From IMG/VR virus record IMGVR_UViG_3300047445_000186, positions 62,001 through 126,000 of that record: a stretch of DNA of 64,000 nucleotides, one strand, 5' to 3'. Below the pieces are notes generated by a model. It made no database searches and was not told where the DNA came from. It was given only the letters and a program-made list of their open reading frames with translations. This document shows, in pieces, positions 1 through 64,000 of this stretch. A program made the position numbers and the translations under genes. Each line of letters opens with the position of its first letter. Within the stretch, counting starts at the first letter, position 1.

Positions 1-2
1 GA

Positions 3-209
3 GAGGCGCTCGTACTGAAGCTCGAGAGTTCTGAGCTCCATCACCGCCATCGGGAGTTCATCTCCTATGGCGGGACGCACGACTTTGACGAGTACCGTCC
101 GCACATGACCCTCTGCACGAGAGTCCTGTCGATCGACGAGACGAAGCTCAGTCCGATTACGTTCAGCCTGACGTTCCACAAGGAATACAACGAACCGCTT
201 GACCTGTAA
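3..209 (+). CDS. acb1: Acb1/T4 gp57B-like 2H phosphoesterase, C-terminal part (5' truncated by window)
   Basis: Frame 3 reads EALVLKLESSELHHRHREFISYGGTHDFDEYRPHMTLCTR...HKEYNEPLDL*. The second HxT motif (PHMT) in an HDFDEYxPHxT context and the EYxExLxL tail resemble T4 gp57B/Acb1 as recalled. Not in the ORF track because there is no start codon in the window. Confidence 0.7.
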   Translation, partial: EALVLKLESSELHHRHREFISYGGTHDFDEYRPHMTLCTRVLSIDETKLSPITFSLTFHKEYNEPLDL

Positions 210-243
210 TGTGTTATGATGCTCATCCACAACGGAGAAAACC

Positions 244-402
244 ATGGATGAGTACATCGTGAATTTCAGTATCAAGGTCGACGACAAGGCGACTGCCGAA
301 GAACTGCAGAATCTCGTGAAGCAATTCATCTCTGAGAAAGCGCAGTTCGAACTCGGCCTCGAACTCGATGATCACATGAGTACGTCGATAGTGCGAGTTT
401 AG
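244..402 (+). CDS. small hypothetical protein (52 aa)
   Basis: GGAG SD upstream; MDEYIVNFSIKVDDKAT...STSIVRV, ends TAG. Confidence 0.55.
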   Translation: MDEYIVNFSIKVDDKATAEELQNLVKQFISEKAQFELGLELDDHMSTSIVRV

Positions 403-424
403 AGGCATTAGGTGACAGATAGCG
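401..424 (+). repeat. dispersed 24-bp intergenic motif, copy 1
   Basis: AGAGGCATTAGGTGACAGATAGCG; near-identical copies at 20601-20623 (+) and 50335-50358 (-). Confidence 0.9.
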
Positions 425-447
425 GAGGACCTTAGGGTCCTCTTTTC
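424..447 (+). terminator. rho-independent terminator
   Basis: GGAGGAC-CTTAGG-GTCCTC followed by TTTT. Confidence 0.7.
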
Positions 448-469
448 GTTTCCGGAGCCAGCGCAGCCC

Positions 470-475
470 TAAATA
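470..475 (+). promoter_or_regulatory. T4-like late promoter TAAATA
   Basis: TAAATA 25 nt before the start codon at 500; the same hexamer precedes many other genes (see findings). Confidence 0.6.
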
Positions 476-499
476 TCAGGTTCACACAAGGAGAAAGAT

Positions 500-877
500 A
501 TGGACAAGCTGGCAACTGTAATCGAAGTCTTTGGCTTCAACATCAGCCTGATGAACGCGACGATCTTCATCGTCCTGATCGGCATGCTGATGCTCTTCCG
601 TCGTATTCAAGCATCTGAGAAGCTCGACTTCGCGGACATGATCACCAAGGACGGGCGTGCTGTTTCCCTGACGAAGGTTCTGCAGCTCATTGGTGGTATC
701 ACCGCCACATGGGTGATCGTGAAGCTCACACTTGCAGGTGGTCTGAACGAGGGCCTGTTCGGCGTGTACCTCGCGTACGTAGGCGCGATCGAAGGTTATA
801 GCAAGTTCGTAGCTGCAAAGTACGGCTACACCGAGAAGTCGATCAAGGACGCTGATCAAGCGGCCAAGACAGAGTAA
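500..877 (+). CDS. small membrane protein, possible holin
   Basis: AGGAG SD; about three hydrophobic segments and a charged C-terminus; late-type promoter. Confidence 0.7.
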   Translation: MDKLATVIEVFGFNISLMNATIFIVLIGMLMLFRRIQASEKLDFADMITKDGRAVSLTKVLQLIGGITATWVIVKLTLAGGLNEGLFGVYLAYVGAIEGYSKFVAAKYGYTEKSIKDADQAAKTE

Positions 878-924
878 TCTCTGTACACGCGGCCAGTGCA
901 ATGCTGGCCGCGTTCTGTTACAAG

Positions 925-980
925 TCCGGCGATCGTTACAGATTCGTTTACACGAACCTCGGGATCGATATAGAATTCAC
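925..980 (+). promoter_or_regulatory. sigma70-like early/middle promoter with upstream CGTTACA box
   Basis: CGTTACA...TTTACA-N18-TAGAAT-TCAC; architecture repeated at 14.7, 20.6, 25.4 and 61.4 kb. Confidence 0.65.
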
Positions 981-1009
981 CTATCGACAAACAAACGTAG
1001 GAGCTGAAT

Positions 1010-1699
1010 ATGACCGGATTGTTCGCCAAGGCAAAGACCCTCACCAAGCCTGTTACCGCTGCCAAGAAGCAAGAGCGCCAAGAGATTCCGGTCGCGCAGC
1101 TCCAACAGCTTTGCGAAATCAAGGCGCTCATGCAGACCCTCGAGGGTGTGTACAAGTCGCTCGAAGGCGAAGTCAAGGAAGCCGGTTTCGCCGAGTTCCT
1201 CACGATGACCCAGAACACTGGTGTTCGCCCTGACTCCTTCCGCGGCATCGATGGTATGGCTTCTGCCTCCGTCGAAATGCGCAAGCGCGGTACGAACTCG
1301 GCCCTGAACGAAGACGAGTGCAAGCTCCTCCGCGAGCACAACATCGAGCCGTTCGAACAAGAAGTCCAGAAGCAACTGTTCGCGATCAACCCCGCGTACG
1401 CCGAGCAGGAAAACCTGATGGCGAAGGTCGAAGCCGCGCTGTCCAAGGTGAAGGACCTGCCGGAAGACTTCATCGTCCAACAAGCCGGCGTGACGAAGTT
1501 CGTCGTGACCGACGAGATGATGGACAAGGCGTTCAAGAACGGCGACGGCGAAGTCCTCCGGATCGTGAGCACGATGGCCCTGAAGCCGAAGCTGAACGAA
1601 GAATACCCGATGGCCGAGCTGTTCGACAACGTGAAGAAGATCGTCCAGCCCGAAGTGAAGGCCAAGAAGGCGGTCCTCCCCGGCAAGAAGGCAGCCTAA
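1010..1699 (+). CDS. hypothetical early protein (229 aa)
   Basis: AGGAG SD, strong phage codon bias, directly behind promoter. Confidence 0.85.
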   Translation: MTGLFAKAKTLTKPVTAAKKQERQEIPVAQLQQLCEIKALMQTLEGVYKSLEGEVKEAGFAEFLTMTQNTGVRPDSFRGIDGMASASVEMRKRGTNSALNEDECKLLREHNIEPFEQEVQKQLFAINPAYAEQENLMAKVEAALSKVKDLPEDFIVQQAGVTKFVVTDEMMDKAFKNGDGEVLRIVSTMALKPKLNEEYPMAELFDNVKKIVQPEVKAKKAVLPGKKAA

Positions 1700-1722
1700 G
1701 TCGAGAGATCAAGGAGATCATC

Positions 1723-1923
1723 ATGATGTACCTTGTCTCTCGCACTCCGCGCCACGAGCTCCGCCTCTCGAAGTCCATCCGCGTGACGGTCGTGCACGCA
1801 GCTTCGAAGGCCGAGGCTCTCCGCACGGCAGCCCAGAACGACCCCGCGTTCTCCGATGAGAACGACAGCTTCAACGCGGCGAAAGCCGAGCCCCTGAAGT
1901 CCTCCACCACGTACACGTTCTGA
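1723..1923 (+). CDS. hypothetical protein (66 aa)
   Basis: AAGGAG SD before ATG 1723; 3' part of track ORF 1318..1923. Confidence 0.7.
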   Translation: MMYLVSRTPRHELRLSKSIRVTVVHAASKAEALRTAAQNDPAFSDENDSFNAAKAEPLKSSTTYTF

Positions 1924-1925
1924 TC

Positions 1926-2570
1926 ATGCTCGCTCCACTCGCCACTGGTCTCCGGTACGAAAGCTACTCGTATCTCTGGGCTCCCCGCCCCGAAGTCAAG
2001 ATCGCAAAGTCCCAACTCGCGTTCTACGAGAACAAAGGCTGGTGGGCCCAGAAAAAGAAGAACGGCACTTGCACGCTGATCTTCGCGAAGAAGAACGAGA
2101 TCATCTTCAAGACGCGCCACAAGGACATCGAGGACGGCAATCACCGGATGTGGCGCCCCGAGGGAGATCACAACGCGTTCTTCGCAGGTCGCGCGAAGTG
2201 GAACGTGTTCGTCGCCGAACTCCTGCACTCGAAGGTCACTGGCGGCCCGAAGAACGAGCTGTACATCTTCGATCAGATCGTCCAAGACGGTGTCCAACTC
2301 GTGGGTACCACGTTCGCCGAGCGGCAGCACATTCTGCACGAGCAGTTCAGCGGCACGGACGAAGGCGATCAAGTTCGGATCGCTCCGCGAATCACGCTCG
2401 CGAAGTGCTTCGACGAAGGTTTCATCGAGACTTTCGATCACCTGAAGAAGGAAGACGAAGGTCTCGTTCTCAAGAATCCCGACGCCCCGCTCCTCGCCTG
2501 CATCAAGGCCGGCTCGAACAACGCGTGGCAAGTGAAGTGCCGCATTGGCCACAAGAATTACTCGTTCTAA
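1926..2570 (+). CDS. ATP-dependent ligase-like nucleotidyltransferase (adenylation domain only)
   Basis: Motif I KKNG, motif III YIFD, motif IV EGLVLK, motif V WQVK; no room for an OB domain. Confidence 0.7.
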   Translation: MLAPLATGLRYESYSYLWAPRPEVKIAKSQLAFYENKGWWAQKKKNGTCTLIFAKKNEIIFKTRHKDIEDGNHRMWRPEGDHNAFFAGRAKWNVFVAELLHSKVTGGPKNELYIFDQIVQDGVQLVGTTFAERQHILHEQFSGTDEGDQVRIAPRITLAKCFDEGFIETFDHLKKEDEGLVLKNPDAPLLACIKAGSNNAWQVKCRIGHKNYSF

Positions 2571-2574
2571 AATC

Positions 2575-2886
2575 ATGACCGTTCTCTCTTTCCAATCCAT
2601 GGTCGCTATCCCCTTTCGAGGCGCGAAGAAAGCGGATGTTATCGCGGCGTTCGAGAAAGCCGGCATTCCACTGTACGAAATCGCCGAGCCGAAGGAAGAC
2701 ATGATCATCCTGAAGAAGTTCGTCTTTGATGACTGGCCCGAAGGGCAGATCGAGTTCGTGTTCAAGAAGCTCGGCGTCTGGGACTTCAGCTTCACGGCCT
2801 GGCGGCTTTGGGCATGGGAAGAAAAGTTCGGTGCCGTCGTCGGGGACAGAGAAATCCCCGGTGAAAAGCTCGAATGGACCCTCTGA
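2575..2886 (+). CDS. hypothetical protein
   Basis: ATG 5 nt after the upstream stop; typical codon usage. Confidence 0.7.
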   Translation: MTVLSFQSMVAIPFRGAKKADVIAAFEKAGIPLYEIAEPKEDMIILKKFVFDDWPEGQIEFVFKKLGVWDFSFTAWRLWAWEEKFGAVVGDREIPGEKLEWTL

Positions 2887-2920
2887 GAACACCCCGGTTG
2901 CACCACTTCAGAAAGCTGAT

Positions 2921-3208
2921 ATGTCCTACACCTTCGTCTGTTTCGTGTCCCTGATGTACCTGATGTTGCTCGCAGGCAATCACCTCCTACTGCGGAACAT
3001 CTTCCTGCGGAATGCGCTGATCCTGCCGCTCGTGCTCCTTCGAATTCTGTTCCACGGAGCGTCGTACGTGCTCGATCTGATCTCGGGCTGGGTCTTGAAC
3101 ATCGGCGATTTCCTGCCAGGTTTCTCGCGCTCGTATCAAGATCTCGAGAACGTCGCGACTTCGAAGCGGAACCATCGCCTCACGCAAAAAGACTGGGAAA
3201 GCCTGTGA
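2921..3208 (+). CDS. hydrophobic membrane protein
   Basis: MSYTFVCFVSLMYLMLLAG...; long hydrophobic stretches; stop overlaps the next start. Confidence 0.6.
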   Translation: MSYTFVCFVSLMYLMLLAGNHLLLRNIFLRNALILPLVLLRILFHGASYVLDLISGWVLNIGDFLPGFSRSYQDLENVATSKRNHRLTQKDWESL

Positions 3209-3396
3209 TGGACGACAATGATCCGGAACTCTTGACCGAAGAAGCTCGTCAAGACATGCTCGCCTCGATGCGCAAGCGCCTCGTCCATGAACGCTCGACC
3301 GCTCTCGACATCGTGCTGTTCATGGACGTAGCCGAGCGACTCACGCCCATAAAGCTGGTCGACGCATTCAACACTTTCTGGAACGCGAGAATCTGA
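3205..3396 (+). CDS. hypothetical protein
   Basis: GTGA overlap coupling with the upstream gene; TGATG coupling with the downstream gene. Confidence 0.65.
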   Translation: MMDDNDPELLTEEARQDMLASMRKRLVHERSTALDIVLFMDVAERLTPIKLVDAFNTFWNARI

Positions 3397-3659
3397 TGGA
3401 ACACCTCGTAAGCTGGAGCGGCCTTGGCCTTACTCTGCTGTTCGTGCTTTGCACGATCGTGCTGGTCGCTCTCTGGTACTGGCCTCGAAATTCTGATGGC
3501 ACGATGATGAGCGCCGAGGAACTCGACGAGCTCTTGTCGAAGATGCCGTCGTCTGGAGCGACCTCAGACAAGATGATGTACGCGCTGATTGTGATCGCGC
3601 TTCTCGCAATCGCGCTCACGAGACACAGTGAGAAGAACACTCTCGATATAGACCGGTGA
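3396..3659 (+). CDS. small two-TM membrane protein
   Basis: Two hydrophobic helices; TGATG coupling. Confidence 0.7.
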   Translation: MEHLVSWSGLGLTLLFVLCTIVLVALWYWPRNSDGTMMSAEELDELLSKMPSSGATSDKMMYALIVIALLAIALTRHSEKNTLDIDR

Positions 3660-3781
3660 TCCCGAACCTGATCCCGAATTGTACCGAGACGAAACCGTGA
3701 TGTACTCCCGAACCCAGACGAATAGAATAACCGAACCATGAACACATGTGCGCCCGGTTCTGGGAACGGTAAAATGGTTGA

Positions 3782-4270
3782 ATGTTTGAACTCACCATCA
3801 ATCCAAATCGCATCGAACTCGATGAAGCGTACATGTCCATGGCCGAGATCTGGGCCAAGCGATCGAAAGCAAATCGACTCCAAGTCGGTGCGCTGATCGT
3901 GAAGGATCGCCAGATCATCTCGGACGGCTACAATGGTATGCCGTCAGATTCAAAGGATGATGTATGCGAGATCTACGACAGGGACGGGAACCTAAGAACC
4001 AAAATGGAGGTGCTGCACGCGGAGTCGAACGCACTTCTCAAGATCGCGGAAAATGGTGGAGTTGGAGCGCAAGGTGGAACCTTGTACACCACGTACTCTC
4101 CTTGTCTGGAGTGCGCAAAGCTGATCAAGCAATCGAAGATCCGTCGGGTCGTGTACAGGAACTCATATCGTGTGCAAGACGGCATTCAACTGTTGCGCAA
4201 TTGGGGCGTCGAAGTTTCGCATCTCGCATCCGCGGAATCCGATGCGACATGCGCCGGGCACGGAAGCTGA
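3782..4270 (+). CDS. dCMP deaminase
   Basis: QVGALIVKD, GYNG, HAESNAL, PCLECAK zinc-binding deaminase motifs. Confidence 0.92.
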   Translation: MFELTINPNRIELDEAYMSMAEIWAKRSKANRLQVGALIVKDRQIISDGYNGMPSDSKDDVCEIYDRDGNLRTKMEVLHAESNALLKIAENGGVGAQGGTLYTTYSPCLECAKLIKQSKIRRVVYRNSYRVQDGIQLLRNWGVEVSHLASAESDATCAGHGS

Positions 4271-4430
4271 TGCACCTGCATTCGAAGCACGTTGATCCGA
4301 AGATCAATCCCGTCGACTTCATCGAGAGCGACATGGGAACTCTCCAGTAACTCTCGATCGGCCAAGTGTAACGCTTGCGAAACTCGCGCGCGGTTGGTGT
4401 ACAATTCACCATCATCACTTGGAGATCACC

Positions 4431-4787
4431 ATGTTCAAGCAACGCACTGCTACCGTGAACCGCCAGACCTTCAACCCCAAGAGCACCGCGCACGTGAAGT
4501 CGCTCGAGATCTTCCTGCGGACCGGCACCTGGGGCGATGTCTCGTTCTTCATCGAAGCGCCATTCACGGATGTCCCGACCACGGTGCTCACGAAGTTCGC
4601 GCTCTCGAAGCTGAACGTGACTCCCGAGACCGCGGCCGAGCGCATGGCCCGGTACGCCGCGAAGAACGTGCTCGTGATCGACGACATGGACGACCCGGTC
4701 GTGAACACCCCGGAACTCGTTGCGCAGGCCCTGCCGACCGTGCTCAAGAAGTACGAAGGGCTGGAGCTCGAACCCCTCCCTGCATGA
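4431..4787 (+). CDS. hypothetical early protein
   Basis: TACAATTCAC promoter at 4400, GGAG SD. Confidence 0.8.
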   Translation: MFKQRTATVNRQTFNPKSTAHVKSLEIFLRTGTWGDVSFFIEAPFTDVPTTVLTKFALSKLNVTPETAAERMARYAAKNVLVIDDMDDPVVNTPELVAQALPTVLKKYEGLELEPLPA

Positions 4788-5341
4788 CAGACGAACTGTT
4801 CACTGAACTGAACGACCGCACCTTGCGGTTCGACGGAATCTCGGTGCTCGACCCTGAAATGGTCGAGCACTTTTTGCTGCGTGGCATGAAGCCAAATCAA
4901 ATGCGTGTTCTCGAGCTCACACCAGAGCTCGAGACGTTCAACGAGAACGTTCCACCTGATGAACGGCTCTCGACAGAAATCTTCGAGGAACCTCAGTTCG
5001 AGGTTTCTTGGGAGTTGCCACCGAAGTACCTGGAGCTCGATGTCGAGCAGCACGTGCTGGCGGTGTTCGGTGAGCGTCTGCCTGAACTGGCGTATGACGC
5101 TACACAAACAGAGACGGCGATCACTCGTGTCGCCAGAGAGCTTGAGGAGTATGAGAGGCGAGGATTGACTGACCTGCTCAGGACAATCATTTACACGCTC
5201 GACAGATTCAAAGAGACAAACCAAGTGTTCGGTGTCGGGCGAGGCTCATCATGCGCTTCATTCGTGCTATTTTTGTTAGGACTGCACGTCGTAGATTCCA
5301 TCAAATACGACGTTCCACTGGAGGAATTTTTTCATGACTGA
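4784..5341 (+). CDS. DNA polymerase III alpha (DnaE)-like fragment, N-proximal palm region
   Basis: GVGRGSSCASFVLFLLGLHVVDSIKYDVPLEEFF matches the DnaE GxGRGSAAGSLVxYxLGITxVDP...FERF motif. Confidence 0.8.
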   Translation: MTDELFTELNDRTLRFDGISVLDPEMVEHFLLRGMKPNQMRVLELTPELETFNENVPPDERLSTEIFEEPQFEVSWELPPKYLELDVEQHVLAVFGERLPELAYDATQTETAITRVARELEEYERRGLTDLLRTIIYTLDRFKETNQVFGVGRGSSCASFVLFLLGLHVVDSIKYDVPLEEFFHD

Positions 5342-5615
5342 TCCAACTACCATCATCGAGTTCTATTGGTCGGCCGAGCCGAAGAACGGAAAGATGGCCT
5401 GGTGCGTGAACTGGAAGATGATGACCGAGAAGGGCGAAACGCTCTGCCACGGCGTCGGACACAAGAGTGAACGCGATGCTGCAATGAGTGTTCAGCGAAT
5501 CGCTGATGCGCTCACGCACAATCACCACCATCTGACCACGCATCATCTGGGGCCGAAGCCAACATCCCCACTTGCTGATTACCATGAAGACACAATCATG
5601 GGTATTCCAGTCTAG
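5334..5615 (+). CDS. hypothetical protein
   Basis: ATGA overlap with the upstream gene; ends TAG. Confidence 0.7.
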   Translation: MTDPTTIIEFYWSAEPKNGKMAWCVNWKMMTEKGETLCHGVGHKSERDAAMSVQRIADALTHNHHHLTTHHLGPKPTSPLADYHEDTIMGIPV

Positions 5616-5632
5616 CCAAGACCTGGAAACAG

Positions 5633-5661
5633 AAAAGGGACCTTACGGTCCCTTTATTTTT
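5633..5661. terminator. bidirectional terminator between convergent genes
   Basis: AAAAGGGAC-CTTACG-GTCCCTTT-ATTTTT. Confidence 0.75.
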
Positions 5662-5678
5662 GCTCAGATCCCGGAGGA

Positions 5679-5876
5679 TTAAGCAAGAGCTGCGGTAGCG
5701 ATGAACGCGGTGCCGTTGAACACCTTAATCATGTTCGCAGTCGTGTCAAACACAACAGTGCCTGGCTTAATTGCGTTCACTTCTTGCGTGCCAGTTGGGC
5801 CGAAAGCAGCGACGAGAGCGGTGATTTGAGTAGTCGTGTATGTGCGGAACGAGCCAGCAACGTTACGGAATGCCAT
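5679..5876 (-). CDS. small late protein (65 aa), possible virion decoration protein
   Basis: AGGAG SD and TAAATA on the minus strand; PGTVVFDTTANMIKVFNG resembles the G-x-x-x-FDTT-x-x-x-KxYNG motif of structural proteins. Confidence 0.7.
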   Translation of the reverse strand: MAFRNVAGSFRTYTTTQITALVAAFGPTGTQEVNAIKPGTVVFDTTANMIKVFNGTAFIATAALA

Positions 5877-6014
5877 GTGATTTTCTCCTAAGGGGGAAGG
5901 TAAGAGAAACTCCACACCATGCAGAGTTCCAGCAGCTATTTAGCCCGCTGGCCGGCCGGAGTAAATAAAGAACGCCATTATGGCGTGCCATACCCATCTA
6001 GGAGAAATTGCACC

Positions 6015-6245
6015 ATGTCGAACGCAATTCGCAGCGCCCGCGGCGTCTTTGTTGATTTTGAACTCTTGGCCATCAAGGCCCAACTCGCCGCAGTTCCGGT
6101 CCCAAAGCCAGTCTTGGATCGTCGCGTCGCTATCGAAGAACGCGAAGGGATCAAACCTCTCGCAACCCCTGCTGTCGATGAACTGCTTGCAGTTGCCGCT
6201 GCTGCAGCTGACGCATCCGCTCGCGTAGCTCCAAAGCGGAAGTAA
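6015..6245 (+). CDS. hypothetical late protein
   Basis: TAAATA at 5962, AGGAG SD, ATG 6015. Confidence 0.75.
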   Translation: MSNAIRSARGVFVDFELLAIKAQLAAVPVPKPVLDRRVAIEEREGIKPLATPAVDELLAVAAAAADASARVAPKRK

Positions 6246-6457
6246 TGTTCCATTCGACGAACAATCTGTTCTTCGGGAAGAAGGACGGGAACGTCCGGAT
6301 CCTGAAGCTCAGGACCGCTCCATCAGACTTTCCGAAGTTCGACACGAGTTTCCCTGCGCATGACGTGCTGTTAGACGTTACAATTGATGCTGGTACCTGG
6401 AGTTCGATCGTGTCATTGCAAGACGAGCGCCAGATCGATTATTTCTTTGTGGACTAA
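6245..6457 (+). CDS. hypothetical protein
   Basis: TAATG coupling. Confidence 0.7.
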   Translation: MFHSTNNLFFGKKDGNVRILKLRTAPSDFPKFDTSFPAHDVLLDVTIDAGTWSSIVSLQDERQIDYFFVD

Positions 6458-6458
6458 C

Positions 6459-6779
6459 ATGAGCACTCTTCGCCCTCTCGGGAACACCATCCTTTTCACT
6501 TTCCTCGACGCAACCAGCGGTTCAGCTGGTAAGTTCACCGAACGCACTCGCGGCGGCCTGATCATCCCTCAACTGCAAAGCACCCAGAAGGGCGAGCGCT
6601 GGGGCAAGGTCACGCACATCGGTCCTGATGTCGAAGGCATTGCAGTCGGTGAATTCATCCTGATCGAGCCGATGATGTGGACGACCCACGAAGTCTTCGA
6701 AGGCGAGAAGGTCTGGAAGACGAACGACACGAAGGTCATGGCCGTCACCGATGACGAGTCACTGACAGTCACTTGGTAA
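6459..6779 (+). CDS. groES: GroES-like co-chaperonin
   Basis: LRPLGNTILF, TRGGLIIP, GKVTHIGPDV...VGEFIL match the Cpn10 fold signature. Confidence 0.8.
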   Translation: MSTLRPLGNTILFTFLDATSGSAGKFTERTRGGLIIPQLQSTQKGERWGKVTHIGPDVEGIAVGEFILIEPMMWTTHEVFEGEKVWKTNDTKVMAVTDDESLTVTW

Positions 6780-6801
6780 TGAGACCAATCAAGGAAGTCT
6801 G

Positions 6802-7986
6802 ATGCTGTTCGTCCTAATCACGTTCCTTGCTGCATTCCTGATCGAGGGTCTTGGGACCCTTGTGTCGGTTATCGGCCTGAGCACGTTGTTCGGCGCGAAT
6901 CCAATTATCATCGCGCTCGCGATCTCCCTCGACGTCGGCAAGCTCGTCGTTGTCTCGATGCTGTACAAGTACGGCAAAGAGATGGGGAAGGTCATGAAGA
7001 CGTACGCGTTCATCGCTGCAACGATCACAATGATCATCACCTCGGCTGGAGCCGCTGGTTATCTCTCTGGTGAATTCCAGAAGGCGATCATGGGTACTCA
7101 AGAGGGGAGCCTGAAAGTCTCTGTGCTGAAGGATCAGCAGAAGAAGTACGAAGATCGAAAGCGCCAGATCGATGATCAGATTGCTGCGTTGCCTGAGAAG
7201 ACGACGGTGAATCAGCGATTGAAGCTCATGAACGGCTTCAAGGCCGAGCAAGCTGAACTGCAGAACAAAATCTCTGATATTGACAAGCAGCTGCCTGAAC
7301 TCCAGATCCATCAGATCGGTGTTGAAGCGAAGGCTGGTCCAATTCTTTACATCGCGAAAGCGTTCGACATTCCCGTGGAGTCTGCAGTGAAGTACGTGAT
7401 TTTGATGATCATCTTTGTGTTCGACCCGTTGGCGGTCTATCTGATTCTGGCAGGGAACTTCTTGCTCGATCGGATGCGACGTCTGAAGGAGAAGGCTGGG
7501 ATCGTTCAAGAAGAACCGAAGGAAGCTGAAGACCCACGTCAGTTCCCAGCGAACTACGGCTTCGTTGCTCAAGAGGTCGCTGACGTCTTGCCTGAAGCGG
7601 TCACGAAGGAATACGACGCACAGCAAGCGCTCAGAGTCGTCGATCTGGCTGACTTCGAGCCGATCAATCAGGAACATAACCTGGCTGATGCGCTTCGCGA
7701 ATACGAACCACCGGTGGAGCCAGTCGTCGTTCAGGAGAAAGTACCTGAGCCAGCTCCACCGGTTCCTCAGCCAGTCGTGATTGAAGAGCCCATCATCGAG
7801 GCGGAGCCAGTGCAACCGGCGACACCTGATGAAGCCGAGCGTACGCTCGAGAAGCGAGAAGAGATCACGCTCGACGATCTGATTCCTGCTCGTTCTTCCT
7901 TGAACGACATCAATCTGAACGAACCCGGTTCGAACGTGGTATTCGATTCGACACCACAAGCGGTCACGAGTCGACACTACATCTGA
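6802..7986 (+). CDS. membrane protein with coiled coil and Pro/Glu-rich tail
   Basis: Three N-terminal TM helices, a coiled coil, a fourth TM (IIFVFDPLAV) and an acidic low-complexity C-terminus. Confidence 0.85.
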   Translation: MLFVLITFLAAFLIEGLGTLVSVIGLSTLFGANPIIIALAISLDVGKLVVVSMLYKYGKEMGKVMKTYAFIAATITMIITSAGAAGYLSGEFQKAIMGTQEGSLKVSVLKDQQKKYEDRKRQIDDQIAALPEKTTVNQRLKLMNGFKAEQAELQNKISDIDKQLPELQIHQIGVEAKAGPILYIAKAFDIPVESAVKYVILMIIFVFDPLAVYLILAGNFLLDRMRRLKEKAGIVQEEPKEAEDPRQFPANYGFVAQEVADVLPEAVTKEYDAQQALRVVDLADFEPINQEHNLADALREYEPPVEPVVVQEKVPEPAPPVPQPVVIEEPIIEAEPVQPATPDEAERTLEKREEITLDDLIPARSSLNDINLNEPGSNVVFDSTPQAVTSRHYI

Positions 7987-8005
7987 TCCTGACCCGCTCA
8001 GAAAC

Positions 8006-8029
8006 AAAGGAGGCTTCGGCCTCCTTTTT
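8006..8029 (+). terminator. rho-independent terminator
   Basis: GGAGGC-TTCG-GCCTCC-TTTTT. Confidence 0.8.
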
Positions 8030-8080
8030 CGTTCCCAGTTCCAGGACGCGCTCAAGAGCCCCTCCGTTTACAATACACTT

Positions 8081-8995
8081 ATGGCATTGAACAAACTCTG
8101 GGTGGAAGCTTACCGCCCCAAAACTGTCTCCGACGTCGTGTTCGCGAATCCCGAGGAACGCACGTTCTTCGATAACGTTGTGAAATCGAAGTCACTTCCG
8201 AATCTGCTCTTGGTTGGCGCTCCTGGCACTGGCAAGACCTCATTGAGTGGTGCGCTCTTGAATGACCTTGGCGTTCTGCCTGAGGACGTTCTTCGCGTGA
8301 ACTGCTCGGACGAGAAGATCGACGCGATGCGCGACAAGGTGAAGACCTTTGCGTACACGATGGCTATGGGCGACTTCAAGGTCGTGCAGCTCGAGGAAAT
8401 GGACAATCTGTCGAACGACGCGCAGAAGCTCCTTCGTTCCCTGCTCGAAGAAGTCTCTGGATCGTGTCGCTTCATCGGCACCGGGAACTACCAGAACCGG
8501 ATCATTCCAGCGATGCAGGATCGATTCCAAGTGTTCAACTTCAGCAAGCCAGATCGTGATGACATCGCGCTCCGAGCTGCATGGGTTCTCGAGGTCGAGA
8601 AGATCGAGTTCGAAGCCGAGGATCTGTTGAAGGTCGTCGAAGCTGGGTACCCGAGCGTTCGTCGAGTTCTCAGCCTGCTCGAGAAATCCTCGAAGACCGG
8701 GAAGCTCGTCGTGATCGGCGAAGGCGCGGTCGCAGACTGGAAGCTCCAACTGCTGCCACTACTCGAAGCGTCGGACCTGAAGGGTGCTCGCACTCTTGTC
8801 TGCGCCTCGGCCTCGAAGGACGAACTGCAAGACGTCTATCGGTACTTGTACGACAATCTGCATCGCTCGAAGAAGCTGAACACGGTTGCTGATGAAGCAG
8901 TCGTTCTGATCGCAGACTATCAGCGGTACCACGAAGCCGTGGACGACAAGGAGATCCACATCGCGGCTCTGTTCATCGAGCTCGGAGCCCTGTGA
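8081..8995 (+). CDS. sliding clamp loader AAA+ subunit (T4 gp44/RFC-like)
   Basis: LWVEAYRP RFC box II, GAPGTGKT Walker A, LEEMDNL Walker B-like, RFIGTGNY sensor. Confidence 0.92.
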   Translation: MALNKLWVEAYRPKTVSDVVFANPEERTFFDNVVKSKSLPNLLLVGAPGTGKTSLSGALLNDLGVLPEDVLRVNCSDEKIDAMRDKVKTFAYTMAMGDFKVVQLEEMDNLSNDAQKLLRSLLEEVSGSCRFIGTGNYQNRIIPAMQDRFQVFNFSKPDRDDIALRAAWVLEVEKIEFEAEDLLKVVEAGYPSVRRVLSLLEKSSKTGKLVVIGEGAVADWKLQLLPLLEASDLKGARTLVCASASKDELQDVYRYLYDNLHRSKKLNTVADEAVVLIADYQRYHEAVDDKEIHIAALFIELGAL

Positions 8996-9252
8996 TGCAC
9001 TACCACGTTGATTCACCGAACTGGGAGTACTACGTCGAGGAAGCGAAGCTTCGTGGTCTGCAAGAAGGCGCTTCGCATCTGATCGTTGCAACTTCATGGG
9101 ATGATCCAGATGATTTGACAACTGAGTTCTACTTCGCGTTTGACGATGAAGGTGATTACGACAAGGACTCCGGCGTGATCGAGAAGCGCGTGAACAACGG
9201 TGGCGGGCAAATTCGCGCTGTGATCGAACTTGGCAGCATTACACACGGGTAA
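8992..9252 (+). CDS. hypothetical protein
   Basis: GTGA overlap. Confidence 0.65.
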   Translation: MMHYHVDSPNWEYYVEEAKLRGLQEGASHLIVATSWDDPDDLTTEFYFAFDDEGDYDKDSGVIEKRVNNGGGQIRAVIELGSITHG

Positions 9253-9255
9253 ATT

Positions 9256-9453
9256 ATGTACTACCAACTTAACGAACTGAAACCAGGTGATCGAATCACC
9301 GTGTACATGCGCGGGAACCACGTAGTGTCGAACATAATCTTTGTGTCGTACAGTGGCGCCGAAAGCCTTTTGTCGGCAACTGACAGAGGCTACCAGTTCT
9401 TCATTGACACTCGGTCAATTGTGATGTTCCAGCTGAATAAGCTTCCAGACTGA
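9256..9453 (+). CDS. hypothetical protein
   Basis: Tight packing, SH3-like composition. Confidence 0.6.
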   Translation: MYYQLNELKPGDRITVYMRGNHVVSNIIFVSYSGAESLLSATDRGYQFFIDTRSIVMFQLNKLPD

Positions 9454-9698
9454 TGCAAGAACAAGTCGACCCAATGATCCGCGAGGATTACCTCTCGCAG
9501 ATCCGCGCATATGCTGTGACACTGAACAGTCACTCACCAGCTCGTGATTTGAACCAGGTGATTCACCGACTCGAGGATGCAGTGATGGATCTGTACGAGC
9601 ACTCGATCCTCACCGAGCATGGATCAAGTCTTCACTACGGGGTCGCTGAAGTCTTAGAATGTATTGACTACCTCAAGAATCTAAATGGCGTTCGATAA
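9453..9698 (+). CDS. hypothetical protein
   Basis: TGATG coupling. Confidence 0.65.
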   Translation: MQEQVDPMIREDYLSQIRAYAVTLNSHSPARDLNQVIHRLEDAVMDLYEHSILTEHGSSLHYGVAEVLECIDYLKNLNGVR

Positions 9699-10176
9699 AG
9701 AAAATTTCGATCTGTTCGCGTTCCTCGGACAGCTGAACAAGCGTGACATGCACGCGTACGAGAAGCTCAGTGAAGAGGGCAAGAAAGCGGCGCACCCATT
9801 CGTGATCATGCGCTGGTTGAGCGGCACGAGTGACCAAGCCCAGATCGTTCGACTGAACGCGACTGCGAATCGCTGCATGTTCGCTCTTGGCGAAGAGAAG
9901 GGATTGCTGTTCAAGCTCCTCGCAGCCGCGTGCACAGGGCCGAAGCGGAACCAGTGGATCAAGGGACCAGGTTCATCGAAGTCTCGTCTCGCGACAGAAG
10001 CGATCACGGCCAGGTTCGGCTGCTCGACCCGCGAATCAGAGGAGCATCTCGGGTTGCTGGAGCCCACGGACGTTCTACAATTCGCAGAAGAAGCTGGTTG
10101 GGAAAAGGACCAGTTGAAGAAGCTCCAGGTTGAACTGGGTATCGAAACCGTAAAAGTGAAACCAAAGAAGAAGTAA
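9685..10176 (+). CDS. possible clamp loader small subunit (gp62-like)
   Basis: HPFVIMRWLS segment, size and proximity to the gp44-like gene; the function is inference. Confidence 0.55.
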   Translation: MAFDKENFDLFAFLGQLNKRDMHAYEKLSEEGKKAAHPFVIMRWLSGTSDQAQIVRLNATANRCMFALGEEKGLLFKLLAAACTGPKRNQWIKGPGSSKSRLATEAITARFGCSTRESEEHLGLLEPTDVLQFAEEAGWEKDQLKKLQVELGIETVKVKPKKK

Positions 10177-10913
10177 TGGACCGTGAAGCATTGCGACTAG
10201 CAGCAGCAAGCCGTAGGAACGAAGCAGGTTACCAGCCTGTCCGAGCCACGTGGCCTTGCGAATTCTGCCTGCGCGACTTCCAGACCGAGAACGGTTTCAT
10301 GAATCACCACTGCCCTGAACGAGCGAAGCTCGAGGAGATGCGTTCACCTCGTGGCCAAGCAGCTTATGCGTACTACGCAGAGTGGATGCGTCTTCAAAAG
10401 CGCTCCGTTCCTGATGCAGAACGGTTCATGAACTCGCGACAGTGGAACTACTTCTTGAAGTTCACGGATTGGTCTGAGAAGACCGCGGTTCCGAGACCGA
10501 ATCAGTTCATCAAGCTGATGGTTGAGACGGCCACGCAACCAGTGCTGTGGTGTCGTGACAACACGTACGCAATGTACCTCCAGTGGTACGACAACGTGTA
10601 CCCACCGACACAGCAGTTCATTGAGACGTACGACGCACTCGCCTCGTACGCTCGAGATCTGGAAGTGCCAATCTCTGGAGTGTACCCCGCGATCGGAGCA
10701 ATGGAGATCGCGCGACTCGTTCGTCGCCGGAAACTCTCGCCTTGGTTGCTCGTCGTCTCTCAGAACTTCCTGAACTGGGTGCGAGCTCTGCCTCCAATGG
10801 AGCGTGATGTCCTCTCTGAAGCGATCAACTTCAGCGCGTACGCCCAGAAGCTGAAGCAGAACCCTGAACTGGCGCGTGAATTCGCGTCTGCATGTGAACT
10901 TGAAAATGTCTAA
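10176..10913 (+). CDS. conserved hypothetical protein with N-terminal zinc finger
   Basis: CEFC-x12-HHC; TAATG coupling. Confidence 0.8.
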   Translation: MDREALRLAAASRRNEAGYQPVRATWPCEFCLRDFQTENGFMNHHCPERAKLEEMRSPRGQAAYAYYAEWMRLQKRSVPDAERFMNSRQWNYFLKFTDWSEKTAVPRPNQFIKLMVETATQPVLWCRDNTYAMYLQWYDNVYPPTQQFIETYDALASYARDLEVPISGVYPAIGAMEIARLVRRRKLSPWLLVVSQNFLNWVRALPPMERDVLSEAINFSAYAQKLKQNPELAREFASACELENV

Positions 10914-11106
10914 TTTCGTTGGCTACCCTGAGAGCACTCGTCGTTTCTACGCCGAGCTGATTTACGCTTCGCTCTTGAACATCGCTGCGGTCCGCCAAGG
11001 ATTGTTCGATGAGTACTTCAGCGCAGACTTGACTGGTGATACCTGGTTCCGCTTTGTCGAGGCTCAGCCAGAAATTCACCATCACATGGTGGTTGGCAGC
11101 GTGTAA
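10906..11106 (+). CDS. hypothetical protein
   Basis: ATG 10906 overlaps the upstream stop; TAATG coupling to the next gene. Confidence 0.6.
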   Translation: MSNFVGYPESTRRFYAELIYASLLNIAAVRQGLFDEYFSADLTGDTWFRFVEAQPEIHHHMVVGSV

Positions 11107-11672
11107 TGGACATTGACGTCGACGTCTCCCCAACATTCGATCGGACGATTTTCCCGTGGGTGCGGGCATCTGTCGTTCGTGATGGACAACTGACTCCACA
11201 TCCTTGCGGCACGTACCCGCAGTCGATGCCGATCGATCCTGTCACGAAGCTCGCAGCGATTCCGTACGACGTTGCCGAAGAGCTCGGGTACTTCAAGATC
11301 GACTTCCTGAATCTGAACGTGTACCAACACTTCAAGACCCGAGGCGAGATTGAGGCGCTCCTGAAAATCGAGCCTGACTGGACGCTTCTGCAATTACAAT
11401 CGAATCATCACAAGCTCTTTCAGCTTGCGAACCACGGTGAACTGCTCTTGAAGCTGAAGCCGAAGTCGGTTCTCGAGCTTGCAGACGTGATGGCACTGAT
11501 CAGACCAGGCAAGCGACAGCTCGTGCCGCTGTACATGAAGGATCGGAACATGGCGCGTCAAGTGCTATGGTCTCGGAACGACGAAGGGTATGCGTTCAAA
11601 CGCTCACACGCACTTGGGTACTCGATGGTACTCGTGCTGCAACTACATTTGATTGAACAGGGAAGACTCTGA
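11106..11672 (+). CDS. DNA polymerase III alpha (DnaE)-like fragment, catalytic palm/finger region
   Basis: MDIDVD (PDIDxD catalytic motif), PHPCG, GYFKIDFLNL, QLFQ-like KLFQL, ALIRPG, YAFKRSHALGY are all DnaE signatures. Confidence 0.85.
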   Translation: MDIDVDVSPTFDRTIFPWVRASVVRDGQLTPHPCGTYPQSMPIDPVTKLAAIPYDVAEELGYFKIDFLNLNVYQHFKTRGEIEALLKIEPDWTLLQLQSNHHKLFQLANHGELLLKLKPKSVLELADVMALIRPGKRQLVPLYMKDRNMARQVLWSRNDEGYAFKRSHALGYSMVLVLQLHLIEQGRL

Positions 11673-11869
11673 TGGCGAAAAAGAAACAAGGCGAGATCGA
11701 TTACGAGGCATTCTTGAGTGAGCTCTCTGCACTCACCCTGAAATATCGCGTGTCGATCGGTGGTTGCGGTTGCTGCGGTAGCCCGCATCTGACCGAGCTC
11801 GAGAAGAAAGTGACTGCTGGCTCGTACACGGTTTCAGACTCATACGACGACTTGACATTCCGGACGTAA
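11672..11869 (+). CDS. hypothetical protein
   Basis: IGGCGCCGSP motif; TGATG coupling. Confidence 0.75.
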   Translation: MAKKKQGEIDYEAFLSELSALTLKYRVSIGGCGCCGSPHLTELEKKVTAGSYTVSDSYDDLTFRT

Positions 11870-11879
11870 GGGGAAATTT

Positions 11880-12101
11880 ATGGATCTGTTTCTTTCGTGG
11901 ACTGGGTTCGTCATCTCGGTCATCGCTGTTGCTGCTTTCATCTACAGCGGCTGCACATTCGCGACGATGGCTGTTTCAATCTGGCGCAATGCTGGACAGC
12001 AGAGTGATCGTTGGTATGCGGCTGGTCTCGGCGTGACGACCGCGGTCTGCGCAGTCGGCGCGACTTTCTTCCTTCACATTGCATCGGTGGTCGTACGATG
12101 A
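11880..12101 (+). CDS. two-TM membrane protein
   Basis: Two hydrophobic helices; GGGGA SD. Confidence 0.7.
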   Translation: MDLFLSWTGFVISVIAVAAFIYSGCTFATMAVSIWRNAGQQSDRWYAAGLGVTTAVCAVGATFFLHIASVVVR

Positions 12102-12268
12102 AACCGAAGAACCGCGAAAACGCGCTTGCGAACTTGCAAGCGCTCATCGAAGGGACACTCGACAAGAGCACCCTGACCCTCAAAGAAGCGAAGCACATGG
12201 AGGAGATCGTGTTCGAGACGATCGTCACAAAGCTCGCAACGGTCGATGAACCATGGGAAGTCCAATGA
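12098..12268 (+). CDS. hypothetical protein (56 aa)
   Basis: ATGA overlaps on both sides. Confidence 0.65.
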   Translation: MKPKNRENALANLQALIEGTLDKSTLTLKEAKHMEEIVFETIVTKLATVDEPWEVQ

Positions 12269-12474
12269 GCGATTACGATCGTCTTCATGATGTGCTCTGG
12301 GAAGCGCTCGACATCGAGCTCTCTGACGGGCAGATTGACAAGGTCTTGGAACTTGTGCCTAGCCAGCTCGTCGCTGAAGGTGATGAGTGGGGTTGGGACA
12401 CGGTCACGAGCGATGAGCTGTTCCGCTGGGCTAAGAAGAACTTCAATCAGCTCGTGTTCATGTTCGCTTATTAA
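12265..12474 (+). CDS. hypothetical protein
   Basis: ATGA overlap; acidic. Confidence 0.7.
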   Translation: MSDYDRLHDVLWEALDIELSDGQIDKVLELVPSQLVAEGDEWGWDTVTSDELFRWAKKNFNQLVFMFAY

Positions 12475-12544
12475 CAGTCTGTAAAACCTGAGTCTGATCT
12501 GAACAATCAGACTTACAATGATCTTCTTGTGATAGGAGATCGAA

Positions 12545-12994
12545 ATGTATAAACACCCAGACATTGTTCCAGTCGAGGACAATCAATTCGACAAGAGGGT
12601 CATCCCCCTTACATGTTTTGAGAAGCATGGGAAGGTCATGGATCACACGTCGAAGGGGAAGGTCGTAATCGGCGATCTTTGCGTGACTGGGTACTTCGAT
12701 GTGTACGAACATGGGGTCGCGATTCCCCATGAGTTCATCGAGGTCACGATGTTGGGTGGCTCAGTCGTTCCTTGTTTCCGGCGAAAGTCGCACAAGGACG
12801 ATTGGGTGATCTGCCAGAACTTCCAGTTCCACGGCGTGTACGCACCTGAGCCTGAACCCGTGCCTGCACGTAAGCGAGCAGCGAAGACGGCTGCGGCCGT
12901 CGCAACCGCGAAGAAGCTCACGAAGATCACGACAGTGAAGCGGAAGGCGCCAGTGAAGAAACACCCGCCACCGGTGATGCACGCCCATCACTGA
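12545..12994 (+). CDS. hypothetical protein
   Basis: AGGAG SD; basic C-terminal tail. Confidence 0.75.
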   Translation: MYKHPDIVPVEDNQFDKRVIPLTCFEKHGKVMDHTSKGKVVIGDLCVTGYFDVYEHGVAIPHEFIEVTMLGGSVVPCFRRKSHKDDWVICQNFQFHGVYAPEPEPVPARKRAAKTAAAVATAKKLTKITTVKRKAPVKKHPPPVMHAHH

Positions 12995-13063
12995 ACCCAG
13001 GAATGCGTGAGCGTGCGTTCTTGAACATGTGACAATAGAAGGAAACCACATGTTAAGAATTTC

Positions 13064-14146
13064 ATGCTCTACGATCCTCCAGTCCGGAATCTGCTCTGCG
13101 CGCTCACGTACGGTTCGCACCTGTACGGGACGAACACCCCAACGTCCGATCACGACTTCAAGGCCGTGTACCTCCCAGAGCTGCGTGACCTGATCCTCAC
13201 GAAGACGCCAAAGGTCCTGCGCTTTCGCTTTGACGCGAATGGAGACCCTGTGGGTGGTGACAAGCCGATGCCAGACAATGGGTACGAGGCTGAGCACGTC
13301 CCCGTGCAAAAGTTCGTGCAAGACTGGCTGAGCGGTCAAGCGTACGCGGTTGAGGCCGTATTCGCAGTCCTGCATGGCGCGCACGAGCTGCATCAGCCAG
13401 CGTCTTGTTTCACTCTCGAGACACGTCGCTGGAACGAGTTCGCGCGTCTGTGCCGGATCCTAGCGACTCGGTACGTGCACAAGAACGTGCAAGGTATGGT
13501 CGGCTTCGCCGTGAAGCAGACGTTCGATTACGTTCGGCGCGGTGAGCGGCTGAACCAAGCTCTGAAGGTCATCGAGGTCACGAAGAACCTCACGACGTTC
13601 GGCGTTCCGAATACGCGCCTGGATTCGCCTACTTCGTACTACAGCAACGACGGCGTGGTTGATGGAGAGATCAAGAAGGCGATCACGTACATCGCACTCC
13701 AGACGGGTCTCGAGCTTGGTGAAGCGATCCAGCATGATCGGAAGATCTTGACGCTGAAGCTGAACGGGCGTGAGTACCTCGAGACGACTTCGCTCGAGAA
13801 CTTCCTGACAGCGGTTCAAAAGCTGGCTGATCAGTACGGTGAACGCTCAACGAACGCGTCGAAGACCGACGTTGACTGGAAGTCGCTGATGCATGCGGTT
13901 CGCGTGTACCAACAGGTTCTCGAGCTCTTGAACACCGGAACGATCTCGTTCCCTCGCGAGAACTCTGATTACCTACTGCAGATCCGTCGTGGAGAGCTCA
14001 CGCTCGACGAGGTGAAGGACAATCTGCGGAAGCTGGATGATCTCGTGAACGCGACTCTCGCTACCACGAACCTTCCAGAGGTCACGGAGTCCTTCAAGGA
14101 CGAAGTCGAAGATGTGCTACACGCCTGGCTGAAGGCGCTGTACTGA
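13064..14146 (+). CDS. DNA polymerase beta-superfamily nucleotidyltransferase
   Basis: YGSHLYGTNTPTSDHDFKAVY is the hG[S]x9DhD motif; C-terminal KSLMHAVRV helix bundle. Confidence 0.85.
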   Translation: MLYDPPVRNLLCALTYGSHLYGTNTPTSDHDFKAVYLPELRDLILTKTPKVLRFRFDANGDPVGGDKPMPDNGYEAEHVPVQKFVQDWLSGQAYAVEAVFAVLHGAHELHQPASCFTLETRRWNEFARLCRILATRYVHKNVQGMVGFAVKQTFDYVRRGERLNQALKVIEVTKNLTTFGVPNTRLDSPTSYYSNDGVVDGEIKKAITYIALQTGLELGEAIQHDRKILTLKLNGREYLETTSLENFLTAVQKLADQYGERSTNASKTDVDWKSLMHAVRVYQQVLELLNTGTISFPRENSDYLLQIRRGELTLDEVKDNLRKLDDLVNATLATTNLPEVTESFKDEVEDVLHAWLKALY

Positions 14147-14150
14147 ACGA

Positions 14151-14176
14151 ATAAGAGCTCCCTAGGGAGCTCTTAT
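14151..14176. terminator. hairpin between convergent genes
   Basis: ATAAGAGCTCC-CTAG-GGAGCTCTTAT perfect stem. Confidence 0.75.
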
Positions 14177-14192
14177 GTTTTGCGATGGCTCT

Positions 14193-14645
14193 TTAGAGAG
14201 CTGCTGCGAAAGCGATCACCGAACTCTTCGGTTTGATCTCGACGCCTGCTGGAACGTACGGTGCGCGTCGACGACGAACTCGAGCTGGTGTGGTCAAGTC
14301 GTACTGGAATGGTTTGCCTACAAGGCGGGTCACGTACGCGATGTCGAACGTCTTGTAGATCTTCCGTGTCACACTCGTCAAGCCTAGACGAGAGAGCTCG
14401 AACGAAAGCGGGTACTCAGCGTTCGTGCCAGCCAACCAGCCTTCAGCTACTTCGATGAAGGTCTGAAGATCGATCCCTTCCTGCTGGGCATGATCTAGCA
14501 CGTACGCCGTGATGCTATCGTCGTTGATGTTATCGACGATCACGAGATAGTGCTCGCGCCGATGCTCAAGCATACTGAGCAGATGCAGATTGCCGTTGTC
14601 CGAAACCGGCTCTACGATCAGCGTGGGGATTTTGCGTTTTGACAT
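14193..14645 (-). CDS. conserved hypothetical late protein
   Basis: Minus-strand TAAATA at 14672-14677; plausible codon usage. Confidence 0.8.
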   Translation of the reverse strand: MSKRKIPTLIVEPVSDNGNLHLLSMLEHRREHYLVIVDNINDDSITAYVLDHAQQEGIDLQTFIEVAEGWLAGTNAEYPLSFELSRLGLTSVTRKIYKTFDIAYVTRLVGKPFQYDLTTPARVRRRRAPYVPAGVEIKPKSSVIAFAAAL

Positions 14646-14711
14646 TCGTTATGTTCTTATCTGGTTCAGGATATTTATTTCGACCGGCGAGCGCGTCGTT
14701 ACGAGTTCGGC

Positions 14712-14762
14712 CGCCGTTACAGATTAGTTTACACGCGTTTCCAGGTTGTTGTACAATTCACC
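14712..14762 (+). promoter_or_regulatory. early/middle promoter with CGTTACA box
   Basis: CCGCCGTTACAGATTAG-TTTACA-N18-TACAAT-TCAC. Confidence 0.7.
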
Positions 14763-14783
14763 CATCGACAAACAAACTGAGGA

Positions 14784-15170
14784 ATGAAGATGCTGACCAA
14801 AGACAAAGTTTCCACCATCCAGTCCGATCTGCAAGCTGCCCTGGCCGAAGTCGCCAAGAAGCACGGTCTCTCGATGAGCGGCACTCGCATCGTCTTCGGC
14901 TCCACGGACTTCAAGCTCACCTGCCAATTCGCCGACAAGAGCGCGACCGGCGGCGAAGAGATCGACCCCACCCTGATCGCGAACCTCCGCCGGAACGGCC
15001 CGCTGTACGGCTTCACGATGGCCGATGTGAATCGCGAATTCCAGATCCCGGGCAAGGGCACTGCGAAGTTCCTCGGCCTCCGTGGTCGCTTCGCGATCAT
15101 CCAGTTGAATGGCAAGAACTGGAAGTACGACGTGAACATGATCGCCGCGATGGTCAAGGCTGCACGATAA
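14784..15170 (+). CDS. hypothetical early protein
   Basis: GAGGA SD, strong codon bias. Confidence 0.85.
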   Translation: MKMLTKDKVSTIQSDLQAALAEVAKKHGLSMSGTRIVFGSTDFKLTCQFADKSATGGEEIDPTLIANLRRNGPLYGFTMADVNREFQIPGKGTAKFLGLRGRFAIIQLNGKNWKYDVNMIAAMVKAAR

Positions 15171-15463
15171 TGAGCGAACTGAAAGGCAGCACCCGCCGCG
15201 GGTATTTCGCCGGTGAAATTCTTCGAAGGAAAAGCAAGATGCCTGTCCCTCAGCACCAGCACGACTGCGATTGCTGCACGTTCCTCGGAAATGCCGGCAC
15301 CGCTGATCTGTACTTCTGCCCGCAAGGCGGATTCCCGACCGTGATTGCGCGGTACGGCGAAGCCGGGAACTACGCGAGCGGCCTGTTCGCCCACGACGTG
15401 AATCCCGATCTGCGTGAAGCGAAGCGTCGCGCGCAGCTCCTCGGCCTCCTCCCCAAGGACTGA
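15170..15463 (+). CDS. hypothetical protein
   Basis: TAATG coupling; HDCDCC...DLYFC...TVIARYG. Confidence 0.75.
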   Translation: MSELKGSTRRGYFAGEILRRKSKMPVPQHQHDCDCCTFLGNAGTADLYFCPQGGFPTVIARYGEAGNYASGLFAHDVNPDLREAKRRAQLLGLLPKD

Positions 15464-15468
15464 TCACC

Positions 15469-16056
15469 ATGAAGGACAATCCCCGCGCCCTGCTCACTCC
15501 GCGCCTGATGAAGCGCGTCGAGGACAAGCTCCTCGAGTGCATCGAGATCGCGAAGCAGAAATTCCCGAAGCACGAGTGGCCGATGCCGGAAGTCCGGTAC
15601 GACGTGAAGAACACGGTCGGCGGCTTCGCGTACGGGCAGCAGTGGCTGATTCGCCTGAATCTGATCCTCTGCTTCGAGAACGAGGACCACTTCGTGAACC
15701 ACACGGTGCCGCACGAGTTCGCACACTTGATGCAGCGCCGAGTGCACGGATTCACGAAGGAAGTCAAGGAGTCGAGCGGCGAGATCAAGATCAAGAAGAT
15801 CATGGCGCACGGCAAGGAGTGGAAGGAGATGATGGGACACCTCGATCAAGTCCCTCGGAAGTACCACAACTACGACACGACCTCGATTGCGAAGCGTCAT
15901 CGCTCGAGTCGAGGCGCCGTGATCACGGGAACCCAGACCGCGCTGATGCTGAAGCGCCTCGAGAACGGCGTGAAGCGCCTCCAACCGGCAGCGAAGAAGG
16001 ACTTCCTGCTCTGGCTCGAGCAGCACATCGAAGAACTGCCGGAGAACGAGCAATGA
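15469..16056 (+). CDS. SprT-like zinc metalloprotease
   Basis: TVPHEFAHL (HExxH), GGFAY, HGKEWKEMM are SprT signatures. Confidence 0.88.
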   Translation: MKDNPRALLTPRLMKRVEDKLLECIEIAKQKFPKHEWPMPEVRYDVKNTVGGFAYGQQWLIRLNLILCFENEDHFVNHTVPHEFAHLMQRRVHGFTKEVKESSGEIKIKKIMAHGKEWKEMMGHLDQVPRKYHNYDTTSIAKRHRSSRGAVITGTQTALMLKRLENGVKRLQPAAKKDFLLWLEQHIEELPENEQ

Positions 16057-16226
16057 TCACCGCATGGATTCTCGTCGGGTACCTTGCGACGATGAACAGG
16101 CAACCGACCCCTCCTTCGCCCGCGACCTTCGCAGATGAAGCATCCTGCGACATCGTGAAACGCGCTTCCATCGATGTCGCACGCGAGTCCTCGCTGCGAT
16201 GCGTCAAAGTCAATCTGGTAAAGTAA
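16053..16226 (+). CDS. small secreted/membrane protein
   Basis: MITAWILVGYL...CDIVK...LRCVKV; ATGA overlap. Confidence 0.65.
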   Translation: MITAWILVGYLATMNRQPTPPSPATFADEASCDIVKRASIDVARESSLRCVKVNLVK

Positions 16227-16228
16227 AA

Positions 16229-16888
16229 ATGGCACACATGAAAGATCTGATGATGGTCTCGTACGTCCACCCGAAGGACTTGAAGACTCGCTATCGCCAG
16301 TCCGCGTACGACGTGCTGCCTCCCTGGGCGTTCGCAGTCCAAGACGAGATACCGACGGCCGATGAGATCGTGCTCCTCCAAGCGAATCAAGCGAAGGAAA
16401 CCGAGCCAGTCGGCGAAATAGTCGTCACCAAGGATTCGAGCGGCGAGATCGTTGCCGTGACTCGTCAAGACGAGGAAGGTCGCGTCTTGAAAGTGATCGC
16501 CACGACCTCGCGAGGTGCGCAACGCCGGATGTACATCCCCGAGATCGGTGACCACGTCAAGCTCGCCGAGCCTTGGGCCTTCCGCCTGTTCGACGAGTAC
16601 CGGAACGCCTCGATGTTCGAGCACCTCGCGCTTCCCGACCCTCGCGCCAGTAAGAAGCCTCGCGATTTCGCTGAAGTCGAGCTCCCCGCCGGCACCGAGC
16701 TCGGCGTCGATCGCGTGTACATCCGTCGAGGGAATGCCGAGTTCTCGTCGATCACGTTCAACTTGATCGGGTACAAGAAACCCAAGGGCAGTGGTCTCCC
16801 CAGTCGTGTGCGGTTCTGGGCGAAACTCGAGGACGTGAACCGCATGGTCTTCTTCTCAGCGACCGAGTCGCAAAAACTGGAGTTATGA
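16229..16888 (+). CDS. hypothetical protein
   Basis: Packed ORF, typical codon usage. Confidence 0.8.
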   Translation: MAHMKDLMMVSYVHPKDLKTRYRQSAYDVLPPWAFAVQDEIPTADEIVLLQANQAKETEPVGEIVVTKDSSGEIVAVTRQDEEGRVLKVIATTSRGAQRRMYIPEIGDHVKLAEPWAFRLFDEYRNASMFEHLALPDPRASKKPRDFAEVELPAGTELGVDRVYIRRGNAEFSSITFNLIGYKKPKGSGLPSRVRFWAKLEDVNRMVFFSATESQKLEL

Positions 16889-16889
16889 A

Positions 16890-17402
16890 ATGACACAAGA
16901 ACAGCGTGGTGCAGTTCCGCCGAAATCGGGACTTGGAATTTCGACTTGGCTTTGGCTCGTGTTCGGCGCGTTGTTCGTGCTGGCCAAGATCCACAAGTAT
17001 TTTCCAACCGCGTCTGTTCGCTCGTCGCTCGTACTCGTGATCTTCGGCGCACTGATCTTCTTGATCACGATTTGCAGGAAGTGGCCGCTCTGGAAGTACA
17101 TGATGTTCATGTTGATGCCGGCGATCGGGTACGCTGCATTCGAAGGTGGCGGTCGCCCGAACGGCGAGTTCTTGAACCTGCACTGGCTCGTGTGGATCTT
17201 CATCGGAGCATTCACGTTCACATTCACCGCGATGGCGAAGTGCATTCACGAAGACGCGATCTTGAAAGCGCAGAACCCCGAGTACGTGACGACGATGGAG
17301 ATCTTCCTGCCGATCGTTGCAGTCGTCGCGATCCTGAAAATTCCCACAATAATCGCGATCATTTTCGCCGTGATCGTCGTGATCGGTCAATCTGGTGTAT
17401 AA
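16890..17402 (+). CDS. multi-pass membrane protein
   Basis: About five hydrophobic helices. Confidence 0.8.
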   Translation: MTQEQRGAVPPKSGLGISTWLWLVFGALFVLAKIHKYFPTASVRSSLVLVIFGALIFLITICRKWPLWKYMMFMLMPAIGYAAFEGGGRPNGEFLNLHWLVWIFIGAFTFTFTAMAKCIHEDAILKAQNPEYVTTMEIFLPIVAVVAILKIPTIIAIIFAVIVVIGQSGV

Positions 17403-17432
17403 TTCATCAACACAAATCCTGGAGCATCCCGA

Positions 17433-18854
17433 ATGACCATCGCCACCTTCGTCCAAGCCCTCAAAACCTGTGAATCCGCGAGCGGTGCAGGCAAGAAGGC
17501 AGTGATTCAGACCGCGCTGAAGGGTCTGAGCGCCGACGGCCGGGTCCTGATGTTCTACGCGATGAATCCGTACTTCACGTACGGCGTGAAGAAGTACGTC
17601 CGCCCGACCGAGTACGCGGATCAAGACGCCCCGCTGAGCACGATCACCGACGTGCTCGATCAACTTCGCGCTCGCGAGCTGACTGGCACCGCAGCGAAGA
17701 ACATTGTGACGATGTTGCTTGGCGCGTTCACGAAAGAAACCTCGCACTACCTCGAGCGAATCCTCGACAAGGACCTGAAGGCCGGGTTCTCGCCAGAGAC
17801 GTACAACAAGGTCTGGCCAGGCGAGCCAGTCCCGACGTTCTCGGTGATGCTCGCCGACAAGTGTGCCGATGCCGACGAGTTCGAGCAGTACGTCACGTTC
17901 CCATGCCAAGGCGATGTGAAGTACGACGGTGAACGGAACATCGCGATCGTGAAGTCCGTGCACGGCAAGGTCGAGGTCTCGAACATCTCGCGCTCTGGTC
18001 TCGAAGCGTTCCACATGAATGGCCTGTTCGATTCCGAGCTCGCAGAAATCCATGCGTATGTGAAGGAAAAGTTCGGTTGGGACGACTTCATTCTCGATGG
18101 TGAGCGGTTCGCGAACGACTGGACCGACACGATGAACGCGAAGAAGAGCGGCCTCGAAGGTGAAGACGCGAAGTCGCGAATGTTCATCCGCGCGTTCTTC
18201 ATGATGCCGCTCAAAGACTGGTTGGCGCAGAAGACCTTGATCACGATGCGCCAGAACCGCGTGAACATCGAGCAAATCCTGAGCGATCTGCCGCACATCA
18301 CGCGAATCACTCTCAGCACCGGTCGCGAAGTCAAGGACTACCAAGACATGACGGCGTTCTGCGACGAAGTCACGACTCCTGGTTATGACGGCCAAGCCAA
18401 GGGTCACGAAGGTCTGATTCTCAAGGAATGGGAAGCCACGTACTCGTGGGATCGCTCGATGGCCTGGTGCAAAGTGAAGAAGTTCTACGATGTCGACATG
18501 AAGATCGTCGGCTTCCTGCCTGGCCGTCCGAAGTCGAAGTTCGAGAAGACGCTCGGGAAGCTCACGGTCATTGGTGTGATCGAGGAAGGTTCGATGAAGG
18601 GCACTTTCATCAAGTGCAACGTCGGCTCTGGTATCAAGACCTTGAAGCCGAAGGACGATGACAGCGTTCCGACTCGTGACGAAATCTGGAACAGCCAAGC
18701 GAAGTTCCTTGGTGGCACTGTCGTGGTGAAGTACCAAGAGATCACGCTCGCCAAGGGCAAGACGGTTCACAGCCTCCGGTTCGGCACGGTCTCTCGCTTC
18801 CGCGATGACAAGATCATCGAAGTCGAAGATATCACCGAAGGTGCAGACGCGTAA
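17433..18854 (+). CDS. lig: ATP-dependent DNA ligase
   Basis: DVKYDGER motif I, ILDGE, EGLILK, WCKVKK, C-terminal OB (VKYQE...SLRF). Confidence 0.95.
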   Translation: MTIATFVQALKTCESASGAGKKAVIQTALKGLSADGRVLMFYAMNPYFTYGVKKYVRPTEYADQDAPLSTITDVLDQLRARELTGTAAKNIVTMLLGAFTKETSHYLERILDKDLKAGFSPETYNKVWPGEPVPTFSVMLADKCADADEFEQYVTFPCQGDVKYDGERNIAIVKSVHGKVEVSNISRSGLEAFHMNGLFDSELAEIHAYVKEKFGWDDFILDGERFANDWTDTMNAKKSGLEGEDAKSRMFIRAFFMMPLKDWLAQKTLITMRQNRVNIEQILSDLPHITRITLSTGREVKDYQDMTAFCDEVTTPGYDGQAKGHEGLILKEWEATYSWDRSMAWCKVKKFYDVDMKIVGFLPGRPKSKFEKTLGKLTVIGVIEEGSMKGTFIKCNVGSGIKTLKPKDDDSVPTRDEIWNSQAKFLGGTVVVKYQEITLAKGKTVHSLRFGTVSRFRDDKIIEVEDITEGADA

Positions 18855-19018
18855 TGTTGAACGTTTTCAAAACCGTGGTCTTGCTGGCCGTATTCATCGC
18901 TCTCGGCGAGATCCTCGTTCGAATCGCTTTTCTCGGCGCAGTCCTGTCCACGACTGCGTTCCTCGTGTTCTGCTGCTTCCTAGCTTGGATTGCTCGAGGT
19001 CTCCTATGGCGTAGCTAG
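18854..19018 (+). CDS. small two-TM membrane protein (54 aa)
   Basis: Not in track; TAATG coupling; MLNVFKTVVLLAVFIALGEILVRIAFLGAVLSTTAFLVFCCFLAWIARGLLWRS, ends TAG. Confidence 0.65.
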   Translation: MLNVFKTVVLLAVFIALGEILVRIAFLGAVLSTTAFLVFCCFLAWIARGLLWRS

Positions 19019-19034
19019 CCTCCTGCTAGCCCTC

Positions 19035-19069
19035 AGGGCCTACACTTCGTGAGAGGTGTAGGCCCTTTC
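19035..19069 (+). terminator. terminator hairpin
   Basis: AGGGCCTACAC...GTGTAGGCCCT-TTC. Confidence 0.7.
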
Positions 19070-19155
19070 AGCTTTCCGGATTCGATGCAACCGGCGACCC
19101 CTCGTGTAGCCAGATCGCCTAAATACAGCTGAAGCAGCCAGCACAGGAGCAGGCC

Positions 19156-19329
19156 GTGAAGTTGTATGATTTTTCCGTGTACGCTAAAAAGCGTGAAGTT
19201 CAGCTCAGTGCTGCACGGGTCCTTGCGCTCAAGGAACGACTGCACGAACCTGGGATCGTGCTTGAACTCAAACGCGAGGTTCAAGACTGGCTAGTCCTCC
19301 ACCAAGAGGTCTCGCACAAGGCGTCCTAG
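19156..19329 (+). CDS. small late protein, MKLxD/E-type N-terminus (57 aa)
   Basis: Not in track; TAAATA 19120, AGGAG SD, GTG start, MKLYDFSVYAKKREVQL... Confidence 0.55.
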   Translation: MKLYDFSVYAKKREVQLSAARVLALKERLHEPGIVLELKREVQDWLVLHQEVSHKAS

Positions 19330-19371
19330 TTCCTGGATTCAGTTGCGAGGCTGAGCAACTAGAATCTAGAG

Positions 19372-20175
19372 ATGAGTACCAAATACATCCGTGTCGCAAG
19401 CGACCTGCACCTTGAGGGGTTCATGGGTCGAAACATCGAGACCCTGCAAATCGACATGCTTCCAAAGCATGAGAACGACGCCGAGTCAATTCTTGTTCTC
19501 GCTGGCGACATCAGCTCCAGCCCCACGCAGCTCTGCCAGTTCCTGAAGGTAATCGAGAATCGATTCCGTCGCGTCGTGTACGTGCCAGGAAATCACGAGT
19601 ACTACAACAACGACTTCTCGACTTGGACTCCAGCAGTCCGTGACGCGCTCGAACAGAACTGTCCGAATACCTCGGCTGCTCTGAGCGAAGTGAAGATCGA
19701 AATCATCGACGGAATTCGGTTCATCTTCGGCACGCTTTGGGCCGATGGTGGCGACAGTCTGCACTCCCAAGCGAAGGTTGGCGCTGGTCTCTGGGACTTC
19801 AGCATCATCCGCGACAAGGGAATGCGGTTCACGGTTCAAGACATGCAGCAAGTCCACAAGGCGCAGAAGTCGCAGATCAAGCAAGCTCTTGCGATGCCGT
19901 TCGAAGGGAAGACGATCGTCGTGTCCCATCACATGCCTTCGTACCGTCTGTGCCATCCGCGTTTCGGTACCGAGATAAACGGTGGATTCGCTTCGAACTG
20001 TGACGCGATTTTGGCAGGTGACGATCACCCAGACATCTGGATTCACGGTCATACGCACGACACGATCGACACTGAGCTGTTCGAGACTCGAATTGTCTGC
20101 AATCCACGCGGATACCAACGCGAGGCGAACAAGTCCGAGTTCAACACGTTCGCGCCGAAGTTCATCGATGTCTAA
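19372..20175 (+). CDS. calcineurin-like metallophosphoesterase
   Basis: SDLH, LAGD, GNHEY, SHH, HGHTH motifs. Confidence 0.93.
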   Translation: MSTKYIRVASDLHLEGFMGRNIETLQIDMLPKHENDAESILVLAGDISSSPTQLCQFLKVIENRFRRVVYVPGNHEYYNNDFSTWTPAVRDALEQNCPNTSAALSEVKIEIIDGIRFIFGTLWADGGDSLHSQAKVGAGLWDFSIIRDKGMRFTVQDMQQVHKAQKSQIKQALAMPFEGKTIVVSHHMPSYRLCHPRFGTEINGGFASNCDAILAGDDHPDIWIHGHTHDTIDTELFETRIVCNPRGYQREANKSEFNTFAPKFIDV

Positions 20176-20602
20176 CGTTGTTGACTTCACTGCGAGGCGG
20201 CAAGCGAAAGTTTCGCCGCCTCCGAAAATTCCTACGATTTTCGAGATCAACGTCGAGCAAGTCGATGCGCTGATTGGCGACTGGGAGAAGATGGTTCGAG
20301 CGAATCGCTTGAATGACTACTTCAAGACGGCCTTGCCAAACGTGATCGGCTTCGACAGCACCGTGAACTACATGGCGGATCTGAACGAGATCGCTCGAGT
20401 CGAGATCAAGCTTGGGATCGGTCCTGTCGTGTTCTTCCCTGGGAACTCGGAGAAGAACAAGCTCGGCTGGATCTGCGAGTACAAGATCGGGAACGACTTC
20501 ATCGCGACCCCGGAGCTCATGAGCGAGTGCTACGCTCGGACGTTCGGGATTCTGCTGTACTTGAAAGTGAAGAGAGCAGCCCTGCAAAGCGGCGCGATTT
20601 AG
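20168..20602 (+). CDS. hypothetical protein
   Basis: MSNVVDFTARRQ start overlapping the upstream stop; ends TAG. Confidence 0.75.
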   Translation: MSNVVDFTARRQAKVSPPPKIPTIFEINVEQVDALIGDWEKMVRANRLNDYFKTALPNVIGFDSTVNYMADLNEIARVEIKLGIGPVVFFPGNSEKNKLGWICEYKIGNDFIATPELMSECYARTFGILLYLKVKRAALQSGAI

Positions 20603-20623
20603 AGGCATTAGGTGGCAGATAGC
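20601..20623 (+). repeat. dispersed intergenic motif, copy 2
   Basis: AGAGGCATTAGGTGGCAGATAGC, one mismatch to copy 1. Confidence 0.9.
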
Positions 20624-20675
20624 CGCCGTTACAATCGTTACAGATTGGACCTGCAGGATGTAGTACAATTCATCC

Positions 20676-21086
20676 ATGCACAAACAACCTCTCACTCCTG
20701 AACAAGAACAGTTCGTTCGCGAACTTGAAGGTGCCAAGGCGATCGCTGAAGCCGCTGACAAGCGCCTGAGCGATGTTCGCAAGAAGTGCAAGCACTTGTT
20801 CACGAGCTTGACCGACGAGATGCGCGGAGAGCTGAGGACGCTCTCGCAGAAGTCGTGGAAGTACGACAGCGCTGATTGCCTGCTCTGCCAGCGCTCGTTC
20901 GGATACCGCTGCCCCGACAGCCCCGACACAGTGTGTCACTACTACACGGAATCCGTGCCGTTCACTGCGCAGAACGGTGTGCGACTGGTCACCGGCGAAT
21001 TCGTGGACTACCCCGAAGGCCACGACGTCGAGAACGAAACCGATGATCAGTGCATCTTCTGCGGCCAACCCGAGGAGCGCAAGTAA
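20676..21086 (+). CDS. Cys-rich hypothetical protein
   Basis: Behind the TACAATTCA promoter at 20664; CxxC, CPDSP...CHY and CIFCG motifs. Confidence 0.8.
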   Translation: MHKQPLTPEQEQFVRELEGAKAIAEAADKRLSDVRKKCKHLFTSLTDEMRGELRTLSQKSWKYDSADCLLCQRSFGYRCPDSPDTVCHYYTESVPFTAQNGVRLVTGEFVDYPEGHDVENETDDQCIFCGQPEERK

Positions 21087-21202
21087 TGGACTTCCACGAC
21101 GCGTTCAGCGAAGCGGCTCTCGACGAGTTCAACCTGTACTGGAACCACGGGTACTCGATCTGGGATTTCGGACCAATGTTCTGCATGGGAGGCGAACTGT
21201 GA
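21086..21202 (+). CDS. small hypothetical protein (38 aa)
   Basis: TAATG and GTGA coupling on both sides. Confidence 0.5.
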   Translation: MDFHDAFSEAALDEFNLYWNHGYSIWDFGPMFCMGGEL

Positions 21203-21519
21203 AGCACATCGACGGTTACATTTTCATTCCGTACGGCGGCCAACGTCGATTCGGTCTGAAGACGCACGATCGCCTTGACGGCCAGGTGGTGATGTTCGTG
21301 GATCCTCGCCCCGAGCTGAACATGATGTTCCCACATCAAACGGCCCCGACCTGCCGTGCACTCACGTGCGATCGTGAAGACGAAGAAATCATGGGCCTCG
21401 TGATGGACAAAACCGCGGACGCCGCGCTGAAGCTCGGTGCCGGCAAGAACACGTACATCAAGTTGGAGAATGGCGTGCACATCATTCTCGTCAATCCTGG
21501 AAAGGTCACCAATGTCTGA
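21199..21519 (+). CDS. hypothetical protein
   Basis: GTG start overlapping the upstream stop. Confidence 0.65.
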   Translation: MKHIDGYIFIPYGGQRRFGLKTHDRLDGQVVMFVDPRPELNMMFPHQTAPTCRALTCDREDEEIMGLVMDKTADAALKLGAGKNTYIKLENGVHIILVNPGKVTNV

Positions 21520-23215
21520 AGTCGCTGAATCCCGCACCGAGTTCGTTTCCTTCCGCGTCGACGGCGGCTGGCTCGCGGATTTCGCTCGCACCCGTCTCGA
21601 AGAAGGCGCGTGGGACCGAGCTCTCTCGCTCTTGACCGACTCGCTCGATGGCCTGACGACCGATCAAGCGGTCGCGATCTTGAAGGGTGAAGCCACCCTC
21701 ACTGGCGACTCGAGCGACAAGGAAGGGATCGGGTACAAGGTTCTCCCGAAGACCGGCAAGCTCGCGAAGAAGATGCAAGATCGCTTGGACTACATGTACG
21801 GGAACATCTTCCGTCGTGGTGACGAGCTCTGGAAACCGTACGCCCTCGTGTCGGGCTGGGACAAGGAGGACTGGCACTTCGCGAACAGCTTCAAGGGCAC
21901 GTACCGCATGGAAGGCGTCCGCGACGACAAGTACCTCGCGGGTCTGCGTTCCCTGTACTACGCGAACGATCCGAACAAGGACATGCTTCTGCGAATCGCC
22001 GAGCGCTGGGTCGGTGATCAAGTGATCGCGGATGTCCTGTGCGAACGCGTGAAGGGCATGCCACCGTTCTGGTACAAGGTCAGTACGAACGATCCGAAGA
22101 AGTTCATCGAGGAACGACTGAACAAGCGTGGACTTCCGATCCGTGGCGCCGTGTTTGGCAGCAAGGGCGAGATCACGAAGTACAGCAATCAAGATCTGAA
22201 GCCTGAAGACATCACGGCGCTCGAAGCCGCGCGATCAATCGAAGAGAAGGCCGACACGATCGCCCCACCCACGCTCTTGAGCGACAAGGGCGAAGACGCG
22301 ATGAACGACATGGCGGCCAAGGACCTGTTCGCCGAGCTCCTCGCGACCACGACTTCGTACCTCGTGTCCGCACCGACCGACTACGCGGAACTTCGCGAGA
22401 TGGATCGCGTGTTCGAGAAAGGCGTTGACACCCTGCACCGTCATGCCACGGGCGATCAGTGGGAGATGATCGACGAGCTTCGCAAGAAGTTCAGCACCGA
22501 GCGAGAACGCATCCTTGGCGATCAAGTCCGCGCACAAGCCGACGAACATGGTGGTTGGCTCGAACTTCCGCTGATGTATAAGGGGAAGCCGTACACGAAG
22601 CAGCGCACATTGCGAGTGCCGAAGAATCCGTTCCTGTACTGGTCGCTTCGGTACTTCAACTTCGAAGATCATGGTCACGCGAAGCCGCACTGGGACTTCG
22701 TCGCCGGCTCTGGCCACAAGATGATGAACGACGATCCGTACCACACGGACTGGATGCTCGGTGCTGGTGTTCCGCTTGACGAGGCGTACAGCCACGAAGA
22801 CGGCAGCTTCGGTGAGATCGTTCGCTCGAGCTCGTACGAGTTGAAGAACAAGCTTGTTCGAGAGTACACGGGCCATGCGTTCACGACGCTGACCAAGGGC
22901 GACAAGACGTACATCTCCGGTGAGGTCGTATTCCCGAAGCCGAACGAACGAGTTCCGACTGGTTCAATCGCGATCGTGCCGCATGCCGGCCCAGAGTACC
23001 AGCTCGCCATGGAGTCTGCGAACATGGAAAGCCTCGAAGGATATCGTGGCTGCATCATCTGCGAAACTGGCGGAAAGCTCGCGCATCTCGTGGTCGTCGG
23101 TCGAGAGTTCAAGTGCACCGTGTTGATGATGCCAGGCGCAACGAAGATGTACCGCAAGGGTGATCGGGTCTCGATCGACCTGAATGAAGGTACGATCACG
23201 AATCAGATTTTCTGA
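21512..23215 (+). CDS. large protein with C-terminal phosphohistidine swivel (PEP-utiliser mobile)-like domain
   Basis: C-terminal IICETGGKLAHLVVVGREFKCTVLMMPGAT...GDRVSIDLNEGTI matches T-x-x-GG-x-x-x-H-x-x-x-V-x-RE-x-G-x-P...G-x-x-V-x-VDG-x-x-G. Confidence 0.75.
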   Translation: MSEVAESRTEFVSFRVDGGWLADFARTRLEEGAWDRALSLLTDSLDGLTTDQAVAILKGEATLTGDSSDKEGIGYKVLPKTGKLAKKMQDRLDYMYGNIFRRGDELWKPYALVSGWDKEDWHFANSFKGTYRMEGVRDDKYLAGLRSLYYANDPNKDMLLRIAERWVGDQVIADVLCERVKGMPPFWYKVSTNDPKKFIEERLNKRGLPIRGAVFGSKGEITKYSNQDLKPEDITALEAARSIEEKADTIAPPTLLSDKGEDAMNDMAAKDLFAELLATTTSYLVSAPTDYAELREMDRVFEKGVDTLHRHATGDQWEMIDELRKKFSTERERILGDQVRAQADEHGGWLELPLMYKGKPYTKQRTLRVPKNPFLYWSLRYFNFEDHGHAKPHWDFVAGSGHKMMNDDPYHTDWMLGAGVPLDEAYSHEDGSFGEIVRSSSYELKNKLVREYTGHAFTTLTKGDKTYISGEVVFPKPNERVPTGSIAIVPHAGPEYQLAMESANMESLEGYRGCIICETGGKLAHLVVVGREFKCTVLMMPGATKMYRKGDRVSIDLNEGTITNQIF

Positions 23216-23228
23216 TACAATACGGGCT

Positions 23229-23432
23229 ATGAAGCCCGTTAACAAACCGAATCTTGGCCGCCAGCCGCTTGGTCCTCTGATCAAGTCGTCACTGGCGGCC
23301 TTCGTGCAAAAGCGCGAACCAGACGAGCTCGTGATCGTGCATCACTACACTGACACTCGCACGAAGCTCCAACTCGAAGTCGAGCGTCGCTCCAGCACAC
23401 TGGGGCTCTCATTCGAACGAATTGTTCTCTGA
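23229..23432 (+). CDS. hypothetical protein
   Basis: Packed ORF; TGATG coupling to the next gene. Confidence 0.55.
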   Translation: MKPVNKPNLGRQPLGPLIKSSLAAFVQKREPDELVIVHHYTDTRTKLQLEVERRSSTLGLSFERIVL

Positions 23433-23980
23433 TGGCGCAGCAAGTCTTTCACAAGGAGCTCACGCTCCGCGAGGGCTTCCTTGTATCTGAACTTCCAAAG
23501 CGCTCGCGTCTGATCAATGGTCGAGAGGTTGGCCTCTGTTCTGGCATCAAGCTATTCACCGCAATGCAAGGTCGGCCGATCAAGTGCTGGAAGTGCGAAG
23601 CGGTCGCTGATCGCTGGATTCTCGGCAAGGGTAAGAACGACAAGCTCAGTTCGCCAACGCTGAATCTGTACGCGACTCGCACTGTGAAGCGGAAAATGTT
23701 CGGCAAGAAGCGAGTTCTGCAAGAGCTCGTGATGATGACACGCGATCACATCATTCCAAAGAGTCTCGGCGGCGTGGACTTGAACGAGAATCTCCGCCCT
23801 GGTTGCGAAGACTGCAACTCTGATCGTGGCCATGCAATGGATGAAGCTGATCTGCTGTTCATGGCGAATCATCCCCATCTGATTGACGAAGAGCGTCGAC
23901 TTCAGGGTCTTGAGAACCAGCGTCGGGCTGAGCTTCGACGACAAGAGCAAGCTCGAGCTCGAGACGCCGCTCTAACCTGA
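23432..23980 (+). CDS. HNH endonuclease-domain protein
   Basis: CWKC...MTRDHIIPKSLGGVDLNENLRPGCEDCNSDRG. Confidence 0.85.
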   Translation: MAQQVFHKELTLREGFLVSELPKRSRLINGREVGLCSGIKLFTAMQGRPIKCWKCEAVADRWILGKGKNDKLSSPTLNLYATRTVKRKMFGKKRVLQELVMMTRDHIIPKSLGGVDLNENLRPGCEDCNSDRGHAMDEADLLFMANHPHLIDEERRLQGLENQRRAELRRQEQARARDAALT

Positions 23981-24049
23981 TCCAAATCTGCACCCCCTGA
24001 TCTTTCCTTGTCCGCGTACAATGAGGTACGCAATAAACAAGGAAAGAAA

Positions 24050-25321
24050 ATGGTTGCAGAACTCAAAGAACACGTCAACAAGCGCTCGCTTGTCACAGCC
24101 CGTACAATCGACGGTCTGTTCCCAATTGAAGGCGCTGACGCAATCGAAGTAGCGCAAGTCGATGGCTGGAAAGTCGTCGTGAAGAAGGGCGAGTTCAACG
24201 TGAACGACCCCTGCCTGTACTTCGAAATCGACAGCTTCCTGCCTGAAGGAAATCCCGCTTGGCAGTTCCTCGTGGACAAGCAACCGAAGGTGTTCAACGG
24301 CGTGCGTGGTCACAAGCTCAGAACGATCAAGCTCCGCGGTCAGATCAGCCAAGGGTTCGTAGTTCCGTACAAGGCGTTCCCAATCGTTGTCGCGGCCGTG
24401 ACGAACGACACGACGTTCCCAGTCCCTGAAGAACTGCGCGCTGAGTTCGACAATCTCGTGTTCGGTATGCACGAGCACGAAGCTCAGCTCGACGCTCGAG
24501 ACATGGACTTCAGCGATCTGCTTGGCGTGACGAAGTGGGAAGTCCAGCTTGCGGCGAATCTGCAAGGTCAAGCCGAAGGTCTGTTCCCGTCGTTCATCCA
24601 GAAGACGGACCAAGAGCGTTGCCAGAATCTGAAGAACGAAATCTTTGGGTACGAGGACCTCGTGATTCCGGCTAATGAGCACCGTCCAGAAATCGTTCGG
24701 AGGGCCCTGGCGTCGCCTGATGACGCGTACGAGATCACGGTCAAGCTTGATGGCTCGTCGATGACGGCGTTCGGTCGTGGCGTCATTGAGCAGGACGGCG
24801 AACAGTCGCACCTGAACATCGATGTCGGCGTATGCTCGCGTAACCTGCAGCTCAAGGTCAACGAAGCGAACGCAGAAAACTCGTTCATCAAAACGTCGAC
24901 AGACTCTGGATTGCTGCAAGCGATCATGTTCTACGTGCGTGAAACTGGTGAATCGATTGCCGTTCAAGGTGAGCTCATGGGCCCGAACATCCAAGGCAAC
25001 CGTGAACAACTCACGAAGGCGGCGTTCTATCTGTTCGACGTGTACCTCATCAATGAGGGTCGGTACGCCACGCCGATCGAGCGCGGTGAAGTGTTCCGCA
25101 GGCTCGTCGAGCTTGGTGCGAAGATCGAGCACACGCCGATCAAGCACGCGAAGACAACGCTCATTGAGCTCGGCCTGAAGACGATCGACGATCTGTTGAA
25201 GTTCGCTGAAGGTCCGTCGATCAAGCACCCGATCCGCGAAGGTCTCGTGTTCAAGCGACTGGACGGCAAGTTCAGCTTCAAGGCGATCTCGAACAAGTAC
25301 CTCGAAAAAGAGAAGGACTGA
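24050..25321 (+). CDS. RNA ligase, Rnl2/DRB0094-like with N-terminal OB domain
   Basis: IEGADAIE...GWKVVVKKGEF...YFEIDSFLP...LRGQISQG N-domain; VKLDGSS, QGELMGP, FYLFDV, REGLVFK, FKAISNKYL. Confidence 0.92.
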   Translation: MVAELKEHVNKRSLVTARTIDGLFPIEGADAIEVAQVDGWKVVVKKGEFNVNDPCLYFEIDSFLPEGNPAWQFLVDKQPKVFNGVRGHKLRTIKLRGQISQGFVVPYKAFPIVVAAVTNDTTFPVPEELRAEFDNLVFGMHEHEAQLDARDMDFSDLLGVTKWEVQLAANLQGQAEGLFPSFIQKTDQERCQNLKNEIFGYEDLVIPANEHRPEIVRRALASPDDAYEITVKLDGSSMTAFGRGVIEQDGEQSHLNIDVGVCSRNLQLKVNEANAENSFIKTSTDSGLLQAIMFYVRETGESIAVQGELMGPNIQGNREQLTKAAFYLFDVYLINEGRYATPIERGEVFRRLVELGAKIEHTPIKHAKTTLIELGLKTIDDLLKFAEGPSIKHPIREGLVFKRLDGKFSFKAISNKYLEKEKD

Positions 25322-25415
25322 TCATCCCGACGCGAACTCGAACCCTCGTTACACTCGTTACGAATTCGGGTTCGCGGATGTAGTACAATCACTCATCGAC
25401 AAAACGAGGATGACC

Positions 25416-25562
25416 ATGAAGCAAGCCACTCTCGACGCCGCTTTCGCAGCGCTCCAGACCGAAATCAAGAACGGGACCGAGTACCCGGACGCGATCTGGA
25501 AGATCAGCCAACGCTTCAAGGTCGATCACGAGATCATCGAAGCAATGTACGACAACCTGTGA
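25416..25562 (+). CDS. small early protein (48 aa)
   Basis: Not in track; TACAAT promoter 25384, GAGGA SD; MKQATLDAAFAALQTEIKNGTEYPDAIWKISQRF... Confidence 0.7.
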   Translation: MKQATLDAAFAALQTEIKNGTEYPDAIWKISQRFKVDHEIIEAMYDNL

Positions 25563-25570
25563 GCACGACC

Positions 25571-26071
25571 ATGGCACAAATCCTCTCCCGCGCTCGCCCC
25601 AACACCGCTGCGAACGACGCTGCGATGTACACCCCCACGCAGCAAAAGTACGACATCCGCGACAAGCTCACGGTCGATCAGTCGTGCAACGTCGAGTACG
25701 AGCGGAAGATGATCGTCCGCGAGCTGAAGATGTCGCTCTCGCGCGAAGAGCTACTCGCGATCAAGACGGCCAAGCGCTGGAATCTCTGGAGCGCACATTC
25801 GGCCCTGACCCGCTGCATCGTGGCCGAGTACGAGCTGAACATCGACGGGCATCACATCACGCAAATCTGGCGCGATGCCGAAGCACGGTACCCGCTCGTG
25901 AACATCGCCCGCACCGCCTGCGAATTCCACCCGTGCGAACCGACGAACTTCGCGCTCTCATGCATCAAGCGACTCTGGGAGAACCTGCAAGTCGCGGAAT
26001 TCATCGACACCCATCCTGCCATGACGCGGTATGCCGAAGCGCTTGACAGCTTCGCCGCCAGAAAGATCTGA
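25571..26071 (+). CDS. hypothetical protein
   Basis: Typical codon usage. Confidence 0.75.
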   Translation: MAQILSRARPNTAANDAAMYTPTQQKYDIRDKLTVDQSCNVEYERKMIVRELKMSLSREELLAIKTAKRWNLWSAHSALTRCIVAEYELNIDGHHITQIWRDAEARYPLVNIARTACEFHPCEPTNFALSCIKRLWENLQVAEFIDTHPAMTRYAEALDSFAARKI

Positions 26072-26072
26072 A

Positions 26073-26564
26073 ATGAACTGCTCACCCACCCTGACTCCCG
26101 AAGAATTCTCGGACGTGCACAACGGGAAGTGCAAGCTGTGCTCGGTGATTGAACGCCTGAGCAACGTGGTCGCCCCAGCGGTTCTTGCAGAACTGCAAGC
26201 AGCAGTGGACCTGTTGAACAAGGGTCTGCAGCGAGCGTACGATCTCGACGACGCGGAATGGGAGCGCAAGCACTCGATTGCAAAGGCAATCGGCGAGGCG
26301 AATGGCTTCAAGTCGGCCTGGAGCATCTCCGAAGTTGACAATTTCACGGCTGTTCCATTCCCGACCGCGACGCAAGTTACGTACATCGACCACTGGGGTC
26401 CACACGAGGTCTTGGTGAAGATCAAGCTGAACAGCACGTGGGAAGATCTCTGGCGCGCTGCAGATACCGCGATCGCGCTCAGCACGGATCAGCACCACAT
26501 TTTCATCGAGCGCTTCAAACTCGCCGACGACGGTTTCACCCTGATTCTCTCCACTGGAAGCTAA
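26073..26564 (+). CDS. hypothetical protein
   Basis: Packed ORF; WEDLWRAADTAI...DQHHIFIERF C-terminus. Confidence 0.8.
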   Translation: MNCSPTLTPEEFSDVHNGKCKLCSVIERLSNVVAPAVLAELQAAVDLLNKGLQRAYDLDDAEWERKHSIAKAIGEANGFKSAWSISEVDNFTAVPFPTATQVTYIDHWGPHEVLVKIKLNSTWEDLWRAADTAIALSTDQHHIFIERFKLADDGFTLILSTGS

Positions 26565-27719
26565 ATGAATCTGACTCTGATTTGGTTCTTGGTCTTGCCG
26601 ATCATCGGCGGCGCCACGATCTGGCACTTCAATCGAAACACGAGCGCTGGGGTTTTCCTCGCGCCGATCGCTTTCGTCCCTGGCGCGATCCTGATCGGTC
26701 TCGTGTTCCTGATCTCGTACGGCTCGGCCGTGATCGACACAGAGATTTGGAGCGGCCAGGTCGTTTCGAAGACTCGAAAACACGACACGTACGAGGAATC
26801 GTACGAGTGCAATTGCAAGAACGTCTCGCGAACAGTGGGCTCTGGCAAGGATGCTCGGACCGTGACCGATCGCGTTTGCGACACGTGCTACCGAACGCAC
26901 TACACCGTGGACTGGGATTGCCAGACGACCGTTGGCTCGTTCCGGATCGACCGCAAGGACAGCACATGGCGCTCAGTGTACGACTCGGCAGATCCTGCGC
27001 GGTACACGTCAATCCAGAAGGGTGACCCTGCGGCGAAGACAGCGAAGTACACGAACTACGTGCAAGCCGTACCGAACTCTCTGTTTGCTGCAGTTGGAGA
27101 GACCACAAAGGCGCGATTCGCTGGAAAGCTCCCCGCGTATCCAGATCAGATCTACGACTTCTACCGAATCAATCGGTTCCTGTCCCCTGGGTTCTCGTTC
27201 CTCGACGCTGGAAAGTGGAACGAAGACATCTCGAACATCCTTCGTGATCTCGGCCCGGCAAAGCAGGTGAATGTGATCGTGGTTGTCGCGAAGACGGACG
27301 ATCGAGCGTACACCGCTGCACTGCGTGATCACTGGGAAGGCGCGAACAAGAACGACGTTGTGCTCGTGATTGGCTCCCTCGACGGCACGAAGATCGAGTT
27401 CGCCGAGGTCATGAGCTGGACGAAGAGCGAGATCTTCAAGATTGAGCTGCAAGACCGAGTGCAAGACATTGGCGTGATCGAGCGGAATCAGATCATGAGC
27501 GCCGTGCAACAGCAGATCGTGAAGAACTTCCAACGTCGCCATATGCGAGAGTTCGAGTACCTGAAGGGCGCGATTGATCCGCCGATGTGGCTCCTTGTCA
27601 CCCTGTTGATCACGCTCGTCGCTGGTTATGGTATTGCTGCAGCAGCCCTGACGGGTGCTCTCGATCGCTTCAGTGGTCGCAATCGCCGTGGAATTTACGG
27701 TCGCCGAGTTTTTCGTTAG
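26565..27719 (+). CDS. membrane protein with large periplasmic domain
   Basis: Two N-terminal TMs, CxC...CxxC, a C-terminal TM and a basic tail; ends TAG. Confidence 0.88.
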   Translation: MNLTLIWFLVLPIIGGATIWHFNRNTSAGVFLAPIAFVPGAILIGLVFLISYGSAVIDTEIWSGQVVSKTRKHDTYEESYECNCKNVSRTVGSGKDARTVTDRVCDTCYRTHYTVDWDCQTTVGSFRIDRKDSTWRSVYDSADPARYTSIQKGDPAAKTAKYTNYVQAVPNSLFAAVGETTKARFAGKLPAYPDQIYDFYRINRFLSPGFSFLDAGKWNEDISNILRDLGPAKQVNVIVVVAKTDDRAYTAALRDHWEGANKNDVVLVIGSLDGTKIEFAEVMSWTKSEIFKIELQDRVQDIGVIERNQIMSAVQQQIVKNFQRRHMREFEYLKGAIDPPMWLLVTLLITLVAGYGIAAAALTGALDRFSGRNRRGIYGRRVFR

Positions 27720-27725
27720 GACATC

Positions 27726-27983
27726 ATGTTTCGCTTTCTGTTCAATTGCTTTCGCAAGACGCCCGTGACCCCGCTCGCTGAAGACCAAGCGACCCTCGAA
27801 GGACTGGAGAAGATCGTGCACGACTTCGGTATGCGAGTTCACGAGTACATCACGCACCCTCTTGCCGACAAGGTCCAAGCTCGCAAACTCGAGGATGTGC
27901 TGCAGTACCACGAGGAACTTGTTCACTGCGCTCGCGCGAACATCTCAACCCGAAAACTCTGGAACACACTCGGCTACAACTGA
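27726..27983 (+). CDS. hypothetical protein
   Basis: AGGA SD. Confidence 0.7.
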   Translation: MFRFLFNCFRKTPVTPLAEDQATLEGLEKIVHDFGMRVHEYITHPLADKVQARKLEDVLQYHEELVHCARANISTRKLWNTLGYN

Positions 27984-28024
27984 GCTAGAATTCAACTCTC
28001 ATCAAACCACTGGAGAAGATCATC

Positions 28025-28612
28025 ATGAAGAAACAAGTTGGAATGGCTCTGTCGAGCCTCCTGGTCCTGATCGGCACGATCGCCCTGATCGCGCTGCTCG
28101 TGATCCCCTCGTACATCTCGGCCGCGAACTACGGGAACAAGGTCGAGAACACGCTGAACGCGAAGATCGAAGACAACGAGAACATCTACGCCCAAGGCAC
28201 CCAAGCGGTCATGGAAATCGCGCAGGTTCCGACGATGATGAAGAACGATCTTCTCGAGCTCGTGAAAGCCGAAATCCAGGGGAAGTACGGCAAGGACGGC
28301 TCGCAAGCTACCGTGCAGTTCCTTCGTGATCGCAATATCCCAATCGACGCCTCGATGTACAAGGCGATCCAACAGCAGATCCTCGCGTTCCGGAACAAGT
28401 TCGAAGTCGCTCAACGTGAAATGCTCGATCAGCGGAACACGTACCAAATCGCGCTCGGCACCGTCTGGCAAGGCATGTGGCTGAAGTTCGCCGGCTATCC
28501 GAAGATCGATCTGAAGAAGTTCACGATCGTGACGACCGAAAAGGCTCGTGCAACGTTCGAAACGAAGCGTGACAGCGGCATCAATCTCGGTGGCCTTCGC
28601 CCCGCTCAGTAA
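28025..28612 (+). CDS. membrane-anchored helical protein (LemA-like, tentative)
   Basis: TAGAATTCA promoter 27986; N-terminal TM then YISAANYGN and amphipathic helices ending ...FAGYP. Confidence 0.8.
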   Translation: MKKQVGMALSSLLVLIGTIALIALLVIPSYISAANYGNKVENTLNAKIEDNENIYAQGTQAVMEIAQVPTMMKNDLLELVKAEIQGKYGKDGSQATVQFLRDRNIPIDASMYKAIQQQILAFRNKFEVAQREMLDQRNTYQIALGTVWQGMWLKFAGYPKIDLKKFTIVTTEKARATFETKRDSGINLGGLRPAQ

Positions 28613-28623
28613 GGACTACGGCC

Positions 28624-29274
28624 ATGTGGAAGACTCTCAAGAATCTCGTCGTTGAAGACGACTCCAGCGGCCAGTCCGCTGCTCCGAAGACCACGACGAC
28701 CGCAGCCACCCCGCTCGGTCACGCAGCTCCGGCCTCGACCGCAGTTGCAGCAGACAACAAGTTCGTTCAAGCACTGCGCGGTGCAATCAAGAACCGCGCC
28801 ACAGCGTTCACCTCGCTGCTCGCAGCCGCAGACAAGCTCGTGACGATCATCCCCGATCCCACGACTCGACTGAAGGCCGCGTTCGCGACGGTTGCTGGCG
28901 AAGGTCGCGGCGTGAAGGAAGTTCTGGGCGCTCTCGAGATCCATGCGTCTGACTTGGAGGGACAACGCCTGCAGTTCCAACGTGCGGCCGAGGAGGCCAA
29001 GAACATCGCTGTTGGTGGACTCCAAAGGGAGCTCGACACGATTCAACCGAGTGTCGCTGGTGCACAAAGCCAGATCACCTCGATGCAGACGCAGATTCAG
29101 TCTCTGAACGAGCTGATCGCGCAGAAGTCAGCACGTGGTGCTGAGCTCACGGCGCAGATCTCGACCGAGAACCAACGTCTCACGACGTCGCAGCAAGAAT
29201 TCGAAACCGCGCTCACGATCGTGAAGAGCGAGCTGGATGGCCAGAAGGCGATCATCCTGACCGCACTGTCCTAA
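28624..29274 (+). CDS. coiled-coil protein
   Basis: Long heptad-rich C-terminal half. Confidence 0.85.
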   Translation: MWKTLKNLVVEDDSSGQSAAPKTTTTAATPLGHAAPASTAVAADNKFVQALRGAIKNRATAFTSLLAAADKLVTIIPDPTTRLKAAFATVAGEGRGVKEVLGALEIHASDLEGQRLQFQRAAEEAKNIAVGGLQRELDTIQPSVAGAQSQITSMQTQIQSLNELIAQKSARGAELTAQISTENQRLTTSQQEFETALTIVKSELDGQKAIILTALS

Positions 29275-29297
29275 TCAACGAAACTGGAAAGAAAAAG

Positions 29298-30314
29298 ATG
29301 GAAGATTCCGCAAAGACCAAGTCGTTCTGGGCCCGACCTGAAGGCACCACGGGTATGCTTGCGCTGGCAGCCGCCGGTGTTGGTCTGTACATCGCAGCTC
29401 CCGCGCTCCTCGGCTTCATGACGATGCTCACGGCCCTGCTCGGCCAAACGATCGCGGCAGTCTCGCTCGCTGCAGTGCTCGGCGCTCTGCTGTTCATCAT
29501 CAGCGACAAGAAGTTCCGCACCCTCGGCGCGTACATGTTCAAGAGCGTGATGCGCAAGATCACTGGCGTTTTCGTCGAGATCGATCCAATTGGGATCATG
29601 AAGTCGTACATCGAGTCGCTGATTGGCAAGCGCGAAGTGATGGAAGTCTCGCGTGACAAGCTCAGCGGGCAGATCACGGTCTTGAAGAAGCAGATCAATC
29701 AGAACTCGTCTGAGTACGACAAGTCGATGTCGATGGCCGCGCTTGCTCACCAGAAGGGGAACAACTCGGTGTTCAGCGTACAAAGCCGCCAAGCTGGCCG
29801 TCTCGAGAAGCTGAACAGGGACTCGCTCGGCCCACTGCTCTTGCAGATGGAAGTGCACCTTCGCGCAATCAACAAGTACCACGAAGTCACTGGCACTGTG
29901 ATTGACGACTTGAAGAACGAAGTCTCGGCCCGCAAGATCGAACGCGACATGATCTTGGCTTCGCATACGGCAATGAAGGCAGCCAAGCGAATCCTGAACG
30001 GTGGCGGCGATGCGAAGGAGCTGTTCGATCAAGCGATGGAATTCGTGGTTGAAGACTTCGGCATGAAGATGGGCGAGATCGATAGCTTCATCGAGAACTC
30101 GAAGGGCTTCGTCGAAGGTCTGGACATGCAGAACGGTGTGTACGAAGCCGATGCGCTGAAGAAGCTCCAAGCCTGGGAGAACAAGGCCGACAGCATCCTG
30201 CTCGGGAACTCGAAGGCCCAGCTCCTGGACAGCTCGACCCTGACGAGCTCGCTGAATGTGAACATCGGTGTGCCGGCTGCGACGGTCGTCGATTACTCGA
30301 AGCTGATCAAGTGA
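29298..30314 (+). CDS. membrane-anchored PspA/ESCRT-III-like coiled-coil protein
   Basis: Two TMs then VEIDPIGIMKSYIESL and long helices, resembling the PspA DP-x-x-I-L motif. Confidence 0.7.
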   Translation: MEDSAKTKSFWARPEGTTGMLALAAAGVGLYIAAPALLGFMTMLTALLGQTIAAVSLAAVLGALLFIISDKKFRTLGAYMFKSVMRKITGVFVEIDPIGIMKSYIESLIGKREVMEVSRDKLSGQITVLKKQINQNSSEYDKSMSMAALAHQKGNNSVFSVQSRQAGRLEKLNRDSLGPLLLQMEVHLRAINKYHEVTGTVIDDLKNEVSARKIERDMILASHTAMKAAKRILNGGGDAKELFDQAMEFVVEDFGMKMGEIDSFIENSKGFVEGLDMQNGVYEADALKKLQAWENKADSILLGNSKAQLLDSSTLTSSLNVNIGVPAATVVDYSKLIK

Positions 30315-30391
30315 TCAACCTGGGCGAGCTCTGACACAAAAGTGCTCGCCCAGAATAGAATTCACTTCTCATCAAACCCCTGGAAAAAAGA

Positions 30392-32116
30392 ATGAAACTC
30401 AAAGTTGTTCCGAAGATGCTGCTCATCGGCCTCGTGGTCGGTGGTGCTTACTTCGGTATCCAAGCTGCGCTGAACAGCGGCTACCTGAAGCCGAAGGCCA
30501 CGGTCGCGGTCTCGGTTCCCGACAAGATCGACTTCGGCACCGCCGCTCCGGTCGTCATTCCCGCCGCAACGAGCGCGATCACCGCCTCGGCGAGCACGAA
30601 GGAAACGATCCGCATCAAGTCCATTCCCTGGAACGGCACCACTGGTCTGCAGTACGCGAAGGCCGCTGGTCTGTTCAAGCAACGCGGTCTGAACGTCGAT
30701 GTGCAACGTGAAGACGACTACGCGAAGCTGATCGCCGACATGGCATCGTTCGCGAAGGATCCGAACACCGGTTCGCACTTCACGATCATCATGGGCGATG
30801 GTCTCCCAGCGTACATCATCGGCCTGAACGAAGCACTGAAGCCGTTCAACCAGTCCGCAGCGATGATCGCCGGCATCGGGTACTCGCGTGGTGAAGACAA
30901 GTGCATCATCGACGGGAACGCTGATCCTCGCGGTTCCCTGATCGCTGGCTACCTCGGCGATGGCGACATCAACATCTGCATCAAGTACGCGGCCGACAAC
31001 GGTATCCCCGTGAACTCCGATCCGAAGACGTTCGATCCGAACGCGATGAACTTCCTCGGCACCGGCTCTTTCGTCGAAGCTGACGAAAAGTTCATCGCCA
31101 GCGCGAAGTCGAACTACACGTCGGGCGGTTCCTGCGAAGATCGCAAGGTCGTTGGCGGCGGTACCAAGAAGGTCTGCGTGAACGGCACCGCCACTTGGAC
31201 TCCTGGTGATACCAAGGTCTTCGGTGAACTGAAGAAGCTCGGGAAGTCGATCAAGGTCATCGGTTCCACGAAGGAATACGCCTGGCAAATGCCGACTGCT
31301 GTGATCGGCAACAAGCAGTGGATGGCCAAGAACCCCGAAGTCGTGAAGGCCATGCTTGCAGCGATCTTCGAAGGTGGTGAAAAGGTTCGCTCGAACAGCG
31401 ACGCCCTGATGATCGCCGCAGCTGAACAAGCTCGAGTGAACAACGAAGGTGATGCAGCGTACTGGAGCACGATGTTCAAGGGTACCACTGAAGTCGGCCC
31501 GAACGGCAAGGCGATCAGCCTCGGTGGTTCCACGACGAATGGTGTGTCTGACGCAGCCTTCCTGTTCGGTCTGAACGGCAACGACAATCTGTACAAGAAG
31601 GTCTACACGGTGTACGGCAATATCGCAGTGAAGTACTTCCCTGATGTGATGCCTGGTGGTCTGGTTCCTTACGAGCAAGCTGTCGACAGTTCGTACGTTC
31701 AAGCTCTCCTCGGTCAGTCGACGAACGTAGCTCCTGCTGCCGTGCCGACCTACACCGCTGGTACCGAAACGTTCGCATCGAAGTCGTACGCAATCGAGTT
31801 CGAAACTGGCAAGGCAACGTTCACGCCGAAGGCTGTCGCTGTTCTGAATGACCTGCTCGATCAAGCTGCTGTGACGTCGCTCTCCGTGCAGATCAATGGC
31901 CACACCGACAACGTCGGCAATCCAGCCACGAACCTCTCGCTGAGCAAGGCACGAGCTGACTCGGTGAAGAACTTCCTGTCGCAGAACGCGCCGAAGAACT
32001 TCCCTGACGAACGAGTCGTTGCACGAGGTTTCGGCGATACGCAGCCAGCCGCCGATAACGCGACTCCCGCTGGCAAAGCGAAGAACCGCCGAGTCGAAGT
32101 GATCTTGAAGAAGTAA
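30392..32116 (+). CDS. NMT1/THI5-like substrate-binding domain fused to OmpA-like peptidoglycan-binding domain
   Basis: N-terminal anchor; PWNG...GLNVDV...GYSRGEDK periplasmic binding fold; C-terminal INGHTDNVG...NLSLSKARA...GFGDTQP...NRRVEV. Confidence 0.9.
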   Translation: MKLKVVPKMLLIGLVVGGAYFGIQAALNSGYLKPKATVAVSVPDKIDFGTAAPVVIPAATSAITASASTKETIRIKSIPWNGTTGLQYAKAAGLFKQRGLNVDVQREDDYAKLIADMASFAKDPNTGSHFTIIMGDGLPAYIIGLNEALKPFNQSAAMIAGIGYSRGEDKCIIDGNADPRGSLIAGYLGDGDINICIKYAADNGIPVNSDPKTFDPNAMNFLGTGSFVEADEKFIASAKSNYTSGGSCEDRKVVGGGTKKVCVNGTATWTPGDTKVFGELKKLGKSIKVIGSTKEYAWQMPTAVIGNKQWMAKNPEVVKAMLAAIFEGGEKVRSNSDALMIAAAEQARVNNEGDAAYWSTMFKGTTEVGPNGKAISLGGSTTNGVSDAAFLFGLNGNDNLYKKVYTVYGNIAVKYFPDVMPGGLVPYEQAVDSSYVQALLGQSTNVAPAAVPTYTAGTETFASKSYAIEFETGKATFTPKAVAVLNDLLDQAAVTSLSVQINGHTDNVGNPATNLSLSKARADSVKNFLSQNAPKNFPDERVVARGFGDTQPAADNATPAGKAKNRRVEVILKK

Positions 32117-32134
32117 TCCTTCATTCCTGATCCC

Positions 32135-32165
32135 AAGGGCAGAGTCGAAAGGCTCTGCCCTTTCT
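32135..32165. terminator. bidirectional terminator
   Basis: AAGGGCAGAG-TCGAAAGG-CTCTGCCCTTTTC. Confidence 0.75.
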
Positions 32166-32569
32166 TACTTGTACTTGTCAGCACTCAGATCGTGTGCGAT
32201 CACGCTGACCTTCACGGTGCCTTGCTTTGAAATGATCGCGTGCTCTGCGCGATGATGACCATCGAACAGGTGCACCAAACCATCAGGGGTCTTGATCCCT
32301 GTTGGCGCTCCAGGTGATGCAGATTTCGGAGTCCACGAATCAGCAATCCAGTCCTGCGTTGCTCGCAGATTCTGAACTGGAATCTCTTCCAATGAGAAGT
32401 CAGCTCGCTTGTGATCGAACACGATTCGACCAACGTGCTCGTACGTGAACTTCGACATCGGAATCGTGATCTTGCGATGCGGAAACCCGAGCTCACCGTT
32501 CTCGTCATCGAAGTCCTCGTCCTCGTAGTCTTCGTCGTCCTCGACCTGATGAATCTCATGCAGCTTCAT
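32165..32569 (-). CDS. ParB/sulfiredoxin-like domain protein with MKLHEI N-terminus
   Basis: IPVQNLRATQ and LFDGHHRA motifs; minus-strand TAAATA 32601-32606. Confidence 0.75.
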   Translation of the reverse strand: MKLHEIHQVEDDEDYEDEDFDDENGELGFPHRKITIPMSKFTYEHVGRIVFDHKRADFSLEEIPVQNLRATQDWIADSWTPKSASPGAPTGIKTPDGLVHLFDGHHRAEHAIISKQGTVKVSVIAHDLSADKYK

Positions 32570-32587
32570 GGTACTAAAATTTCAGTT

Positions 32588-33373
32588 ATGATCTCAGCTC
32601 TATTTACTCCGTACGCCTTGGGCCGAAAGCTCTCGGTAAAGTTCCTGGCCGGTGTCTCTCTGGCGACACTGATGGTGTTCTGGGCACTCGCTCCAGCTTC
32701 GACAGGTATCCCTACACAGCTCTCGATCGTTCACTCCTGGAACACCCTGGCCCTCGAGCAAGGCCTTCTGCTTGAGCTGTTCCAGTCGACGATCGTGATT
32801 TGGAAAGCTCTGTTCCTAAGTGCATTCATCGCTGGTGGGATCGCAGCTCTAGTCACGGCCGACATCTTCAAGCCCGTTGGCACGTTCATCGCGTCGATGC
32901 GCTTCCTTGGTTTCGCTGGCTTGACGTTCCTGTTCACGATCTGGACGAGTGATGGGTCACAGTTGAAACTCGCGCTCCTCACGTTCGGCATGACGGTCTT
33001 TTTGACGCGCTCAACGATCGACATGGTCAAGAGCATTCCACAATCCGACATCGATTACGCGCGCTCGCTTGGTCTCAAGGGTTGGGGCTTGACATGGGAG
33101 CTCGTTGTTCGTGGCCGCTCCGCTGACATGCTCGACTTGGTTCGTCAGAACGCAGCCGTTGGGTGGACTCTGCTCTCCATGGTCGAAGGCCTGGTCAGAT
33201 CTGAAGGCGGGATCGGTGCTCTGCTCTTGAACCAGAACAAGTATTTCAATTTGAGTGCAGTGTTCGCGATTCAACTTACGATTCTAGGGTACGGCATCAT
33301 TCAAGACTTCGGTCTTAGCTACCTTCGTAGCGTGCTTTGTCCTTGGACCAAACTTAATCGGAGCGATAAGTGA
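32588..33373 (+). CDS. ABC transporter permease (NitT/TauT type)
   Basis: Six TM-like helices; EAA-loop IDYARSLGLKGWGLTWELVV; MVEGLVRSEGGIG. Confidence 0.9.
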   Translation: MISALFTPYALGRKLSVKFLAGVSLATLMVFWALAPASTGIPTQLSIVHSWNTLALEQGLLLELFQSTIVIWKALFLSAFIAGGIAALVTADIFKPVGTFIASMRFLGFAGLTFLFTIWTSDGSQLKLALLTFGMTVFLTRSTIDMVKSIPQSDIDYARSLGLKGWGLTWELVVRGRSADMLDLVRQNAAVGWTLLSMVEGLVRSEGGIGALLLNQNKYFNLSAVFAIQLTILGYGIIQDFGLSYLRSVLCPWTKLNRSDK

Positions 33374-33696
33374 CCAAACCATTCAGTCCCGCGGAAGCCC
33401 GCAAAGCCAAGCAACAATCGATCCCACCGGAAGTGATCGAGGTTGTGAACACCATCCTTGCTCGGGAATGCTCCCAATCTGGGTACGCAACCATGCTCGA
33501 GGAAGACGTGATCACTGCGATTCTCGAGGCGATCCCCGCCGCGACCCGCTCGCAAATCTACAAGGACCACTGGCTCGATTTCGAAGAAGCCTATCGTGCT
33601 CAAGGATGGAGCGTCGACTATGACGCGCCTGGGTACAACGAGAGCTACAAGGCGAGCTACACCTTCCGCCCGAAGCGTGGAGGTGACCGTGACTAA
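33370..33696 (+). CDS. hypothetical protein
   Basis: GTGA overlap; WLDFEEAYRAQGWSVDYDAPGYNESY. Confidence 0.8.
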   Translation: MTKPFSPAEARKAKQQSIPPEVIEVVNTILARECSQSGYATMLEEDVITAILEAIPAATRSQIYKDHWLDFEEAYRAQGWSVDYDAPGYNESYKASYTFRPKRGGDRD

Positions 33697-33901
33697 GCTC
33701 ATTCAAGTTTCCCTGTACACGAACGACAAGAACGATGGGACGGTGCTTCATCTCCCAGTGCTTCCTCCAGTTGGCGCATTCTTGAACTACGGTCAACGTG
33801 CGTACACCGTGATCCGCGTGATCTTCGATCTCGAGATCAGCGATCGGTACAGCGATGTGCGGAACACTACGAAGATCAAACTCCTGCTTGAAGAACGATG
33901 A
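33689..33901 (+). CDS. hypothetical protein
   Basis: GGAGG SD before GTG 33689. Confidence 0.65.
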   Translation: MTKLIQVSLYTNDKNDGTVLHLPVLPPVGAFLNYGQRAYTVIRVIFDLEISDRYSDVRNTTKIKLLLEER

Positions 33902-34689
33902 GCTACGAAAAGAAAGAGCGACTGCTCACGATCGAGAACGTGAACTTGCAGTACGGCGAGAAGGTCATTCTGCGCGATGTGAATCTGCACGTTGACAACA
34001 TTGTTCGGCCGGGGATGCAGCAAGGTCAAGTGGTCGCGCTGCTCGGTCTGTCGGGCTCTGGAAAGACTCAACTGTTCCGATGCATTGCAGGTCTCCAAGC
34101 TCCGACCGGTGGTGTCGTAAAGCTCATGAGCGACACTCAGGTGAAAGCGGGCGACGTCGGTGTGGTGCAACAAGCATACCCGCTTCTCAATCACCGGACG
34201 ATCTGGTCGAACCTGATGCTGGCTGCGCACGGCAAGAAGGAGAACAAGGAAAAGGCGGAGAGCCTCCTTGCGCACTTCAAGCTGAGCGACAAGAAGAACT
34301 CGTACCCACTCGAGCTCAGTGGTGGTCAACGACAGCGTGTGGCGATCATCCAACAGCTCCTGTGCTCATCGCACTTCTTGCTGATGGACGAACCGTTCAG
34401 CGGTCTCGATGTGATGGCGAAGCGGCGTGTGTTCGACACGATCAACACCGTAGCGACAACCGACGAGTTGAACACGGTGATCTTCACCACGCACGATCTG
34501 GAAGCAGCGGTCACTTTGGCCGACACGATCTGGATCATTGGCCACAAGGAAGGCGATCCTCCTGGCGCGACCGTGTTGAAGCAGCTCGATCTCGCGGCGA
34601 TCGGCCTGGCCTGGACGCCTGACATCCAGCGCCACCCTTTGTACTTCCAAACCGTACTCGAGCTGAAAGAGCTCTTCGCATCACTGTGA
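33898..34689 (+). CDS. ABC transporter ATP-binding protein
   Basis: GLSGSGKT Walker A, VVQQ Q-loop, LSGGQRQR signature, LLMDEPFSGLD Walker B/D-loop, TTHD H-loop. Confidence 0.96.
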   Translation: MSYEKKERLLTIENVNLQYGEKVILRDVNLHVDNIVRPGMQQGQVVALLGLSGSGKTQLFRCIAGLQAPTGGVVKLMSDTQVKAGDVGVVQQAYPLLNHRTIWSNLMLAAHGKKENKEKAESLLAHFKLSDKKNSYPLELSGGQRQRVAIIQQLLCSSHFLLMDEPFSGLDVMAKRRVFDTINTVATTDELNTVIFTTHDLEAAVTLADTIWIIGHKEGDPPGATVLKQLDLAAIGLAWTPDIQRHPLYFQTVLELKELFASL

Positions 34690-34782
34690 TTTGCAAGTGA
34701 ACCCGAATTCACTTTAGCCGTTCATGCTGAGTGCACGATAGAATTCACCTGTCAACAACATCATCTGACTGGAGTATTTCAA

Positions 34783-35079
34783 ATGGCACTCAAGCCCGTT
34801 CCCAAGCTCATCCTGATCGCCGTCATCGTTGGCGGTGTCGGCTACGGAGCCACGAAGTTCATGCCCGCTTCCGCTCCTGCTCAAGCAGCAGCACCGATCG
34901 AAGCACCCACTGTGGTTGCACCGCCCACTGCGCAAGTCCAAGAAGCACGCGCAGTTCCGGCTCCGGCCCCAGCACCTGTGAGCGAGCCCGTTCAGCAAGC
35001 GCCGGAACGCACCTTCCAAGCCGCTCCCGCGCAGAACGACGCCGGCATGAACGCCCTGCTCGGTCTGAAGAAGAAGTAA
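34783..35079 (+). CDS. membrane-anchored Pro/Ala-rich protein
   Basis: TAGAATTCAC promoter 34739; N-terminus MALKPVPKLILIAVIVGGVGYG parallels that of the OmpA fusion (MKLKVVPKMLLIGLVVGGAYFG). Confidence 0.8.
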   Translation: MALKPVPKLILIAVIVGGVGYGATKFMPASAPAQAAAPIEAPTVVAPPTAQVQEARAVPAPAPAPVSEPVQQAPERTFQAAPAQNDAGMNALLGLKKK

Positions 35080-35104
35080 ATCGATCATCAACTGGAGTAA
35101 CGAA

Positions 35105-36019
35105 ATGAACAAGAACTACCGCGGCTTCGCATTCGCCGCCTTGGCGCTGGCCTCTTGCGCTGCACTCGCAGCTCCCGTCGGGATCGCCTCTGGCCAACCC
35201 ACCGGCACGAACTACCCGATGGTCGAGGACATCAAGAAGGTCTGCTCGGCACCGGGCTCGCCGATCAACAACAACGTCAGCGACGGTTCGCTCGACAACC
35301 TGTTCAAGATTTACGGCGACAAGAACTCGCAGTACGCCGTGGTCCAAGCCGACGCGCTGGTCTACCAGCAAGGCCAGGACAAGAAGATGATGGACCGCAT
35401 TCTGACGGTCTTCCCGTTCTTCTCGACCGAGATCCACCTGGTCGCCAAGGACGGTTCCCCGATCAATTCCCTGGCCGATCTGCAGGGCAAGCGTGTGGTC
35501 GAAGGCCCTGAAGGTTCCGGCACCTGGGTCACGGTCCAAGTGATCAAGGCCCTGACCGGCGTGACGTGGCAGCCATTCTTCGCGTCCCAACAAGACGGCT
35601 TCAATGCCGTGATGAGCAACCAAGCTGACGCCGAGTTCATCGTCGCTGGCAAGCCGATCGGCATGCTCACGAAGGCGAGCGGCTTCAAGCTCGTGCCGCT
35701 CAAGAATCCGAAGCTCGACGAGTTCAAGCTGTACACGAAGACGATGATCTCGACCGGCTCGTACGCCTCGCAGAAGACCGCGGTGCAGACGTACAAGGTC
35801 GACAATGTGCTCGCAACGTACGCGTTCAAGAACCAGTACCAGAAGGAAATCGGCGATCTGGTCACGTGCATCACGAAGAACATCGGCCGCCTGCAGACCG
35901 AGCCTGGCTTCCACGAGAAGTGGAAGGACGTCGATCCTCTCGACATCCAGCGCATCGACTGGCCCACGCACCCCGCCGCGCTGAGCGCCATTCAACGTGA
36001 AGCGAAGGCACGCAAGTGA
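35105..36019 (+). CDS. TAXI-family TRAP solute-binding receptor
   Basis: Signal peptide; IASGQPTGTNY, SDGSLDNL, AVVQADAL, STEIHLVA, INSLADLQGKRVVEGPEGSGT. Confidence 0.88.
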   Translation: MNKNYRGFAFAALALASCAALAAPVGIASGQPTGTNYPMVEDIKKVCSAPGSPINNNVSDGSLDNLFKIYGDKNSQYAVVQADALVYQQGQDKKMMDRILTVFPFFSTEIHLVAKDGSPINSLADLQGKRVVEGPEGSGTWVTVQVIKALTGVTWQPFFASQQDGFNAVMSNQADAEFIVAGKPIGMLTKASGFKLVPLKNPKLDEFKLYTKTMISTGSYASQKTAVQTYKVDNVLATYAFKNQYQKEIGDLVTCITKNIGRLQTEPGFHEKWKDVDPLDIQRIDWPTHPAALSAIQREAKARK

Positions 36020-36336
36020 TCGATCACAACCCAGACCATCTGGATTTCGCGATCACGCCAGAGCGACAGGCCATTCGACAATTCCTGTCGAAGCCCGCAC
36101 CAATGCCTCAAGCCTGCGGTTGCATGGGGCCGCAGGCGATCGACGGAAGTTCCTGGGACCCCAGCTCTGGCACGAAATACGAGGACATCAAGCGGTACCC
36201 TTCCTGTCCTTGCGCGATGCAGTGGCATGAAGAAATCGACGGTCAGTTCTACGTGATCGACGAGAACAGATCACCTGATGGGATCACGCACACGGCCACT
36301 CTGGTCGGACCGGTCGGAGGACCGTACAAGAAGTAA
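36016..36336 (+). CDS. Cys-containing hypothetical protein
   Basis: GTGA overlap; ACGCMGP...CPCAM. Confidence 0.75.
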   Translation: MIDHNPDHLDFAITPERQAIRQFLSKPAPMPQACGCMGPQAIDGSSWDPSSGTKYEDIKRYPSCPCAMQWHEEIDGQFYVIDENRSPDGITHTATLVGPVGGPYKK

Positions 36337-36710
36337 GTTGTTGGTTGGTTGTTTTCTTAGGTTGATCTCGCCAGAGTGATGACCTGGCGAGCGAAGGGCA
36401 GAAGAGGTACGGGTACTCCAGCCGTATTCCTTCTGCCCTTCTTCTTTGCTCGGGTCCGGGGTGACCTCCGGACAGTGTATAATTACCATGTTAAGCGATG
36501 TTTCAATGACCCGGTCAGACCGGCCGGGAAATGAAACCTTTAGTTTACTTTTTGAAACCTGATCACTTTTAAAGGCGGAACCCGAGTAAATTTGGTGATA
36601 CATCCGGAAACGTCCTTCGGTTAGAGTACAATACATCTACAGCGTCGAGTAATAAGAGACAAGAACGCTGCAATAAAACTACATTTTTTGGACGAGGTTT
36701 TTTGAAAATT

Positions 36711-37421
36711 ATGGCAAAGATTCTGTTCGTGTCGTCTTCCGTGCAAGCTGCTCTCATGACGCAAGTGTTCATTCCCGAGCTGATCGATGGTTTCTGGAAG
36801 AACCATCGCCCCGCTGGTCATGGTGAAGTTTGGAAGGACGTCGACGTTCAAGTTACCGTGGATGGCACGCTCGGTCCGGTTGGATTCGATGCGCCGCGGA
36901 ACTACAACTTCCTCAACCTGGATTTCGCTCTGCCGAACGAAGCTCGTCTGGTTGCAGTTGCACAAGGTGCGAAGGCAAGCTCGAACTTCAAGTCGGTCAA
37001 GAAGGAACTGATCGAACTCGGTCGCATCGTTGGTTCGCGTCTCGCTTCGCGTGATGCAAACCCTCTGAAGCTGTTCCGTGGTAATCACAAGCCTGGTACG
37101 CAGACGGTTTCGTCCGCTCGAGCTCGTGCTGCCGCGAACGCCATGGGTTCGGCCGGTACTCAAGCCCTCGGCCTGGTCAGCGTGCAAGCCCCATCTGCAA
37201 TCGTCGTGACTCCTGAAGTCGCAGGCGCTCGCAAGATGACCGGTCCGAAGCGGACCGTGACGAAGGTGAAGAGCACCCTCCCAGCGCGCTCTCCCGAGCA
37301 AGTCGCAGCAACGAAGGCGAAGCTCGCCGAGCTGCACGAGACCGTGACCACGACCTCGCAAGGTGCCACGGTCCGCCGTGTCCCCGCAGTGATCGAAGCA
37401 TCGACCCCTGCTGCCGAGTAA
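36711..37421 (+). CDS. hypothetical protein with basic Ala-rich C-terminus
   Basis: TACAAT promoter about 36627, GAGG SD; strong codon bias. Confidence 0.85.
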   Translation: MAKILFVSSSVQAALMTQVFIPELIDGFWKNHRPAGHGEVWKDVDVQVTVDGTLGPVGFDAPRNYNFLNLDFALPNEARLVAVAQGAKASSNFKSVKKELIELGRIVGSRLASRDANPLKLFRGNHKPGTQTVSSARARAAANAMGSAGTQALGLVSVQAPSAIVVTPEVAGARKMTGPKRTVTKVKSTLPARSPEQVAATKAKLAELHETVTTTSQGATVRRVPAVIEASTPAAE

Positions 37422-37435
37422 TCCTCGGCAAGAAG

Positions 37436-37462
37436 AAGGCCTGGTAACCCCAGGCCTTTTTT
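37436..37462 (+). terminator. rho-independent terminator
   Basis: AAGGCCTGG-TAACC-CCAGGCCTT-TTTT. Confidence 0.8.
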
Positions 37463-37488
37463 GTCACCAAAATTTGGACGTTACAATT

Positions 37489-37662
37489 ATGATCATGTTC
37501 CTGAAGCGAGTCGGCGAAGACCACCCTGGATTCCGGTACGGAACTCCTGACGAGACGCGAGTGCCTCCCTGCTTTCGAATGGAGAAAGCAGAACTCGGAG
37601 CGCAGCGCGACGAGTGGATCAAGAATTTCGGTCGCGAGTACGTGATCGTCGAGCAGCCCTGA
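37489..37662 (+). CDS. small hypothetical protein
   Basis: Typical codon usage. Confidence 0.55.
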   Translation: MIMFLKRVGEDHPGFRYGTPDETRVPPCFRMEKAELGAQRDEWIKNFGREYVIVEQP

Positions 37663-37716
37663 TCCCTGTCTCAGGACGACGGCGCCGCGCTAGATAAATA
37701 CAATTACCCTAAGCTA

Positions 37717-37762
37717 GAGCGATAGACGCTCTCAGCATCAACAGCCAAACGAGGAGCTCGCC
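37717..37762 (+). promoter_or_regulatory. conserved leader motif of NAD salvage genes, copy 1
   Basis: GAGCG-ATAGA-CGCTC hairpin, then CGAG-GAG-CTCG over the SD; shared with 42833-42875. Confidence 0.65.
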
Positions 37763-38932
37763 ATGGCATCGAAAACAGACGTCACCGTCTACATCGGAAG
37801 GTTCACGCCTTTCCACTTGGGTCACGCGCATGTTCTGCGCCAAGCCCTGAACAACTCCAAGCTCGTCATCGTTCTGCTCGGTTCGGCTTATCTGGCGCGA
37901 TCACTGAAGAACCCCTTCACGTTCATCGAACGTCGCAGGATCATCGAAAGCTGGGTCTCGGCCGAGATCATGGCCGGCACGATTCCGCACGACGCCGAAA
38001 TCCACTTCGCTCCGCTCCGCGACTTCACGTACAACAACGCTCTCTGGATCCGCAATGTCCAGGAGAAGGTGAAGACGATCGTTCGCGATGTGGCACTCCG
38101 TACGAATCAAATCCTGACCGACATCCGTGTCACTGGTTCGGATCGCGATGAATCGACCTGGTACCTGAACGCGTTCCCGCAATGGAAGAAGGCGCTGGTC
38201 GAAACGTTCCGTCACGACGGTACCGGCGATCTGAGTGCGACCGAAGTTCGTGAACTCCTGTTCTCCGGCCGGGCCATGGAGCCGGGCGTTGCTGAACGCC
38301 TGATCGCGATGCTCCCACGTACGACCTATGAATGGCTAGTCAAGTTCGCCGACTCACCAGAACACTTCCGGTTGGCACGGTGGTACGAACAGAACAGAGC
38401 CTATAAGGAAGCCTGGTCGGTTGCACCGTACGCCCCGATCTTCACCACGGTCGATGCCGTGATCGTTCAGTCCGGTCACATTCTCGTCGTCGAGCGCGGA
38501 GCTGAACCGGGCATGGGGCTCTGGGCTCTGCCTGGCGGATTCCTGAACACGAATGAACGGCTGCGTGATGGCGTTGTCCGTGAAGTTCTGGAAGAAACTG
38601 GGCTGCGCCTCGCTGACGGCAAGAAGGCGAAGGAGATCACGGAAGACATTCTGAAGAATTGCATTCGTGAACAGGAAGTGTTCGACGCTCCTGATCGCTC
38701 GATGCGTGGTCGAACCATCACGCACGCGTTCTTCATTCGTCTCGATGACACGAAGCCGCTCCCCAAGGTGAAGGGACAGAACGCGCCACTGCACGAAACT
38801 GGTGGTGTCGCCGAAGTCGAGACTGCGAAGGCGTTCTGGCTGCCAATCAACGAAGCTCTGAGCCGCTCGGAGATGTGGTTCGAAGATCACCACGCAATCA
38901 TCGAGACGATGATTGGCGGAAAGGACCTGTAA
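37763..38932 (+). CDS. nadM: bifunctional NMN adenylyltransferase / ADP-ribose pyrophosphatase (NadM-NUDIX)
   Basis: IGRFTPFHLGH (HxGH), SLKNPFT, SATEVR; Nudix box LPGGFLNTNERLRDGVVREVLEETGL; FEDHH. Confidence 0.95.
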   Translation: MASKTDVTVYIGRFTPFHLGHAHVLRQALNNSKLVIVLLGSAYLARSLKNPFTFIERRRIIESWVSAEIMAGTIPHDAEIHFAPLRDFTYNNALWIRNVQEKVKTIVRDVALRTNQILTDIRVTGSDRDESTWYLNAFPQWKKALVETFRHDGTGDLSATEVRELLFSGRAMEPGVAERLIAMLPRTTYEWLVKFADSPEHFRLARWYEQNRAYKEAWSVAPYAPIFTTVDAVIVQSGHILVVERGAEPGMGLWALPGGFLNTNERLRDGVVREVLEETGLRLADGKKAKEITEDILKNCIREQEVFDAPDRSMRGRTITHAFFIRLDDTKPLPKVKGQNAPLHETGGVAEVETAKAFWLPINEALSRSEMWFEDHHAIIETMIGGKDL

Positions 38933-39264
38933 TGCTGATCTACCTCGCTGCTCCGTACAGCAACGTCGAAGACAAGGACGAGCTGATGAAGAAGATCATG
39001 ACGTACTCAGGTGCGTACATGCTCGAGAACAAGGGCTCGCACATCGTGTCGCCGTTGTTCAATCACTACTCGCTCGAGCATGTGCCTGAGCTCGGTGGAA
39101 CGTACGAGTTCTGGGAAGCGTACTCGGCTGAACTGCTGGGTGTCTGCAGAAAGATGATCGTGCTCACTCTGCCTGGCTGGACGAAGAGCAAAGGCGTGCA
39201 GTCCGAGATGATGATCGCGAAGTCGCGTTCCATCCCGGTTGAGTTCGTCGAACTGTGTATCTAA
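38932..39264 (+). CDS. DUF1937-like / nucleoside 2-deoxyribosyltransferase-fold protein
   Basis: IYLAAPYS...SPL...LPGWTKSKGVQSEM. Confidence 0.75.
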   Translation: MLIYLAAPYSNVEDKDELMKKIMTYSGAYMLENKGSHIVSPLFNHYSLEHVPELGGTYEFWEAYSAELLGVCRKMIVLTLPGWTKSKGVQSEMMIAKSRSIPVEFVELCI

Positions 39265-39312
39265 AAGGTAAGATTCGGACCTTCCTAATCGAATCAAAAC
39301 TGAAAGAAGAAA

Positions 39313-39987
39313 ATGAACTTTCCTGGTGGCAACAAATTCATGGACCGTATGTTCCGCAAGGCTGATGGCGTTGTGTGGGACCTGATGAGCGGCAAGATCG
39401 GCGTGCAAACGTCGGAAGGTATCGCAACGATCGCCGGTGAAGGCGACGACGCGCAGATCACGCTGAACGTGATGGACGAATTCGGCCTGGCTCTGCCAGC
39501 GTTCGCCCAAAGCACGCCAGTCGCGTCGATCAACGTCGGCGACATCATCTACCGCGGCAAGCGCGACAACGTCTCGTTCGTGATCGGCAAGACCGACAAT
39601 GGCAAGTTCAAGGTGATGAGCACCGATGGTGTGACCTCCACCTGGACTCCTCCGAAGGTCGCGATGCTCGGCTTCGAAACTGGCGTGATGGTTCTCCGCT
39701 CGCTGGCCACGATGCTGCCGAACGGCGACAAGGGTCTGGGCGCAATGCAGAACATGCTCCTCCCAATGATGATGATGGGTGGCGGCGAACTGGGCGGCGA
39801 CATGGAAAGCATGCTCCCCCTGATGCTGATGTCCCAAACCAATGGCGGCGACGCTGGTGGCATGGGGAACATGATGCAGACCATGATGATGATGAAGATG
39901 ATGAAGGGCGACGGCGGTTCCCTGTTCGGCGGCAGCTCGAAGAAGTCGACTTCTGAAAGTGGCCGCACCCCTTTCTACAAGGGCTGA
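39313..39987 (+). CDS. hypothetical protein with Met/Gly-rich C-terminus
   Basis: Strong codon bias; MLPMMMMGG repeats. Confidence 0.85.
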   Translation: MNFPGGNKFMDRMFRKADGVVWDLMSGKIGVQTSEGIATIAGEGDDAQITLNVMDEFGLALPAFAQSTPVASINVGDIIYRGKRDNVSFVIGKTDNGKFKVMSTDGVTSTWTPPKVAMLGFETGVMVLRSLATMLPNGDKGLGAMQNMLLPMMMMGGGELGGDMESMLPLMLMSQTNGGDAGGMGNMMQTMMMMKMMKGDGGSLFGGSSKKSTSESGRTPFYKG

Positions 39988-40082
39988 CCGAAGACAGCAG
40001 CGCTAGCGAGAAGTACCACACAGGTCTCCGATCGCTAAGCGCTGCGGAAAGCCAAGCACTGTCAGACATCAGGATTGTAGGC

Positions 40083-40484
40083 ATGCGGTTCTATCCAGGA
40101 TCGTTTGATTCTCTGATCCGAGCATCGCGCTCTCCTGACACCATGATGACCCGGTTATACTTGGTCTCGGAAGTGAACAACAAGTATGATCAACATGCTG
40201 TGATGGTTCACGATGGTGAAAGAAAGATCGCAAGTGTTTGCGCAGAAGATGCACCGAAGGTTCGAGCACTGCTTGAAGCATGGCGAACCGAAAGTTCATC
40301 GGATGATGTGCTGGTTTGCTCGATTGAATATGTCTCTGAAGCGTTCAACGCGGAGAAGTTGTTCAGAAACCGCGGTACTTTGAAAATCCGCGGTCGTCAT
40401 CGAGTGAATGAGCGCCTTGCTCGCAAATACGTCAAAGAGCGTGGTAATCGGATCGATCCGAAAACGTTCGAACTAGTTAACTGA
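40083..40484 (+). CDS. hypothetical protein, possible HIRAN-like
   Basis: YLVSEVNNKYDQHAVMV...IASV resembles the HIRAN EPxNxYDxxAVxV motif. Confidence 0.65.
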   Translation: MRFYPGSFDSLIRASRSPDTMMTRLYLVSEVNNKYDQHAVMVHDGERKIASVCAEDAPKVRALLEAWRTESSSDDVLVCSIEYVSEAFNAEKLFRNRGTLKIRGRHRVNERLARKYVKERGNRIDPKTFELVN

Positions 40485-40494
40485 AGGAAGAAAA

Positions 40495-41400
40495 ATGGGA
40501 AACGCACGTTGGGATGACAGAGCGTACAAGTCGTACGCTGATACCACGAACTACCGCAGTGCAAGCATCGACAAGGTGTTCTCGCACAAGGTGAATGAAA
40601 AGCTCGATCCGCGGAACGTGAAGGTCGGCAAGGGCGATCGCAAGGGTCTGCAGCTTCGCGAGTCGATCATCAGCGAAGAAAATCCGAATCCGACCCCGAT
40701 CATTCTCGGTCTGGACGTCACTGGTTCGATGGGCCAGGTCGCTGAGCAAATCGCGAAGGACGAGCTGCCGACGCTGATGACGAAGATCCATGAAACTGGC
40801 GTCGTGACTGATCCGCACGTGATGTTCATGGGGATCGACGACGTGTTCGCTCAAGGTCATGGTGCTCTGCAAGTCTCGTACTTCGAGCCTGATCTGCGGA
40901 TCGTCGAGCAGCTGCGGAACATGTGGCTCGTCAAGAACGGTGGCGGGAACGGTTCCGAGTCGTACGACTTGGCCTGGTACTTCGCTGGTCGGTACACCTA
41001 CCTCGAAGGCTTCGAGAAGCAAGATCGCAAGGGCTTCTTGTTCACGTTCGGTGATGAGCCTGCACCGTTCCAAACTGTCAGCCCCGGTCATCTGGAGCAA
41101 ATCTTCGGCCCTGGCGACTACGAATCAACTGCACCTGCAGTGAGCCTGAAGTCGGCACAAGCGAAGTACCAAGTGTTCCACATCGTGGTTGAACGCAGCT
41201 CCAGCAGCCGCTCCCTGCGCAAGAGCTGGACGGATCTGCTCGGCAATAACGCGATCTTCCTGCGCGAAGTGGAGTTCCTGACTCCTGTCGTTCTTGCAAC
41301 GATGGCAATCGCGAACGGCGCGAACATCCAAGACGTGATCGCTGAAAGTGAATGCCCTGCTGAACTGCGGCACGCATTCGCGAACGTGCTGGGTGAATGA
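40495..41400 (+). CDS. vWA domain protein
   Basis: MIDAS-type GLDVTGSMG, MGIDD, GGGNGSESY, FTFGDEP. Confidence 0.88.
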   Translation: MGNARWDDRAYKSYADTTNYRSASIDKVFSHKVNEKLDPRNVKVGKGDRKGLQLRESIISEENPNPTPIILGLDVTGSMGQVAEQIAKDELPTLMTKIHETGVVTDPHVMFMGIDDVFAQGHGALQVSYFEPDLRIVEQLRNMWLVKNGGGNGSESYDLAWYFAGRYTYLEGFEKQDRKGFLFTFGDEPAPFQTVSPGHLEQIFGPGDYESTAPAVSLKSAQAKYQVFHIVVERSSSSRSLRKSWTDLLGNNAIFLREVEFLTPVVLATMAIANGANIQDVIAESECPAELRHAFANVLGE

Positions 41401-41555
41401 TGCTCGAGTACAAGATCGCTGCGGGTACCAGCATTCGTGAGCTGGAAATAGCGGTCCAATTCTGGCTCGATCTCGGATGGTCACTGCAAGGTGGTGTCGG
41501 AGTTGGGCCGTACTTGTACCAAGCTCTCGTTAAAACCAAAACTGAAGAAGTGTAA
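41397..41555 (+). CDS. small DUF1737-like protein (52 aa)
   Basis: Not in track; YKI...LEIAVQFWLDLGWSLQGGV...YQALVK; ATGA and TAAATG coupling. Confidence 0.7.
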   Translation: MMLEYKIAAGTSIRELEIAVQFWLDLGWSLQGGVGVGPYLYQALVKTKTEEV

Positions 41556-42782
41556 ATGTCTGGCTCTACTGTTGCAGTTATCGGTGCGAATTTTGGTGAT
41601 GAAGGCAAGGGCCTGATCACTGACTTCGAAACCCGTCGTCTGAATGCGAAGCTTGTCGCGCGCATGAATGGTGGAGCTCAGGCAGGACACACGGTAGTCA
41701 CCACCGAAGGAGACCGGCATGTGTTCGGTCACTTCGGTGCTGGCACCTTTGCAGGTGCTGACACGTACCTGCCAGCCACCTTCCTTGTGAACCCTCTCGT
41801 TCACGAAAAGGAAAAGAATACCCTTGGCGCGAGAGCTACAAGAACGTTCGTACATCCACATGCACCTGTCTCGACGATCTGGGACATGGCATTGAATGCG
41901 ATCGTTGAGCTCTCGCGCGATAAGCCACATGGCTCTTGCGGCCTTGGCATCAATGAGACCGTGACTCGCACTATTGCTGGGCACGGTATTCTGTTCAACA
42001 TGCTGAAGACTCAGACGGTCGAGCACGTTGCTGGTGTGATGAGCCTGATTCGTCGTGACTGGATTCCAGAACGGATCAAGAGCTTCGGCATCGATTTCAA
42101 TTCGCATAGTGATCAGCTGCGTGCAAAGCTTGAGCCGATGCTGAACGTGCTGAATGACCTCGACTTCATGCGACACGCCCAGCGGCTTGTCGATGCAGCC
42201 GCTGGTCTTGAACTCGGTCAGCCGACGATTGAAGGCAATCTTGTGATTGAAGGTGCGCAAGGCTTGCAGCTCGATCAAGACCTCGGAATCTTTCCGCACG
42301 TGACTCGTTCGATGACGGGCCTCGGATCGGCGATCGTGACTGCGAATGAACTTGGCCGCAAGAGTGTTCAGCCCGTGTACATCACGCGTTGCTACCTGAC
42401 TCGCCATGGTGCAGGGCCACTCGAGCACGAGAAGATTCGATTCACTGAGCAGAAATTGTTCGATCAGACTAATCAACCGAATCAATGGCAAGGTACGCTT
42501 CGGTACGCACCACTGAATCTCGTGCAGCTTGAAGACTTCATTCGCCGCGACTGTGTGCGTGGTGCTGAATTCGCCAGCCGCATGAAGATCGAACTGGAGC
42601 AGCCAACGATCGCGGTCACGTGCCTCGATCAGGTCGGCTCTGAGATCTCGATGTTCGGCGCAGATCAAGAATTAGTCACGATCCCGACAGAGAATGCAGC
42701 TAGCTACATTGCAGACACGTTGAAACTCAGGTTGAGCCACTCGTCCCGCGGCCCATCTGCTGCTGACGTGCAGTTCATGTAA
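41556..42782 (+). CDS. purA: adenylosuccinate synthetase-like protein (divergent PurA)
   Basis: GANFGDEGKG, NGGAQAGHT, EGAQGLQLD, PHVTRS, YLTRHGAGP. Confidence 0.88.
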   Translation: MSGSTVAVIGANFGDEGKGLITDFETRRLNAKLVARMNGGAQAGHTVVTTEGDRHVFGHFGAGTFAGADTYLPATFLVNPLVHEKEKNTLGARATRTFVHPHAPVSTIWDMALNAIVELSRDKPHGSCGLGINETVTRTIAGHGILFNMLKTQTVEHVAGVMSLIRRDWIPERIKSFGIDFNSHSDQLRAKLEPMLNVLNDLDFMRHAQRLVDAAAGLELGQPTIEGNLVIEGAQGLQLDQDLGIFPHVTRSMTGLGSAIVTANELGRKSVQPVYITRCYLTRHGAGPLEHEKIRFTEQKLFDQTNQPNQWQGTLRYAPLNLVQLEDFIRRDCVRGAEFASRMKIELEQPTIAVTCLDQVGSEISMFGADQELVTIPTENAASYIADTLKLRLSHSSRGPSAADVQFM

Positions 42783-42797
42783 AATTGATCTATTGAA

Positions 42798-42875
42798 GAG
42801 GTGTGCCGAAGACCTCAATGAACTTCGGCAGTGAGCGATAGACGCGAGCTAAGAAAAGTAGAGGAGCTCTACCAA
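42798..42875 (+). promoter_or_regulatory. structured leader of NAMPT gene, leader motif copy 2
   Basis: GAGGT/ACCTC and TGCCGAAG/CTTCGGCA overlapping pairings; GAGCGATAGACGC; GTAGAG-GAG-CTCTAC hairpin covering the SD. Confidence 0.65.
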
Positions 42876-44342
42876 ATGTCACAAAGAACCGCAGCAGAAT
42901 TCCTGGCCCCGAAGGCCACGGACATCAAGTACACGCACGACGATCAGCTGATCATCAGCCTGATCTGCCGTACCGACTCGTACAAGTTCGGTCACCCGTT
43001 CGCATACCCCGAAGAAGTGAAGGGGATGTCCTCGTACGGCGAAGCCCGTGTCGATCGGAAGACCACGATCATTCCGTTCGGAATGCAGATCCTCGTGAAG
43101 AAGTTCCTCACGCAACGGATCACCATGGCGCACATCGACGCTGCTGAAGCATTCGCGCTCGCTCACTTCGGCCGCCCTCTGTTCGCTCGCGCTGCCTGGG
43201 AAAAGGTCGTGCAAGTGTACGACGGCTACCTGCCCCTGATCATCCGCGCAGTTCGCGAAGGTACGAAGATCACCGGTGGCCTGCCGATCTACAGCGTGAC
43301 CTGCCTCGACGAAGACCTGTTCTGGATGTCGAGCGGTATCGAAACGCTGATCCTTCGCGGTATCTGGTACCCGACGTCGATCGCGACGATGGACAACTCG
43401 ATCAAGCGCGAAATCAAGCACTACTACGAAATCACCGGCGCAGACATGAATCTGCTCCCGTTCTCGCTGCACGACTTCGGTGGTCGCGGTGTGACGAGCT
43501 CGGAGCAAGCTGAAATCGGTGGTGCAGCGCACACCGTGAACTTCATGGGTTCCGACACGGTCGAAGGCGTCCTTGCGGCGAACTTCTACTACAAGCACGC
43601 AATGACTGCGTTCTCGGTGTTCGCAACCGAGCACAGCATCGAATGTTCGTTCGGTGGTGGTCGTGAAGACGCACTGCGGTACATCCGCCAAGTGCTGAAG
43701 AACGCGCTCCCTGGCTCGATCGTTTCGTTCGTGCTTGACGGGTACGACGTGTACCGTGAAGCCGAGCTGGCCTGCACCGTGCTGCACGACGAAATCCTGG
43801 CGACGAACGCGAAGGTCGTGTTCCGCCCTGACAGCGGCGACATGATGGAAGTCGTTCCCCGCATCCTGCTCCTGCAAGCGAAGTGCTTCGGCACTGTGAA
43901 GAACTCGAAGGGTTTCCTGAAGGTGAACACCGTCGGCATTCTGCAAGGCGATGGCGTTGATCACCTTGCGATCACCTCGCTGCTTGGCAAGCTCCTGACC
44001 ATGGGGTTCTCTGCTGACAACGTCGTGTTCGGCTCGGGTGGTGCTCTCCTGCAGAAGGTCAATCGCGACACATTCAAGTTCGCACAGAAGGCCTCCGCTG
44101 TTCTCGTGAATGGCGTGTGGAAGGGTATCGCGAAGGATCCGATCACCGACCCTGGCAAGAAGTCGAAGGAAGGCATCCTCACTACCGTGCGTTCGCGCAT
44201 GACTGGTGAACTGATGGCTGCTCGCCTCGATCTGGCGCCGCTGAACGAAGAATTCGAGGACCTCCATGTCCTGGTTTACTACTACGGTCAGCTGTACAAC
44301 GAGACCACGATGGACGAAGTCCGCGAACGCGCAGCAGTCTGA
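42876..44342 (+). CDS. nadV: nicotinamide phosphoribosyltransferase
   Basis: TDSYKFGH, LHDFGGRG, ATEHS, SFVLDGYD, VFRPDSGD, LQGDG, FGSGGALLQKVNRDTFKFAQK, KDPITDPGKKSK. Confidence 0.96.
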   Translation: MSQRTAAEFLAPKATDIKYTHDDQLIISLICRTDSYKFGHPFAYPEEVKGMSSYGEARVDRKTTIIPFGMQILVKKFLTQRITMAHIDAAEAFALAHFGRPLFARAAWEKVVQVYDGYLPLIIRAVREGTKITGGLPIYSVTCLDEDLFWMSSGIETLILRGIWYPTSIATMDNSIKREIKHYYEITGADMNLLPFSLHDFGGRGVTSSEQAEIGGAAHTVNFMGSDTVEGVLAANFYYKHAMTAFSVFATEHSIECSFGGGREDALRYIRQVLKNALPGSIVSFVLDGYDVYREAELACTVLHDEILATNAKVVFRPDSGDMMEVVPRILLLQAKCFGTVKNSKGFLKVNTVGILQGDGVDHLAITSLLGKLLTMGFSADNVVFGSGGALLQKVNRDTFKFAQKASAVLVNGVWKGIAKDPITDPGKKSKEGILTTVRSRMTGELMAARLDLAPLNEEFEDLHVLVYYYGQLYNETTMDEVRERAAV

Positions 44343-44344
44343 TC

Positions 44345-44569
44345 ATGCAGAAGTACGACCTGACCGTTCTCACGAAGTTTGAACCTCAAGCTCGTGAGAT
44401 GTGCAAGAACCTTGGAGTCAACCCTGACGAACAGGTCCATGCCGGTGAGTACGGTTGGATTCAACCTGCATGGTTCGCCGAAGCCGAGAGGCTGGCAGTT
44501 CTGTTCGATCGCCTGGTGCTCCTAGGGGTGATCGAACAGAAAGCTGTACAGCTTATCACCCTCCCTTAA
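44345..44569 (+). CDS. hypothetical protein
   Basis: TGATCATG coupling. Confidence 0.7.
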   Translation: MQKYDLTVLTKFEPQAREMCKNLGVNPDEQVHAGEYGWIQPAWFAEAERLAVLFDRLVLLGVIEQKAVQLITLP

Positions 44570-44605
44570 ACGGTGTCCCTGAACACCACCTGATCACTCC
44601 GGAAT

Positions 44606-44923
44606 ATGAACGTCGACATCGCGATCTTTGATGACCAGACCCAAGACCCGAACGCATCTGTTCGGAATGCCGTGCACTGCCTCGCATGGGTGCAGGTCGA
44701 AACCCAACCGTCGGTGCAGAATCCGAAAGTCCCTGATCTACTGATCATCGCAAGCGGTGGCAAGCAGTACCGCTTCACGAATCCCGCGTTGGTCTCGATC
44801 GGTCATGGCCGCACTGTGCTCCGCGTGTTCGAAGCACGTGACAGCGGTTCCGTTGGTGGTGTCGTCGAGCGCATGATCGTGATCATGGTTGCTGGCGCCC
44901 TTGGCGAAGCACTGCACGACTGA
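44606..44923 (+). CDS. hypothetical protein
   Basis: Typical codon usage. Confidence 0.7.
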   Translation: MNVDIAIFDDQTQDPNASVRNAVHCLAWVQVETQPSVQNPKVPDLLIIASGGKQYRFTNPALVSIGHGRTVLRVFEARDSGSVGGVVERMIVIMVAGALGEALHD

Positions 44924-44925
44924 TC

Positions 44926-45258
44926 ATGAAAAATCTGATCATCGCAGCTCTGCTGCTCGCATCGTCTACTGTGTTCGCGCATGGTAGCTCCCATCCAAAG
45001 AAGGAAGACCCGCCTCCGCCGCCAGAAGTTGTCGCGACTGGAAAGCCTTGTTGGATCCAGGTGAACGACGAGCCGACGTACATGAACGCGAAGTTGATCA
45101 CGCAGATCAGCAAGACGCGTGTATGGAACAAGAAAACTTCCGAGTACGACCTTCCGGCGGTGTTTTATCAAGCAGGTAAACAGACAGCCGTGGCTGCAAC
45201 CCCGAATCCTGAAGCGGTCATGAAAGACTTCATGGCGCAAACCGACAAATGCAAATGA
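44926..45258 (+). CDS. secreted protein
   Basis: Signal peptide MKNLIIAALLLASSTVFA; two Cys. Confidence 0.8.
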   Translation: MKNLIIAALLLASSTVFAHGSSHPKKEDPPPPPEVVATGKPCWIQVNDEPTYMNAKLITQISKTRVWNKKTSEYDLPAVFYQAGKQTAVAATPNPEAVMKDFMAQTDKCK

Positions 45259-45265
45259 GATCACC

Positions 45266-45664
45266 ATGCGCTGGGCCCAATACCACTCCAAAGGATATGA
45301 GTGCTCTTCGCGAGGCGATAAGCGCTTCAGCGCTCTGTTCGCTCGCCTTGCTGATGGAAGAACTATCGAAGAAGGGTATCAGCTGGACGTCAAGGGATAC
45401 CGACAGCATTCGAATGAGTGGCGAGCCGGCAAAGGTAAGCCTCCACTTAACGGCAAAACAAAGGCCGAACTCTGGGCTGAGTATCTCGTACTCTGGGAAA
45501 CCTGGGCAAGCGAGAATCCCGAGCTGATCGTTGAACTAGAATTGAAATCTCGCGATAAAGTTCTAACCGATATGTTCGCGACGACAGACGTAAACCAAGC
45601 GCACGCACTGAGCGTGATCATTCGAAACATGCGTGAGAACGCGAGAACAGGATTCACTTTTTAA
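45266..45664 (+). CDS. NADAR-like ADP-ribose hydrolase (tentative)
   Basis: YECSSRGDKRFSALFA...TIEEGYQ...K; C-terminal WASENPELIVEL...VLTDMFA...NQAHAL parallels the NADAR QNPxL...L-x-E...N-x-L pattern; the function is inference. Confidence 0.5.
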   Translation: MRWAQYHSKGYECSSRGDKRFSALFARLADGRTIEEGYQLDVKGYRQHSNEWRAGKGKPPLNGKTKAELWAEYLVLWETWASENPELIVELELKSRDKVLTDMFATTDVNQAHALSVIIRNMRENARTGFTF

Positions 45665-45666
45665 TC

Positions 45667-45885
45667 ATGCCGAACATCCATCGCCAAGTCACCGTCGTCA
45701 TTTCGCCCGACGAAGTGATGAACATTCTCCGCCAGCATGGTCAAGTTCCTGAGAACGCCGTCGCAAAGTTCTCGCACCGCGTTGGTGACAGCCGTGGGAG
45801 CGCATGCTCGGCGCATGCTCCGCACGTTTCGTTCACGTACACCGAAGGCCTGACGCCGACCAGCACCTACGGTGGTCCGGGCTAA
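45667..45885 (+). CDS. hypothetical protein
   Basis: TAATCATG coupling. Confidence 0.7.
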   Translation: MPNIHRQVTVVISPDEVMNILRQHGQVPENAVAKFSHRVGDSRGSACSAHAPHVSFTYTEGLTPTSTYGGPG

Positions 45886-45937
45886 CTATGTACGGGTCCG
45901 TCGATCTATGATATAAAGGTTCCTGAAAGGAACCCGT

Positions 45938-46288
45938 ATGATTCTGAATCGACGGAAGCTGATAAGCAGCAGAGAAGCAGTTGAGGCAAAGTGTCAGCAC
46001 GACAAGCCTTGTTCTGATTGTCCATGGGCTCGTGATTCACTTCACGGCTGGTTAGGTGGATTTTCACCTGACACGTGGACAGCGGCTGCGCACGGCGAAG
46101 AGGTAATTTGGTGTCACATGCTAATCGGCGCGCAATGCGCCGGTGCTGCGATCTACCGCGCGAATGTTGCGAAGAACACCAGATCCGATCAGACTCTTCG
46201 TCTCCCAAAAGATCCAAAGATGGTGTTCAACACGCCGTTCGAGTTCTGGGATCACCATACGATCGCGCCCAGGAAGGACAAGAAATGA
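45938..46288 (+). CDS. Cys/His-rich hypothetical protein
   Basis: KPCSDCPW...WCH...CAGA. Confidence 0.8.
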   Translation: MILNRRKLISSREAVEAKCQHDKPCSDCPWARDSLHGWLGGFSPDTWTAAAHGEEVIWCHMLIGAQCAGAAIYRANVAKNTRSDQTLRLPKDPKMVFNTPFEFWDHHTIAPRKDKK

Positions 46289-46527
46289 TCCAGCTTCTCT
46301 TGACATTCACGACACCTGTGTCGTACACCGCGCAAGAGCTCACTGCCGTGATAAATGGTCGTGGACCGAGGCGGTGGCAAGCAAAAACCGTTCGCGTTTC
46401 GCAGATGCTGAAGATGGCCGCGGGATCACGGCGGCTCACGGTTGACCGGAAGATCATCGTGAACAAGCTCATTGTCACGTACTCAGGTCCAGAAAGCGTA
46501 TTCGAAGAGATCATGAAACGGGCGTAG
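46285..46527 (+). CDS. hypothetical protein
   Basis: AGGA SD, ATGA overlap; ends TAG. Confidence 0.6.
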   Translation: MIQLLLTFTTPVSYTAQELTAVINGRGPRRWQAKTVRVSQMLKMAAGSRRLTVDRKIIVNKLIVTYSGPESVFEEIMKRA

Positions 46528-46561
46528 AATCCTTAAATAGAAGGAACTACCTGCCCTGAAC

Positions 46562-47005
46562 ATGAAACTGTTTGAACTGAAATCCCACCGTCCGCGCGTG
46601 CACACACCGGACACGATGGATCTGTACCTTGATCTGTCCGAGTACGGCATGAGCGACGAAGTCGACGTTCAAGTCGAATACGAATACGAAGGTGAGTCGC
46701 ACACCGATCATCCTTACGGTTCCGGCACCGCTCGTGAACATCACCCAGCTCGCCTGACCGTCGGTGAAGTGAAGACGATCCGTGACGAGCCAACGTACGA
46801 TCAAGACGGGAACGAGAACGGAACTCCGCTGCCAAAGGGCACCGTGATTTCGAATCTCGAGTGGTACAAGCATGCGGACAGCCTGCACGACTGGATCGAA
46901 GAGAAGGTTCAGAGCAAGCTCGCAGACATGGCCGACGAGAACTTCGAAGAGCCAGATCGCGATGATTACTACGACGCGTACTCTGATTACGACGGCCCTA
47001 ACTGA
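46562..47005 (+). CDS. acidic late protein, MKLFEL N-terminus
   Basis: TAAATA 46534; very acidic. Confidence 0.85.
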   Translation: MKLFELKSHRPRVHTPDTMDLYLDLSEYGMSDEVDVQVEYEYEGESHTDHPYGSGTAREHHPARLTVGEVKTIRDEPTYDQDGNENGTPLPKGTVISNLEWYKHADSLHDWIEEKVQSKLADMADENFEEPDRDDYYDAYSDYDGPN

Positions 47006-47013
47006 GAACCACT

Positions 47014-47361
47014 ATGAATCTGACTGAAATCCGCGGCGCAAAGCCGCACAAATTCGCCATTGTCTATGAAGGATCATGGGAAGGCGAAGACGAGAACCAC
47101 ACTGAGTACTCGATGCTTGATGTGTTCGAAGTCTCTGCTGCCGATCTGAAGAAGTTCGCTGCCGCGAATGACTGGCCTGTCGGCGAGTTTATTGATGGCG
47201 CCGACGGTAGCGCTGAAGCAGCCACTGTTCTTGCGAAAGCACTGGAAGCTGGACAGCTCGGCAAGAAGACCGGAAAAGTTAAGGTGTTCGGTTCTGATGT
47301 CGGCGTCGAGAACGTCGAATCTGCAGATAGCAGCGTCAATCTGTTGTTCCCTGAGCTGTAA
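47014..47361 (+). CDS. acidic late protein, MNLTEI N-terminus
   Basis: Same transcription unit. Confidence 0.8.
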   Translation: MNLTEIRGAKPHKFAIVYEGSWEGEDENHTEYSMLDVFEVSAADLKKFAAANDWPVGEFIDGADGSAEAATVLAKALEAGQLGKKTGKVKVFGSDVGVENVESADSSVNLLFPEL

Positions 47362-47714
47362 TGAAACTCCAAGAACTCCACGAAGCAGCTGAAGGATCGG
47401 GCAAGACGATCATCAGCGATGCGTCAAAGACCTTGCGTGGGATCGCTGCAAAGCATGGGCTCGTGCTGAAGACGAACCCACGCGAAAACAAGACATCCTT
47501 TGTTTGGGACCTCGGTTTCGAACCAAACGCGGCGAACTACCACAAGATGCATTCGGGTGAAAGCGGCGTGAACAAGCTGTTCACTGATGCGATCGACAAG
47601 TTCTGGCAAGATGTCGCGAAGCTTCCAGGTGAAAAGTTCTCGAATGGTGTTAAGCTCGAGCCAGGCGTGAAACCACGTCACGGCTTCGGCCACTCGCTGA
47701 AGATCATGAAGTGA
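47361..47714 (+). CDS. late protein, MKLQEL N-terminus
   Basis: TAATG coupling. Confidence 0.8.
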   Translation: MKLQELHEAAEGSGKTIISDASKTLRGIAAKHGLVLKTNPRENKTSFVWDLGFEPNAANYHKMHSGESGVNKLFTDAIDKFWQDVAKLPGEKFSNGVKLEPGVKPRHGFGHSLKIMK

Positions 47715-47764
47715 TCCCGAAGATCAAGGTTCTCGAACAGACGATCTTGATCTACAATAGAAGT

Positions 47765-48040
47765 ACTGCAGCAATGCAGTGATTGCCGTAATTCGGACTG
47801 ACTTGATGGATTTTGGACGGGGGTTCGACTCCCCCCACCTCCACCAAAAGAAGCTTGATCGCAGGATTCTTCTGATGGGGGTGCCATGGTTTCGACAAGG
47901 TTACTGAGATGACGTACGCGGCAGGAGAGACGACCGACCTAATCGGCGTAAATGAAGTAAATGCTAACTCTGATAGCTTCCGTCTCGTCGCCTAAACAAC
48001 GACCCCGGTGAGGTCAGCCGCCTTATAAAGAAACGGTTAG
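47765..48040 (+). ncRNA. ssrA: circularly permuted (two-piece) tmRNA
   Basis: Acceptor piece first: GGACGGGGGTTCGACTCCCCC-CACCTCC-A-CCA ending 47846. A 30-nt spacer follows, then the coding piece GGGGGTG-CCATGGTTTCGAC from 47877. The acceptor helix pairs fully with G3-U70. Resume context GTAAAT-GCT; tag ANSDSFRLVA* at 47963-47995. TACAAT at 47753. Outer ends are approximate. Confidence 0.9.
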
Positions 48041-48090
48041 AAAATAGAAAGTTGATCAAGCCTCGGCCGAAGTCCTTTTGATTTTTCGCT

Positions 48091-48120
48091 ACAAGGACCT
48101 TCGGGTCCTTGTTTGTTTTC
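48091..48120 (+). terminator. terminator after tmRNA
   Basis: ACAAGGACC-TTCG-GGTCCTTGT-TTGTTTT. Confidence 0.8.
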
Positions 48121-48160
48121 TGGGCCTGTAAATACCGGTTTCATACACAGAGACAGAATC

Positions 48161-48385
48161 ATGGAACCAGCTCGCATAGAAGATTACTTCTTCAAGTCCG
48201 TAGCAGCGATCGGCGACACAGGCGACACCGACGTGCATCATTTCCAGACCGATGATGAGGACTACTTCTTCTCGCCCGGTGCGAACGAGTGGCCCGATTT
48301 CTTCACTGACGGGGTTGAAGACGAGAATCCGGCGCAAGGAAAAATTCCTGCAGAAAAACCGCGCAAAATTTTCTCGTCACGCTGA
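48161..48385 (+). CDS. small acidic late protein
   Basis: TAAATA 48129; ATG 48161. Confidence 0.65.
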   Translation: MEPARIEDYFFKSVAAIGDTGDTDVHHFQTDDEDYFFSPGANEWPDFFTDGVEDENPAQGKIPAEKPRKIFSSR

Positions 48386-48405
48386 ACCCGCCCTAAATAA
48401 GCCGT

Positions 48406-49086
48406 ATGATCCTCTCTGAACTCCATGGCGGCTTTGAAGGCCAAACACTCGAACAGGTCGTGAAGGCCTTGGTCACCAAGAACAAGCTCGGATCGGCTGA
48501 TGGTTCGAACGCGATCGTTCTATACGCGCCTTCCAAGAGCTACGTTTACCGCGTGTGGGTAGACGATGCTGGGTACGAAGAGTGGCTGAAGTACGCGGTT
48601 CAGAATCAATCGAATCCGCACGTGTTGAAGGTCCTCTCAAAGGTTCGCACTGTGCAGCCGAAGCTGGCCGGAATTCCTGACGGAAAGACCGTGAAGTTCG
48701 TGAAGCTTGAAAAGCTCGGCGATCTGACGATGGAACTCGCGAACACGATCACGACCGCGTTCCAAGCGGCTGGTGAGCTTGGTGAAGCCGAACTCAGAGA
48801 GATGGAGTACGACGGCTTCGTTGAGACGATGAAAGAAACGGCCGAGATGTACACCGATGACGGTGAAGGCGATCACATCGTAAAGACCATGAAGAAGTAC
48901 GATTCGTTCTTCAAGTTCTACTATGAGCTTTCGGTCGAGAAGGGGTACCGCGACATGCACGCTGAGAACTGCATGATGCGTGGCTCTGTTCCTGTGATCA
49001 TCGACCCATTGCATCTCGATGAGAACATCATCTCGGCCTCTGACATGGTCGGTGCCCTTGACCTCGGCGGGCGCGGTCCTCGCTAA
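48406..49086 (+). CDS. protein kinase-like fold enzyme with MILSEL N-terminus
   Basis: KLGSADGSNAIV glycine-rich-loop-like, LEKL hinge, YRDMHAENCMM catalytic loop, VIIDP; TAAATA 48394. Confidence 0.7.
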   Translation: MILSELHGGFEGQTLEQVVKALVTKNKLGSADGSNAIVLYAPSKSYVYRVWVDDAGYEEWLKYAVQNQSNPHVLKVLSKVRTVQPKLAGIPDGKTVKFVKLEKLGDLTMELANTITTAFQAAGELGEAELREMEYDGFVETMKETAEMYTDDGEGDHIVKTMKKYDSFFKFYYELSVEKGYRDMHAENCMMRGSVPVIIDPLHLDENIISASDMVGALDLGGRGPR

Positions 49087-49146
49087 CCCGAACTATTTTC
49101 GGAAACGGATTGTACAGGTCTCCGGGTCTGTGTATAATTCACTCAT

Positions 49147-49221
49147 GCGCCTGTAGCTCAACGTCGGAGCAGTGGATTCTAAATCTGAAGGTCGTGGGGT
49201 AGGCACCCACCAGGCGCACCA
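49147..49221 (+). tRNA. amber-decoding tRNA (anticodon CUA) with non-canonical D and T loops
   Basis: GCGCCTG/CAGGCGC acceptor, GCTC/GAGC D stem, GTGGA-TTCTAAA-TCTGA anticodon arm (CTA at 49179-49181 by canonical spacing), AGGTC variable, GTGGG-GTAGGCA-CCCAC T arm, A73, CCA; own promoter TATAATTCAC at 49133. Confidence 0.78.
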
Positions 49222-49237
49222 AATTCTGGAGTAGGAA

Positions 49238-49348
49238 ATGAGTAGACGCAAACAGCAGGGCGATGCGCTTTTCTTGGCCATTCTTGCCGTGGTTGTCACC
49301 CTTGTGGTGATCGCCTGGATTGTGCAGACACAGTCCACCTCTTTCTAG
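49238..49348 (+). CDS. small single-TM protein (36 aa)
   Basis: Not in track; AGGA SD; MSRRKQQGDALFLAILAVVVTLVVIAWIVQTQSTSF, ends TAG. Confidence 0.55.
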   Translation: MSRRKQQGDALFLAILAVVVTLVVIAWIVQTQSTSF

Positions 49349-49382
49349 TCGTAAATAGTTTCACCAACCAAAGGAGTATTCC

Positions 49383-49727
49383 ATGAAGCTGTAGAACCTC
49401 AAGTCGTACCTTTACACGATTTCTCGCCGCGATCTCCCCCTCGCGCAACAGGCCGTTCAAGCTGCCCACGCTGGCATCGAGCACGCCTATCAATTTGGTC
49501 GCCCTGCCGATCACCATCCCTCGTACATTCACCTGACGATTCGCGACAAGCATCAGCTTGAGCAACTCCGTGCGCGTCTCCACAGCGCAGGCATCGGCAC
49601 GTCCGAATTTCACGAGCCTTACCAAGACTGGGGTCTCACGGCAATCGCTTGCTGTCTGACCGAAGACAATCGCAATCTGCTCAAGGGCCTTCAGCTCTGG
49701 CGCCTTCCAACTCAGGAGATGACATGA
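49383..49727 (+). CDS. Pth2-like peptidyl-tRNA hydrolase with in-frame TAG at codon 4
   Basis: Not in track. TAAATA 49352, AAGGAG SD, ATG AAG CTG TAG, then 110 open codons: NLKSYLYTISRRDLPLAQQAVQAAHAGIEH...EFHEPYQDWGLTAIACCLTEDNRNLLKGLQLW. This matches the Pth2 V-x-R-x-DL...AQ-x-x-HA and G-x-x-T-x-x-A...L-x-L patterns. No in-frame ATG/GTG/TTG lies between the TAG and the conserved N-terminal motif. Confidence 0.8.
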
Positions 49728-50332
49728 AAATCACGTACAACGAAAATCCAATGGCCGCAACGATCGAGCTCGATGAGCATGAGAAGCGCGAGCTCCGCAA
49801 TCGAATCGAGATCAAGGAGCTGAAGGAGCTCTTGTACGACACGCACTTCCATCTGGTCGACGAGTACGACGGGAAGTACTTCGATCTGGCGAAGGCCCGA
49901 GAGAATGTGGAGCCTTCGTACTATTACGCGGACGACACCCCGACCTGCGGTCTCGAGAAGCGAGTCGAAGAACTCTACCAGTACGCGCTCAGTGAACAGA
50001 CGAGCTCCCACGCCGGTGATTGCACGTGCTTCGCCTGCTCCTGCACGAAGTGCTGGTTCGAAGGGATGCTCGGCATTGATACGATCAAGGGACTTGGGAA
50101 GCACGAAGGTCACAAGATCTACGCAGCTTTCAGCAGGGAAGGTATGACGGTCGATCGCTTGATCGCTGAGTGGGAAGCTGCTCCTCCTATCGTCGCAACC
50201 AAGGACTGGCATGAGGGTCACACTGACCGTTGGAATGCTGAACGAGCTAAGGCGCTCGCCTGGTTGAAGGAGTACCGGACGTTGGTAGGAACCACGACGG
50301 TCACCCCGGTTGGTGTCGATCGGACTCTGTGA
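49724..50332 (+). CDS. hypothetical protein with Cys cluster
   Basis: AGGAG SD, ATGA overlap with the Pth-like gene; HAGDCTCFACSCTKC. Confidence 0.85.
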   Translation: MKITYNENPMAATIELDEHEKRELRNRIEIKELKELLYDTHFHLVDEYDGKYFDLAKARENVEPSYYYADDTPTCGLEKRVEELYQYALSEQTSSHAGDCTCFACSCTKCWFEGMLGIDTIKGLGKHEGHKIYAAFSREGMTVDRLIAEWEAAPPIVATKDWHEGHTDRWNAERAKALAWLKEYRTLVGTTTVTPVGVDRTL

Positions 50333-50334
50333 AA

Positions 50335-50358
50335 CGCTATCTGTCACCTAATGCCTCT
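50335..50358 (-). repeat. dispersed 24-bp intergenic motif, copy 3 (inverted)
   Basis: CGCTATCTGTCACCTAATGCCTCT is the exact reverse complement of 401-424. Confidence 0.9.
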
Positions 50359-50388
50359 TAATTCACGCCTCACCCTAAAGGACTTCAC

Positions 50389-50997
50389 ATGACGTAGGTT
50401 TACCCCACTTCCTTCGACGAGCTCAAAGCAGCGATGCAATCAGGCACGCAAACGAGAGGGATCAGCTTCTGGGAGCATGGTTCACTTGTCTCACGCCGGT
50501 TCTGCGATCTCATGAACCCGAACCCGCAGATGATCTGGCGACTGCCTGCTTGGTTCACTGAGCACGCGGATTGGATTCGCGAGACGCTGATGCCTCACTT
50601 CGAGAACATCGCGATCTACCACCAATGGCACGATTGCGGTAAGCCGTACTGCAAGACGATCGACGAAGACGGCAAGGTCCATTATCCAGATCACGCTGAA
50701 ACGTCTGCAAAGATCTGGAATTCGCTCACTCAAGGACAAACTGACCCTTGGGCGAAGGACAATCGTTGGATTGGTTGCCTGATCCGCGATGACATGCTTT
50801 GTCATCAACTCCGTCCAGCCGATGCAGAGGCTTTCGCCTTGAACCCGAACGCTGTCACGCTTCTCACGACCGCATTGTGCGAGCTGCATGCGAACGCCTC
50901 CATGTTCGGAGGTCTCGAATCCGACTCTTTCAAGATCAAGTACAAGCGTCTTGATAAGTGCGGTGCTACTATTCTCAATAAACTCACGAAGGAATAA
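50389..50997 (+). CDS. HD-domain phosphohydrolase with in-frame TAG at codon 3
   Basis: AAGGA SD 6 nt before ATG ACG TAG GTT TAC CCC..., in frame with track ORF 50434..50997; EHG...WHDCGKPYC...DGKVHYPDHAETSAKIW HD motifs. ATG 50434 lacks an obvious SD. Confidence 0.8.
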
Positions 50998-50999
50998 TC

Positions 51000-51260
51000 A
51001 TGGAATTCAATTCACGCTCTACCTATCTCGCCGCCGTCAAGGACTGGCAATTCAAATACTTCTCGAAGATCGCCGAGATCCGAGCGATCAAGCTGAAGTT
51101 CAAGGACGTTCATCGTGAACAGGCGAAAGGAAAGTTCGCGCACGTGTACGGTCTTCGCAGCGAACTGCACGACGCGCAGAATGATCTTGTGAAGCTTGTC
51201 GTTCAGCGAGAAGAAGGCCGACGAGAAGCACATCGTCAGTACATCGCCGCGCACTCCTGA
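51000..51260 (+). CDS. helical hypothetical protein
   Basis: AAGGA SD, TAATCATG coupling. Confidence 0.8.
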   Translation: MEFNSRSTYLAAVKDWQFKYFSKIAEIRAIKLKFKDVHREQAKGKFAHVYGLRSELHDAQNDLVKLVVQREEGRREAHRQYIAAHS

Positions 51261-51326
51261 ACCAGAGTTTGTACGTCAGCTCGAGCTGGGTTGACGTACA
51301 ATGTGGTTACTCGCTAACACTAACTA

Positions 51327-51635
51327 ATGGCGAGAATGAATACAGAACGAGTTTGGTACAAGGCGAAGCTGCTCCCAGCAGCCCAGTCAATTTTTACAGA
51401 AGGTTTCTACCCGGAACCGAAGGCTAGAACTGGGTCCCAGTACGTGTACTTCACTCAGGTGGACTCTGCTCCTACGAATTCGAAGGTGCTGATTGCATCT
51501 CGACTCGCGGAGAACTCTTTCCGTATGTTGACGTTGGAACTGGCGAAGCATTGTCTTGAACCAGGCGATAAGGCAACGCGCGCTGAGATGAGTGAGCTGA
51601 ATCGTTTAAGCGCGCATCTCGAAAAGCACGTATGA
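51327..51635 (+). CDS. hypothetical protein
   Basis: TACAAT upstream at 51297; overlap with the next gene. Confidence 0.6.
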   Translation: MARMNTERVWYKAKLLPAAQSIFTEGFYPEPKARTGSQYVYFTQVDSAPTNSKVLIASRLAENSFRMLTLELAKHCLEPGDKATRAEMSELNRLSAHLEKHV

Positions 51636-52123
51636 CCCGCAATCTCTGGCTTGATCTCGAAGACACGATCATCGCTCCTGTGACGAACGGCTGGCCTCAG
51701 ACGTCGCTCGTGAACGAGGAGAAGATCTTGGCGTTCATCGAGGAATACAAGCCAGACCACGTGCACATCTTCTCGTTCGCAATCTGGAACCAGTTCGAAT
51801 TCCGCGCGTTCCAGTTGTTCACACAGCCGATGATCGAGCGCGTGCTGATGATCAAGCTTGACGTGATTCCAACAGTCGATGATCACATCATCAAGGCCTG
51901 TTGCCGCGTTATGAAGATGGCGCACGAGTACGTTGACTTCGAGGAGATGAGCAACTTCTGGGGAAAGCACGAAGCATTCCGCCTGTTCCTCCGCGATCGG
52001 TACAAGTCAGGATCGGTCGAGACTGATCACGTTCTGCTCGATGACGCCGTGTTCAACGAAGAATTCGTGTGGCCTGATCTGAAGATCAAGGGCCGCGTCC
52101 TGAATATTGATCAAATGAAATGA
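51632..52123 (+). CDS. HAD-superfamily hydrolase
   Basis: LWLDLEDTII motif I, VHIFS motif II, KHE, VLLDD motif IV. Confidence 0.75.
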   Translation: MTRNLWLDLEDTIIAPVTNGWPQTSLVNEEKILAFIEEYKPDHVHIFSFAIWNQFEFRAFQLFTQPMIERVLMIKLDVIPTVDDHIIKACCRVMKMAHEYVDFEEMSNFWGKHEAFRLFLRDRYKSGSVETDHVLLDDAVFNEEFVWPDLKIKGRVLNIDQMK

Positions 52124-52230
52124 CGTTCCTTTCATCATTCACTGCGCTCCCAGCAATCGGTCCAGAGAACCGAGTACAGCAGTGGGATCGAATCACTGAC
52201 GTGAGAATAACAATTCCAAGGAGAGAACCA

Positions 52231-52578
52231 ATGGCCCAGAACCCTGTATTTGAAACCTTCGATGAAGACGCGATCGTGACTCGTGAAGGACTGATCCGCG
52301 CACTTCAAGCCGGTAAAGTTCGAGTAGCATTCACGACAGCAGACGGCTCGCCGCGCGACATGGAATGCACGCTGAACGAAAGCCTGATTCCTACTGAGCA
52401 GCGTCCTGTGAAGGCGCCAATCACTACTCTGCAAGACATCGCGTACGCACCTGATCCGAGAACGATCGCCGAAGCTACCAAGGTCCAAGACCCGAATTTG
52501 ATCAAAGTGTACGCGCTTGACCGTCAAGGCTGGCGTTCGTTCCGCTTTGAACGACTACTTTCCCACTCAAACCCCTGA
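52231..52578 (+). CDS. WYL_2/Sm-like beta-barrel protein (T4 61.1-like)
   Basis: AAGGAG SD before ATG 52231; VRVAFTTADGSPRDMECTL...IKVYALDRQGWRSFRFERL. Confidence 0.8.
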   Translation: MAQNPVFETFDEDAIVTREGLIRALQAGKVRVAFTTADGSPRDMECTLNESLIPTEQRPVKAPITTLQDIAYAPDPRTIAEATKVQDPNLIKVYALDRQGWRSFRFERLLSHSNP

Positions 52579-52584
52579 AAGAAC

Positions 52585-52905
52585 ATGGAAGTTAAATCAT
52601 TCCTCCTGCAAACTGGTCAAGAGATCATTGCTGAAATCGTCGCGCACTCGTCTTCGGATGAGAAGTGGACAATCCACAATCCACTGGCCGTGCACATCAT
52701 GCAAGGTCCAGACGGCAAGCCACAGCTCGGCTTCGCACCGATCTCGATGATCCACAAGACTGACGTCGACATCGTCGTGCACCGCACTTCGCTGTTGCTC
52801 GAACCTGTCGAAGTCGAAGAAGCGGTCGCGTCCTCGTACATCCAACAACAGACTGGCCTGATCGTCGCTCCAACGGCGCTGGGCAAGCAAATCCTGCACA
52901 GCTAA
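52585..52905 (+). CDS. Sm-like fold hypothetical protein
   Basis: VKSFLLQTGQEIIAEI...IHNP...FAP. Confidence 0.75.
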   Translation: MEVKSFLLQTGQEIIAEIVAHSSSDEKWTIHNPLAVHIMQGPDGKPQLGFAPISMIHKTDVDIVVHRTSLLLEPVEVEEAVASSYIQQQTGLIVAPTALGKQILHS

Positions 52906-52906
52906 G

Positions 52907-53056
52907 ATGCTAGACCTCTTGAAGAAATACGGCGTGAAAGCCGGCCTCGCAGCAGCGATTGTGGTTGCACTCACCGTGATCCCGCTGTACTTCCAATACA
53001 AGACGACCGTTGATTTCGATGCTAGAATCACGGCTCTCGAAAAGGCTGCAAAGTGA
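52907..53056 (+). CDS. small single-TM protein (49 aa)
   Basis: Not in track; MLDLLKKYGVKAGLAAAIVVALTVIPLYFQY...; GTGA overlap with the next gene. Confidence 0.6.
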   Translation: MLDLLKKYGVKAGLAAAIVVALTVIPLYFQYKTTVDFDARITALEKAAK

Positions 53057-53304
53057 ACGCAACTGAACAATTCCGGCAACTGGTCGAGCAGCTCGCATAC
53101 TACGATCACGAGAACGACACGGACGTGGTCTCGCAGACCGTGATCCTGGTGAACGACCTCGTTGCAGAACAAGCGACGCAGGCCGAAGCAATCGATGCAT
53201 TCACCGGGTACGCTGAGGCTCTGGCTGAAATTCTGGATGATGCCGAGCAACGCACGCTCGTTCAGTCCGTGTTCAAACAGATTCCGACTCTGCTGTTCCT
53301 GTAA
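53053..53304 (+). CDS. hypothetical helical protein
   Basis: GTG start overlapping the upstream stop. Confidence 0.7.
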   Translation: MNATEQFRQLVEQLAYYDHENDTDVVSQTVILVNDLVAEQATQAEAIDAFTGYAEALAEILDDAEQRTLVQSVFKQIPTLLFL

Positions 53305-53324
53305 GGTCTGTCCTGGAGTAAAAT

Positions 53325-53348
53325 AGCACCCATCACGGGTGCTTTTTC
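53325..53348 (+). terminator. rho-independent terminator
   Basis: AGCACCC-ATCAC-GGGTGCT-TTTT. Confidence 0.75.
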
Positions 53349-53405
53349 GCATCCAGCCTAGCCGATCCTGTAAATAAAGACGAACTAAATCATTAGGAAT
53401 TTCGT

Positions 53406-54080
53406 ATGAAGATGCTGCAAGAACTGCTCACGCTCCGTGAAGCTTTTGAAAAGATTGAGCTGAAGGACCTGATCACTCACTTCCCAAAGTTCCACGGTAA
53501 GGCTCTCGAAAAGCTGTGGGGCGGCTCACGTCTCGTTTGGAACGGCGACGCGTTCTTCACCGACAGTCAATGGGGTCCTGCGTACAAGAAGTCTGTCGCT
53601 GCTTGCGAAGCGTACGCGAAAGACGGGTACAACACTGACGCAACGATCTCGCTCGACACGGGTGGTATCGGTGAATCGCACCACGGTGGTGACTTCACGT
53701 TCGACATCGAATTCAAGGATGCCGATATGCAGGAAGTCTATTGCGGTTACCGCACTGAAGACGACACGCTGTTCATCGGGTTCGACACCTGGGTCTCGGA
53801 AGACGCTTTCAACGAAGCTTGGGACAAGGAATTCCAGAACGAAACCGGCGAAGAATTCGATCACGAGAACGATCAGCACCGCGAAGTGTTCGACAAGGCA
53901 TGGGCTGAGTACCAGCGCGAAGGCCTCGGCATGTGGGGTGTTCTGTACTCGATCACGCACGGCGACGATGCATACACGGCTGAAGCAACTGATGCTCAAC
54001 CAGGCGGCTTCTACCGCGGGATCTACAAGAAGATGAAGGCTGATCAGGGTAACGAGATCATCGATCTTCGTCTGGACTGA
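53406..54080 (+). CDS. acidic late protein, MKMLQEL N-terminus
   Basis: TAAATA 53371, AGGA SD. Confidence 0.85.
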   Translation: MKMLQELLTLREAFEKIELKDLITHFPKFHGKALEKLWGGSRLVWNGDAFFTDSQWGPAYKKSVAACEAYAKDGYNTDATISLDTGGIGESHHGGDFTFDIEFKDADMQEVYCGYRTEDDTLFIGFDTWVSEDAFNEAWDKEFQNETGEEFDHENDQHREVFDKAWAEYQREGLGMWGVLYSITHGDDAYTAEATDAQPGGFYRGIYKKMKADQGNEIIDLRLD

Positions 54081-54082
54081 TC

Positions 54083-54529
54083 ATGAAATTCGGTCTGATC
54101 GTGGAGATCAACGAACTCCTGAGCGAAGGTGCTGCAGAAGGTTTTGATCCAAGCGGCAAATTTGTAGGCTGGTCACTGCGACTGCTGGCGACTGCCTCTG
54201 GCCACAAGGTCTCTCCAGGTCTTGGGGCCATTCATGGTGACGTGATCTTCTTCAAGAACGAATTAGAAGCCCGTGCAGCGGTCAAGAAAGCTGGCATGGA
54301 CGGATTCCGGTTCGCGACTCCAGCAGAATTCAAGCTCCTGAAGGCGAATGGATTCGGTATTCGTCTGAAGGAAGAAGTAGTCGTGCACGACATGGGCGAC
54401 GGCCTGAAGGCTTACTCGATCTTGAAGGACAGCTCCTGGCACAAGAACGCCTACAAGGAAGTTCCGAAGGACGCCTGGTCGATCGGTAAGTTCGTGACCC
54501 TGCACAGACAAGATCGTCGTCAAGACTGA
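54083..54529 (+). CDS. late protein (MK...ELLSEG N-terminus)
   Basis: TGATCATG coupling. Confidence 0.8.
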   Translation: MKFGLIVEINELLSEGAAEGFDPSGKFVGWSLRLLATASGHKVSPGLGAIHGDVIFFKNELEARAAVKKAGMDGFRFATPAEFKLLKANGFGIRLKEEVVVHDMGDGLKAYSILKDSSWHKNAYKEVPKDAWSIGKFVTLHRQDRRQD

Positions 54530-54535
54530 TCCCGA

Positions 54536-54567
54536 GCGAGATCCCGTGTGAGAACGCCGGATCTCGC
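54536..54567 (+). terminator. hairpin ending the late unit
   Basis: GCGAGATCC...GGATCTCGC followed by an AT-rich tract. Confidence 0.6.
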
Positions 54568-54577
54568 TATATAGATT

Positions 54578-54590
54578 TATAATTCATTCA
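54578..54590 (+). promoter_or_regulatory. promoter of the tRNA array leader
   Basis: TATAAT-TCATTCATGCGC, nearly identical to TATAAT-TCACTCATGCGC before the CUA tRNA at 49133. Confidence 0.65.
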
Positions 54591-55018
54591 TGCGCTGCTG
54601 CAAAGCAACGTAGACAACCGGATAGAGTAACTTCAAATGTACGCAACGTCAGTAACAGTCGGATATACATCAAGCCCAGTGCTTGGTGGTACCTCGCCTG
54701 CGCTCGCCTTGCCACTGGAGTTGACCCTCAGCTAAAGTTCTAACGAACCAAACGCAACGAGGGTCTAGACGAAAGTCGAGACCCTCGAGTGGTATCTGGA
54801 AGTTGATAAACGGTCATCCTGATAACTGATGAGTCAGTGATGATTAAGAAGATTACAATAACTCATCGACGCTGATTGAACATCGTTTCAACAGCAGCAA
54901 ATCTGAAAAGATCTGCAGTTCATTAAAAATTTAGAACACCAATCAAGCGCGCAGCTTGATGATCTGATCCGGTCTCGCAGATGCGACAAAGGTGAAAGAG
55001 AATTACTGCGCAGCTTTT

Positions 55019-55094
55019 ACCCGGTTAGCTCAGTTGGTAGAGCGGCGTCATGACATGGCGTAGGTCGTTGGTTCAAACCCAACACCGGGTACCA
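55019..55094 (+). tRNA. tRNA-Val(GAC)
   Basis: ACCCGGT/ACCGGGT acceptor; loop ATGACAT; TTCAAAC T loop; CCA. Confidence 0.85.
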
Positions 55095-55303
55095 TTGGAA
55101 ATCGCTCTTGTGACATCTTCTAACATGGAAAGATTCGCGGTGAGTATCGTAAAAATGCTGGTTTCGAGATCCAGCTGTCATTCGAGTGATTCCCAATGGT
55201 AAGAAAATCCTTGTTGTGAGGGTGGAAAGCGGAACACTGGCCATTTCGGTAAATCCTTTTGGTTGCACGCAGTTTTGAGTACATTCAACAGTCAATGAGG
55301 TAT

Positions 55304-55392
55304 GGGCCCGCTGTCCTTGGAGAGATAAGCTCGCTGTAAACGAGTGGCACGCAAATAAGTCTGAACTGGTTCGATTCCAGTCGGTCCCACCA
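55304..55392 (+). tRNA. tRNA-Tyr(GTA)
   Basis: GCTCG-CTGTAAA-CGAGT; long variable arm; CCA. Confidence 0.8.
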
Positions 55393-55400
55393 AATAACTT

Positions 55401-55483
55401 TCGCTTCAACCGTTGTGGTAACGGCCCGACTTTGAATCGGTGGTCACGAAAACTGATGAGGTTCGATTCCTCGTAGCGATCCA
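55401..55483 (+). tRNA. atypical tRNA-Gln(TTG)
   Basis: CCCGA-CTTTGAA-TCGGT; extended variable region; TTCGATT T loop; CCA. Confidence 0.65.
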
Positions 55484-55499
55484 AATTGAAGAACACCTT

Positions 55500-55586
55500 G
55501 CCCAGGTGGCGGAATTGGTAGACGCGCAGCGTTGAGGTCGCTGTGTCCGAAAGGACGTGGAGGTTCGAGTCCTCTCCTGGGCACCA
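55500..55586 (+). tRNA. tRNA-Leu(GAG)
   Basis: CAGCG-TTGAGGT-CGCTG; canonical long variable arm; CCA. Confidence 0.95.
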
Positions 55587-55681
55587 TGAAAATAAGAACA
55601 AAAACAAACACGGAACGATGTTGTCCTCGCAACATCGGGAATGTGAGGTCGCAGAAGCGATCTAAAACCGAGGCGTACTAA

Positions 55682-55774
55682 CCGTACTGATGAGCTGGTG
55701 AAACTCCAGCGAAACGCACTGAGAAAAGTTCATCGAGGTAAGAACTCTGAACGTAGTACCAGTAGCGTATACGG
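55682..55774 (+). ncRNA. type I hammerhead ribozyme
   Basis: Stem I CCGTA/TACGG; core CTGATGA; stem II GCTGG/CCAGC; GAAA; stem III ACGC/GCGT; GUA cleavage triplet with the cut after 55769. Confidence 0.85.
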
Positions 55775-55889
55775 GACAATGTGGTGAAGTTAAATGCAGT
55801 GAGTGCACTTACTGTATGATGCACCTTTGGTCAGCTTACATGCTGGTCAAGTTCAAGATCGGACCTTGATCGTTGCACCCGACCAATTT

Positions 55890-55965
55890 GGGCTTAAGCA
55901 TTGGGGTTGCGGGAACGCCTTGCAAGTGTTCTGTCAGTGGAGTTCGATTCTCCCTAGGTCCACCA
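55890..55965 (+). tRNA. tRNA-Cys(GCA)
   Basis: AACGC-CTTGCAA-GTGTT; CCA. Confidence 0.8.
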
Positions 55966-56024
55966 GAATGTTTCTCATTGTAGACAATGTACACAATGAG
56001 AAACAGTTTAAGAATGCACTTTGT

Positions 56025-56098
56025 CAGAGTGTGGTGACAAGTGGACGTCGACCGGGTTTGGAACCTGGAATATGCCGGTTCGAGGCCGGCCACTCTGA
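56025..56098 (+). tRNA. tRNA-Pro(TGG)-like, no encoded CCA, inside a 20-bp inverted repeat
   Basis: CCGGG-TTTGGAA-CCTGG; flanks 56012-56031 and 56091-56110 are perfect complements. Confidence 0.6.
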
Positions 56099-56113
56099 CA
56101 AAGTGCATTCGAT

Positions 56114-56190
56114 CGGAGATTAGCGCAGTCTGGTAGCGCATCTGCTTTGGGAGCAGAGGGTCAGAGGTTCGAATCCTCTATCTCCGACCA
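56114..56190 (+). tRNA. tRNA-Pro(TGG)
   Basis: Canonical CGGAGAT acceptor; TCTGC-TTTGGGA-GCAGA; CCA. Confidence 0.95.
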
Positions 56191-56340
56191 AATATCTCTC
56201 CATGACACGGGGAGTACAATGTGATAAGTTCCGTGTCCTTAGTCGGTGAAAGTTCGCGATAGCGCCGGAAACGGTTTGACTCGAGCAAGATGAAGATCGC
56301 TAGATCTTGCCGGGAAGCACTTGGTTATGCTTCAGCTATT

Positions 56341-56414
56341 TTGGTAGTAGCATGTGTGGGATATGCAGCCCTTTGGTGGGAAGATCACAGGTTCAAATCC
56401 TGTCTACTGATCCA
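56341..56414 (+). tRNA. degenerate tRNA-like gene (Pro TGG-like anticodon region)
   Basis: Acceptor, D and T arms and CCA present; anticodon stem poorly paired. Confidence 0.45.
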
Positions 56415-56531
56415 GGTAAGTCTCAGTCCTTCTAATGACTGAGTGGTGGAACGTCGCGTTGAAACCAATGCGGCCCCAGAACGTGAAATTGAATGTGGTC
56501 TGAACATCATTTGTTTACCACAGGAGAAATC

Positions 56532-56810
56532 ATGTTCAAAGTTCAATACGATGTCAATGTTCCAGGCGCATGGCGCGGTGCTCGGACTCTGTCCCCAGGC
56601 GATCTCGGCGAAAACCCTTCGGGGTGGACGATCACGGGTGTTGTCCATGAGGATTATTTCGAGTGGGTGAATTACTTTGAAGCGAAGCATCCTACCTTCG
56701 GGTGGGTACGTGGAGACTTCGAGTCGGAAATCCAGGCAAAATCTAAGAAAGCGTTCGCGCACTTCTTAGAGAATCATCCGCCAAATGAGTGGGATTACGG
56801 CGATATCTGA
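56532..56810 (+). CDS. conserved hypothetical protein in tRNA array
   Basis: AGGAG SD; GWTITG...EDYFEWVN...GDFE...WDYGDI. Confidence 0.8.
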   Translation: MFKVQYDVNVPGAWRGARTLSPGDLGENPSGWTITGVVHEDYFEWVNYFEAKHPTFGWVRGDFESEIQAKSKKAFAHFLENHPPNEWDYGDI

Positions 56811-56852
56811 AAGAACTCTCCTCGGTATGAGATAAAAAGGCCGTGAAATTCT

Positions 56853-56928
56853 GGGGGATTAGCTCATCTGGGAGAGCGGCAGCTTTGCAAGCTGTAGGTG
56901 ATCGGTTCGAGTCCGATATCCTCCACCA
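56853..56928 (+). tRNA. tRNA-Ala(TGC)
   Basis: G3-U70; GCAGC-TTTGCAA-GCTGT; CCA. Confidence 0.95.
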
Positions 56929-57146
56929 AATTTGATCCTAACGGCGCTAATAACCGAGATAACGCCGTGAAGAACATGAACTGCTGGCAAAGTCGATAAA
57001 TTCCTTCTCAGGATGTGCAGTTGTTCAGGGTCAATTCGTTTATTGGTTGTAGGTGCTGCCCCACGTAAAGTACAGAACCTTCAGAATTCCGTGATCAGAT
57101 ACGGCCGCCTAACAAGCGGCAAGAGTCCTCTGATCGCGATCCAATT

Positions 57147-57220
57147 TCGACGCTAGTGTAGTAGATGCACGCCGTCCATGAGTGGCGGAAGGAAAGGTGC
57201 AAATCCTTTGTGTTGATCCA
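57147..57220 (+). tRNA. atypical tRNA-like gene (anticodon position TGA, short variable loop)
   Basis: Full cloverleaf spacing and CCA, but A33 and T loop TGCAAAT. Confidence 0.5.
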
Positions 57221-57225
57221 TCTTT

Positions 57226-57297
57226 GCGGGTGGTTTGTGGAATACGTTTAGCCTTCCAAGCTGAAAGATGCAGGTTCGAACCCTGTCGCCCGCTCCA
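57226..57297 (+). tRNA. tRNA-Gly(TCC)
   Basis: TTAGC-CTTCCAA-GCTGA; U73; CCA. Confidence 0.9.
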
Positions 57298-57384
57298 TAT
57301 CTGAACGCTCTTGCGGTAAAGAGTGCAGCGCCTGCAGCGTGTCTTCTCCCTCGAGGACAAGTGCATTCGAGAGCGTTCAGATAT

Positions 57385-57470
57385 GGGTATTCGTCAGAGC
57401 TGGAGAGCTGAAGCGGGCTGTAACCCCGTTCCTTATAGGTGAGCAGGTTCGATTCCTGCAGTACCCACCA
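57385..57470 (+). tRNA. tRNA-Tyr(GTA), second copy
   Basis: GCGGG-CTGTAAC-CCCGT; variable arm; CCA. Confidence 0.88.
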
Positions 57471-57488
57471 GAATTTTAGGAGTTCAAA

Positions 57489-57752
57489 TTGCGTTGTAAA
57501 CCAGGTATCCTCGCCGAGATTATCGGCGGTGTAGATGGTCTGAACAAAGGAAAGATCGTTGAAGTCGTTGCGTTCGCAGGAATGCACGTTGAATTCGGTC
57601 CAATCTGGGAAATCAGGTCACGCACTCTCGATCTCGTTTCTGAGTACGGTGGAATGTCTAAGGACGCGCACTGTGCTGACATTTGGTTGAAGCCGATTCC
57701 AACGGATCCGCTCCCACCAAAGGTGAAGACAAAAGACCTCGAGCTCGTATGA
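57489..57752 (+). CDS. hypothetical protein
   Basis: AGGAG SD with TTG start; WLKPI motif; ATGA overlap. Confidence 0.7.
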   Translation: MRCKPGILAEIIGGVDGLNKGKIVEVVAFAGMHVEFGPIWEIRSRTLDLVSEYGGMSKDAHCADIWLKPIPTDPLPPKVKTKDLELV

Positions 57753-57979
57753 TCGTGTGTCTCTGCTACCGAGTCTCTTCGAATGAGATTCGCGACGCAG
57801 CGAAGTTCTTGAACGCGAAGACCATTGAGGAACTCCAATGTGGTCTCGAAGTCTGCCAGAATTGTGAAGTGTGCAAGCCGTACATTGAAGCGATTCTGCA
57901 GGAAACGGTTCCTTCCGTATCGCATGGGTTAAGCGATGGTGATCACGATACCACAATCGAGACGCGGCTACTGTGTTAA
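57749..57979 (+). CDS. bfd: Bfd-like [2Fe-2S] protein
   Basis: MIVCLCYRVSSNEIRDA...VCQNCEVCKPYIEAIL, the Bfd CxC...CxxC pattern. Confidence 0.75.
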   Translation: MIVCLCYRVSSNEIRDAAKFLNAKTIEELQCGLEVCQNCEVCKPYIEAILQETVPSVSHGLSDGDHDTTIETRLLC

Positions 57980-58140
57980 TGTGGTGAGATGTACTCTAGA
58001 GTCTCGGCCATGAACGTTCCTGTTCATTGGAGATACGAATATTCCCTGAGTTGGTTTATGAGAAAGTTCACGTTAACAACTGCTCAAAGCTGGTAGGTAA
58101 GCTACAAGTCGTAATGTTGGGAAACGTCGCGCAGATATAT

Positions 58141-58216
58141 GCCCTTGTAGCTCAGTGGTAGAGCACCCGCCTTGTAAGCGGTAGGTCGCGAGTTCAATTC
58201 TCCGCCAGGGGCACCA
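58141..58216 (+). tRNA. tRNA-Thr(TGT)
   Basis: CCCGC-CTTGTAA-GCGGT; CCA. Confidence 0.9.
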
Positions 58217-58224
58217 TGAATTAT

Positions 58225-58304
58225 TGCGGGGTAGGGGAGTCTGGTCGTCCCCGCCAGTCTCATAAGCTGGAGATCGTGCGGTTCAAATCCCACCCCCGCA
58301 ACCA
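58225..58304 (+). tRNA. tRNA-Met(CAT), initiator-like acceptor
   Basis: GCGGGG acceptor; loop CTCATAA; CCA. Confidence 0.8.
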
Positions 58305-58349
58305 ATTCCCTGAGTTGATGTTGAACTCTAATACAAGAAATCATCACCT

Positions 58350-58426
58350 GCCCTGTTACGCTAATTGGTAGTGCGGACAGTTTCAAACACTGTTGGTTCT
58401 CGGTTCGAATCCGAGATGGGGCACCA
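58350..58426 (+). tRNA. tRNA-Leu(CAA) with short variable loop
   Basis: ACAGT-TTCAAAC-ACTGT; 5-nt variable loop; A73; CCA. Confidence 0.78.
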
Positions 58427-58431
58427 GATTT

Positions 58432-58508
58432 GCGGTCGTGGTGTAATTGGTAAACGCCTCCGGTTCAGAACCGTAGTCCTGTGGGTTCGAGTCCCACCGA
58501 CCGCACCA
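58432..58508 (+). tRNA. tRNA-Leu(CAG) with short variable loop
   Basis: TCCGG-TTCAGAA-CCGTA; short variable loop; A73; CCA. Confidence 0.8.
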
Positions 58509-58642
58509 GAACGAAACGTGCAGCAATGCACCGATATCGCCGAACGTGGTAGGCGTAGAGCATGGGCTAAATCGATGATGCAGCATGCCGCTAAGTAACA
58601 ACCAACTCTTGTTGATTATCAGACTAAATCATCAGAATTCAT

Positions 58643-58752
58643 GCGCGTGTTGCGGAACGGCACACGCTGTCGGTAAAGAGCCGACGACCCAGACGTTCGA
58701 CTCGTCTTAAACTATGGAGGGGATGTAGGTTCGAATCCTACCGCGCGCACCA
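58643..58752 (+). ncRNA. Leu-like tRNA with an extra T-arm-like hairpin
   Basis: GCGCGTG/CGCGCGC acceptor, Leu-type D arm, GTCGG-TAAAGAG-CCGAC, extra AGACG-TTCGACT-CGTCT, then GTAGG-TTCGAAT-CCTAC, A, CCA. Confidence 0.6.
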
Positions 58753-58874
58753 GGTTTTGATCGATGCCTTAATTGGGTATCTGTGTTCCAGACGGATTGT
58801 TCTTCGGTCTGGACGTGAAGTACTCGCTCCCACAGAGTAAGAGAACATGAGGGGAGTCTCGATCAAATTAGTTT

Positions 58875-59005
58875 GGAGTCGTGGTGTAATGGTAGCACAC
58901 GTACAAACTCGATTTCTCCATTTTGTCGCTTCGGCGACCGCACTGAAATTGATTATCTCCCGTAACGAGCGGGGACCGCGGTTCGAATCCCGGTAGACTC
59001 CACCA
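58875..59005 (+). ncRNA. tRNA-like RNA with large insertion replacing the anticodon arm
   Basis: GGAGTC/GACTCC acceptor, GGTGTAATGGTAGCAC D arm, GGTTCGAATCC T arm, ACCA; 131 nt total. Confidence 0.65.
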
Positions 59006-59010
59006 AATAT

Positions 59011-59086
59011 AGGCATGACGCTGAAATGGTTTCAGGCCGCGGTCACATCGCGGATTTAGGGAGTTCGATTCTCCACTTGCCCACCA
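59011..59086 (+). tRNA. tRNA-Val(CAC)
   Basis: CCGCG-GTCACAT-CGCGG; imperfect acceptor; CCA. Confidence 0.7.
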
Positions 59087-59096
59087 TTGTTTTGAG

Positions 59097-59244
59097 AATG
59101 TTTATCAGAAAGTCTAACCGCTGACAGTTGGTTATCTACTTTTACTGCTTAAAAAATCCGGAGATGGTTCAATTCCTCTCATGGTCTGCTGGTGCCGGAG
59201 ACCAATGCCCAACTTCACTTTTGTTCGGCGTTCTGATAAACATT
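59097..59244 (+). ncRNA. candidate structured RNA closed by a 14-bp inverted repeat
   Basis: AATGTTTATCAGAA/TTCTGATAAACATT; internal hairpins, including a GGTTCAATTCC T-loop-like element. Confidence 0.45.
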
Positions 59245-59257
59245 TTGAAAGAGTATC

Positions 59258-59491
59258 ATGAAAATGGTAACCCGCGACGATTATCCTAATTTGGATCCGG
59301 AAGTTTCAGTGCACAATTGCACTGCAGAAAATCCGATGCCTCCAGAGGTTGGAGATCGCGCTCAAGAGCTGAAGCAGCTTTGGGTACATCATGATACTGA
59401 AGAAATTTGGGAGAGCGATTCAGGCCGCTTTATGCGCGTTCGCTGTCTGCACTGCAAGTACGAGTACACAATCGACTTCGGTGATGATTGA
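59258..59491 (+). CDS. small zinc-ribbon-like protein
   Basis: HNC...WVH...RCLHCKY. Confidence 0.65.
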   Translation: MKMVTRDDYPNLDPEVSVHNCTAENPMPPEVGDRAQELKQLWVHHDTEEIWESDSGRFMRVRCLHCKYEYTIDFGDD

Positions 59492-59496
59492 GATTT

Positions 59497-59571
59497 GGGT
59501 CCTTAGCACAGCGGTAGTGCGGCTCCTTTACACGGAGTAGGTCGTAGGTTCGATCCCTACAGGACCCACCA
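59497..59571 (+). tRNA. tRNA-Val(TAC)
   Basis: GCTCC-TTTACAC-GGAGT; CCA. Confidence 0.93.
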
Positions 59572-59628
59572 AGTTTTGTCACCCTACCCAAGGGGTCCAT
59601 GAGAGTGGTTGGAAGCATCATGGCAAGT

Positions 59629-59703
59629 GTTTACGTAGCTCAGTGGAAAGAGCGCCATCCATCGCGTGGTGGAGACGCAGGTTCGAATCCTGTCGTAGTT
59701 CCG
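59629..59703 (+). tRNA. degenerate tRNA (anticodon position ATC), no CCA
   Basis: Canonical D and T arms; loop CCATCGC; weak acceptor. Confidence 0.45.
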
Positions 59704-59809
59704 TGACAAATTATTTTGCTGCTTGGTAAGACAAGCTAACGGAGGATGGGAAGTACGTCGCCATGAAGGCGATACGGCGGATACCCCACCGGCCTTGCAG
59801 CTCCAATTT

Positions 59810-59901
59810 GGAAGATGATACCTGATGGTGACGGTGGCTCCCTGCTAAGGAGTTCGTCCGGTGATGAACCGGATTCGGTTCGATTCCGACCTCTTCCTCC
59901 A
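59810..59901 (+). tRNA. tRNA-Ser(GCT)
   Basis: GCTCC-CTGCTAA-GGAGT; long variable arm; CCA. Confidence 0.9.
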
Positions 59902-59905
59902 ATAT

Positions 59906-60015
59906 GGCGCATTGACCTGTAGTAGCGCTTAAATGCAGGGCGATATGGTATCAAGCACGAAGGCTGCTCGAGCAGCTAGAGGCAATGAGGTTCGAATCCT
60001 CCCAGTGCGCCGCCA
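59906..60015 (+). ncRNA. tRNA-like RNA with 9-bp acceptor stem
   Basis: GGCGCATTG/CAGTGCGCC, G, CCA; GAGG-TTCGAAT-CCTC T arm; CCTGTA/TGCAGG and GCTGC-TCGA-GCAGC arms. Confidence 0.6.
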
Positions 60016-60032
60016 ATTTAGTGGAGTGAGAC

Positions 60033-60338
60033 ATGAAACTGCGAAACATCATCCTCGCTCTGAAGGACCAACTGCCGCTCAGACGGCTGATCAGAAATCT
60101 TTGGAACGGTCGTGTGACTGGTCTGACGCATCCAAGAACGCACTTGAATGCGAACGGCAAACCAAAGATCATGTACAACACAAAAGCGACTGCAGTGAAA
60201 GCTGCAGCTGCGATGGCCGCGAAGCGTGGCGTACCGTTCGGAAATTGGAAATGCATGCATTGCGATGGTTTCCACATCGGCAAGAACCGATCGTACGACA
60301 ACTTCAAGGCAAATCAGAACATGGAAGAGTCTCCCTGA
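60033..60338 (+). CDS. basic hypothetical protein with CxxC
   Basis: GGAG SD; WKCMHCDGFHIG; 3' end overlaps the tRNA-Ser gene. Confidence 0.75.
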   Translation: MKLRNIILALKDQLPLRRLIRNLWNGRVTGLTHPRTHLNANGKPKIMYNTKATAVKAAAAMAAKRGVPFGNWKCMHCDGFHIGKNRSYDNFKANQNMEESP

Positions 60339-60413
60339 TGGTGATGGGGTCCGCCTCGAAAGCGGTTCTGTCCACGCGAGTGGGCAACGGTTCGATTCCG
60401 TACTCTTCCTCCA
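60323..60413 (+). tRNA. tRNA-Ser(CGA)
   Basis: TCCGC-CTCGAAA-GCGGT; long variable arm; CCA. Confidence 0.9.
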
Positions 60414-60420
60414 GAACAGT

Positions 60421-60475
60421 GGGTGGGTTTGTGGCAAACCCGGGAATGCAGGTTCGAGTCCTGTCCCATCCACCA
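60421..60475 (+). ncRNA. 55-nt anticodon-less mini-tRNA with alanine identity elements
   Basis: GGGTGGG/CCCATCC acceptor with G3-U70, A73, CCA; GCAGG-TTCGAGT-CCTGT T arm; only 20 nt between acceptor and T arm. Confidence 0.75.
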
Positions 60476-60701
60476 ATAGTTGAGGGCCTTCGATCGCATC
60501 GAGGGCGTGGTTAGACTGCGCAGTCGGACGAAGATCGTGGCCACGGTCAATGTCCTAAAAGTTGTTTGGTATGTGAGGTTCAACTCCTCACCAACTTTAA
60601 CCACCTCATTCAATTTAAGCGGGACCGCTGGGTCAACAAGTCTGCATAAGCCGGAGGTGCTTGCACCGAAGAGAGATACAGCCCAGGTTAAAACCGCTTT
60701 T

Positions 60702-60790
60702 GGAGAGTTGTCCCTGATGGTGATGGGCACCGCTTGGAAAGCGGTTGCACTGCGAAAGCGGTGACGGTTCGATTCCGTAGCTCTCCTCCA
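60702..60790 (+). tRNA. tRNA-Ser(GGA)
   Basis: ACCGC-TTGGAAA-GCGGT; long variable arm; CCA. Confidence 0.92.
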
Positions 60791-60797
60791 GAATTCC

Positions 60798-60874
60798 GCG
60801 CGAATGGCCGAATCGGTATAGGCAAGAGGCTTAAACCCTCTTTGTTGTCGGTTCGAGTCCGACTTCGCGCACCA
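60798..60874 (+). tRNA. tRNA-Leu(TAA) with short variable loop
   Basis: AGAGG-CTTAAAC-CCTCT; short variable loop; A73; CCA. Confidence 0.82.
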
Positions 60875-60879
60875 AACAT

Positions 60880-60962
60880 GGCCTCGTGGATAGTGCAAAT
60901 CGGTACAGCTACCGGGTTTAGAACCCGGACCATTGTGAGTTCGAGTCTCACCGAGGCTACCA
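60880..60962 (+). tRNA. tRNA-Leu(TAG) with short variable loop
   Basis: CCGGG-TTTAGAA-CCCGG; 6-nt variable loop; enlarged D loop; CCA. Confidence 0.8.
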
Positions 60963-60971
60963 TGAATTTTT

Positions 60972-61047
<76 letters not shown>

Positions 61048-61052
61048 GATAT

Positions 61053-61138
61053 GCGTGAGGTCGTGGGACCTATGGCAAAGCGCGAATCGGCCGAGAACGC
61101 GCCGAAGTCGCTTGGTTCGACTCCAAGCTCCCGCTCCA
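61053..61138 (+). ncRNA. Gly-like tRNA variant with expanded anticodon loop
   Basis: GCG acceptor start, U73, CCA, canonical T arm; GCGCG-AATCGGCCGAGAA-CGCGC arm. Confidence 0.55.
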
Positions 61139-61159
61139 ATATTGGTGTTCTAAATTTAT

Positions 61160-61249
61160 GGAGACGTGGCAGAGTGGCCTATCGCTCCGGCCTTGAAAAC
61201 CGGCGACCCTTAACCGGGTCCGTGAGTTCGAATCTCACCGTCTCCGCCA
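61160..61249 (+). tRNA. tRNA-Ser(TGA)
   Basis: Loop CTTGAAA; long variable arm; G73; CCA. Confidence 0.93.
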
Positions 61250-61254
61250 TCTAT

Positions 61255-61343
61255 GTTCAGTGTGGTGAGCAATTGTCGAATTGGTACAGCCCCTTGCGTT
61301 TAGCGAGGCCACTTTGCGGGTTCGAATCCCGTCACTGAACTCC
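61255..61343 (+). ncRNA. degenerate tRNA-like gene with 8-bp acceptor
   Basis: GTTCAGTG/CACTGAAC; GCGGG-TTCGAAT-CCCGT; CCTTG-CGTTTAG-CGAGG; no CCA. Confidence 0.45.
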
Positions 61344-61344
61344 T

Positions 61345-61392
61345 CCGTTACAGTCGTTACACATTCACGCGCAGGATGTAGTACAATTCACC
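61345..61392 (+). promoter_or_regulatory. early/middle promoter with tandem CGTTACA boxes
   Basis: CCGTTACAGTCGTTACAC-ATTCACG...GGATGTAG-TACAAT-TCAC. Confidence 0.7.
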
Positions 61393-61416
61393 ATCGACAC
61401 TGAAACGGAGATCCTC

Positions 61417-61794
61417 ATGACCGAAAAGACCATCGACGAAAAGAAGCGCGAATTCTACGTCGGCCACGTGAACAGCGGCCTGGAAGGCGCGAAGCGCAAG
61501 ATCGCGAAGTTCGCCGCCGACGTCGTCGAGAACCCCGAGCATGCGATGACCTGGTCTGACGACACGTTCACCACCGCGGCGAAGCACACGATGTACACGC
61601 GGATCGCACAGGGCCTGGGCCGTGAAGAATGCACGCTCCAGATGGTGTACGACACGCTCCAGTCCGAGTTCCTGAGCAAGGCTCGGTACATCAACAATCG
61701 CTCGACTTCGACCGGCTCGAACCGCATGGCTGACTGCACAGTCTCGGTCCTGGCCGAAGAGCTCGAGTTCCTGGGCCGCGGGTTCCTGGGCTGA
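61417..61794 (+). CDS. hypothetical early protein
   Basis: GGAG SD; strong codon bias. Confidence 0.85.
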   Translation: MTEKTIDEKKREFYVGHVNSGLEGAKRKIAKFAADVVENPEHAMTWSDDTFTTAAKHTMYTRIAQGLGREECTLQMVYDTLQSEFLSKARYINNRSTSTGSNRMADCTVSVLAEELEFLGRGFLG

Positions 61795-61798
61795 TCAG

Positions 61799-62164
61799 AT
61801 GAGCACCAAGATCTACCCGATGCAGCTCAGCGAGAGCACCGCGCGGAAACTCGTGTCGAACCACCTCAGGGTTCCGTTCGAACGTGAAATGCGCGCGCGG
61901 TACGGAGACGTCTCGCTCACGTACTACGCCACTCTCCAGGAGAACGGCGAGGTCGATGTGTTCGTGCACTACGTGAGCGAAGGGTTCGGCATCCAATCGG
62001 CCGGCCCGCTCATTCGCGAGAAGATCCGGCCGTACGATGCGGAGCGGATCGCCGAGCTGGAAGAACAGCGGAAGTTCGAGATCGCTCGTGCCGAGTACGA
62101 ACGCCGCCAATCAGTGAAGGCTCTCGCCGAGATCGACAAGATCAAGAAGAAGCTGTTCGCCTGA
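61799..62164 (+). CDS. hypothetical protein
   Basis: Packed ORF. Confidence 0.8.
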   Translation: MSTKIYPMQLSESTARKLVSNHLRVPFEREMRARYGDVSLTYYATLQENGEVDVFVHYVSEGFGIQSAGPLIREKIRPYDAERIAELEEQRKFEIARAEYERRQSVKALAEIDKIKKKLFA

Positions 62165-62170
62165 TCCCAC

Positions 62171-62204
62171 CCGACGCCGAACCTTATTTGAGGTTCGGCG
62201 TCGG
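62171..62204 (+). terminator. strong hairpin, probable terminator
   Basis: CCGACGCCGAACCT-TATTTG-AGGTTCGGCGTCGG. Confidence 0.7.
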
Positions 62205-62228
62205 CGTTTCCGGAGCTAGAATCCGGGA

Positions 62229-63170
62229 ATGGCTGAAATCACAGAACAGGTTCGAGCGAAAATTCAAGCAGATGCCACGGCCCGGCTGAAGGAGCTTCGT
62301 GCTCGGAACGTAGGCTCGGAGGAACCAGGGGCCCTCTGTGGCACCGTTCCAACCAAGCCCAATTGGCTAATCATCGGCAGCACGGCGGCGTACCGGTGGT
62401 TCCCGGACATGCGGAAACCGGCCGATCTCGATCTGCTCACGCCAGCAACGATCAAGACCTCGAGCACCCAGCTCTGCTTCGTAGACACGCAGTGGCACGC
62501 AGCAGCCGAGCATGTTCTGTCCGTGAATCGCGACCCAGTGTTCGCGGATCCAGACGTGCTGTACACGCTGAAGGTCTCGCACGCGCACTGGAACATCAAG
62601 TGGCAGAAGACGATGGACGACATCGAAATTCTCCGCCGCAAAGGGTGCAAGCTGAACTTCAAGTTGTACGAACATCTCGTCGAAGTCTGGACAGAGATTC
62701 ACGGCAAGAAGCACGTGAACATGAACCAGTCGATGGACACGTTCTTCAAGGATGCCGTTCAGCGCGAGTACGATCACGAGTACCTCCATGAGCTCGTCGC
62801 GTTCAACGGTCGACCAATGCACGAGCGCCTTCGTCCTGACATCGGTACCGCATGGTGTGACCAGAATCTGTTCAATGCTCTGACCCCTGATGAACAGGCG
62901 CAAACAGTCCTAGAAGAGATAATGGCTACTGCTATCGAGCGTTCCCGTCTGAACAATACGGCCCGTAAGAGCCAGAAGTTCGCGGCGATGAACAGAGCAC
63001 ACTTCCTGCTTTGCACATCCATGACCAAGGGATGGTTCGCGCGGTACCTGATTTTGAATCGATTTAACTTACTTTATGAGCGAAAAGAAGAATGGCTGAC
63101 GATAATGAACAAAGCGCTTTCGGTGATTTCGACAGCACCGACTCGAGCGTGTACACCTCGAAGCAATTGA
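62229..63170 (+). CDS. nucleotidyltransferase-like phage protein
   Basis: IIGSTAAYRWFPDMRKPADLDLL (hGS...DhD), YTLKVSHAHW, YDHEYLHELVA; the true start may lie downstream. Confidence 0.7.
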   Translation: MAEITEQVRAKIQADATARLKELRARNVGSEEPGALCGTVPTKPNWLIIGSTAAYRWFPDMRKPADLDLLTPATIKTSSTQLCFVDTQWHAAAEHVLSVNRDPVFADPDVLYTLKVSHAHWNIKWQKTMDDIEILRRKGCKLNFKLYEHLVEVWTEIHGKKHVNMNQSMDTFFKDAVQREYDHEYLHELVAFNGRPMHERLRPDIGTAWCDQNLFNALTPDEQAQTVLEEIMATAIERSRLNNTARKSQKFAAMNRAHFLLCTSMTKGWFARYLILNRFNLLYERKEEWLTIMNKALSVISTAPTRACTPRSN

Positions 63171-63553
63171 CCCTGCTTGCTCTGACCGATCCTTGCGAGG
63201 CCCTGCAGATTGTGTTCGCTGGTTTGTCTGGCGACGCTGAAAAGGAGGACTTCGATTTGGAACAGTTCTGGAGCGAATGCTATCCCGAGCTTGAAGATTT
63301 CTCGGACGGTAAGGAGCACTACCTCGGCCTGACGTACCAGCTCGTGCATCAAGAAGGCGGCCACGAAGGTGGCGGCGAATCTGTCGATCGCGTGTACGCG
63401 CTGAAGGACTTCGTGAGCGGTGATGTGCACGCATTCATTCGCCAAACTGGTTACTACTACAGCCATAACGGCACAGAGTGGGACGATGGTCTGAACCAGG
63501 TGTATGCCCGCGAAGTAATGATCACGATCTACGAGGATAATCCGCATGTCTGA
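63092..63553 (+). CDS. acidic hypothetical protein
   Basis: VHQEGGHEGGGE...IRQTGYYYSHNGTEWD...V; paralogous to the next gene. Confidence 0.75.
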   Translation: MADDNEQSAFGDFDSTDSSVYTSKQLTLLALTDPCEALQIVFAGLSGDAEKEDFDLEQFWSECYPELEDFSDGKEHYLGLTYQLVHQEGGHEGGGESVDRVYALKDFVSGDVHAFIRQTGYYYSHNGTEWDDGLNQVYAREVMITIYEDNPHV

Positions 63554-63887
63554 AGAACTCACCAAGAAATTCGCGAAGAAGGATCCTGTCGCGTTCGTGA
63601 CGGCGCTGATCCGCTCACTCGGATATTCCACTAACCAGGCCGGTCGGTACAAGTACAAGAGTGATCTTGAACATGACGACTTCACGATGAAGCTCGTAGC
63701 CGAAGACGGTGGTGAGGGCGACGGCGCTCCGATCAGCCTCGTGTTCGAGGTCCAAGAGAACGGAAAGCATGTTCTGTACTTCGAAGTGACGGGAACGTAC
63801 AGCTCGTGGGCCGACACCGAGTACGATAGCGATATCGTGATCGTGAAGCCGAAGCAAGTGAAAGTAACCCAGTGGTTCCCCGTATGA
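63546..63887 (+). CDS. hypothetical protein, paralog of the upstream gene
   Basis: VAEDGGEGDG...FEVTGTYSSWADTEYD...VKPKQVKVT. Confidence 0.8.
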   Translation: MSEELTKKFAKKDPVAFVTALIRSLGYSTNQAGRYKYKSDLEHDDFTMKLVAEDGGEGDGAPISLVFEVQENGKHVLYFEVTGTYSSWADTEYDSDIVIVKPKQVKVTQWFPV

Positions 63888-64000
63888 TGCTCGAGGATTA
63901 TGTCGCGCATCTGAAGGAACTGGCTGAACAGTTCCACACGGAGTGGGTCAAGAGCCGGGTAACCAATCCACGGGAGTGGCCTCTGATGATGAACCAGGCA
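63884..64000 (+). CDS. hypothetical protein, 3' truncated by window
   Basis: ATGA overlap; MMLEDYVAHLKELAEQFH... open to the window end. Confidence 0.55.
   Translation, partial: MMLEDYVAHLKELAEQFHTEWVKSRVTNPREWPLMMNQA

What the first reader, a model, noticed from the sequence alone, without database searches (positions are those of the whole stretch)
26565..36019. Phage-borne envelope module: complete ABC transporter set, OmpA-anchored binding protein, PspA-like and TAXI proteins
Seen: about 9.5 kb of co-oriented genes encode a periplasmic-domain membrane protein, a LemA-like protein, a coiled-coil protein, a PspA-like membrane protein, a substrate-binding-OmpA fusion, an ABC permease, an ABC ATPase, a second protein with a near-identical membrane anchor, and a TAXI receptor. 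They are driven by phage-type promoters (27986, 30356, 34739) and interleaved with phage hypotheticals, so this is domesticated rather than a fresh host insertion. Established: phages rarely carry all three ABC components. Inference: nutrient or NAD-precursor import, envelope-stress protection during long infection, or superinfection exclusion. The NMT1/THI5-type binding fold and the adjacent NAD salvage genes make a pyrimidine/pyridine precursor a testable guess.
Basis: partly seen in the sequence, partly recalled or inferred. Interest (0 to 1): 0.64.

Follow-up and report, generated by a model that had tools for sequence, protein, structure and literature searches.

The report
Jumbo phage carries bacterial PspA-ABC envelope operon
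A 332-kb soil jumbo phage carries a complete ABC importer, with a cell-wall-tethered binding protein and a PspA-like membrane protein, that it captured as a whole five-gene operon from Burkholderiales-type bacteria; the gene set is real and under selection, but this kind of operon is already described and what it transports is unknown.

Summary
The stretch is a composite of three units.

(A) A 3-TM protein (g384) and a LemA-like protein (g195). This pair is also adjacent in CBA120 and Burkholderia phage FLC9.

(B) A five-gene core:
- coiled-coil g216;
- g338, a 2-TM protein with a PspA/ESCRT-III-like hairpin;
- g574, a membrane-anchored NitT/TauT-type binding protein fused to an OmpA-like peptidoglycan-binding domain;
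- a permease;
- an ATPase.

This core is a bacterial operon. It lies in the same order in Burkholderiales, Serratia, Hymenobacter, Longimicrobium and other genomes, and was described by comparative genomics (Ravi et al. 2024) but never characterised. The phage copies nest inside the Burkholderiales branch. Another huge-phage lineage captured it separately.

(C) An anchor-only protein (g98) plus an orphan TAXI binding protein, specific to this phage clade.

Phage-side rewiring consists of three copies of a bipartite promoter-like motif (7 in the genome, 0.18 expected), two small genes wedged between permease and ATPase, and one antisense ParB-like ORF.

The NAD/pyrimidine-precursor guess has no support, and the substrate is unknown. 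A 2026 preprint already reports complete ABC transporters beside PspA in huge phages. Verdict: new member of a known kind, moderate interest.

The parts
26565..27719 (+). g384: membrane protein, 2 N-terminal and 1 C-terminal hydrophobic segments, with a Cys-rich middle domain predicted to be periplasmic; phrog_2087 (unit A)
   Evidence: phrog_2087 at E 2e-86. tblastn hits in 502 phage records, including T4-like Aeromonas phages, Kuttervirus and FLC9. No Pfam or PDB sequence match. Hydropathy.
27726..27983 (+). g85: small hypothetical ORF
   Evidence: ORF only. Matched only in the identical locus L002, not in relatives L003-L008.
27947..27991 (+). Bipartite promoter-like motif, copy 1 (AACCCG, about 30 nt, TAGAAT), 34 nt upstream of g195
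   Evidence: 7 copies in the genome, all on the + strand, against 0.18 expected. An equivalent motif lies upstream of the g195 homologues in L003 and L004.
28025..28612 (+). g195: LemA-like single-pass membrane protein (phrog_1383, annotated 'virion structural protein') (unit A)
   Evidence: phrog_1383 at E 1e-50. ESM Atlas viral 'LemA family' clusters, score 0.96, TM 0.89. 34-37% identical to CBA120 orf254 and FLC9 gp159, each lying next to the g384 homologue. Pfam LemA not reached.
28624..29274 (+). g216: soluble coiled-coil protein, first gene of the five-gene cassette (unit B)
   Evidence: Only generic coiled-coil matches. Homologues sit in the same position in phage and bacterial loci.
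29298..30314 (+). g338: N-terminal FW.RPEG motif, 2-TM hairpin, DP motif, then a PspA/Vipp1/ESCRT-III-like helical hairpin (unit B)
   Evidence: AF2 hairpin, residues 97-234, pLDDT about 90. Top Foldseek hits are Vipp1, PspA, CHMP and Snf7. Top VIA hit is E. coli PspA 4whe, Z 12.3, rmsd 2.1 over 121 aa. PF04012 matches weakly in 5 of 25 homologues. The architecture is conserved in bacteria and in L001/L008.
30317..30361 (+). Bipartite promoter-like motif, copy 2, with a hairpin in the spacer, 31 nt upstream of g574
30392..32116 (+). g574: TM anchor (about residues 8-28), linker, NitT/TauT-type substrate-binding domain (about 65-465) and OmpA-like peptidoglycan-binding domain (470-566) (unit B)
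   Evidence: OmpA at 66.4 bits, NMT1 at 22.4 bits. AF2 pLDDT 91. Foldseek hits TauA, CmpA, SsuA, NrtA and ThiY at E 1e-13 to 1e-10. About 80 positions are at least 95% identical across 92 phage and bacterial homologues, including the TD..N..LS..RA and NRRV motifs.
32135..32162 (+). Intrinsic-terminator-like hairpin (12-bp stem, 7 GC pairs, T-rich tail) just after g574
   Evidence: Comparable hairpins follow the gene in L003, L004, L005 and L006.
32165..32569 (-). Antisense 134-aa ORF with an acidic N-terminus and a DGHHR motif (ParB/Srx-like?); an insertion specific to this strain, not part of the system
   Evidence: Translation. Absent from L003-L008. Present in identical contigs of runs X4 and X5. 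No Pfam or PADLOC match.
32588..33373 (+). ABC permease, 261 aa (TauC/SsuC-like, BPD_transp_1) (unit B)
   Evidence: BPD_transp_1 at 22.7 bits, below the 26.4 cut-off. NCBIfam TauC at E 2.7e-6. 64-87% identical in phage relatives and 37-60% in bacteria, aligned from residue 1.
33370..33696 (+). g108: phage-only small gene whose start overlaps the permease stop
   Evidence: Homologues in L003, L004 and L021 only; absent from bacterial operons, where permease and ATPase genes abut.
33689..33901 (+). g70: second small phage-only gene; its stop overlaps the ATPase start
   Evidence: Weak homologues in L003 and L004.
33898..34689 (+). ABC ATPase, 263 aa, with intact Walker A, Q-loop, LSGGQ signature, Walker B and H-loop (unit B)
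   Evidence: ABC_tran at 92.4 bits. Best NCBIfam matches are PhnT2, CysA, SaoA, SsuB and TauB. Motifs read.
34700..34744 (+). Bipartite promoter-like motif, copy 3, upstream of g98
   Evidence: Conserved upstream of the L003 homologue.
34783..35079 (+). g98: anchor-only protein, with a TM anchor resembling that of g574, a Pro/Ala-rich linker and a conserved C-terminal DAG(L/M)xxxLG motif (unit C)
   Evidence: Homologues lie directly upstream of TAXI in L003, L004 and L005.
35105..36019 (+). TAXI-family binding protein with a Sec signal peptide, predicted to be soluble and periplasmic; no TRAP membrane subunit in the genome (unit C)
   Evidence: TIGR02122 at 100.5 bits (cut-off 84.35) and NMT1_3 at 73 bits. 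PDB matches 1us4 and 8s4j at E 1e-10. DctM absent. The Cys in the signal peptide is not conserved. Absent from bacterial operons and from L001/L008.

Best explanation
The 9.5-kb stretch is a composite envelope module of a Burkholderiales-type jumbo myovirus.

Shown:
- Its core is a five-gene bacterial operon captured whole. The genes are coiled-coil g216; g338, membrane-anchored and PspA/ESCRT-III-like; g574, a membrane-anchored NitT/TauT-type binding protein fused to an OmpA-like peptidoglycan-binding domain; a type-I importer permease; and an ABC ATPase.
- In the phage the operon has been rewired. It sits behind phage-specific promoter-like motifs. Two small phage genes are translationally coupled between permease and ATPase.
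- A widespread phage pair (g384 and LemA-like g195) lies upstream. A clade-specific pair (anchor-only g98 and an orphan TAXI binding protein) lies downstream.

Inferred mechanism:
- During the long infection, g574 is held in the periplasm between the inner membrane (N-terminal helix) and the cell wall (OmpA-like domain).
- There it captures a small solute and delivers it to a permease2-ATPase2 importer.
- On the cytoplasmic face, g338, possibly with g216, forms ESCRT-III-like assemblies anchored by its TM hairpin. These stabilise or remodel the inner membrane around the transporter.
- The LemA-like pair adds a second membrane-organising function.
- TAXI, perhaps tethered through g98, whose anchor resembles that of g574, supplies a second ligand specificity, either to the phage permease or to a host TRAP transporter.

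The solute is unknown. The net role is to keep the host envelope energised and supplied until lysis.
For: Gene identities:
- Family and profile scans.
- Binding domain: AF2 pLDDT 91; top fold hits are TauA, CmpA, SsuA, NrtA and ThiY.
- g338: top fold hits are Vipp1, PspA and ESCRT-III in two independent searches.
- g195: LemA-like.

Bacterial operon:
- 195 relatives of the binding domain in genome contigs. The best 80 were kept as loci. Nearly all that are long enough show the same order, g216-g338-g574-permease-ATPase, and only these five genes are conserved across taxa.
- The flanks are chromosomal: RNase R, Rrf2, AraC and PEBP in Serratia microhaemolytica; DnaJ, DUF885 and HipA in a Massilia-like MAG.

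Origin:
- The 19 phage sequences form one clade (SH-aLRT 100). It nests in the Burkholderiales branch, sister to a Massilia-like pair.
- The nearest cultured phage by portal protein is Ralstonia phage RsoM2USA, 49% identity.
- The source samples are rhizosphere metagenomes.
- Holding the window clade and L008 together as one clade is rejected (AU p 1.6e-25).

Selection:
- 50-87% identity with intact frames across the phage clade.
- About 80 positions of g574 are at least 95% identical across phage and bacterial copies.
- The ATPase motifs are intact.

Phage rewiring.

Literature:
- The same operon type is described in PMC11237479, which proposes a link between membrane remodelling and solute transport.
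- Complete ABC systems lie next to 15 huge-phage pspA genes (bioRxiv 10.64898/2026.10.24.761521).
- LemA proteins remodel membranes and interact with PspA (bioRxiv 10.64898/2026.10.21.759321).
Against: - No expression data: no RNA run holds the sequence.
- No ligand can be inferred; identity to solved binding proteins is 12-13%.
- The PspA assignment is at fold level only. Pfam PF04012 is not reached on the window protein. Other long helical hairpins score Z about 11, against 12.3 for PspA.
- The permease is below Pfam's cut-off.
- Physical coupling of g338 or g216 to the transporter is inferred from conserved gene order alone.
- The antisense ParB-like insertion sits between the g574 terminator and the permease gene. 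No promoter for the permease-ATPase genes was identified, so in this particular strain their expression could be impaired.
- The TAXI-permease docking prediction gave no verdict.
Confidence: 0.6

Rival explanations
1. Pure nutrient-acquisition auxiliary metabolic genes. The ABC system and TAXI import a pyridine or pyrimidine precursor (nicotinamide, NR, HMP) or an N or S source for nucleotide and NAD synthesis. The PspA-like and LemA-like genes are unrelated neighbours.
For: - A complete importer set with intact motifs.
- The fold class includes ThiY and THI5 as well as TauA, SsuA, NrtA and CmpA.
- NMNAT-Nudix (37763-38932) and NAMPT (42831-44342) lie 1.7-7 kb downstream. NMNAT stays near the module in L003 and L005-L007.
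Against: - g216 and g338 travel with the transporter genes across at least 6 bacterial phyla and three phage lineages, so they are not chance neighbours.
- No NAD or thiamine genes are conserved beside the bacterial operons or beside the L008 and L001 copies.
- The NAD genes are collinear with the whole region in this clade, so adjacency carries little information.
- 12-13% identity gives no substrate signal.
- Own knowledge: NAMPT plus NMNAT in phages is better explained as NAD+ reconstitution against NAD-depleting defences.
Confidence: 0.15
2. An envelope-sensing, superinfection-exclusion or defence-like system. The wall-tethered, membrane-anchored g574 and the coiled-coil membrane protein g338 sense perturbation of the envelope by an incoming phage, by analogy with ZorB/ZorA, and block secondary infection. 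The ABC ATPase powers the response rather than nutrient uptake.
For: - Patchy, rare distribution in bacteria: 1 of 301 sampled genomes of the order, that one being the centre genome itself.
- Accessory-type flanks: IS66 in Serratia; HipA and SIR2 in L048.
- Carried by phages, with repeated transfer between phages and bacteria.
- The OmpA-like domain matches ZorB models at domain level.
Against: - No PADLOC model matches beyond generic OmpA and ABC domains.
- The permease is of the type-I importer family, and the binding-domain pocket region is very strongly conserved, which fits solute binding.
- No nuclease or other effector gene is conserved in the operon.
Confidence: 0.12
3. Assembly artefact, host contamination or decaying passenger DNA. 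The region would be a chimeric join of host and phage DNA, or a recent non-functional insertion.
For: - The core has clear bacterial relatives.
- One antisense insertion interrupts the operon.
Against: - Identical contigs from other rhizosphere runs bridge every junction, and no joints were found.
- The same order is kept in at least 5 related viral contigs at 50-87% identity and on many 315-383 kb contigs.
- GC content is uniform with the rest of the genome.
- Phage promoter motifs and phage genes are interleaved with the operon.
- All frames are intact.
Confidence: 0.03

Closest known systems
Bacterial PspA/Snf7-with-TM + ABC ATPase + permease + PBPb-OmpA operons (Ravi et al., mSystems 2024, PMC11237479, section on AAA+ associations; example OGG56892.1)
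   Same: The same parts are present: an ESCRT-III-superfamily protein with a TM segment, a further coiled-coil protein, an ABC ATPase, a permease, and a fused solute-binding and peptidoglycan-binding (OmpA) protein. Homologous five-gene operons were recovered here from Burkholderiales, Serratia, Hymenobacter, Longimicrobium, Myxococcota, Acidobacteriota and CPR MAGs.
   Different: - The phage copy has no AAA+ ATPase nearby.
- It is driven by phage-type promoter motifs.
- It has two phage-only genes between permease and ATPase.
- It is joined to a LemA-like pair and a TAXI pair.
- I could not fetch the paper's example protein to align it, so equivalence rests on the matching description and on CPR homologues L051 and L069.
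Huge-phage pspA loci next to complete ABC transporters (Yuan & Chen, bioRxiv 10.64898/2026.10.24.761521)
   Same: Huge phages encode PspA beside a substrate-binding protein, a permease and an ATP-binding protein (15 of 189 loci). TPM-domain and 2-TM binding-protein neighbours are also noted. Soil phages are included.
   Different: - That survey required PF04012 or structural annotation as PspA, and gives no anatomy of this cassette.
- The OmpA fusion, the bacterial operon origin, the independent captures, the TAXI/g98 pair and the promoter motif are not described there.
- Whether this phage clade is among their 15 loci is unknown.
E. coli TauABC / SsuABC and cyanobacterial NrtABCD / CmpABCD (NitT/TauT-family ABC importers)
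   Same: - The binding-domain fold matches: Foldseek E 2e-13 for TauA 6ssy, then CmpA, SsuA and NrtA.
- The permease matches TauC/SsuC profiles and the ATPase matches SsuB/TauB/CysA profiles.
   Different: - Only 12-13% identity.
- The binding protein is membrane-anchored and wall-tethered rather than free or lipid-anchored.
- The permease is below Pfam threshold.
- The substrate is unknown.
PspA-PspBC and LiaI-LiaH membrane-stress systems
   Same: An ESCRT-III-fold protein acts at the inner membrane. In LiaIH a small membrane protein anchors the PspA homologue.
   Different: In g338 the anchor (a 2-TM hairpin) is fused to the PspA-like part and replaces the amphipathic helix alpha-0. No PspB, PspC, PspF or LiaFSR genes are present.
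TAXI-TRAP transporters (e.g. Thermus TT1099 1us4; PDB 8s4j)
   Same: g304 passes TIGR02122 and NMT1_3 thresholds and matches solved TAXI proteins.
   Different: No DctQ/M membrane subunit was found in the phage genome. The TAXI proteins of candidate host-lineage genomes are only 25-27% identical.
Cyanophage PstS (own knowledge: a phage-encoded binding protein that feeds the host PstCAB importer)
   Same: A phage supplies a periplasmic binding protein to boost uptake during infection. This is a possible model for the orphan TAXI.
   Different: Here the phage also brings its own permease and ATPase.

Membership tests
Type-I ABC importer, NitT/TauT family | Substrate-binding protein with the class-II periplasmic-binding fold of the NMT1/SsuA/TauA group | tested here: met
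   AF2 model pLDDT 91. Foldseek hits TauA, CmpA, SsuA, NrtA and ThiY at E 2e-13 to 1e-10, TM by target 0.57-0.76. Pfam NMT1 at 22.4 bits, cut-off 20.5.
Type-I ABC importer, NitT/TauT family | Permease of the BPD_transp_1 family with an EAA-type coupling loop | tested here: inconclusive
   PF00528 at 22.7 bits, below the 26.4 cut-off. NCBIfam TauC at E 2.7e-6, far below its cut-off. A diverged EAA-like segment (DYARSLG...) is visible and conserved.
Type-I ABC importer, NitT/TauT family | ABC ATPase with Walker A, Q-loop, LSGGQ, Walker B and H-loop | tested here: met
   PF00005 at 92.4 bits. All motifs read in the translation.
Type-I ABC importer, NitT/TauT family | Demonstrated binding-protein-dependent uptake of a defined solute | not testable with these tools
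   Needs a ligand screen and a transport assay.
PspA/Vipp1/ESCRT-III superfamily (g338) | Sequence membership (Pfam PF04012 or Snf7 above threshold) | tested here: not met
   No PF04012 hit on the window protein. Weak hits (best E 0.0028) in 5 of 25 homologues. CHMP3 at E 0.9-4 in a profile search of PDB sequences.
PspA/Vipp1/ESCRT-III superfamily (g338) | Long alpha1-alpha2/3 helical hairpin followed by shorter helices, superposable on PspA/Vipp1 | tested here: inconclusive
   Vipp1, PspA, CHMP and Snf7 fill the top 25 Foldseek hits, best E 5e-4. The top VIA hit is PspA 4whe at Z 12.3, rmsd 2.1 A over 121 aa, but unrelated hairpins reach Z about 11.
PspA/Vipp1/ESCRT-III superfamily (g338) | N-terminal amphipathic helix alpha-0 for peripheral membrane binding | tested here: not met
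   Replaced by a conserved 2-TM hairpin preceded by an FW.RPEG motif.
LemA family (g195) | Pfam PF04011 above threshold | tested here: not met
   No hit.
LemA family (g195) | About 190 aa, N-terminal TM helix, LemA-like helical fold | tested here: met
   TM segment at residues 3-37. ESM Atlas clusters named 'LemA family protein', feature score 0.96, structural TM 0.89. One neighbouring cluster carries PF04011 in 11% of members.
OmpA-like peptidoglycan-binding domain (C-terminus of g574) | Pfam PF00691 above threshold and the conserved D/R peptidoglycan-contact motifs | tested here: met
   66.4 bits against 27.2. T505-D506, N514, L517-S518, R521-A522 and N565-R566-R567-V568 are at least 95% conserved in 92 homologues. 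PDB matches at E 1e-15.
TAXI-TRAP transporter | TAXI-family binding protein | tested here: met
   TIGR02122 at 100.5 against 84.35; PF16868 at 73.1 against 27.
TAXI-TRAP transporter | Cognate DctQ/DctM membrane subunit encoded with it | tested here: not met
   PF06808 not found in the 331,776-bp genome at E up to 10. The genome is 94% complete by CheckV, so a small gap remains.
PspA/Snf7-ABC-PBPb/OmpA operon (Ravi et al. 2024) | Co-linear genes for a TM-bearing ESCRT-III-like protein, an ABC ATPase, a permease and a fused binding/OmpA protein | tested here: met
   The order is conserved in nearly all of the 80 bacterial loci long enough to show it, and in 7 phage loci.
PspA/Snf7-ABC-PBPb/OmpA operon (Ravi et al. 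2024) | Associated AAA+ ATPase (present in some described operons) | tested here: not met
   No gene beyond the five is conserved beside the bacterial cassettes, and none of the genes scanned in 26565-36336 matched an AAA+ family. No AAA+ family was searched for on its own.
Zorya (ZorAB) defence system | ZorA (MotA-like) plus ZorB, with ZorC/D or ZorE effectors | tested here: not met
   Only the OmpA-like domain matches ZorB models (E 5e-12). No ZorA, C, D or E match.

The most novel reading that the evidence does not exclude
The five genes build one envelope-spanning machine rather than a transporter with neighbours. A binding protein pinned between inner membrane and cell wall, its ABC importer, and an ESCRT-III-like polymer anchored beside it would couple solute uptake, or sensing of a wall-derived ligand, to local membrane remodelling or repair. 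Huge phages have captured this machine at least twice to keep the host envelope competent through a long infection. This clade has extended it with an anchor-only adaptor (g98) that docks a second, TAXI-type binding protein onto the same complex.
Probability: 0.2. Interest if true: 0.7.

Novelty: new member of a known kind. Interest (0 to 1): 0.42.

Why it matters
- The cassette is an experimentally untouched bacterial system that links an ESCRT-III-like protein to an ABC importer with a wall-tethered binding protein.
- Its repeated capture and long retention by jumbo phages argues that it does something useful to an infected cell. That gives a tractable entry point: a phage knockout, or the Serratia, Massilia or Undibacterium isolates that carry it.
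- It adds a concrete, anatomically resolved case to the emerging view that large phages manage the host envelope.
- It suggests a host lineage for an uncultured rhizosphere phage clade: Burkholderiales, perhaps Oxalobacteraceae.
- It does not overturn anything known, and the substrate and phenotype remain open.

Tried and rejected
- megablast of the 9.5 kb against GenBank phages: no match.
- tblastn of g574 against plasmids: no match.
- Sequence and profile searches of the binding domain, g338, g216 and g384 against PDB sequences: nothing specific.
- hhalign of the g338 family against the LR756500 368-aa protein: probability only 28%, aligned at the DP motif. Homology there rests on shared architecture and position.
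- hhalign of g216 against g338: no relation. Calling g216 a second PspA was therefore dropped.
- Pfam LemA, PspA_IM30, TPM_phosphatase and DctM searched in the whole genome: none found. My impression that the C-terminal part of g384 looks TPM-like stays an untested impression.
- Lipoprotein reading of TAXI (LASC lipobox): rejected. The Cys is not conserved, and homologues have AxA-AP signal-peptidase-I sites.
- PADLOC: only domain-level hits.
- Complex prediction of permease x2 with mature TAXI: 'no answer' (score 0.00, mark 0.32). This is not evidence either way.
- First tblastx check of the flanks was too noisy. It was repeated with length and score filters.
- Sequencing runs: no RNA holder, so no expression evidence.
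- Sampling 301 genomes of the order of Albitalea found the cassette only in the centre genome. The cassette is rare, but 'not found in those searched' is all that can be said.
- The large representative-protein search was not used, as the operators advised. The word search and genome scan had settled the question.

Full report
**1. What the contig is**

The window is bases 62001-126000 of a single 331,776-bp contig. IMG/VR holds it as a virus record, and CheckV rates it 94% complete. Large ORFs elsewhere on the contig match a portal protein, a tail sheath, ribonucleotide reductase, a family-B DNA polymerase and tail fibres. The nearest cultured phage by portal protein is Ralstonia phage RsoM2USA at 49% identity, followed by XacN1-type and Rak2-type jumbo phages. 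GC content is even across the region. The sequence occurs in rhizosphere metagenomes only, and no RNA run holds it.

Contigs assembled independently from other rhizosphere runs cover these junctions with no differences and no alternative joints:
- g574 to the antisense ORF;
- the antisense ORF to the permease;
- permease to g108 to ATPase;
- ATPase to g98.

The region is therefore phage DNA and not a chimera.

**2. Gene content**

- **g384** (26565-27719) has two N-terminal and one C-terminal hydrophobic segments. It belongs to phrog_2087.
- **g195** (28025-28612) is a single-pass membrane protein of phrog_1383.
  - Pfam LemA is not reached.
  - The ESM Atlas places it in viral clusters named 'LemA family' (feature score 0.96, structural TM 0.89).
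- **g216** (28624-29274) gives only coiled-coil matches.
- **g338** (29298-30314) has a 2-TM hairpin and then a long helical hairpin.
  - With an alignment of 25 homologues, AF2 models residues 97-234 at pLDDT about 90.
  - Foldseek's top 25 hits are Vipp1, PspA, CHMP1B, CHMP3 and Snf7.
  - An all-against-all structural search puts E. coli PspA 4whe first (Z 12.3, rmsd 2.1 A over 121 residues), only slightly above unrelated hairpins.
  - PF04012 appears weakly in 5 of 25 homologues.
- **g574** (30392-32116) has an N-terminal anchor, a binding domain and an OmpA-like domain at 66 bits.
  - The binding domain is modelled at pLDDT 91.
  - Its best structural matches are TauA, CmpA, SsuA, NrtA, ThiY and THI5, at 12-13% identity.
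- **The permease** is 261 aa, starting at 32588. Relatives align from its first residue. It matches TauC, SsuC and BPD_transp_1 below threshold.
- **The ATPase** (33898-34689) has all catalytic motifs.
- **g98** (34783-35079) is an anchor plus a Pro/Ala-rich tail.
- **g304** (35105-36019) passes the TAXI thresholds. It has a Sec signal peptide whose Cys is not conserved in homologues, so it is a soluble periplasmic protein.

- A 134-aa ORF with a DGHHR motif lies antisense at 32165-32569.
- The two anchors share 12 of 28 residues, so they are not near-identical.
- A 70-aa gene (33689-33901) lies between g108 and the ATPase gene.

**3. Regulatory signals**

It occurs 7 times in the genome, always on the + strand. 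A first-order Markov model expects 0.18 copies. Three copies lie here, upstream of g195, g574 and g98. Equivalent motifs stand before the same genes in L003 and L004.

The spacing is too long for a canonical sigma-70 promoter, so this is a phage-specific signal. Its function as a promoter is inferred.

A strong terminator-like hairpin follows g574, and relatives have one at the same place. This fits the usual excess of binding protein over membrane subunits.

Start and stop codons overlap along permease-g108 and g70-ATPase, which suggests translational coupling.

**4. The stretch is a composite**

*Unit A, g384 and g195.* These two genes are neighbours in Escherichia phage CBA120 (orf253/orf254) and Burkholderia phage FLC9 (gp160/gp159), at 31-37% identity. 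Those phages lack the transporter. Of 50,697 phage records, only LR756500.1 matches the ATPase at E below 1e-30.

*Unit B, g216-g338-g574-permease-ATPase.* This order is conserved in:
- related viral contigs L003-L007, at 50-87% identity (about 30% for g216 in L005-L007);
- the distant viral contig L008, at 36%;
- the 462-kb uncultured phage LR756500.1, for g574, permease and ATPase at 30-43%. There a 253-aa coiled-coil protein and a 368-aa 2-TM protein with the same DP motif lie upstream.

*Unit C, g98 and TAXI.* This pair occurs only in the window's clade. The genome has no TRAP membrane subunit.

*The antisense ORF.* It is absent from all relatives. It is present in the same strain in other samples.

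**5. Unit B is a bacterial operon**

A scan of one genome per species found 195 relatives of the binding domain. The best 80 were kept as loci. In nearly all that are long enough, the same five genes lie in the same order. The full-length fusion is present too: anchor, binding domain and OmpA domain.

Isolates carrying it include:
- Massilia glaciei;
- several Undibacterium strains;
- Caballeronia zhejiangensis;
- Albitalea terrae (on a 1.5-Mb contig);
- Scleromatobacter humisilvae;
- Serratia microhaemolytica;
- many Hymenobacter species;
- Fibrella aquatilis.

MAGs carrying it come from Longimicrobium, Myxococcota, Acidobacteriota, Armatimonadota and CPR bacteria.

Only these five genes are conserved between taxa. 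The flanks are ordinary chromosomal genes:
- RNase R, Rrf2, AraC, PEBP and an IS66 element in Serratia;
- DnaJ, DUF885, ankyrin, GNAT, HipA, SIR2 and VIT-VWA in the Massilia-like MAG L048.

Outside the cassette these contigs share nothing with the phage. The operon is rare: in a sample of 301 genomes of the order of Albitalea, only the centre genome had it.

Two short MAG contigs are fragments of this phage clade that were binned with bacteria:
- L020, labelled Pseudobdellovibrionaceae;
- L021, labelled Acinetobacter; its protein is WP_407306580.1.

**6. Origin**

I built a maximum-likelihood tree of 81 full-length g574 homologues.
- The 19 sequences of the window's phage clade form one group (SH-aLRT 100).
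- That group is sister to the Massilia-like pair L048/L049 (support 86).
- It sits inside the Burkholderiales branch (support 93-100). That branch in turn sits inside wider bacterial diversity.
- L008 groups with Longimicrobium (support 93).
- LR756500.1 lies on a long, unplaced branch.

Forcing the window clade and L008 into one clade costs 152 log-likelihood units (AU p 1.6e-25). I named that group after seeing the tree.

There were therefore at least two, probably three, transfers between bacteria and huge phages. The tree is unrooted, but the nesting favours a bacterium-to-phage direction. Three lines point to a Burkholderiales host: the Ralstonia-phage affinity of the portal protein, the rhizosphere source, and this nesting. 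That host assignment is an inference.

**7. Selection**

All frames are intact across the clade. About 80 positions of g574 are at least 95% identical across 92 phage and bacterial proteins. They include a set of Asp, Asn, Trp, Tyr, Thr and Gln residues in the binding domain and the peptidoglycan-contact motifs of the OmpA domain. The phage copy therefore most likely binds the same ligand and the same wall component as the bacterial ones. A DGD.NI...DN segment resembles a Ca2+ loop. The ligand cannot be named from these data.

**8. What is already known**

- Ravi et al. [quoted passage not shown] They propose a link between membrane remodelling and solute transport. No experiment exists.
- Yuan and Chen (bioRxiv 10.64898/2026.10.24.761521) report 189 pspA genes in huge phages. 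Fifteen of them lie next to complete ABC transporter systems.
- A 2026 preprint (10.64898/2026.10.21.759321) reports that LemA proteins remodel membranes and interact with PspA.

The finding is thus a well-resolved new member of a known kind. New here are:
- the operon-level match to bacteria;
- the independent captures;
- the phage rewiring;
- the g98/TAXI extension;
- the separate identity of the LemA pair.

**9. Mechanism (inferred)**

- g574 spans the periplasm from the inner membrane to the wall and feeds a permease2-ATPase2 importer.
- g338 forms ESCRT-III-like assemblies beside the importer, anchored by its hairpin in place of helix alpha-0, possibly with g216.
- The anchor motif of g574 (M.LKP.PK..LI...GG..YG) is conserved among proteobacterial and phage copies, and g98 repeats it. 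This suggests a specific docking site. g98 might bring TAXI to that site. The docking prediction for TAXI on the permease dimer gave no verdict.

Rival readings are scored in their own sections: nutrient import only, a defence-like envelope sensor, and an artefact.

**10. Limits**

- There is no expression evidence, no ligand and no interaction evidence.
- The PspA and LemA labels rest on fold and language-model evidence.
- The permease is below Pfam's threshold.
- In this strain the antisense insertion may affect permease and ATPase expression.
- The large representative-protein search was not used.

Noticed in passing
window 32165-32569 (minus strand): A 134-aa antisense ORF with an acidic N-terminus and a DGHHR motif (ParB/sulfiredoxin-like?) is inserted between the g574 terminator and the permease start, 18 nt from it. 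It is absent from all relatives but fixed in this strain in several samples. It may be a mobile or selfish insertion.
   Followed up: partly
window 37763-38932 and 42831-44342: A bifunctional NMN adenylyltransferase-Nudix protein and a NAMPT. This is the two-enzyme NAD+ salvage set that, from my own knowledge, phages use to counter NAD-depleting defences. NMNAT stays near the module in L003 and L005-L007.
   Followed up: partly
window 41556-42782: An adenylosuccinate-synthetase-like protein (PF00709, E 6e-34, 408 aa). It could be a PurA-type or a PurZ-type enzyme. PurZ would imply 2-aminoadenine DNA. This was not examined.
   Followed up: no
window 55019-61249 and 47754-48086: A cluster of 24 tRNA genes on the + strand, in the low-GC, high-GC-skew stretch at 54-60 kb, and an ARAGORN call of a permuted tmRNA with tag peptide ANSDSFRLVA.
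   Followed up: no
window 13064-25321: A nucleic-acid repair and ligation set: RlaP-like nucleotidyltransferase (13064-14146), ATP-dependent DNA ligase (17433-18854), metallophosphoesterase (19372-20175), a 592-aa protein with a PEP-utilising mobile domain (21437-23215), an HNH endonuclease (23432-23980) and an RNA ligase with the PHA02142 OB domain (24008-25321).
   Followed up: no
window 45499; G000:C1 171262, 178836, 214362: The other four copies of the bipartite motif AACC[CT]G, about 30 nt, TA[GT]AAT. All are on the + strand and intergenic, so they define a small regulon that could be timed by RNA-seq.
   Followed up: partly
L020 (JBHIVS010000199.1) and L021 (NZ_JAZQPV010000103.1): Contigs binned into a Pseudobdellovibrionaceae MAG and an Acinetobacter MAG (protein WP_407306580.1, 'OmpA family protein [Acinetobacter sp.]') are fragments of this jumbo-phage clade. 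They are 59-83% identical, and L020 includes phage-only genes. This is mis-binning that seeds wrong taxonomy in protein databases.
   Followed up: partly
L080 (Hymenobacter sp. BRD67 chromosome) 10467-11266; L089: The cassette's ATPase gene matches in two or three separate pieces, which suggests frameshifts or decay of the operon in some Hymenobacter genomes.
   Followed up: no
L008 14867-16486: In the distant phage contig, a GroEL-type chaperonin gene (Cpn60_TCP1, E 8e-75) lies 1.4 kb downstream of the cassette.
   Followed up: no

Follow-up and report, generated by a model that had tools for sequence, protein, structure and literature searches.

A conserved two-hairpin mRNA leader precedes the NAD+ salvage genes nadM-Nudix and nadV/NAMPT in a giant soil phage, other phages and bacteria

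In the current study, we asked whether the two NAD+ salvage genes of a giant soil phage, which lie some 5 kb apart, share a structured leader, and if so what such a leader is for. Both genes are found in the window, i.e., the whole stretch of 64,000 nt that was analyzed out of a phage genome of 331,776 bp, and each is preceded by a copy of a small two-hairpin mRNA element. The start of NAMPT was placed at ATG 42876 and not at GTG 42831 of the longest ORF, with homologues aligning from residue 1-10. The features of the two loci are as follows, with H1 and H2 denoting the upstream and downstream hairpins.

37694-37700, + strand: promoter-like box ATAAATA, resembling a T4 late promoter, 12 nt 5′ of H1 of the nadM leader (its role as a promoter is only an inference)
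37713-37767, + strand: nadM-Nudix leader, whole element, upstream of nadM-Nudix
37713-37736, + strand: H1 of the nadM-Nudix leader, with 9 bp of stem interrupted by a single bulged C and capped by the pentaloop ATAGA at 37722-37726 (minimum-free-energy fold, covariance-model matches, covariation)
37737-37749, + strand: linker of the nadM leader, G-poor and A/C-rich, AUCAACAGCCAAA
37744-37767, + strand: H2 of the nadM leader, with the core CGAG-GAG-CUCG (37750-37760) holding the Shine-Dalgarno (SD) sequence GAGGAG (fold, model matches, covariation)
37763-38932, + strand: nadM-Nudix, bifunctional NMN adenylyltransferase/ADP-ribose pyrophosphatase, 389 aa (Pfam CTP_transf_like and NUDIX)
42804-42830, + strand: upstream hairpin TGCCGAAG (42804-42811)/CTTCGGCA (42823-42830), right after the stop codon of a PurZ-like gene (fold)
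42830-42872, + strand: NAMPT leader, whole element, upstream of NAMPT
42830-42850, + strand: H1 of the NAMPT leader, GCG-ATAGA-CGC with its loop at 42838-42842, extended via a GA/GA internal loop (fold; model match with an E-value of 1.5e-4 over the whole genome)
42851-42857, + strand: linker of the NAMPT leader, A-rich, AAGAAAA
42858-42872, + strand: H2 of the NAMPT leader, GUAGAG-GAG-CUCUAC, with the SD in the 5′ arm and triloop, ending 3 nt before the ATG (fold)
42876-44342, + strand: NAMPT (nadV), 488 aa (Pfam NAMPT_N and NAPRTase)

The two leaders have a 13-mer in common, GAGCGATAGACGC, at 37717-37729 and 42833-42845, and a second shared word, GAGGAGCTC, at 37751-37759 and 42861-42869. 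No further copy of the 13-mer was found anywhere in the window at ≤2 mismatches, and the only exact copies in the genome (331,776 bp) are those of the two leaders; neither of two single-mismatch copies elsewhere in the genome is matched by the covariance model. Exact copies of the second word on the + strand are likewise confined to the leaders, with one more on the - strand at 22334. By our own estimate, about 0.5 shared 13-mers would be expected by chance over all pairs of ~80 leaders, and about 1.5e-4 for the nadM/NAMPT pair. Sharing of the 13-mer alone is not very improbable; the decisive evidence is the two-hairpin architecture, which recurs with compensatory changes in homologous leaders. 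Both hairpins of both leaders were also recovered by minimum-free-energy folding, in which the outer helix of the nadM H2 (GCCA/UGGC, 37744-37747/37764-37767) is predicted to pair the AUG (37763-37765) as well.

Across homologous leaders, the element consists of H1, a G-poor linker of 6-18 nt and a weak H2, ~45-55 nt in total. H1 combines a freely covarying stem with a near-invariant pentaloop, A-N-(A/C)-G-A, in which the first position is A in 62/63 loops, the third A in 55 and C in 8, the fourth G in 62/63 and the fifth A in 63/63; the loop is closed by a G-C pair in 53/64. Internal loops of H1 occur in some members only. Linkers are unconserved in sequence and contain 7% G over 65 copies. 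H2 carries the SD (AAGGAG) in its 5′ arm and GAG triloop, GAU and GAA triloops being observed as well, and ends 0-3 nt before the ATG. Median predicted stabilities are -8.1 kcal/mol for H1 and -2.9 kcal/mol for H2. In the stems, 94.8% of cells are paired and double (compensatory) changes occur in 13/13 pairs, giving a covariation score of 0.93 vs. ≤0.13 for slid controls; the covariation persists in alignments that were not fitted to the model. G-U pairs exceed A-C mismatches by 51 to 14, indicating that pairing is selected on the sense RNA. No pseudoknot partner was detected for the H1 loop, the H1 and H2 loops are not complementary, and a terminator scan of the + strand found none at either leader, where H2 is followed by the start codon. 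A rare loop variant, AACGA, is present in both copies within one clade; in Xanthomonas and Stenotrophomonas, by contrast, the copies within a single genome carry different bases at loop position 2. Concordance of loops between copies is confounded by shared ancestry.

The element is exclusive to nadM-Nudix and nadV/NAMPT, with one copy per cistron, intercistronic positions included. In the phage's own genome, the covariance model matched the two leaders and nothing else, and no other gene among ~435 carries an SD hairpin of the H2 kind. Over 467 kb of phage loci from 34 phage sources, all 47 matches precede NAMPT, NadM-Nudix or a short ORF that is joined to the start of nadM, and in five complete jumbo phages matches at E<1e-3 fall only at NAD salvage genes. 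Bacterial loci (n = 80) gave 72 matches, all on the sense strand and only at nadV and nadM leaders, in Xanthomonas, Stenotrophomonas, Methylomonas and a Polyangiaceae MAG; in another match set, 68/68 were on the sense strand. A scan of 151 whole genomes of the Xanthomonas order returned 17 matches, of which the Xanthomonas match and all 15 other regions checked adjoin NAD salvage genes, and in a scan of five whole bacterial genomes matches were again limited to nadV/nadM leaders. The motif-bearing phages range from 24 to 58% GC. NadM-Nudix lies within 6 kb in 31/33 loci and is present wherever coverage allowed; the motif-bearing proteins are 339-393 aa in length, with only the two enzyme domains in Pfam and no consistent extra domain. 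No other neighbor gene is co-conserved with the motif and no dedicated regulator gene lies nearby. Departures from the full pattern are phage phiAS5, which has the complete motif on NAMPT and none on its NadM-Nudix gene, and the H2-only versions on NAD genes of phages Ps15, XacN1, Lw1, KVP40, L009, L010 and L038. TAAATA-type boxes lie 5′ of H1 in most phage nadM leaders; the ATAAATA form has 10 copies in the soil phage genome, several of them 25-30 nt ahead of ATGs. Some bacteria have separate DNA palindromes 5′ of H1. No family in Rfam 15 matches the element, and no description of it was found in the literature searched.

Most of what had been predicted from sequence alone is borne out by these results. 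A shared leader before both NAD+ salvage genes is supported by sequence, folds and wider conservation; the 13-mer is, as claimed, absent from other genes (at ≤2 mismatches in the window, and with two exact copies genome-wide); and the described anatomy, a GCG-ATAGA-CGC hairpin followed by an SD held in a stem and GAG loop, is the conserved one. Of the two checks that the prediction had named, occurrence in homologous leaders was met in dozens of phages and bacteria with strong covariation, and occurrence before unrelated genes was not seen in whole-genome scans. The element is not phage-specific, being found in bacteria too. The overlapping pairings it described in the NAMPT leader do exist in the sequence: GAGGT (42798-42802) is complementary to ACCTC (42812-42816), and TGCCGAAG/CTTCGGCA, the one of the two pairings that is also predicted by folding, forms the hairpin listed above. 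Both sit 5′ of the conserved element, and the suggested pseudoknot or switch is not part of the conserved motif. The TGCCGAAG/CTTCGGCA hairpin was not found in the other leaders compared; conservation of these pairings cannot be judged, because L005, the sole related contig that resembles the phage in this upstream region, has exactly the same sequence.

The two leaders are copies of a conserved two-hairpin mRNA leader tied to the NARP2 genes nadM-Nudix and nadV/NAMPT in phages and bacteria; its structure is established, together with its strand, conserved loop and SD placement. Its recurrence ahead of this gene pair in many other phages, and in Xanthomonas and other bacteria, makes it very likely that the leader is dedicated to the control of NAD+ rebuilding, with the caveat that regulation is inferred, without experiment or RNA data. 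The coordinated translational control originally proposed is supported to that extent. A rationale for tight control exists, in that NARP2 over-produces NAD+ and consumes PRPP, and the KVP40 operon proved toxic in E. coli (10.1101/2024.02.11.579819). The controlled step would be translation initiation. The marginally stable H2 would hide the SD, and in the nadM copy the AUG too, and the stable H1, with its invariant A-N-(A/C)-G-A loop on a G-C closing pair, would be the recognition module for a trans-acting effector. Once bound, the effector would lock the leader such that the 30S subunit could not open H2, and coordinated feedback on both enzymes would be the outcome.

The identity of the effector, for which the original prediction offered a riboswitch-like element or a repressor such as the Nudix protein, is not decided between these options. 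Our tentative preference is for a protein of the regulon itself (autogenous control), with NadM-Nudix favored and NAMPT possible; we give this reading a rough probability of only 0.35, narrowly ahead of direct metabolite sensing, and no binding data support it. By analogy, such control may resemble that exerted by PyrR, ThrRS or T4 gp43, and enzyme-bound ADP-ribose, NMN or NAD+ might modulate it. A protein is favored because hairpins of simple form whose apical loop is conserved are usually bound by proteins, because no pocket-forming junction or pseudoknot is detectable, and because NadM-Nudix and NAMPT are the only proteins to accompany the motif in phages as well as in distant bacteria. The lack of a pseudoknot partner for the loop, the unconserved linker, the absence of any other co-conserved neighbor and the AACGA loop in both copies of one clade point the same way. 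It counts against a protein effector that no RNA-binding activity is known for NadM-Nudix or for NAMPT. Spread over phages and distant bacteria with a single pathway is a classic riboswitch signature, and the motif-free NadM-Nudix gene of phiAS5, the lack of an extra domain in NadM-Nudix and the differences at loop position 2 also speak against a protein. No RNA runs containing the phage were found, leaving the protein reading without experimental or RNA support.

The closest rival is a riboswitch, in which a metabolite of the pathway (NAD+, NMN, nicotinamide, ADP-ribose or PRPP) would be bound by the leader itself and would cause the H1 pentaloop to dock onto H2 or the linker, altering access to the SD, so that NAMPT and NadM would be translated only at low NAD+ or with rising breakdown products. 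This is possible, in the absence of ligand-binding data. The element follows one pathway in Gammaproteobacteria, in a Polyangiaceae MAG and in phages whose GC content runs from 24 to 58%, a spread that argues against a host-specific factor; invariant unpaired nucleotides stand next to freely covarying stems; an SD in a weak hairpin that needs extra stabilization is a typical OFF-switch expression platform; and a nearby dedicated regulator gene is absent. Two generic features of riboswitches are present: conserved structure with covariation upstream of functionally coherent genes (nadV/nadM only), and an expression platform (the SD in H2, 0-3 nt from the ATG), the functional consequence of which is inferred. 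Guanidine-II shows that a riboswitch can be built from two hairpins joined by a variable linker. Against this reading, merely ~4 unpaired bases outside the SD are invariant; there is no junction, internal loop or pseudoknot able to form a pocket for a dinucleotide, H1 internal loops being confined to some members and the H1 and H2 loops lacking complementarity; and nothing resembles the NAD+-I or NAD+-II classes. It is possible that the element is a new riboswitch class that senses NAD+, or ADP-ribose, nicotinamide or NMN, directly. If so, the riboswitch classes linked to NAD+ metabolism would number three, and phage counter-defense genes would have their first; a phage could sense NAD+ depletion by host immune NADases (Thoeris, SIR2, DSR, SEFIR) and translate its NAD+ reconstitution pathway only when needed, and bacteria would apply the same switch to salvage homeostasis.

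The remaining explanations fare worse. An effector-independent element, in which H1 would be a stabilizing or processing hairpin at the 5′ end of the cistron's message, the linker a ribosome standby or S1 site and H2 a device fixing low translation, would yield the two enzymes in matched amounts with nothing being sensed. In its favor, H1 is stable and in nadM leaders lies directly 3′ of the promoter-like TAAATA boxes, the linker is unstructured and G-poor, and the H2-only versions on NAD genes of several phages indicate that H2 can function without H1. It is nonetheless unlikely: no specific loop would be needed for stabilization, but across the 63 loops A1, G4 and A5 hardly ever vary, in contrast to stems that change completely, and a general tuning device would not be limited to two genes per genome. 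Phages might instead exploit the site of a global host RNA-binding protein (CsrA/RsmA, Hfq, ProQ or an ANTAR regulator). A typical CsrA target has two hairpins 10-30 nt apart, the second over the SD, with GGA in or near the loop; ANTAR targets are dual adjacent hairpins whose hexaloops have A1 and G4, the second overlapping a terminator. These likenesses are outweighed, as such a protein should have many targets per genome, whereas whole-genome scans give NAD genes only, and the hosts come from distant phyla; we consider this very unlikely. None of the 63 H1 loops has G at position 3, and H1 therefore has no obligatory GGA. As a CsrA/RsmA target the element does not qualify, with GGA in H2 only, as part of the SD; nor does it as an ANTAR target, with loops of 5 and 3 nt, a 6-18 nt linker and no terminator-like T-run. 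Finally, the element could act at the DNA level, as a hairpin promoter or as a palindromic operator read by NrtR or another transcription factor; this is suggested by the inverted repeats upstream of NAD genes and by NrtR control of nadM-nadV or prs-nadV in other bacteria (PMC2330246). It is strongly disfavored: the stem sequences covary rather than being conserved, G-U outnumbers A-C (51 vs. 14), all 68 and all 72 matches are sense-strand, copies occur within operons right against the start codon, and the DNA palindromes of some bacteria are separate and 5′ of H1. An intrinsic terminator or attenuator (GC-rich hairpin plus U-tract) is not present on the + strand at either leader.

Among known systems, the PyrR-binding loop (RF00515) is similar in being a leader hairpin with a purine-rich apical loop, in several copies per operon with one per regulated unit, and in its binding protein from the phosphoribosyltransferase world; the autogenous hypothesis is modeled on PyrR, which binds in a nucleotide-dependent way. 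PyrR recognizes ARUCCAGAGAGGYU (PMC7430163), and 1/65 loops of the new element is AGAGA. Unlike the new element, which has no terminator and sequesters the SD, PyrR uses transcription attenuation (anti-antiterminator/terminator), and it belongs to the type I PRTases, NAMPT to type II. The PyrR site model (purine-rich internal bulge plus UCCAGAGAGG) gave no match in the whole genome at E≤10. Guanidine-II (mini-ykkC) likewise has two small hairpins with covarying stems, a variable unconserved linker, conserved bases confined to apical loops and translational control beside the SD, and shows that minimal RNAs can be riboswitches. However, both of its loops are ACGR tetraloops that kiss via C-G pairs, whereas the new element has an A-N-(A/C)-G-A pentaloop and a triloop that is the SD itself, without complementarity and in another gene context. 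Lacking an ACGR tetraloop on each hairpin and any Rfam match, it is not a member of guanidine-II. NAD+-I (nadA motif) and NAD+-II (pnuC motif) are also cis-regulatory leaders of NAD+ supply genes, for which the same feedback logic would be expected, and NAD+-II also controls SD access. Their architectures, tandem bulged stems and a pseudoknot with internal loop and triple helix, respectively (PMC10085692), are unrelated to the new element, and they occur on nadA and pnuC in Acidobacteria and Streptococcus. Neither model matched either window leader, the best phage copy or the Xanthomonas leaders at E≤10. NrtR regulates nadM-nadV or prs-nadV through a sensor that descends from a Nudix domain able to bind ADP-ribose, the domain also present in NadM-Nudix (PMC2330246); that paper mentions Xanthomonas, Stenotrophomonas and phage 0 times each. 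NrtR, a winged-helix protein, binds conserved palindromes in promoter DNA, whereas the new element is a structured RNA whose stems covary and which lies at the ribosome binding site. The element is not such a conserved, strand-independent palindrome, with its covarying stems and sense-strand restriction. Phage translational operators (the MS2 coat-protein hairpin, T4 gp43/RegA and lambda boxB) share with it a short hairpin at or near the ribosome binding site, a variable stem and few invariant loop bases, which in their case are read by a phage protein. They are limited to one phage group and differ in loop sequence, whereas the new element is also found in cellular genomes and always with metabolic genes.

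Both NAD+ salvage genes of the source phage, a jumbo phage with a 331,776-bp genome (~55% GC; estimated completeness, 94%), are preceded by the same structured leader, one copy lying before nadM-Nudix (37713-37767) and the other before NAMPT, or nadV (42830-42872). The leader consists of a first hairpin (H1) with the pentaloop A-N-(A/C)-G-A and a second hairpin (H2) that holds the Shine-Dalgarno (SD) sequence and abuts the ATG. The window corresponds to bases 62001-126000 of the IMG/VR record. The two enzymes constitute the phage pathway named NARP2 (10.1101/2024.02.11.579819). The genes of the region are as follows.

37763-38932, + strand: bifunctional NadM-Nudix (Pfam CTP_transf_like and NUDIX)
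38875-39264, + strand: DUF1937 / nucleoside 2-deoxyribosyltransferase-like gene, between nadM and NAMPT
38875-41400, + strand: three-gene cassette between nadM and NAMPT, comprising the DUF1937-like gene, a 224-aa ORF and a 301-aa ORF (phrog_2971, function unknown)
41556-42782, + strand: PurZ-like adenylosuccinate synthetase homologue, 408 aa (PHROG 2-aminooxy adenylosuccinate synthetase, E 3e-47)
42876-44342, + strand: NAMPT (Pfam NAMPT_N and NAPRTase)

The interval from nadM to NAMPT holds the DUF1937-like gene, three unknown ORFs and the PurZ-like homologue. The three-gene cassette is common to 8-9 related loci, and 8 related phage loci retain the PurZ-like gene next to their NAD genes; it is conceivable that the phage makes 2-aminoadenine (Z) DNA or otherwise rewires purine metabolism. 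Upstream, at 36384-36453, lies a long, almost perfect hairpin whose sole matches were to miRNA models at chance level, on both strands, and which probably acts as a terminator in both directions or is a structured intergenic element of some other kind. Near-identical DNA was confined to rhizosphere metagenomes, and the run search returned the phage from DNA runs only, with zero RNA runs; 86-99% of the region's sampled words were present in runs from several different rhizosphere studies. No megablast match to the region was found among cultured phages. A second contig (L005, IMGVR_UViG_3300046615_000261, 234,547 bp) carries an NAMPT and leader that are 100% identical, and therefore represents a repeat assembly of the same phage or of one nearly identical to it.

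The two leaders share the 13-mer GAGCGATAGACGC (at 37717 and 42833) and GAGGAGCTC (at 37751 and 42861). No further copy of the 13-mer was found in the window at up to two mismatches, and the only exact copies in the whole genome are those in the two leaders. By our estimate, ~0.5 instances of a 13-mer common to some pair among ~80 leaders would be expected by chance over all pairs, and ~1.5e-4 for this specific pair. Since such sharing alone is not very improbable, the case for an element rests on comparative evidence. The original prediction had additionally described two further pairings in the NAMPT leader, GAGGT/ACCTC and TGCCGAAG/CTTCGGCA, as compatible with a pseudoknot or switch. Both are present in the sequence, and the latter is also predicted by the fold. 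The pairings are situated 5′ of the conserved element, and other leaders show nothing equivalent. The region is better regarded as a local hairpin that follows the preceding gene and stands outside the switch.

An NAMPT-based scan of viral contigs yielded 37 loci with protein identities of 41-100%, most of which showed the same architecture when their leaders were inspected by eye: H1, a short linker, and then H2 abutting the ATG (e.g., GATAAG-GAG-CTTATC). The H1 stem differs in nearly every phage sequence, and the pentaloop reads ATAGA, ACAGA, AAAGA, AACGA or AGAGA. Because MAFFT alone lost the register of one or other hairpin, a covariance model was seeded from six copies of equal geometry and iterated (seed, n=6; R2, n=29; R3, n=65 sequences). 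When both strands of 467 kb of phage DNA were searched, R2 gave 47 matches, all of them on the gene-sense strand. Forty-five immediately precede the ORF of NAMPT or NadM-Nudix; the remaining two are each followed by a small ORF, its stop overlapping the start of NadM-Nudix. These two small ORFs (L014:3945-4277, 110 aa; L037:4483-4893, 136 aa) are mutually unrelated, and neither reaches the curated cut-off of any Pfam family. One NAMPT leader (L020) has a motif visible by eye that was missed by the model filters. The two-gene pattern originally noted therefore recurs in most phage loci with both genes in range. Most phage nadM leaders also have a TAAATA-type box 5′ of H1; in the source phage, an ATAAATA box resembling the T4 late promoter TATAAATA occurs at 37694-37700, and others are found at genome positions 76678, 194238, 199369, 207406 and 303674, 25-30 nt before several phage start codons.

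Among the cultured phages examined, whose NAMPT proteins are at most 44% identical, the full motif was found only in Aeromonas phage phiAS5. Ps15, XacN1, Lw1 and KVP40 (L046, L047, L049 and L051) have only the H2-type stem-GAG-stem SD hairpin, without a canonical H1, before NAMPT and/or nadM, and neither the full motif nor the H2-type hairpin was found in Mx1, CcrSwift or Bajun. In the nadV leader of Vibrio phage KVP40, H1 is replaced by a GAGAC/GTCTC hairpin, whose loop measures 10 nt and which is followed by the linker ACACAAUCAAGC.

Within the source genome, R2 at E<=10 detected the two leaders and nothing else. The score of the nadM copy is low (19.9 bits), which we attribute, as a likely inference, to its longer linker and an H2 core of only 4 bp. 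No other ORF among ~435 has its SD in a stem with a GAG triloop right before the start codon. Occurrence of the motif before unrelated genes genome-wide would have refuted the prediction; whole-genome scans were searched for it, and strong matches were confined to NAD-gene leaders, including those of five complete jumbo-phage genomes (343-455 kb). In the 455-kb phage, a third, weak copy is also present (L160:1501-1551; G156:C1:265215-265265; R3 E=0.035), preceded by a TATAAATA box and ~100 kb from the NAD genes. Its H2 lacks a following start codon, the nearest downstream ORF (296 aa) beginning ~60 nt further on; the copy may have decayed, or it may mark a small RNA or a short gene that escaped recognition. 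A Parcubacteria match (L118), with no NadM and no adjacent start, and two weak matches in genomes G157 and G159 were excluded from our claims as ambiguous.

The motif is also found in bacteria. A scan for NAMPT relatives in one genome per prokaryotic species gave 80 loci, in which R2, and then R3, detected the motif. The 72 R3 matches are all on the sense strand and fall at two positions only, just before nadV and ~1.1-1.2 kb upstream, just before nadM. Carriers include Xanthomonas, Stenotrophomonas, Tahibacter, Aquimonas, Luteimonas, Marinicella, Methylomonas and other Methylococcaceae, and a Polyangiaceae MAG (576-kb contig); the Xanthomonas leader reads CCGGCGG-ACAGA-CCGCCGG ... GCGAAG-GAG-CUUCCGU-C-AUG. 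Whole-genome scans of five motif-bearing bacteria returned NAD leaders only. Among 151 sampled genomes of the Xanthomonas order, 17 matches were obtained in 16 genomes at E<=0.05; the Xanthomonas match is the nadV leader of locus L055, and the other 15 regions (16 matches) all have NAMPT or NadM-Nudix immediately downstream (15/15). The element is therefore not phage-specific and travels with the nadM/nadV gene pair. Some bacterial nadM leaders have DNA palindromes just upstream of H1 (L127:1808-1837, AGTAGTGT...ACACTACT; L123:1825-1854, CTTATGCT...AGCATAAG), which may serve as transcription-factor operators in addition to the RNA element.

In 68 aligned copies, 94.8% of stem cells were standard pairs vs. 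57% in shuffles, 13/13 stem pairs had changed on both sides, and the covariation score was 0.93 vs. <=0.13 with partners slid by 1-3 columns. As this alignment had been fitted to the model, the counts were repeated on unfitted ones: H1 was 90% paired in a loop-anchored gapless alignment (score 1.0 vs. <=0.17), and H2 was 95% paired in a MAFFT alignment. The stems contain 51 G-U pairs vs. 14 A-C mismatches, an excess that, together with the all-sense-strand matches, indicates that selection acts on the structure in mRNA rather than on duplex DNA or antisense RNA. Independent minimum-free-energy folding recovered both hairpins in each of the two window leaders, in one phage copy and in one from Xanthomonas. 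The median energy is -8.1 kcal/mol for the stable H1 and -2.9 kcal/mol for the marginal H2. The linker is 6-18 nt long with just 7% G, GC-rich hosts included, and shows no conserved motif beyond this G depletion and a weak UCA(A/C) tendency. Reverse complements of the pentaloop, sought as pseudoknot partners from 60 nt upstream to +30, were no commoner than with loops swapped between sequences.

Base composition of the H1 loop and its closing pair
Loop position 1: A 62/63
Loop position 2: U36 C15 A11 G1
Loop position 3: A55 C8, G never
Loop position 4: G 62/63
Loop position 5: A 63/63
Closing pair: G-C 53/64

Four features are established, namely the structure, the strand it occupies, its placement on the SD and start codon, and the presence of one copy per cistron. 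Some intercistronic copies directly follow the nadM stop codon, and neither sigma-70 promoters nor intrinsic terminators were detected at the two window leaders. Placement, strand and per-cistron copies point to translation initiation, rather than transcription, as the step controlled. The coordinated translational control originally proposed is consistent with structure and placement, but that the element regulates at all remains an inference. Because H2 alone is weak, exclusion of the ribosome would, we infer, need a factor that reads the invariant H1 loop; the opposite, a factor of this kind that admits the ribosome, is also possible. Its spread over phages and distant bacteria implies a factor not specific to one host, and the restriction to NAD targets in each genome one that is not a global regulator.

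As to the effector, a protein of the regulon ranks first, although with a probability of only ~0.35 and no binding data. NadM-Nudix lies within 6 kb in 31/33 phage loci, no other gene is co-conserved, with no regulator gene found within 6 kb across phage loci, and a rare AACGA loop is common to both copies in one clade. Hairpins of simple form with a conserved apical loop are, moreover, usually bound by proteins. Ranked just below is direct binding of a metabolite by the leader, i.e., a riboswitch, for which binding is likewise only inferred. This possibility is favored by the distribution of the element, a classic riboswitch pattern, and by Guanidine-II as a structural precedent, but no pocket-forming junction or pseudoknot was found. 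An effector-independent element that stabilises and tunes expression is unlikely, being weakened by the invariant loop. Recognition by a global host protein is less plausible still, since GGA is never present in H1, and a DNA operator can virtually be dismissed, given selection in mRNA.

NARP2 allows phages to rebuild NAD+ after NAD+-depleting immune systems fire, and it is costly: PRPP is consumed, NAD+ is over-produced, and the KVP40 operon proved toxic in E. coli (10.1101/2024.02.11.579819). No description of its control was found in the open-access literature searched. A dedicated RNA element on each NARP2 gene offers a concrete, testable handle on pathway control, with a range that takes in rhizosphere jumbo phages, the cultured phage phiAS5 and the chromosomes of Xanthomonas and Stenotrophomonas. 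It also closes a gap in bacterial groups with nadM-nadV operons that the NrtR study does not list. Bacterial copies occur in genetically tractable plant-associated species, and an X. campestris NAMPT deletion mutant and complementing clone exist (PMC10907753). The element would represent either a riboswitch class that is new and minimal, or a new example of a metabolic enzyme that doubles as an RNA-binding repressor.

The element belongs to none of the families tested. Rfam 15 at permissive E-values gave only chance-level matches for the 9-kb region, each leader alone, the best phage copy and the Xanthomonas leaders (miRNA models, DicF, and Mu-gpT-DE at 9.4 bits vs. a gathering score of 49). 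Searches of the open-access literature for a nadV/NAMPT riboswitch or motif, an NAD-III class or NARP2 regulation found no description of it, nor does such an element appear in the NrtR regulon study, the NARP2 preprint, the Breaker-lab 50-genome survey or the X. campestris NAMPT study. The PyrR family, whose loop was compared on the basis of a review, had no match in the phage genome. In function, the likeness is to leaders that sequester the SD, whether riboswitch-like or operators of the PyrR/MS2 type.
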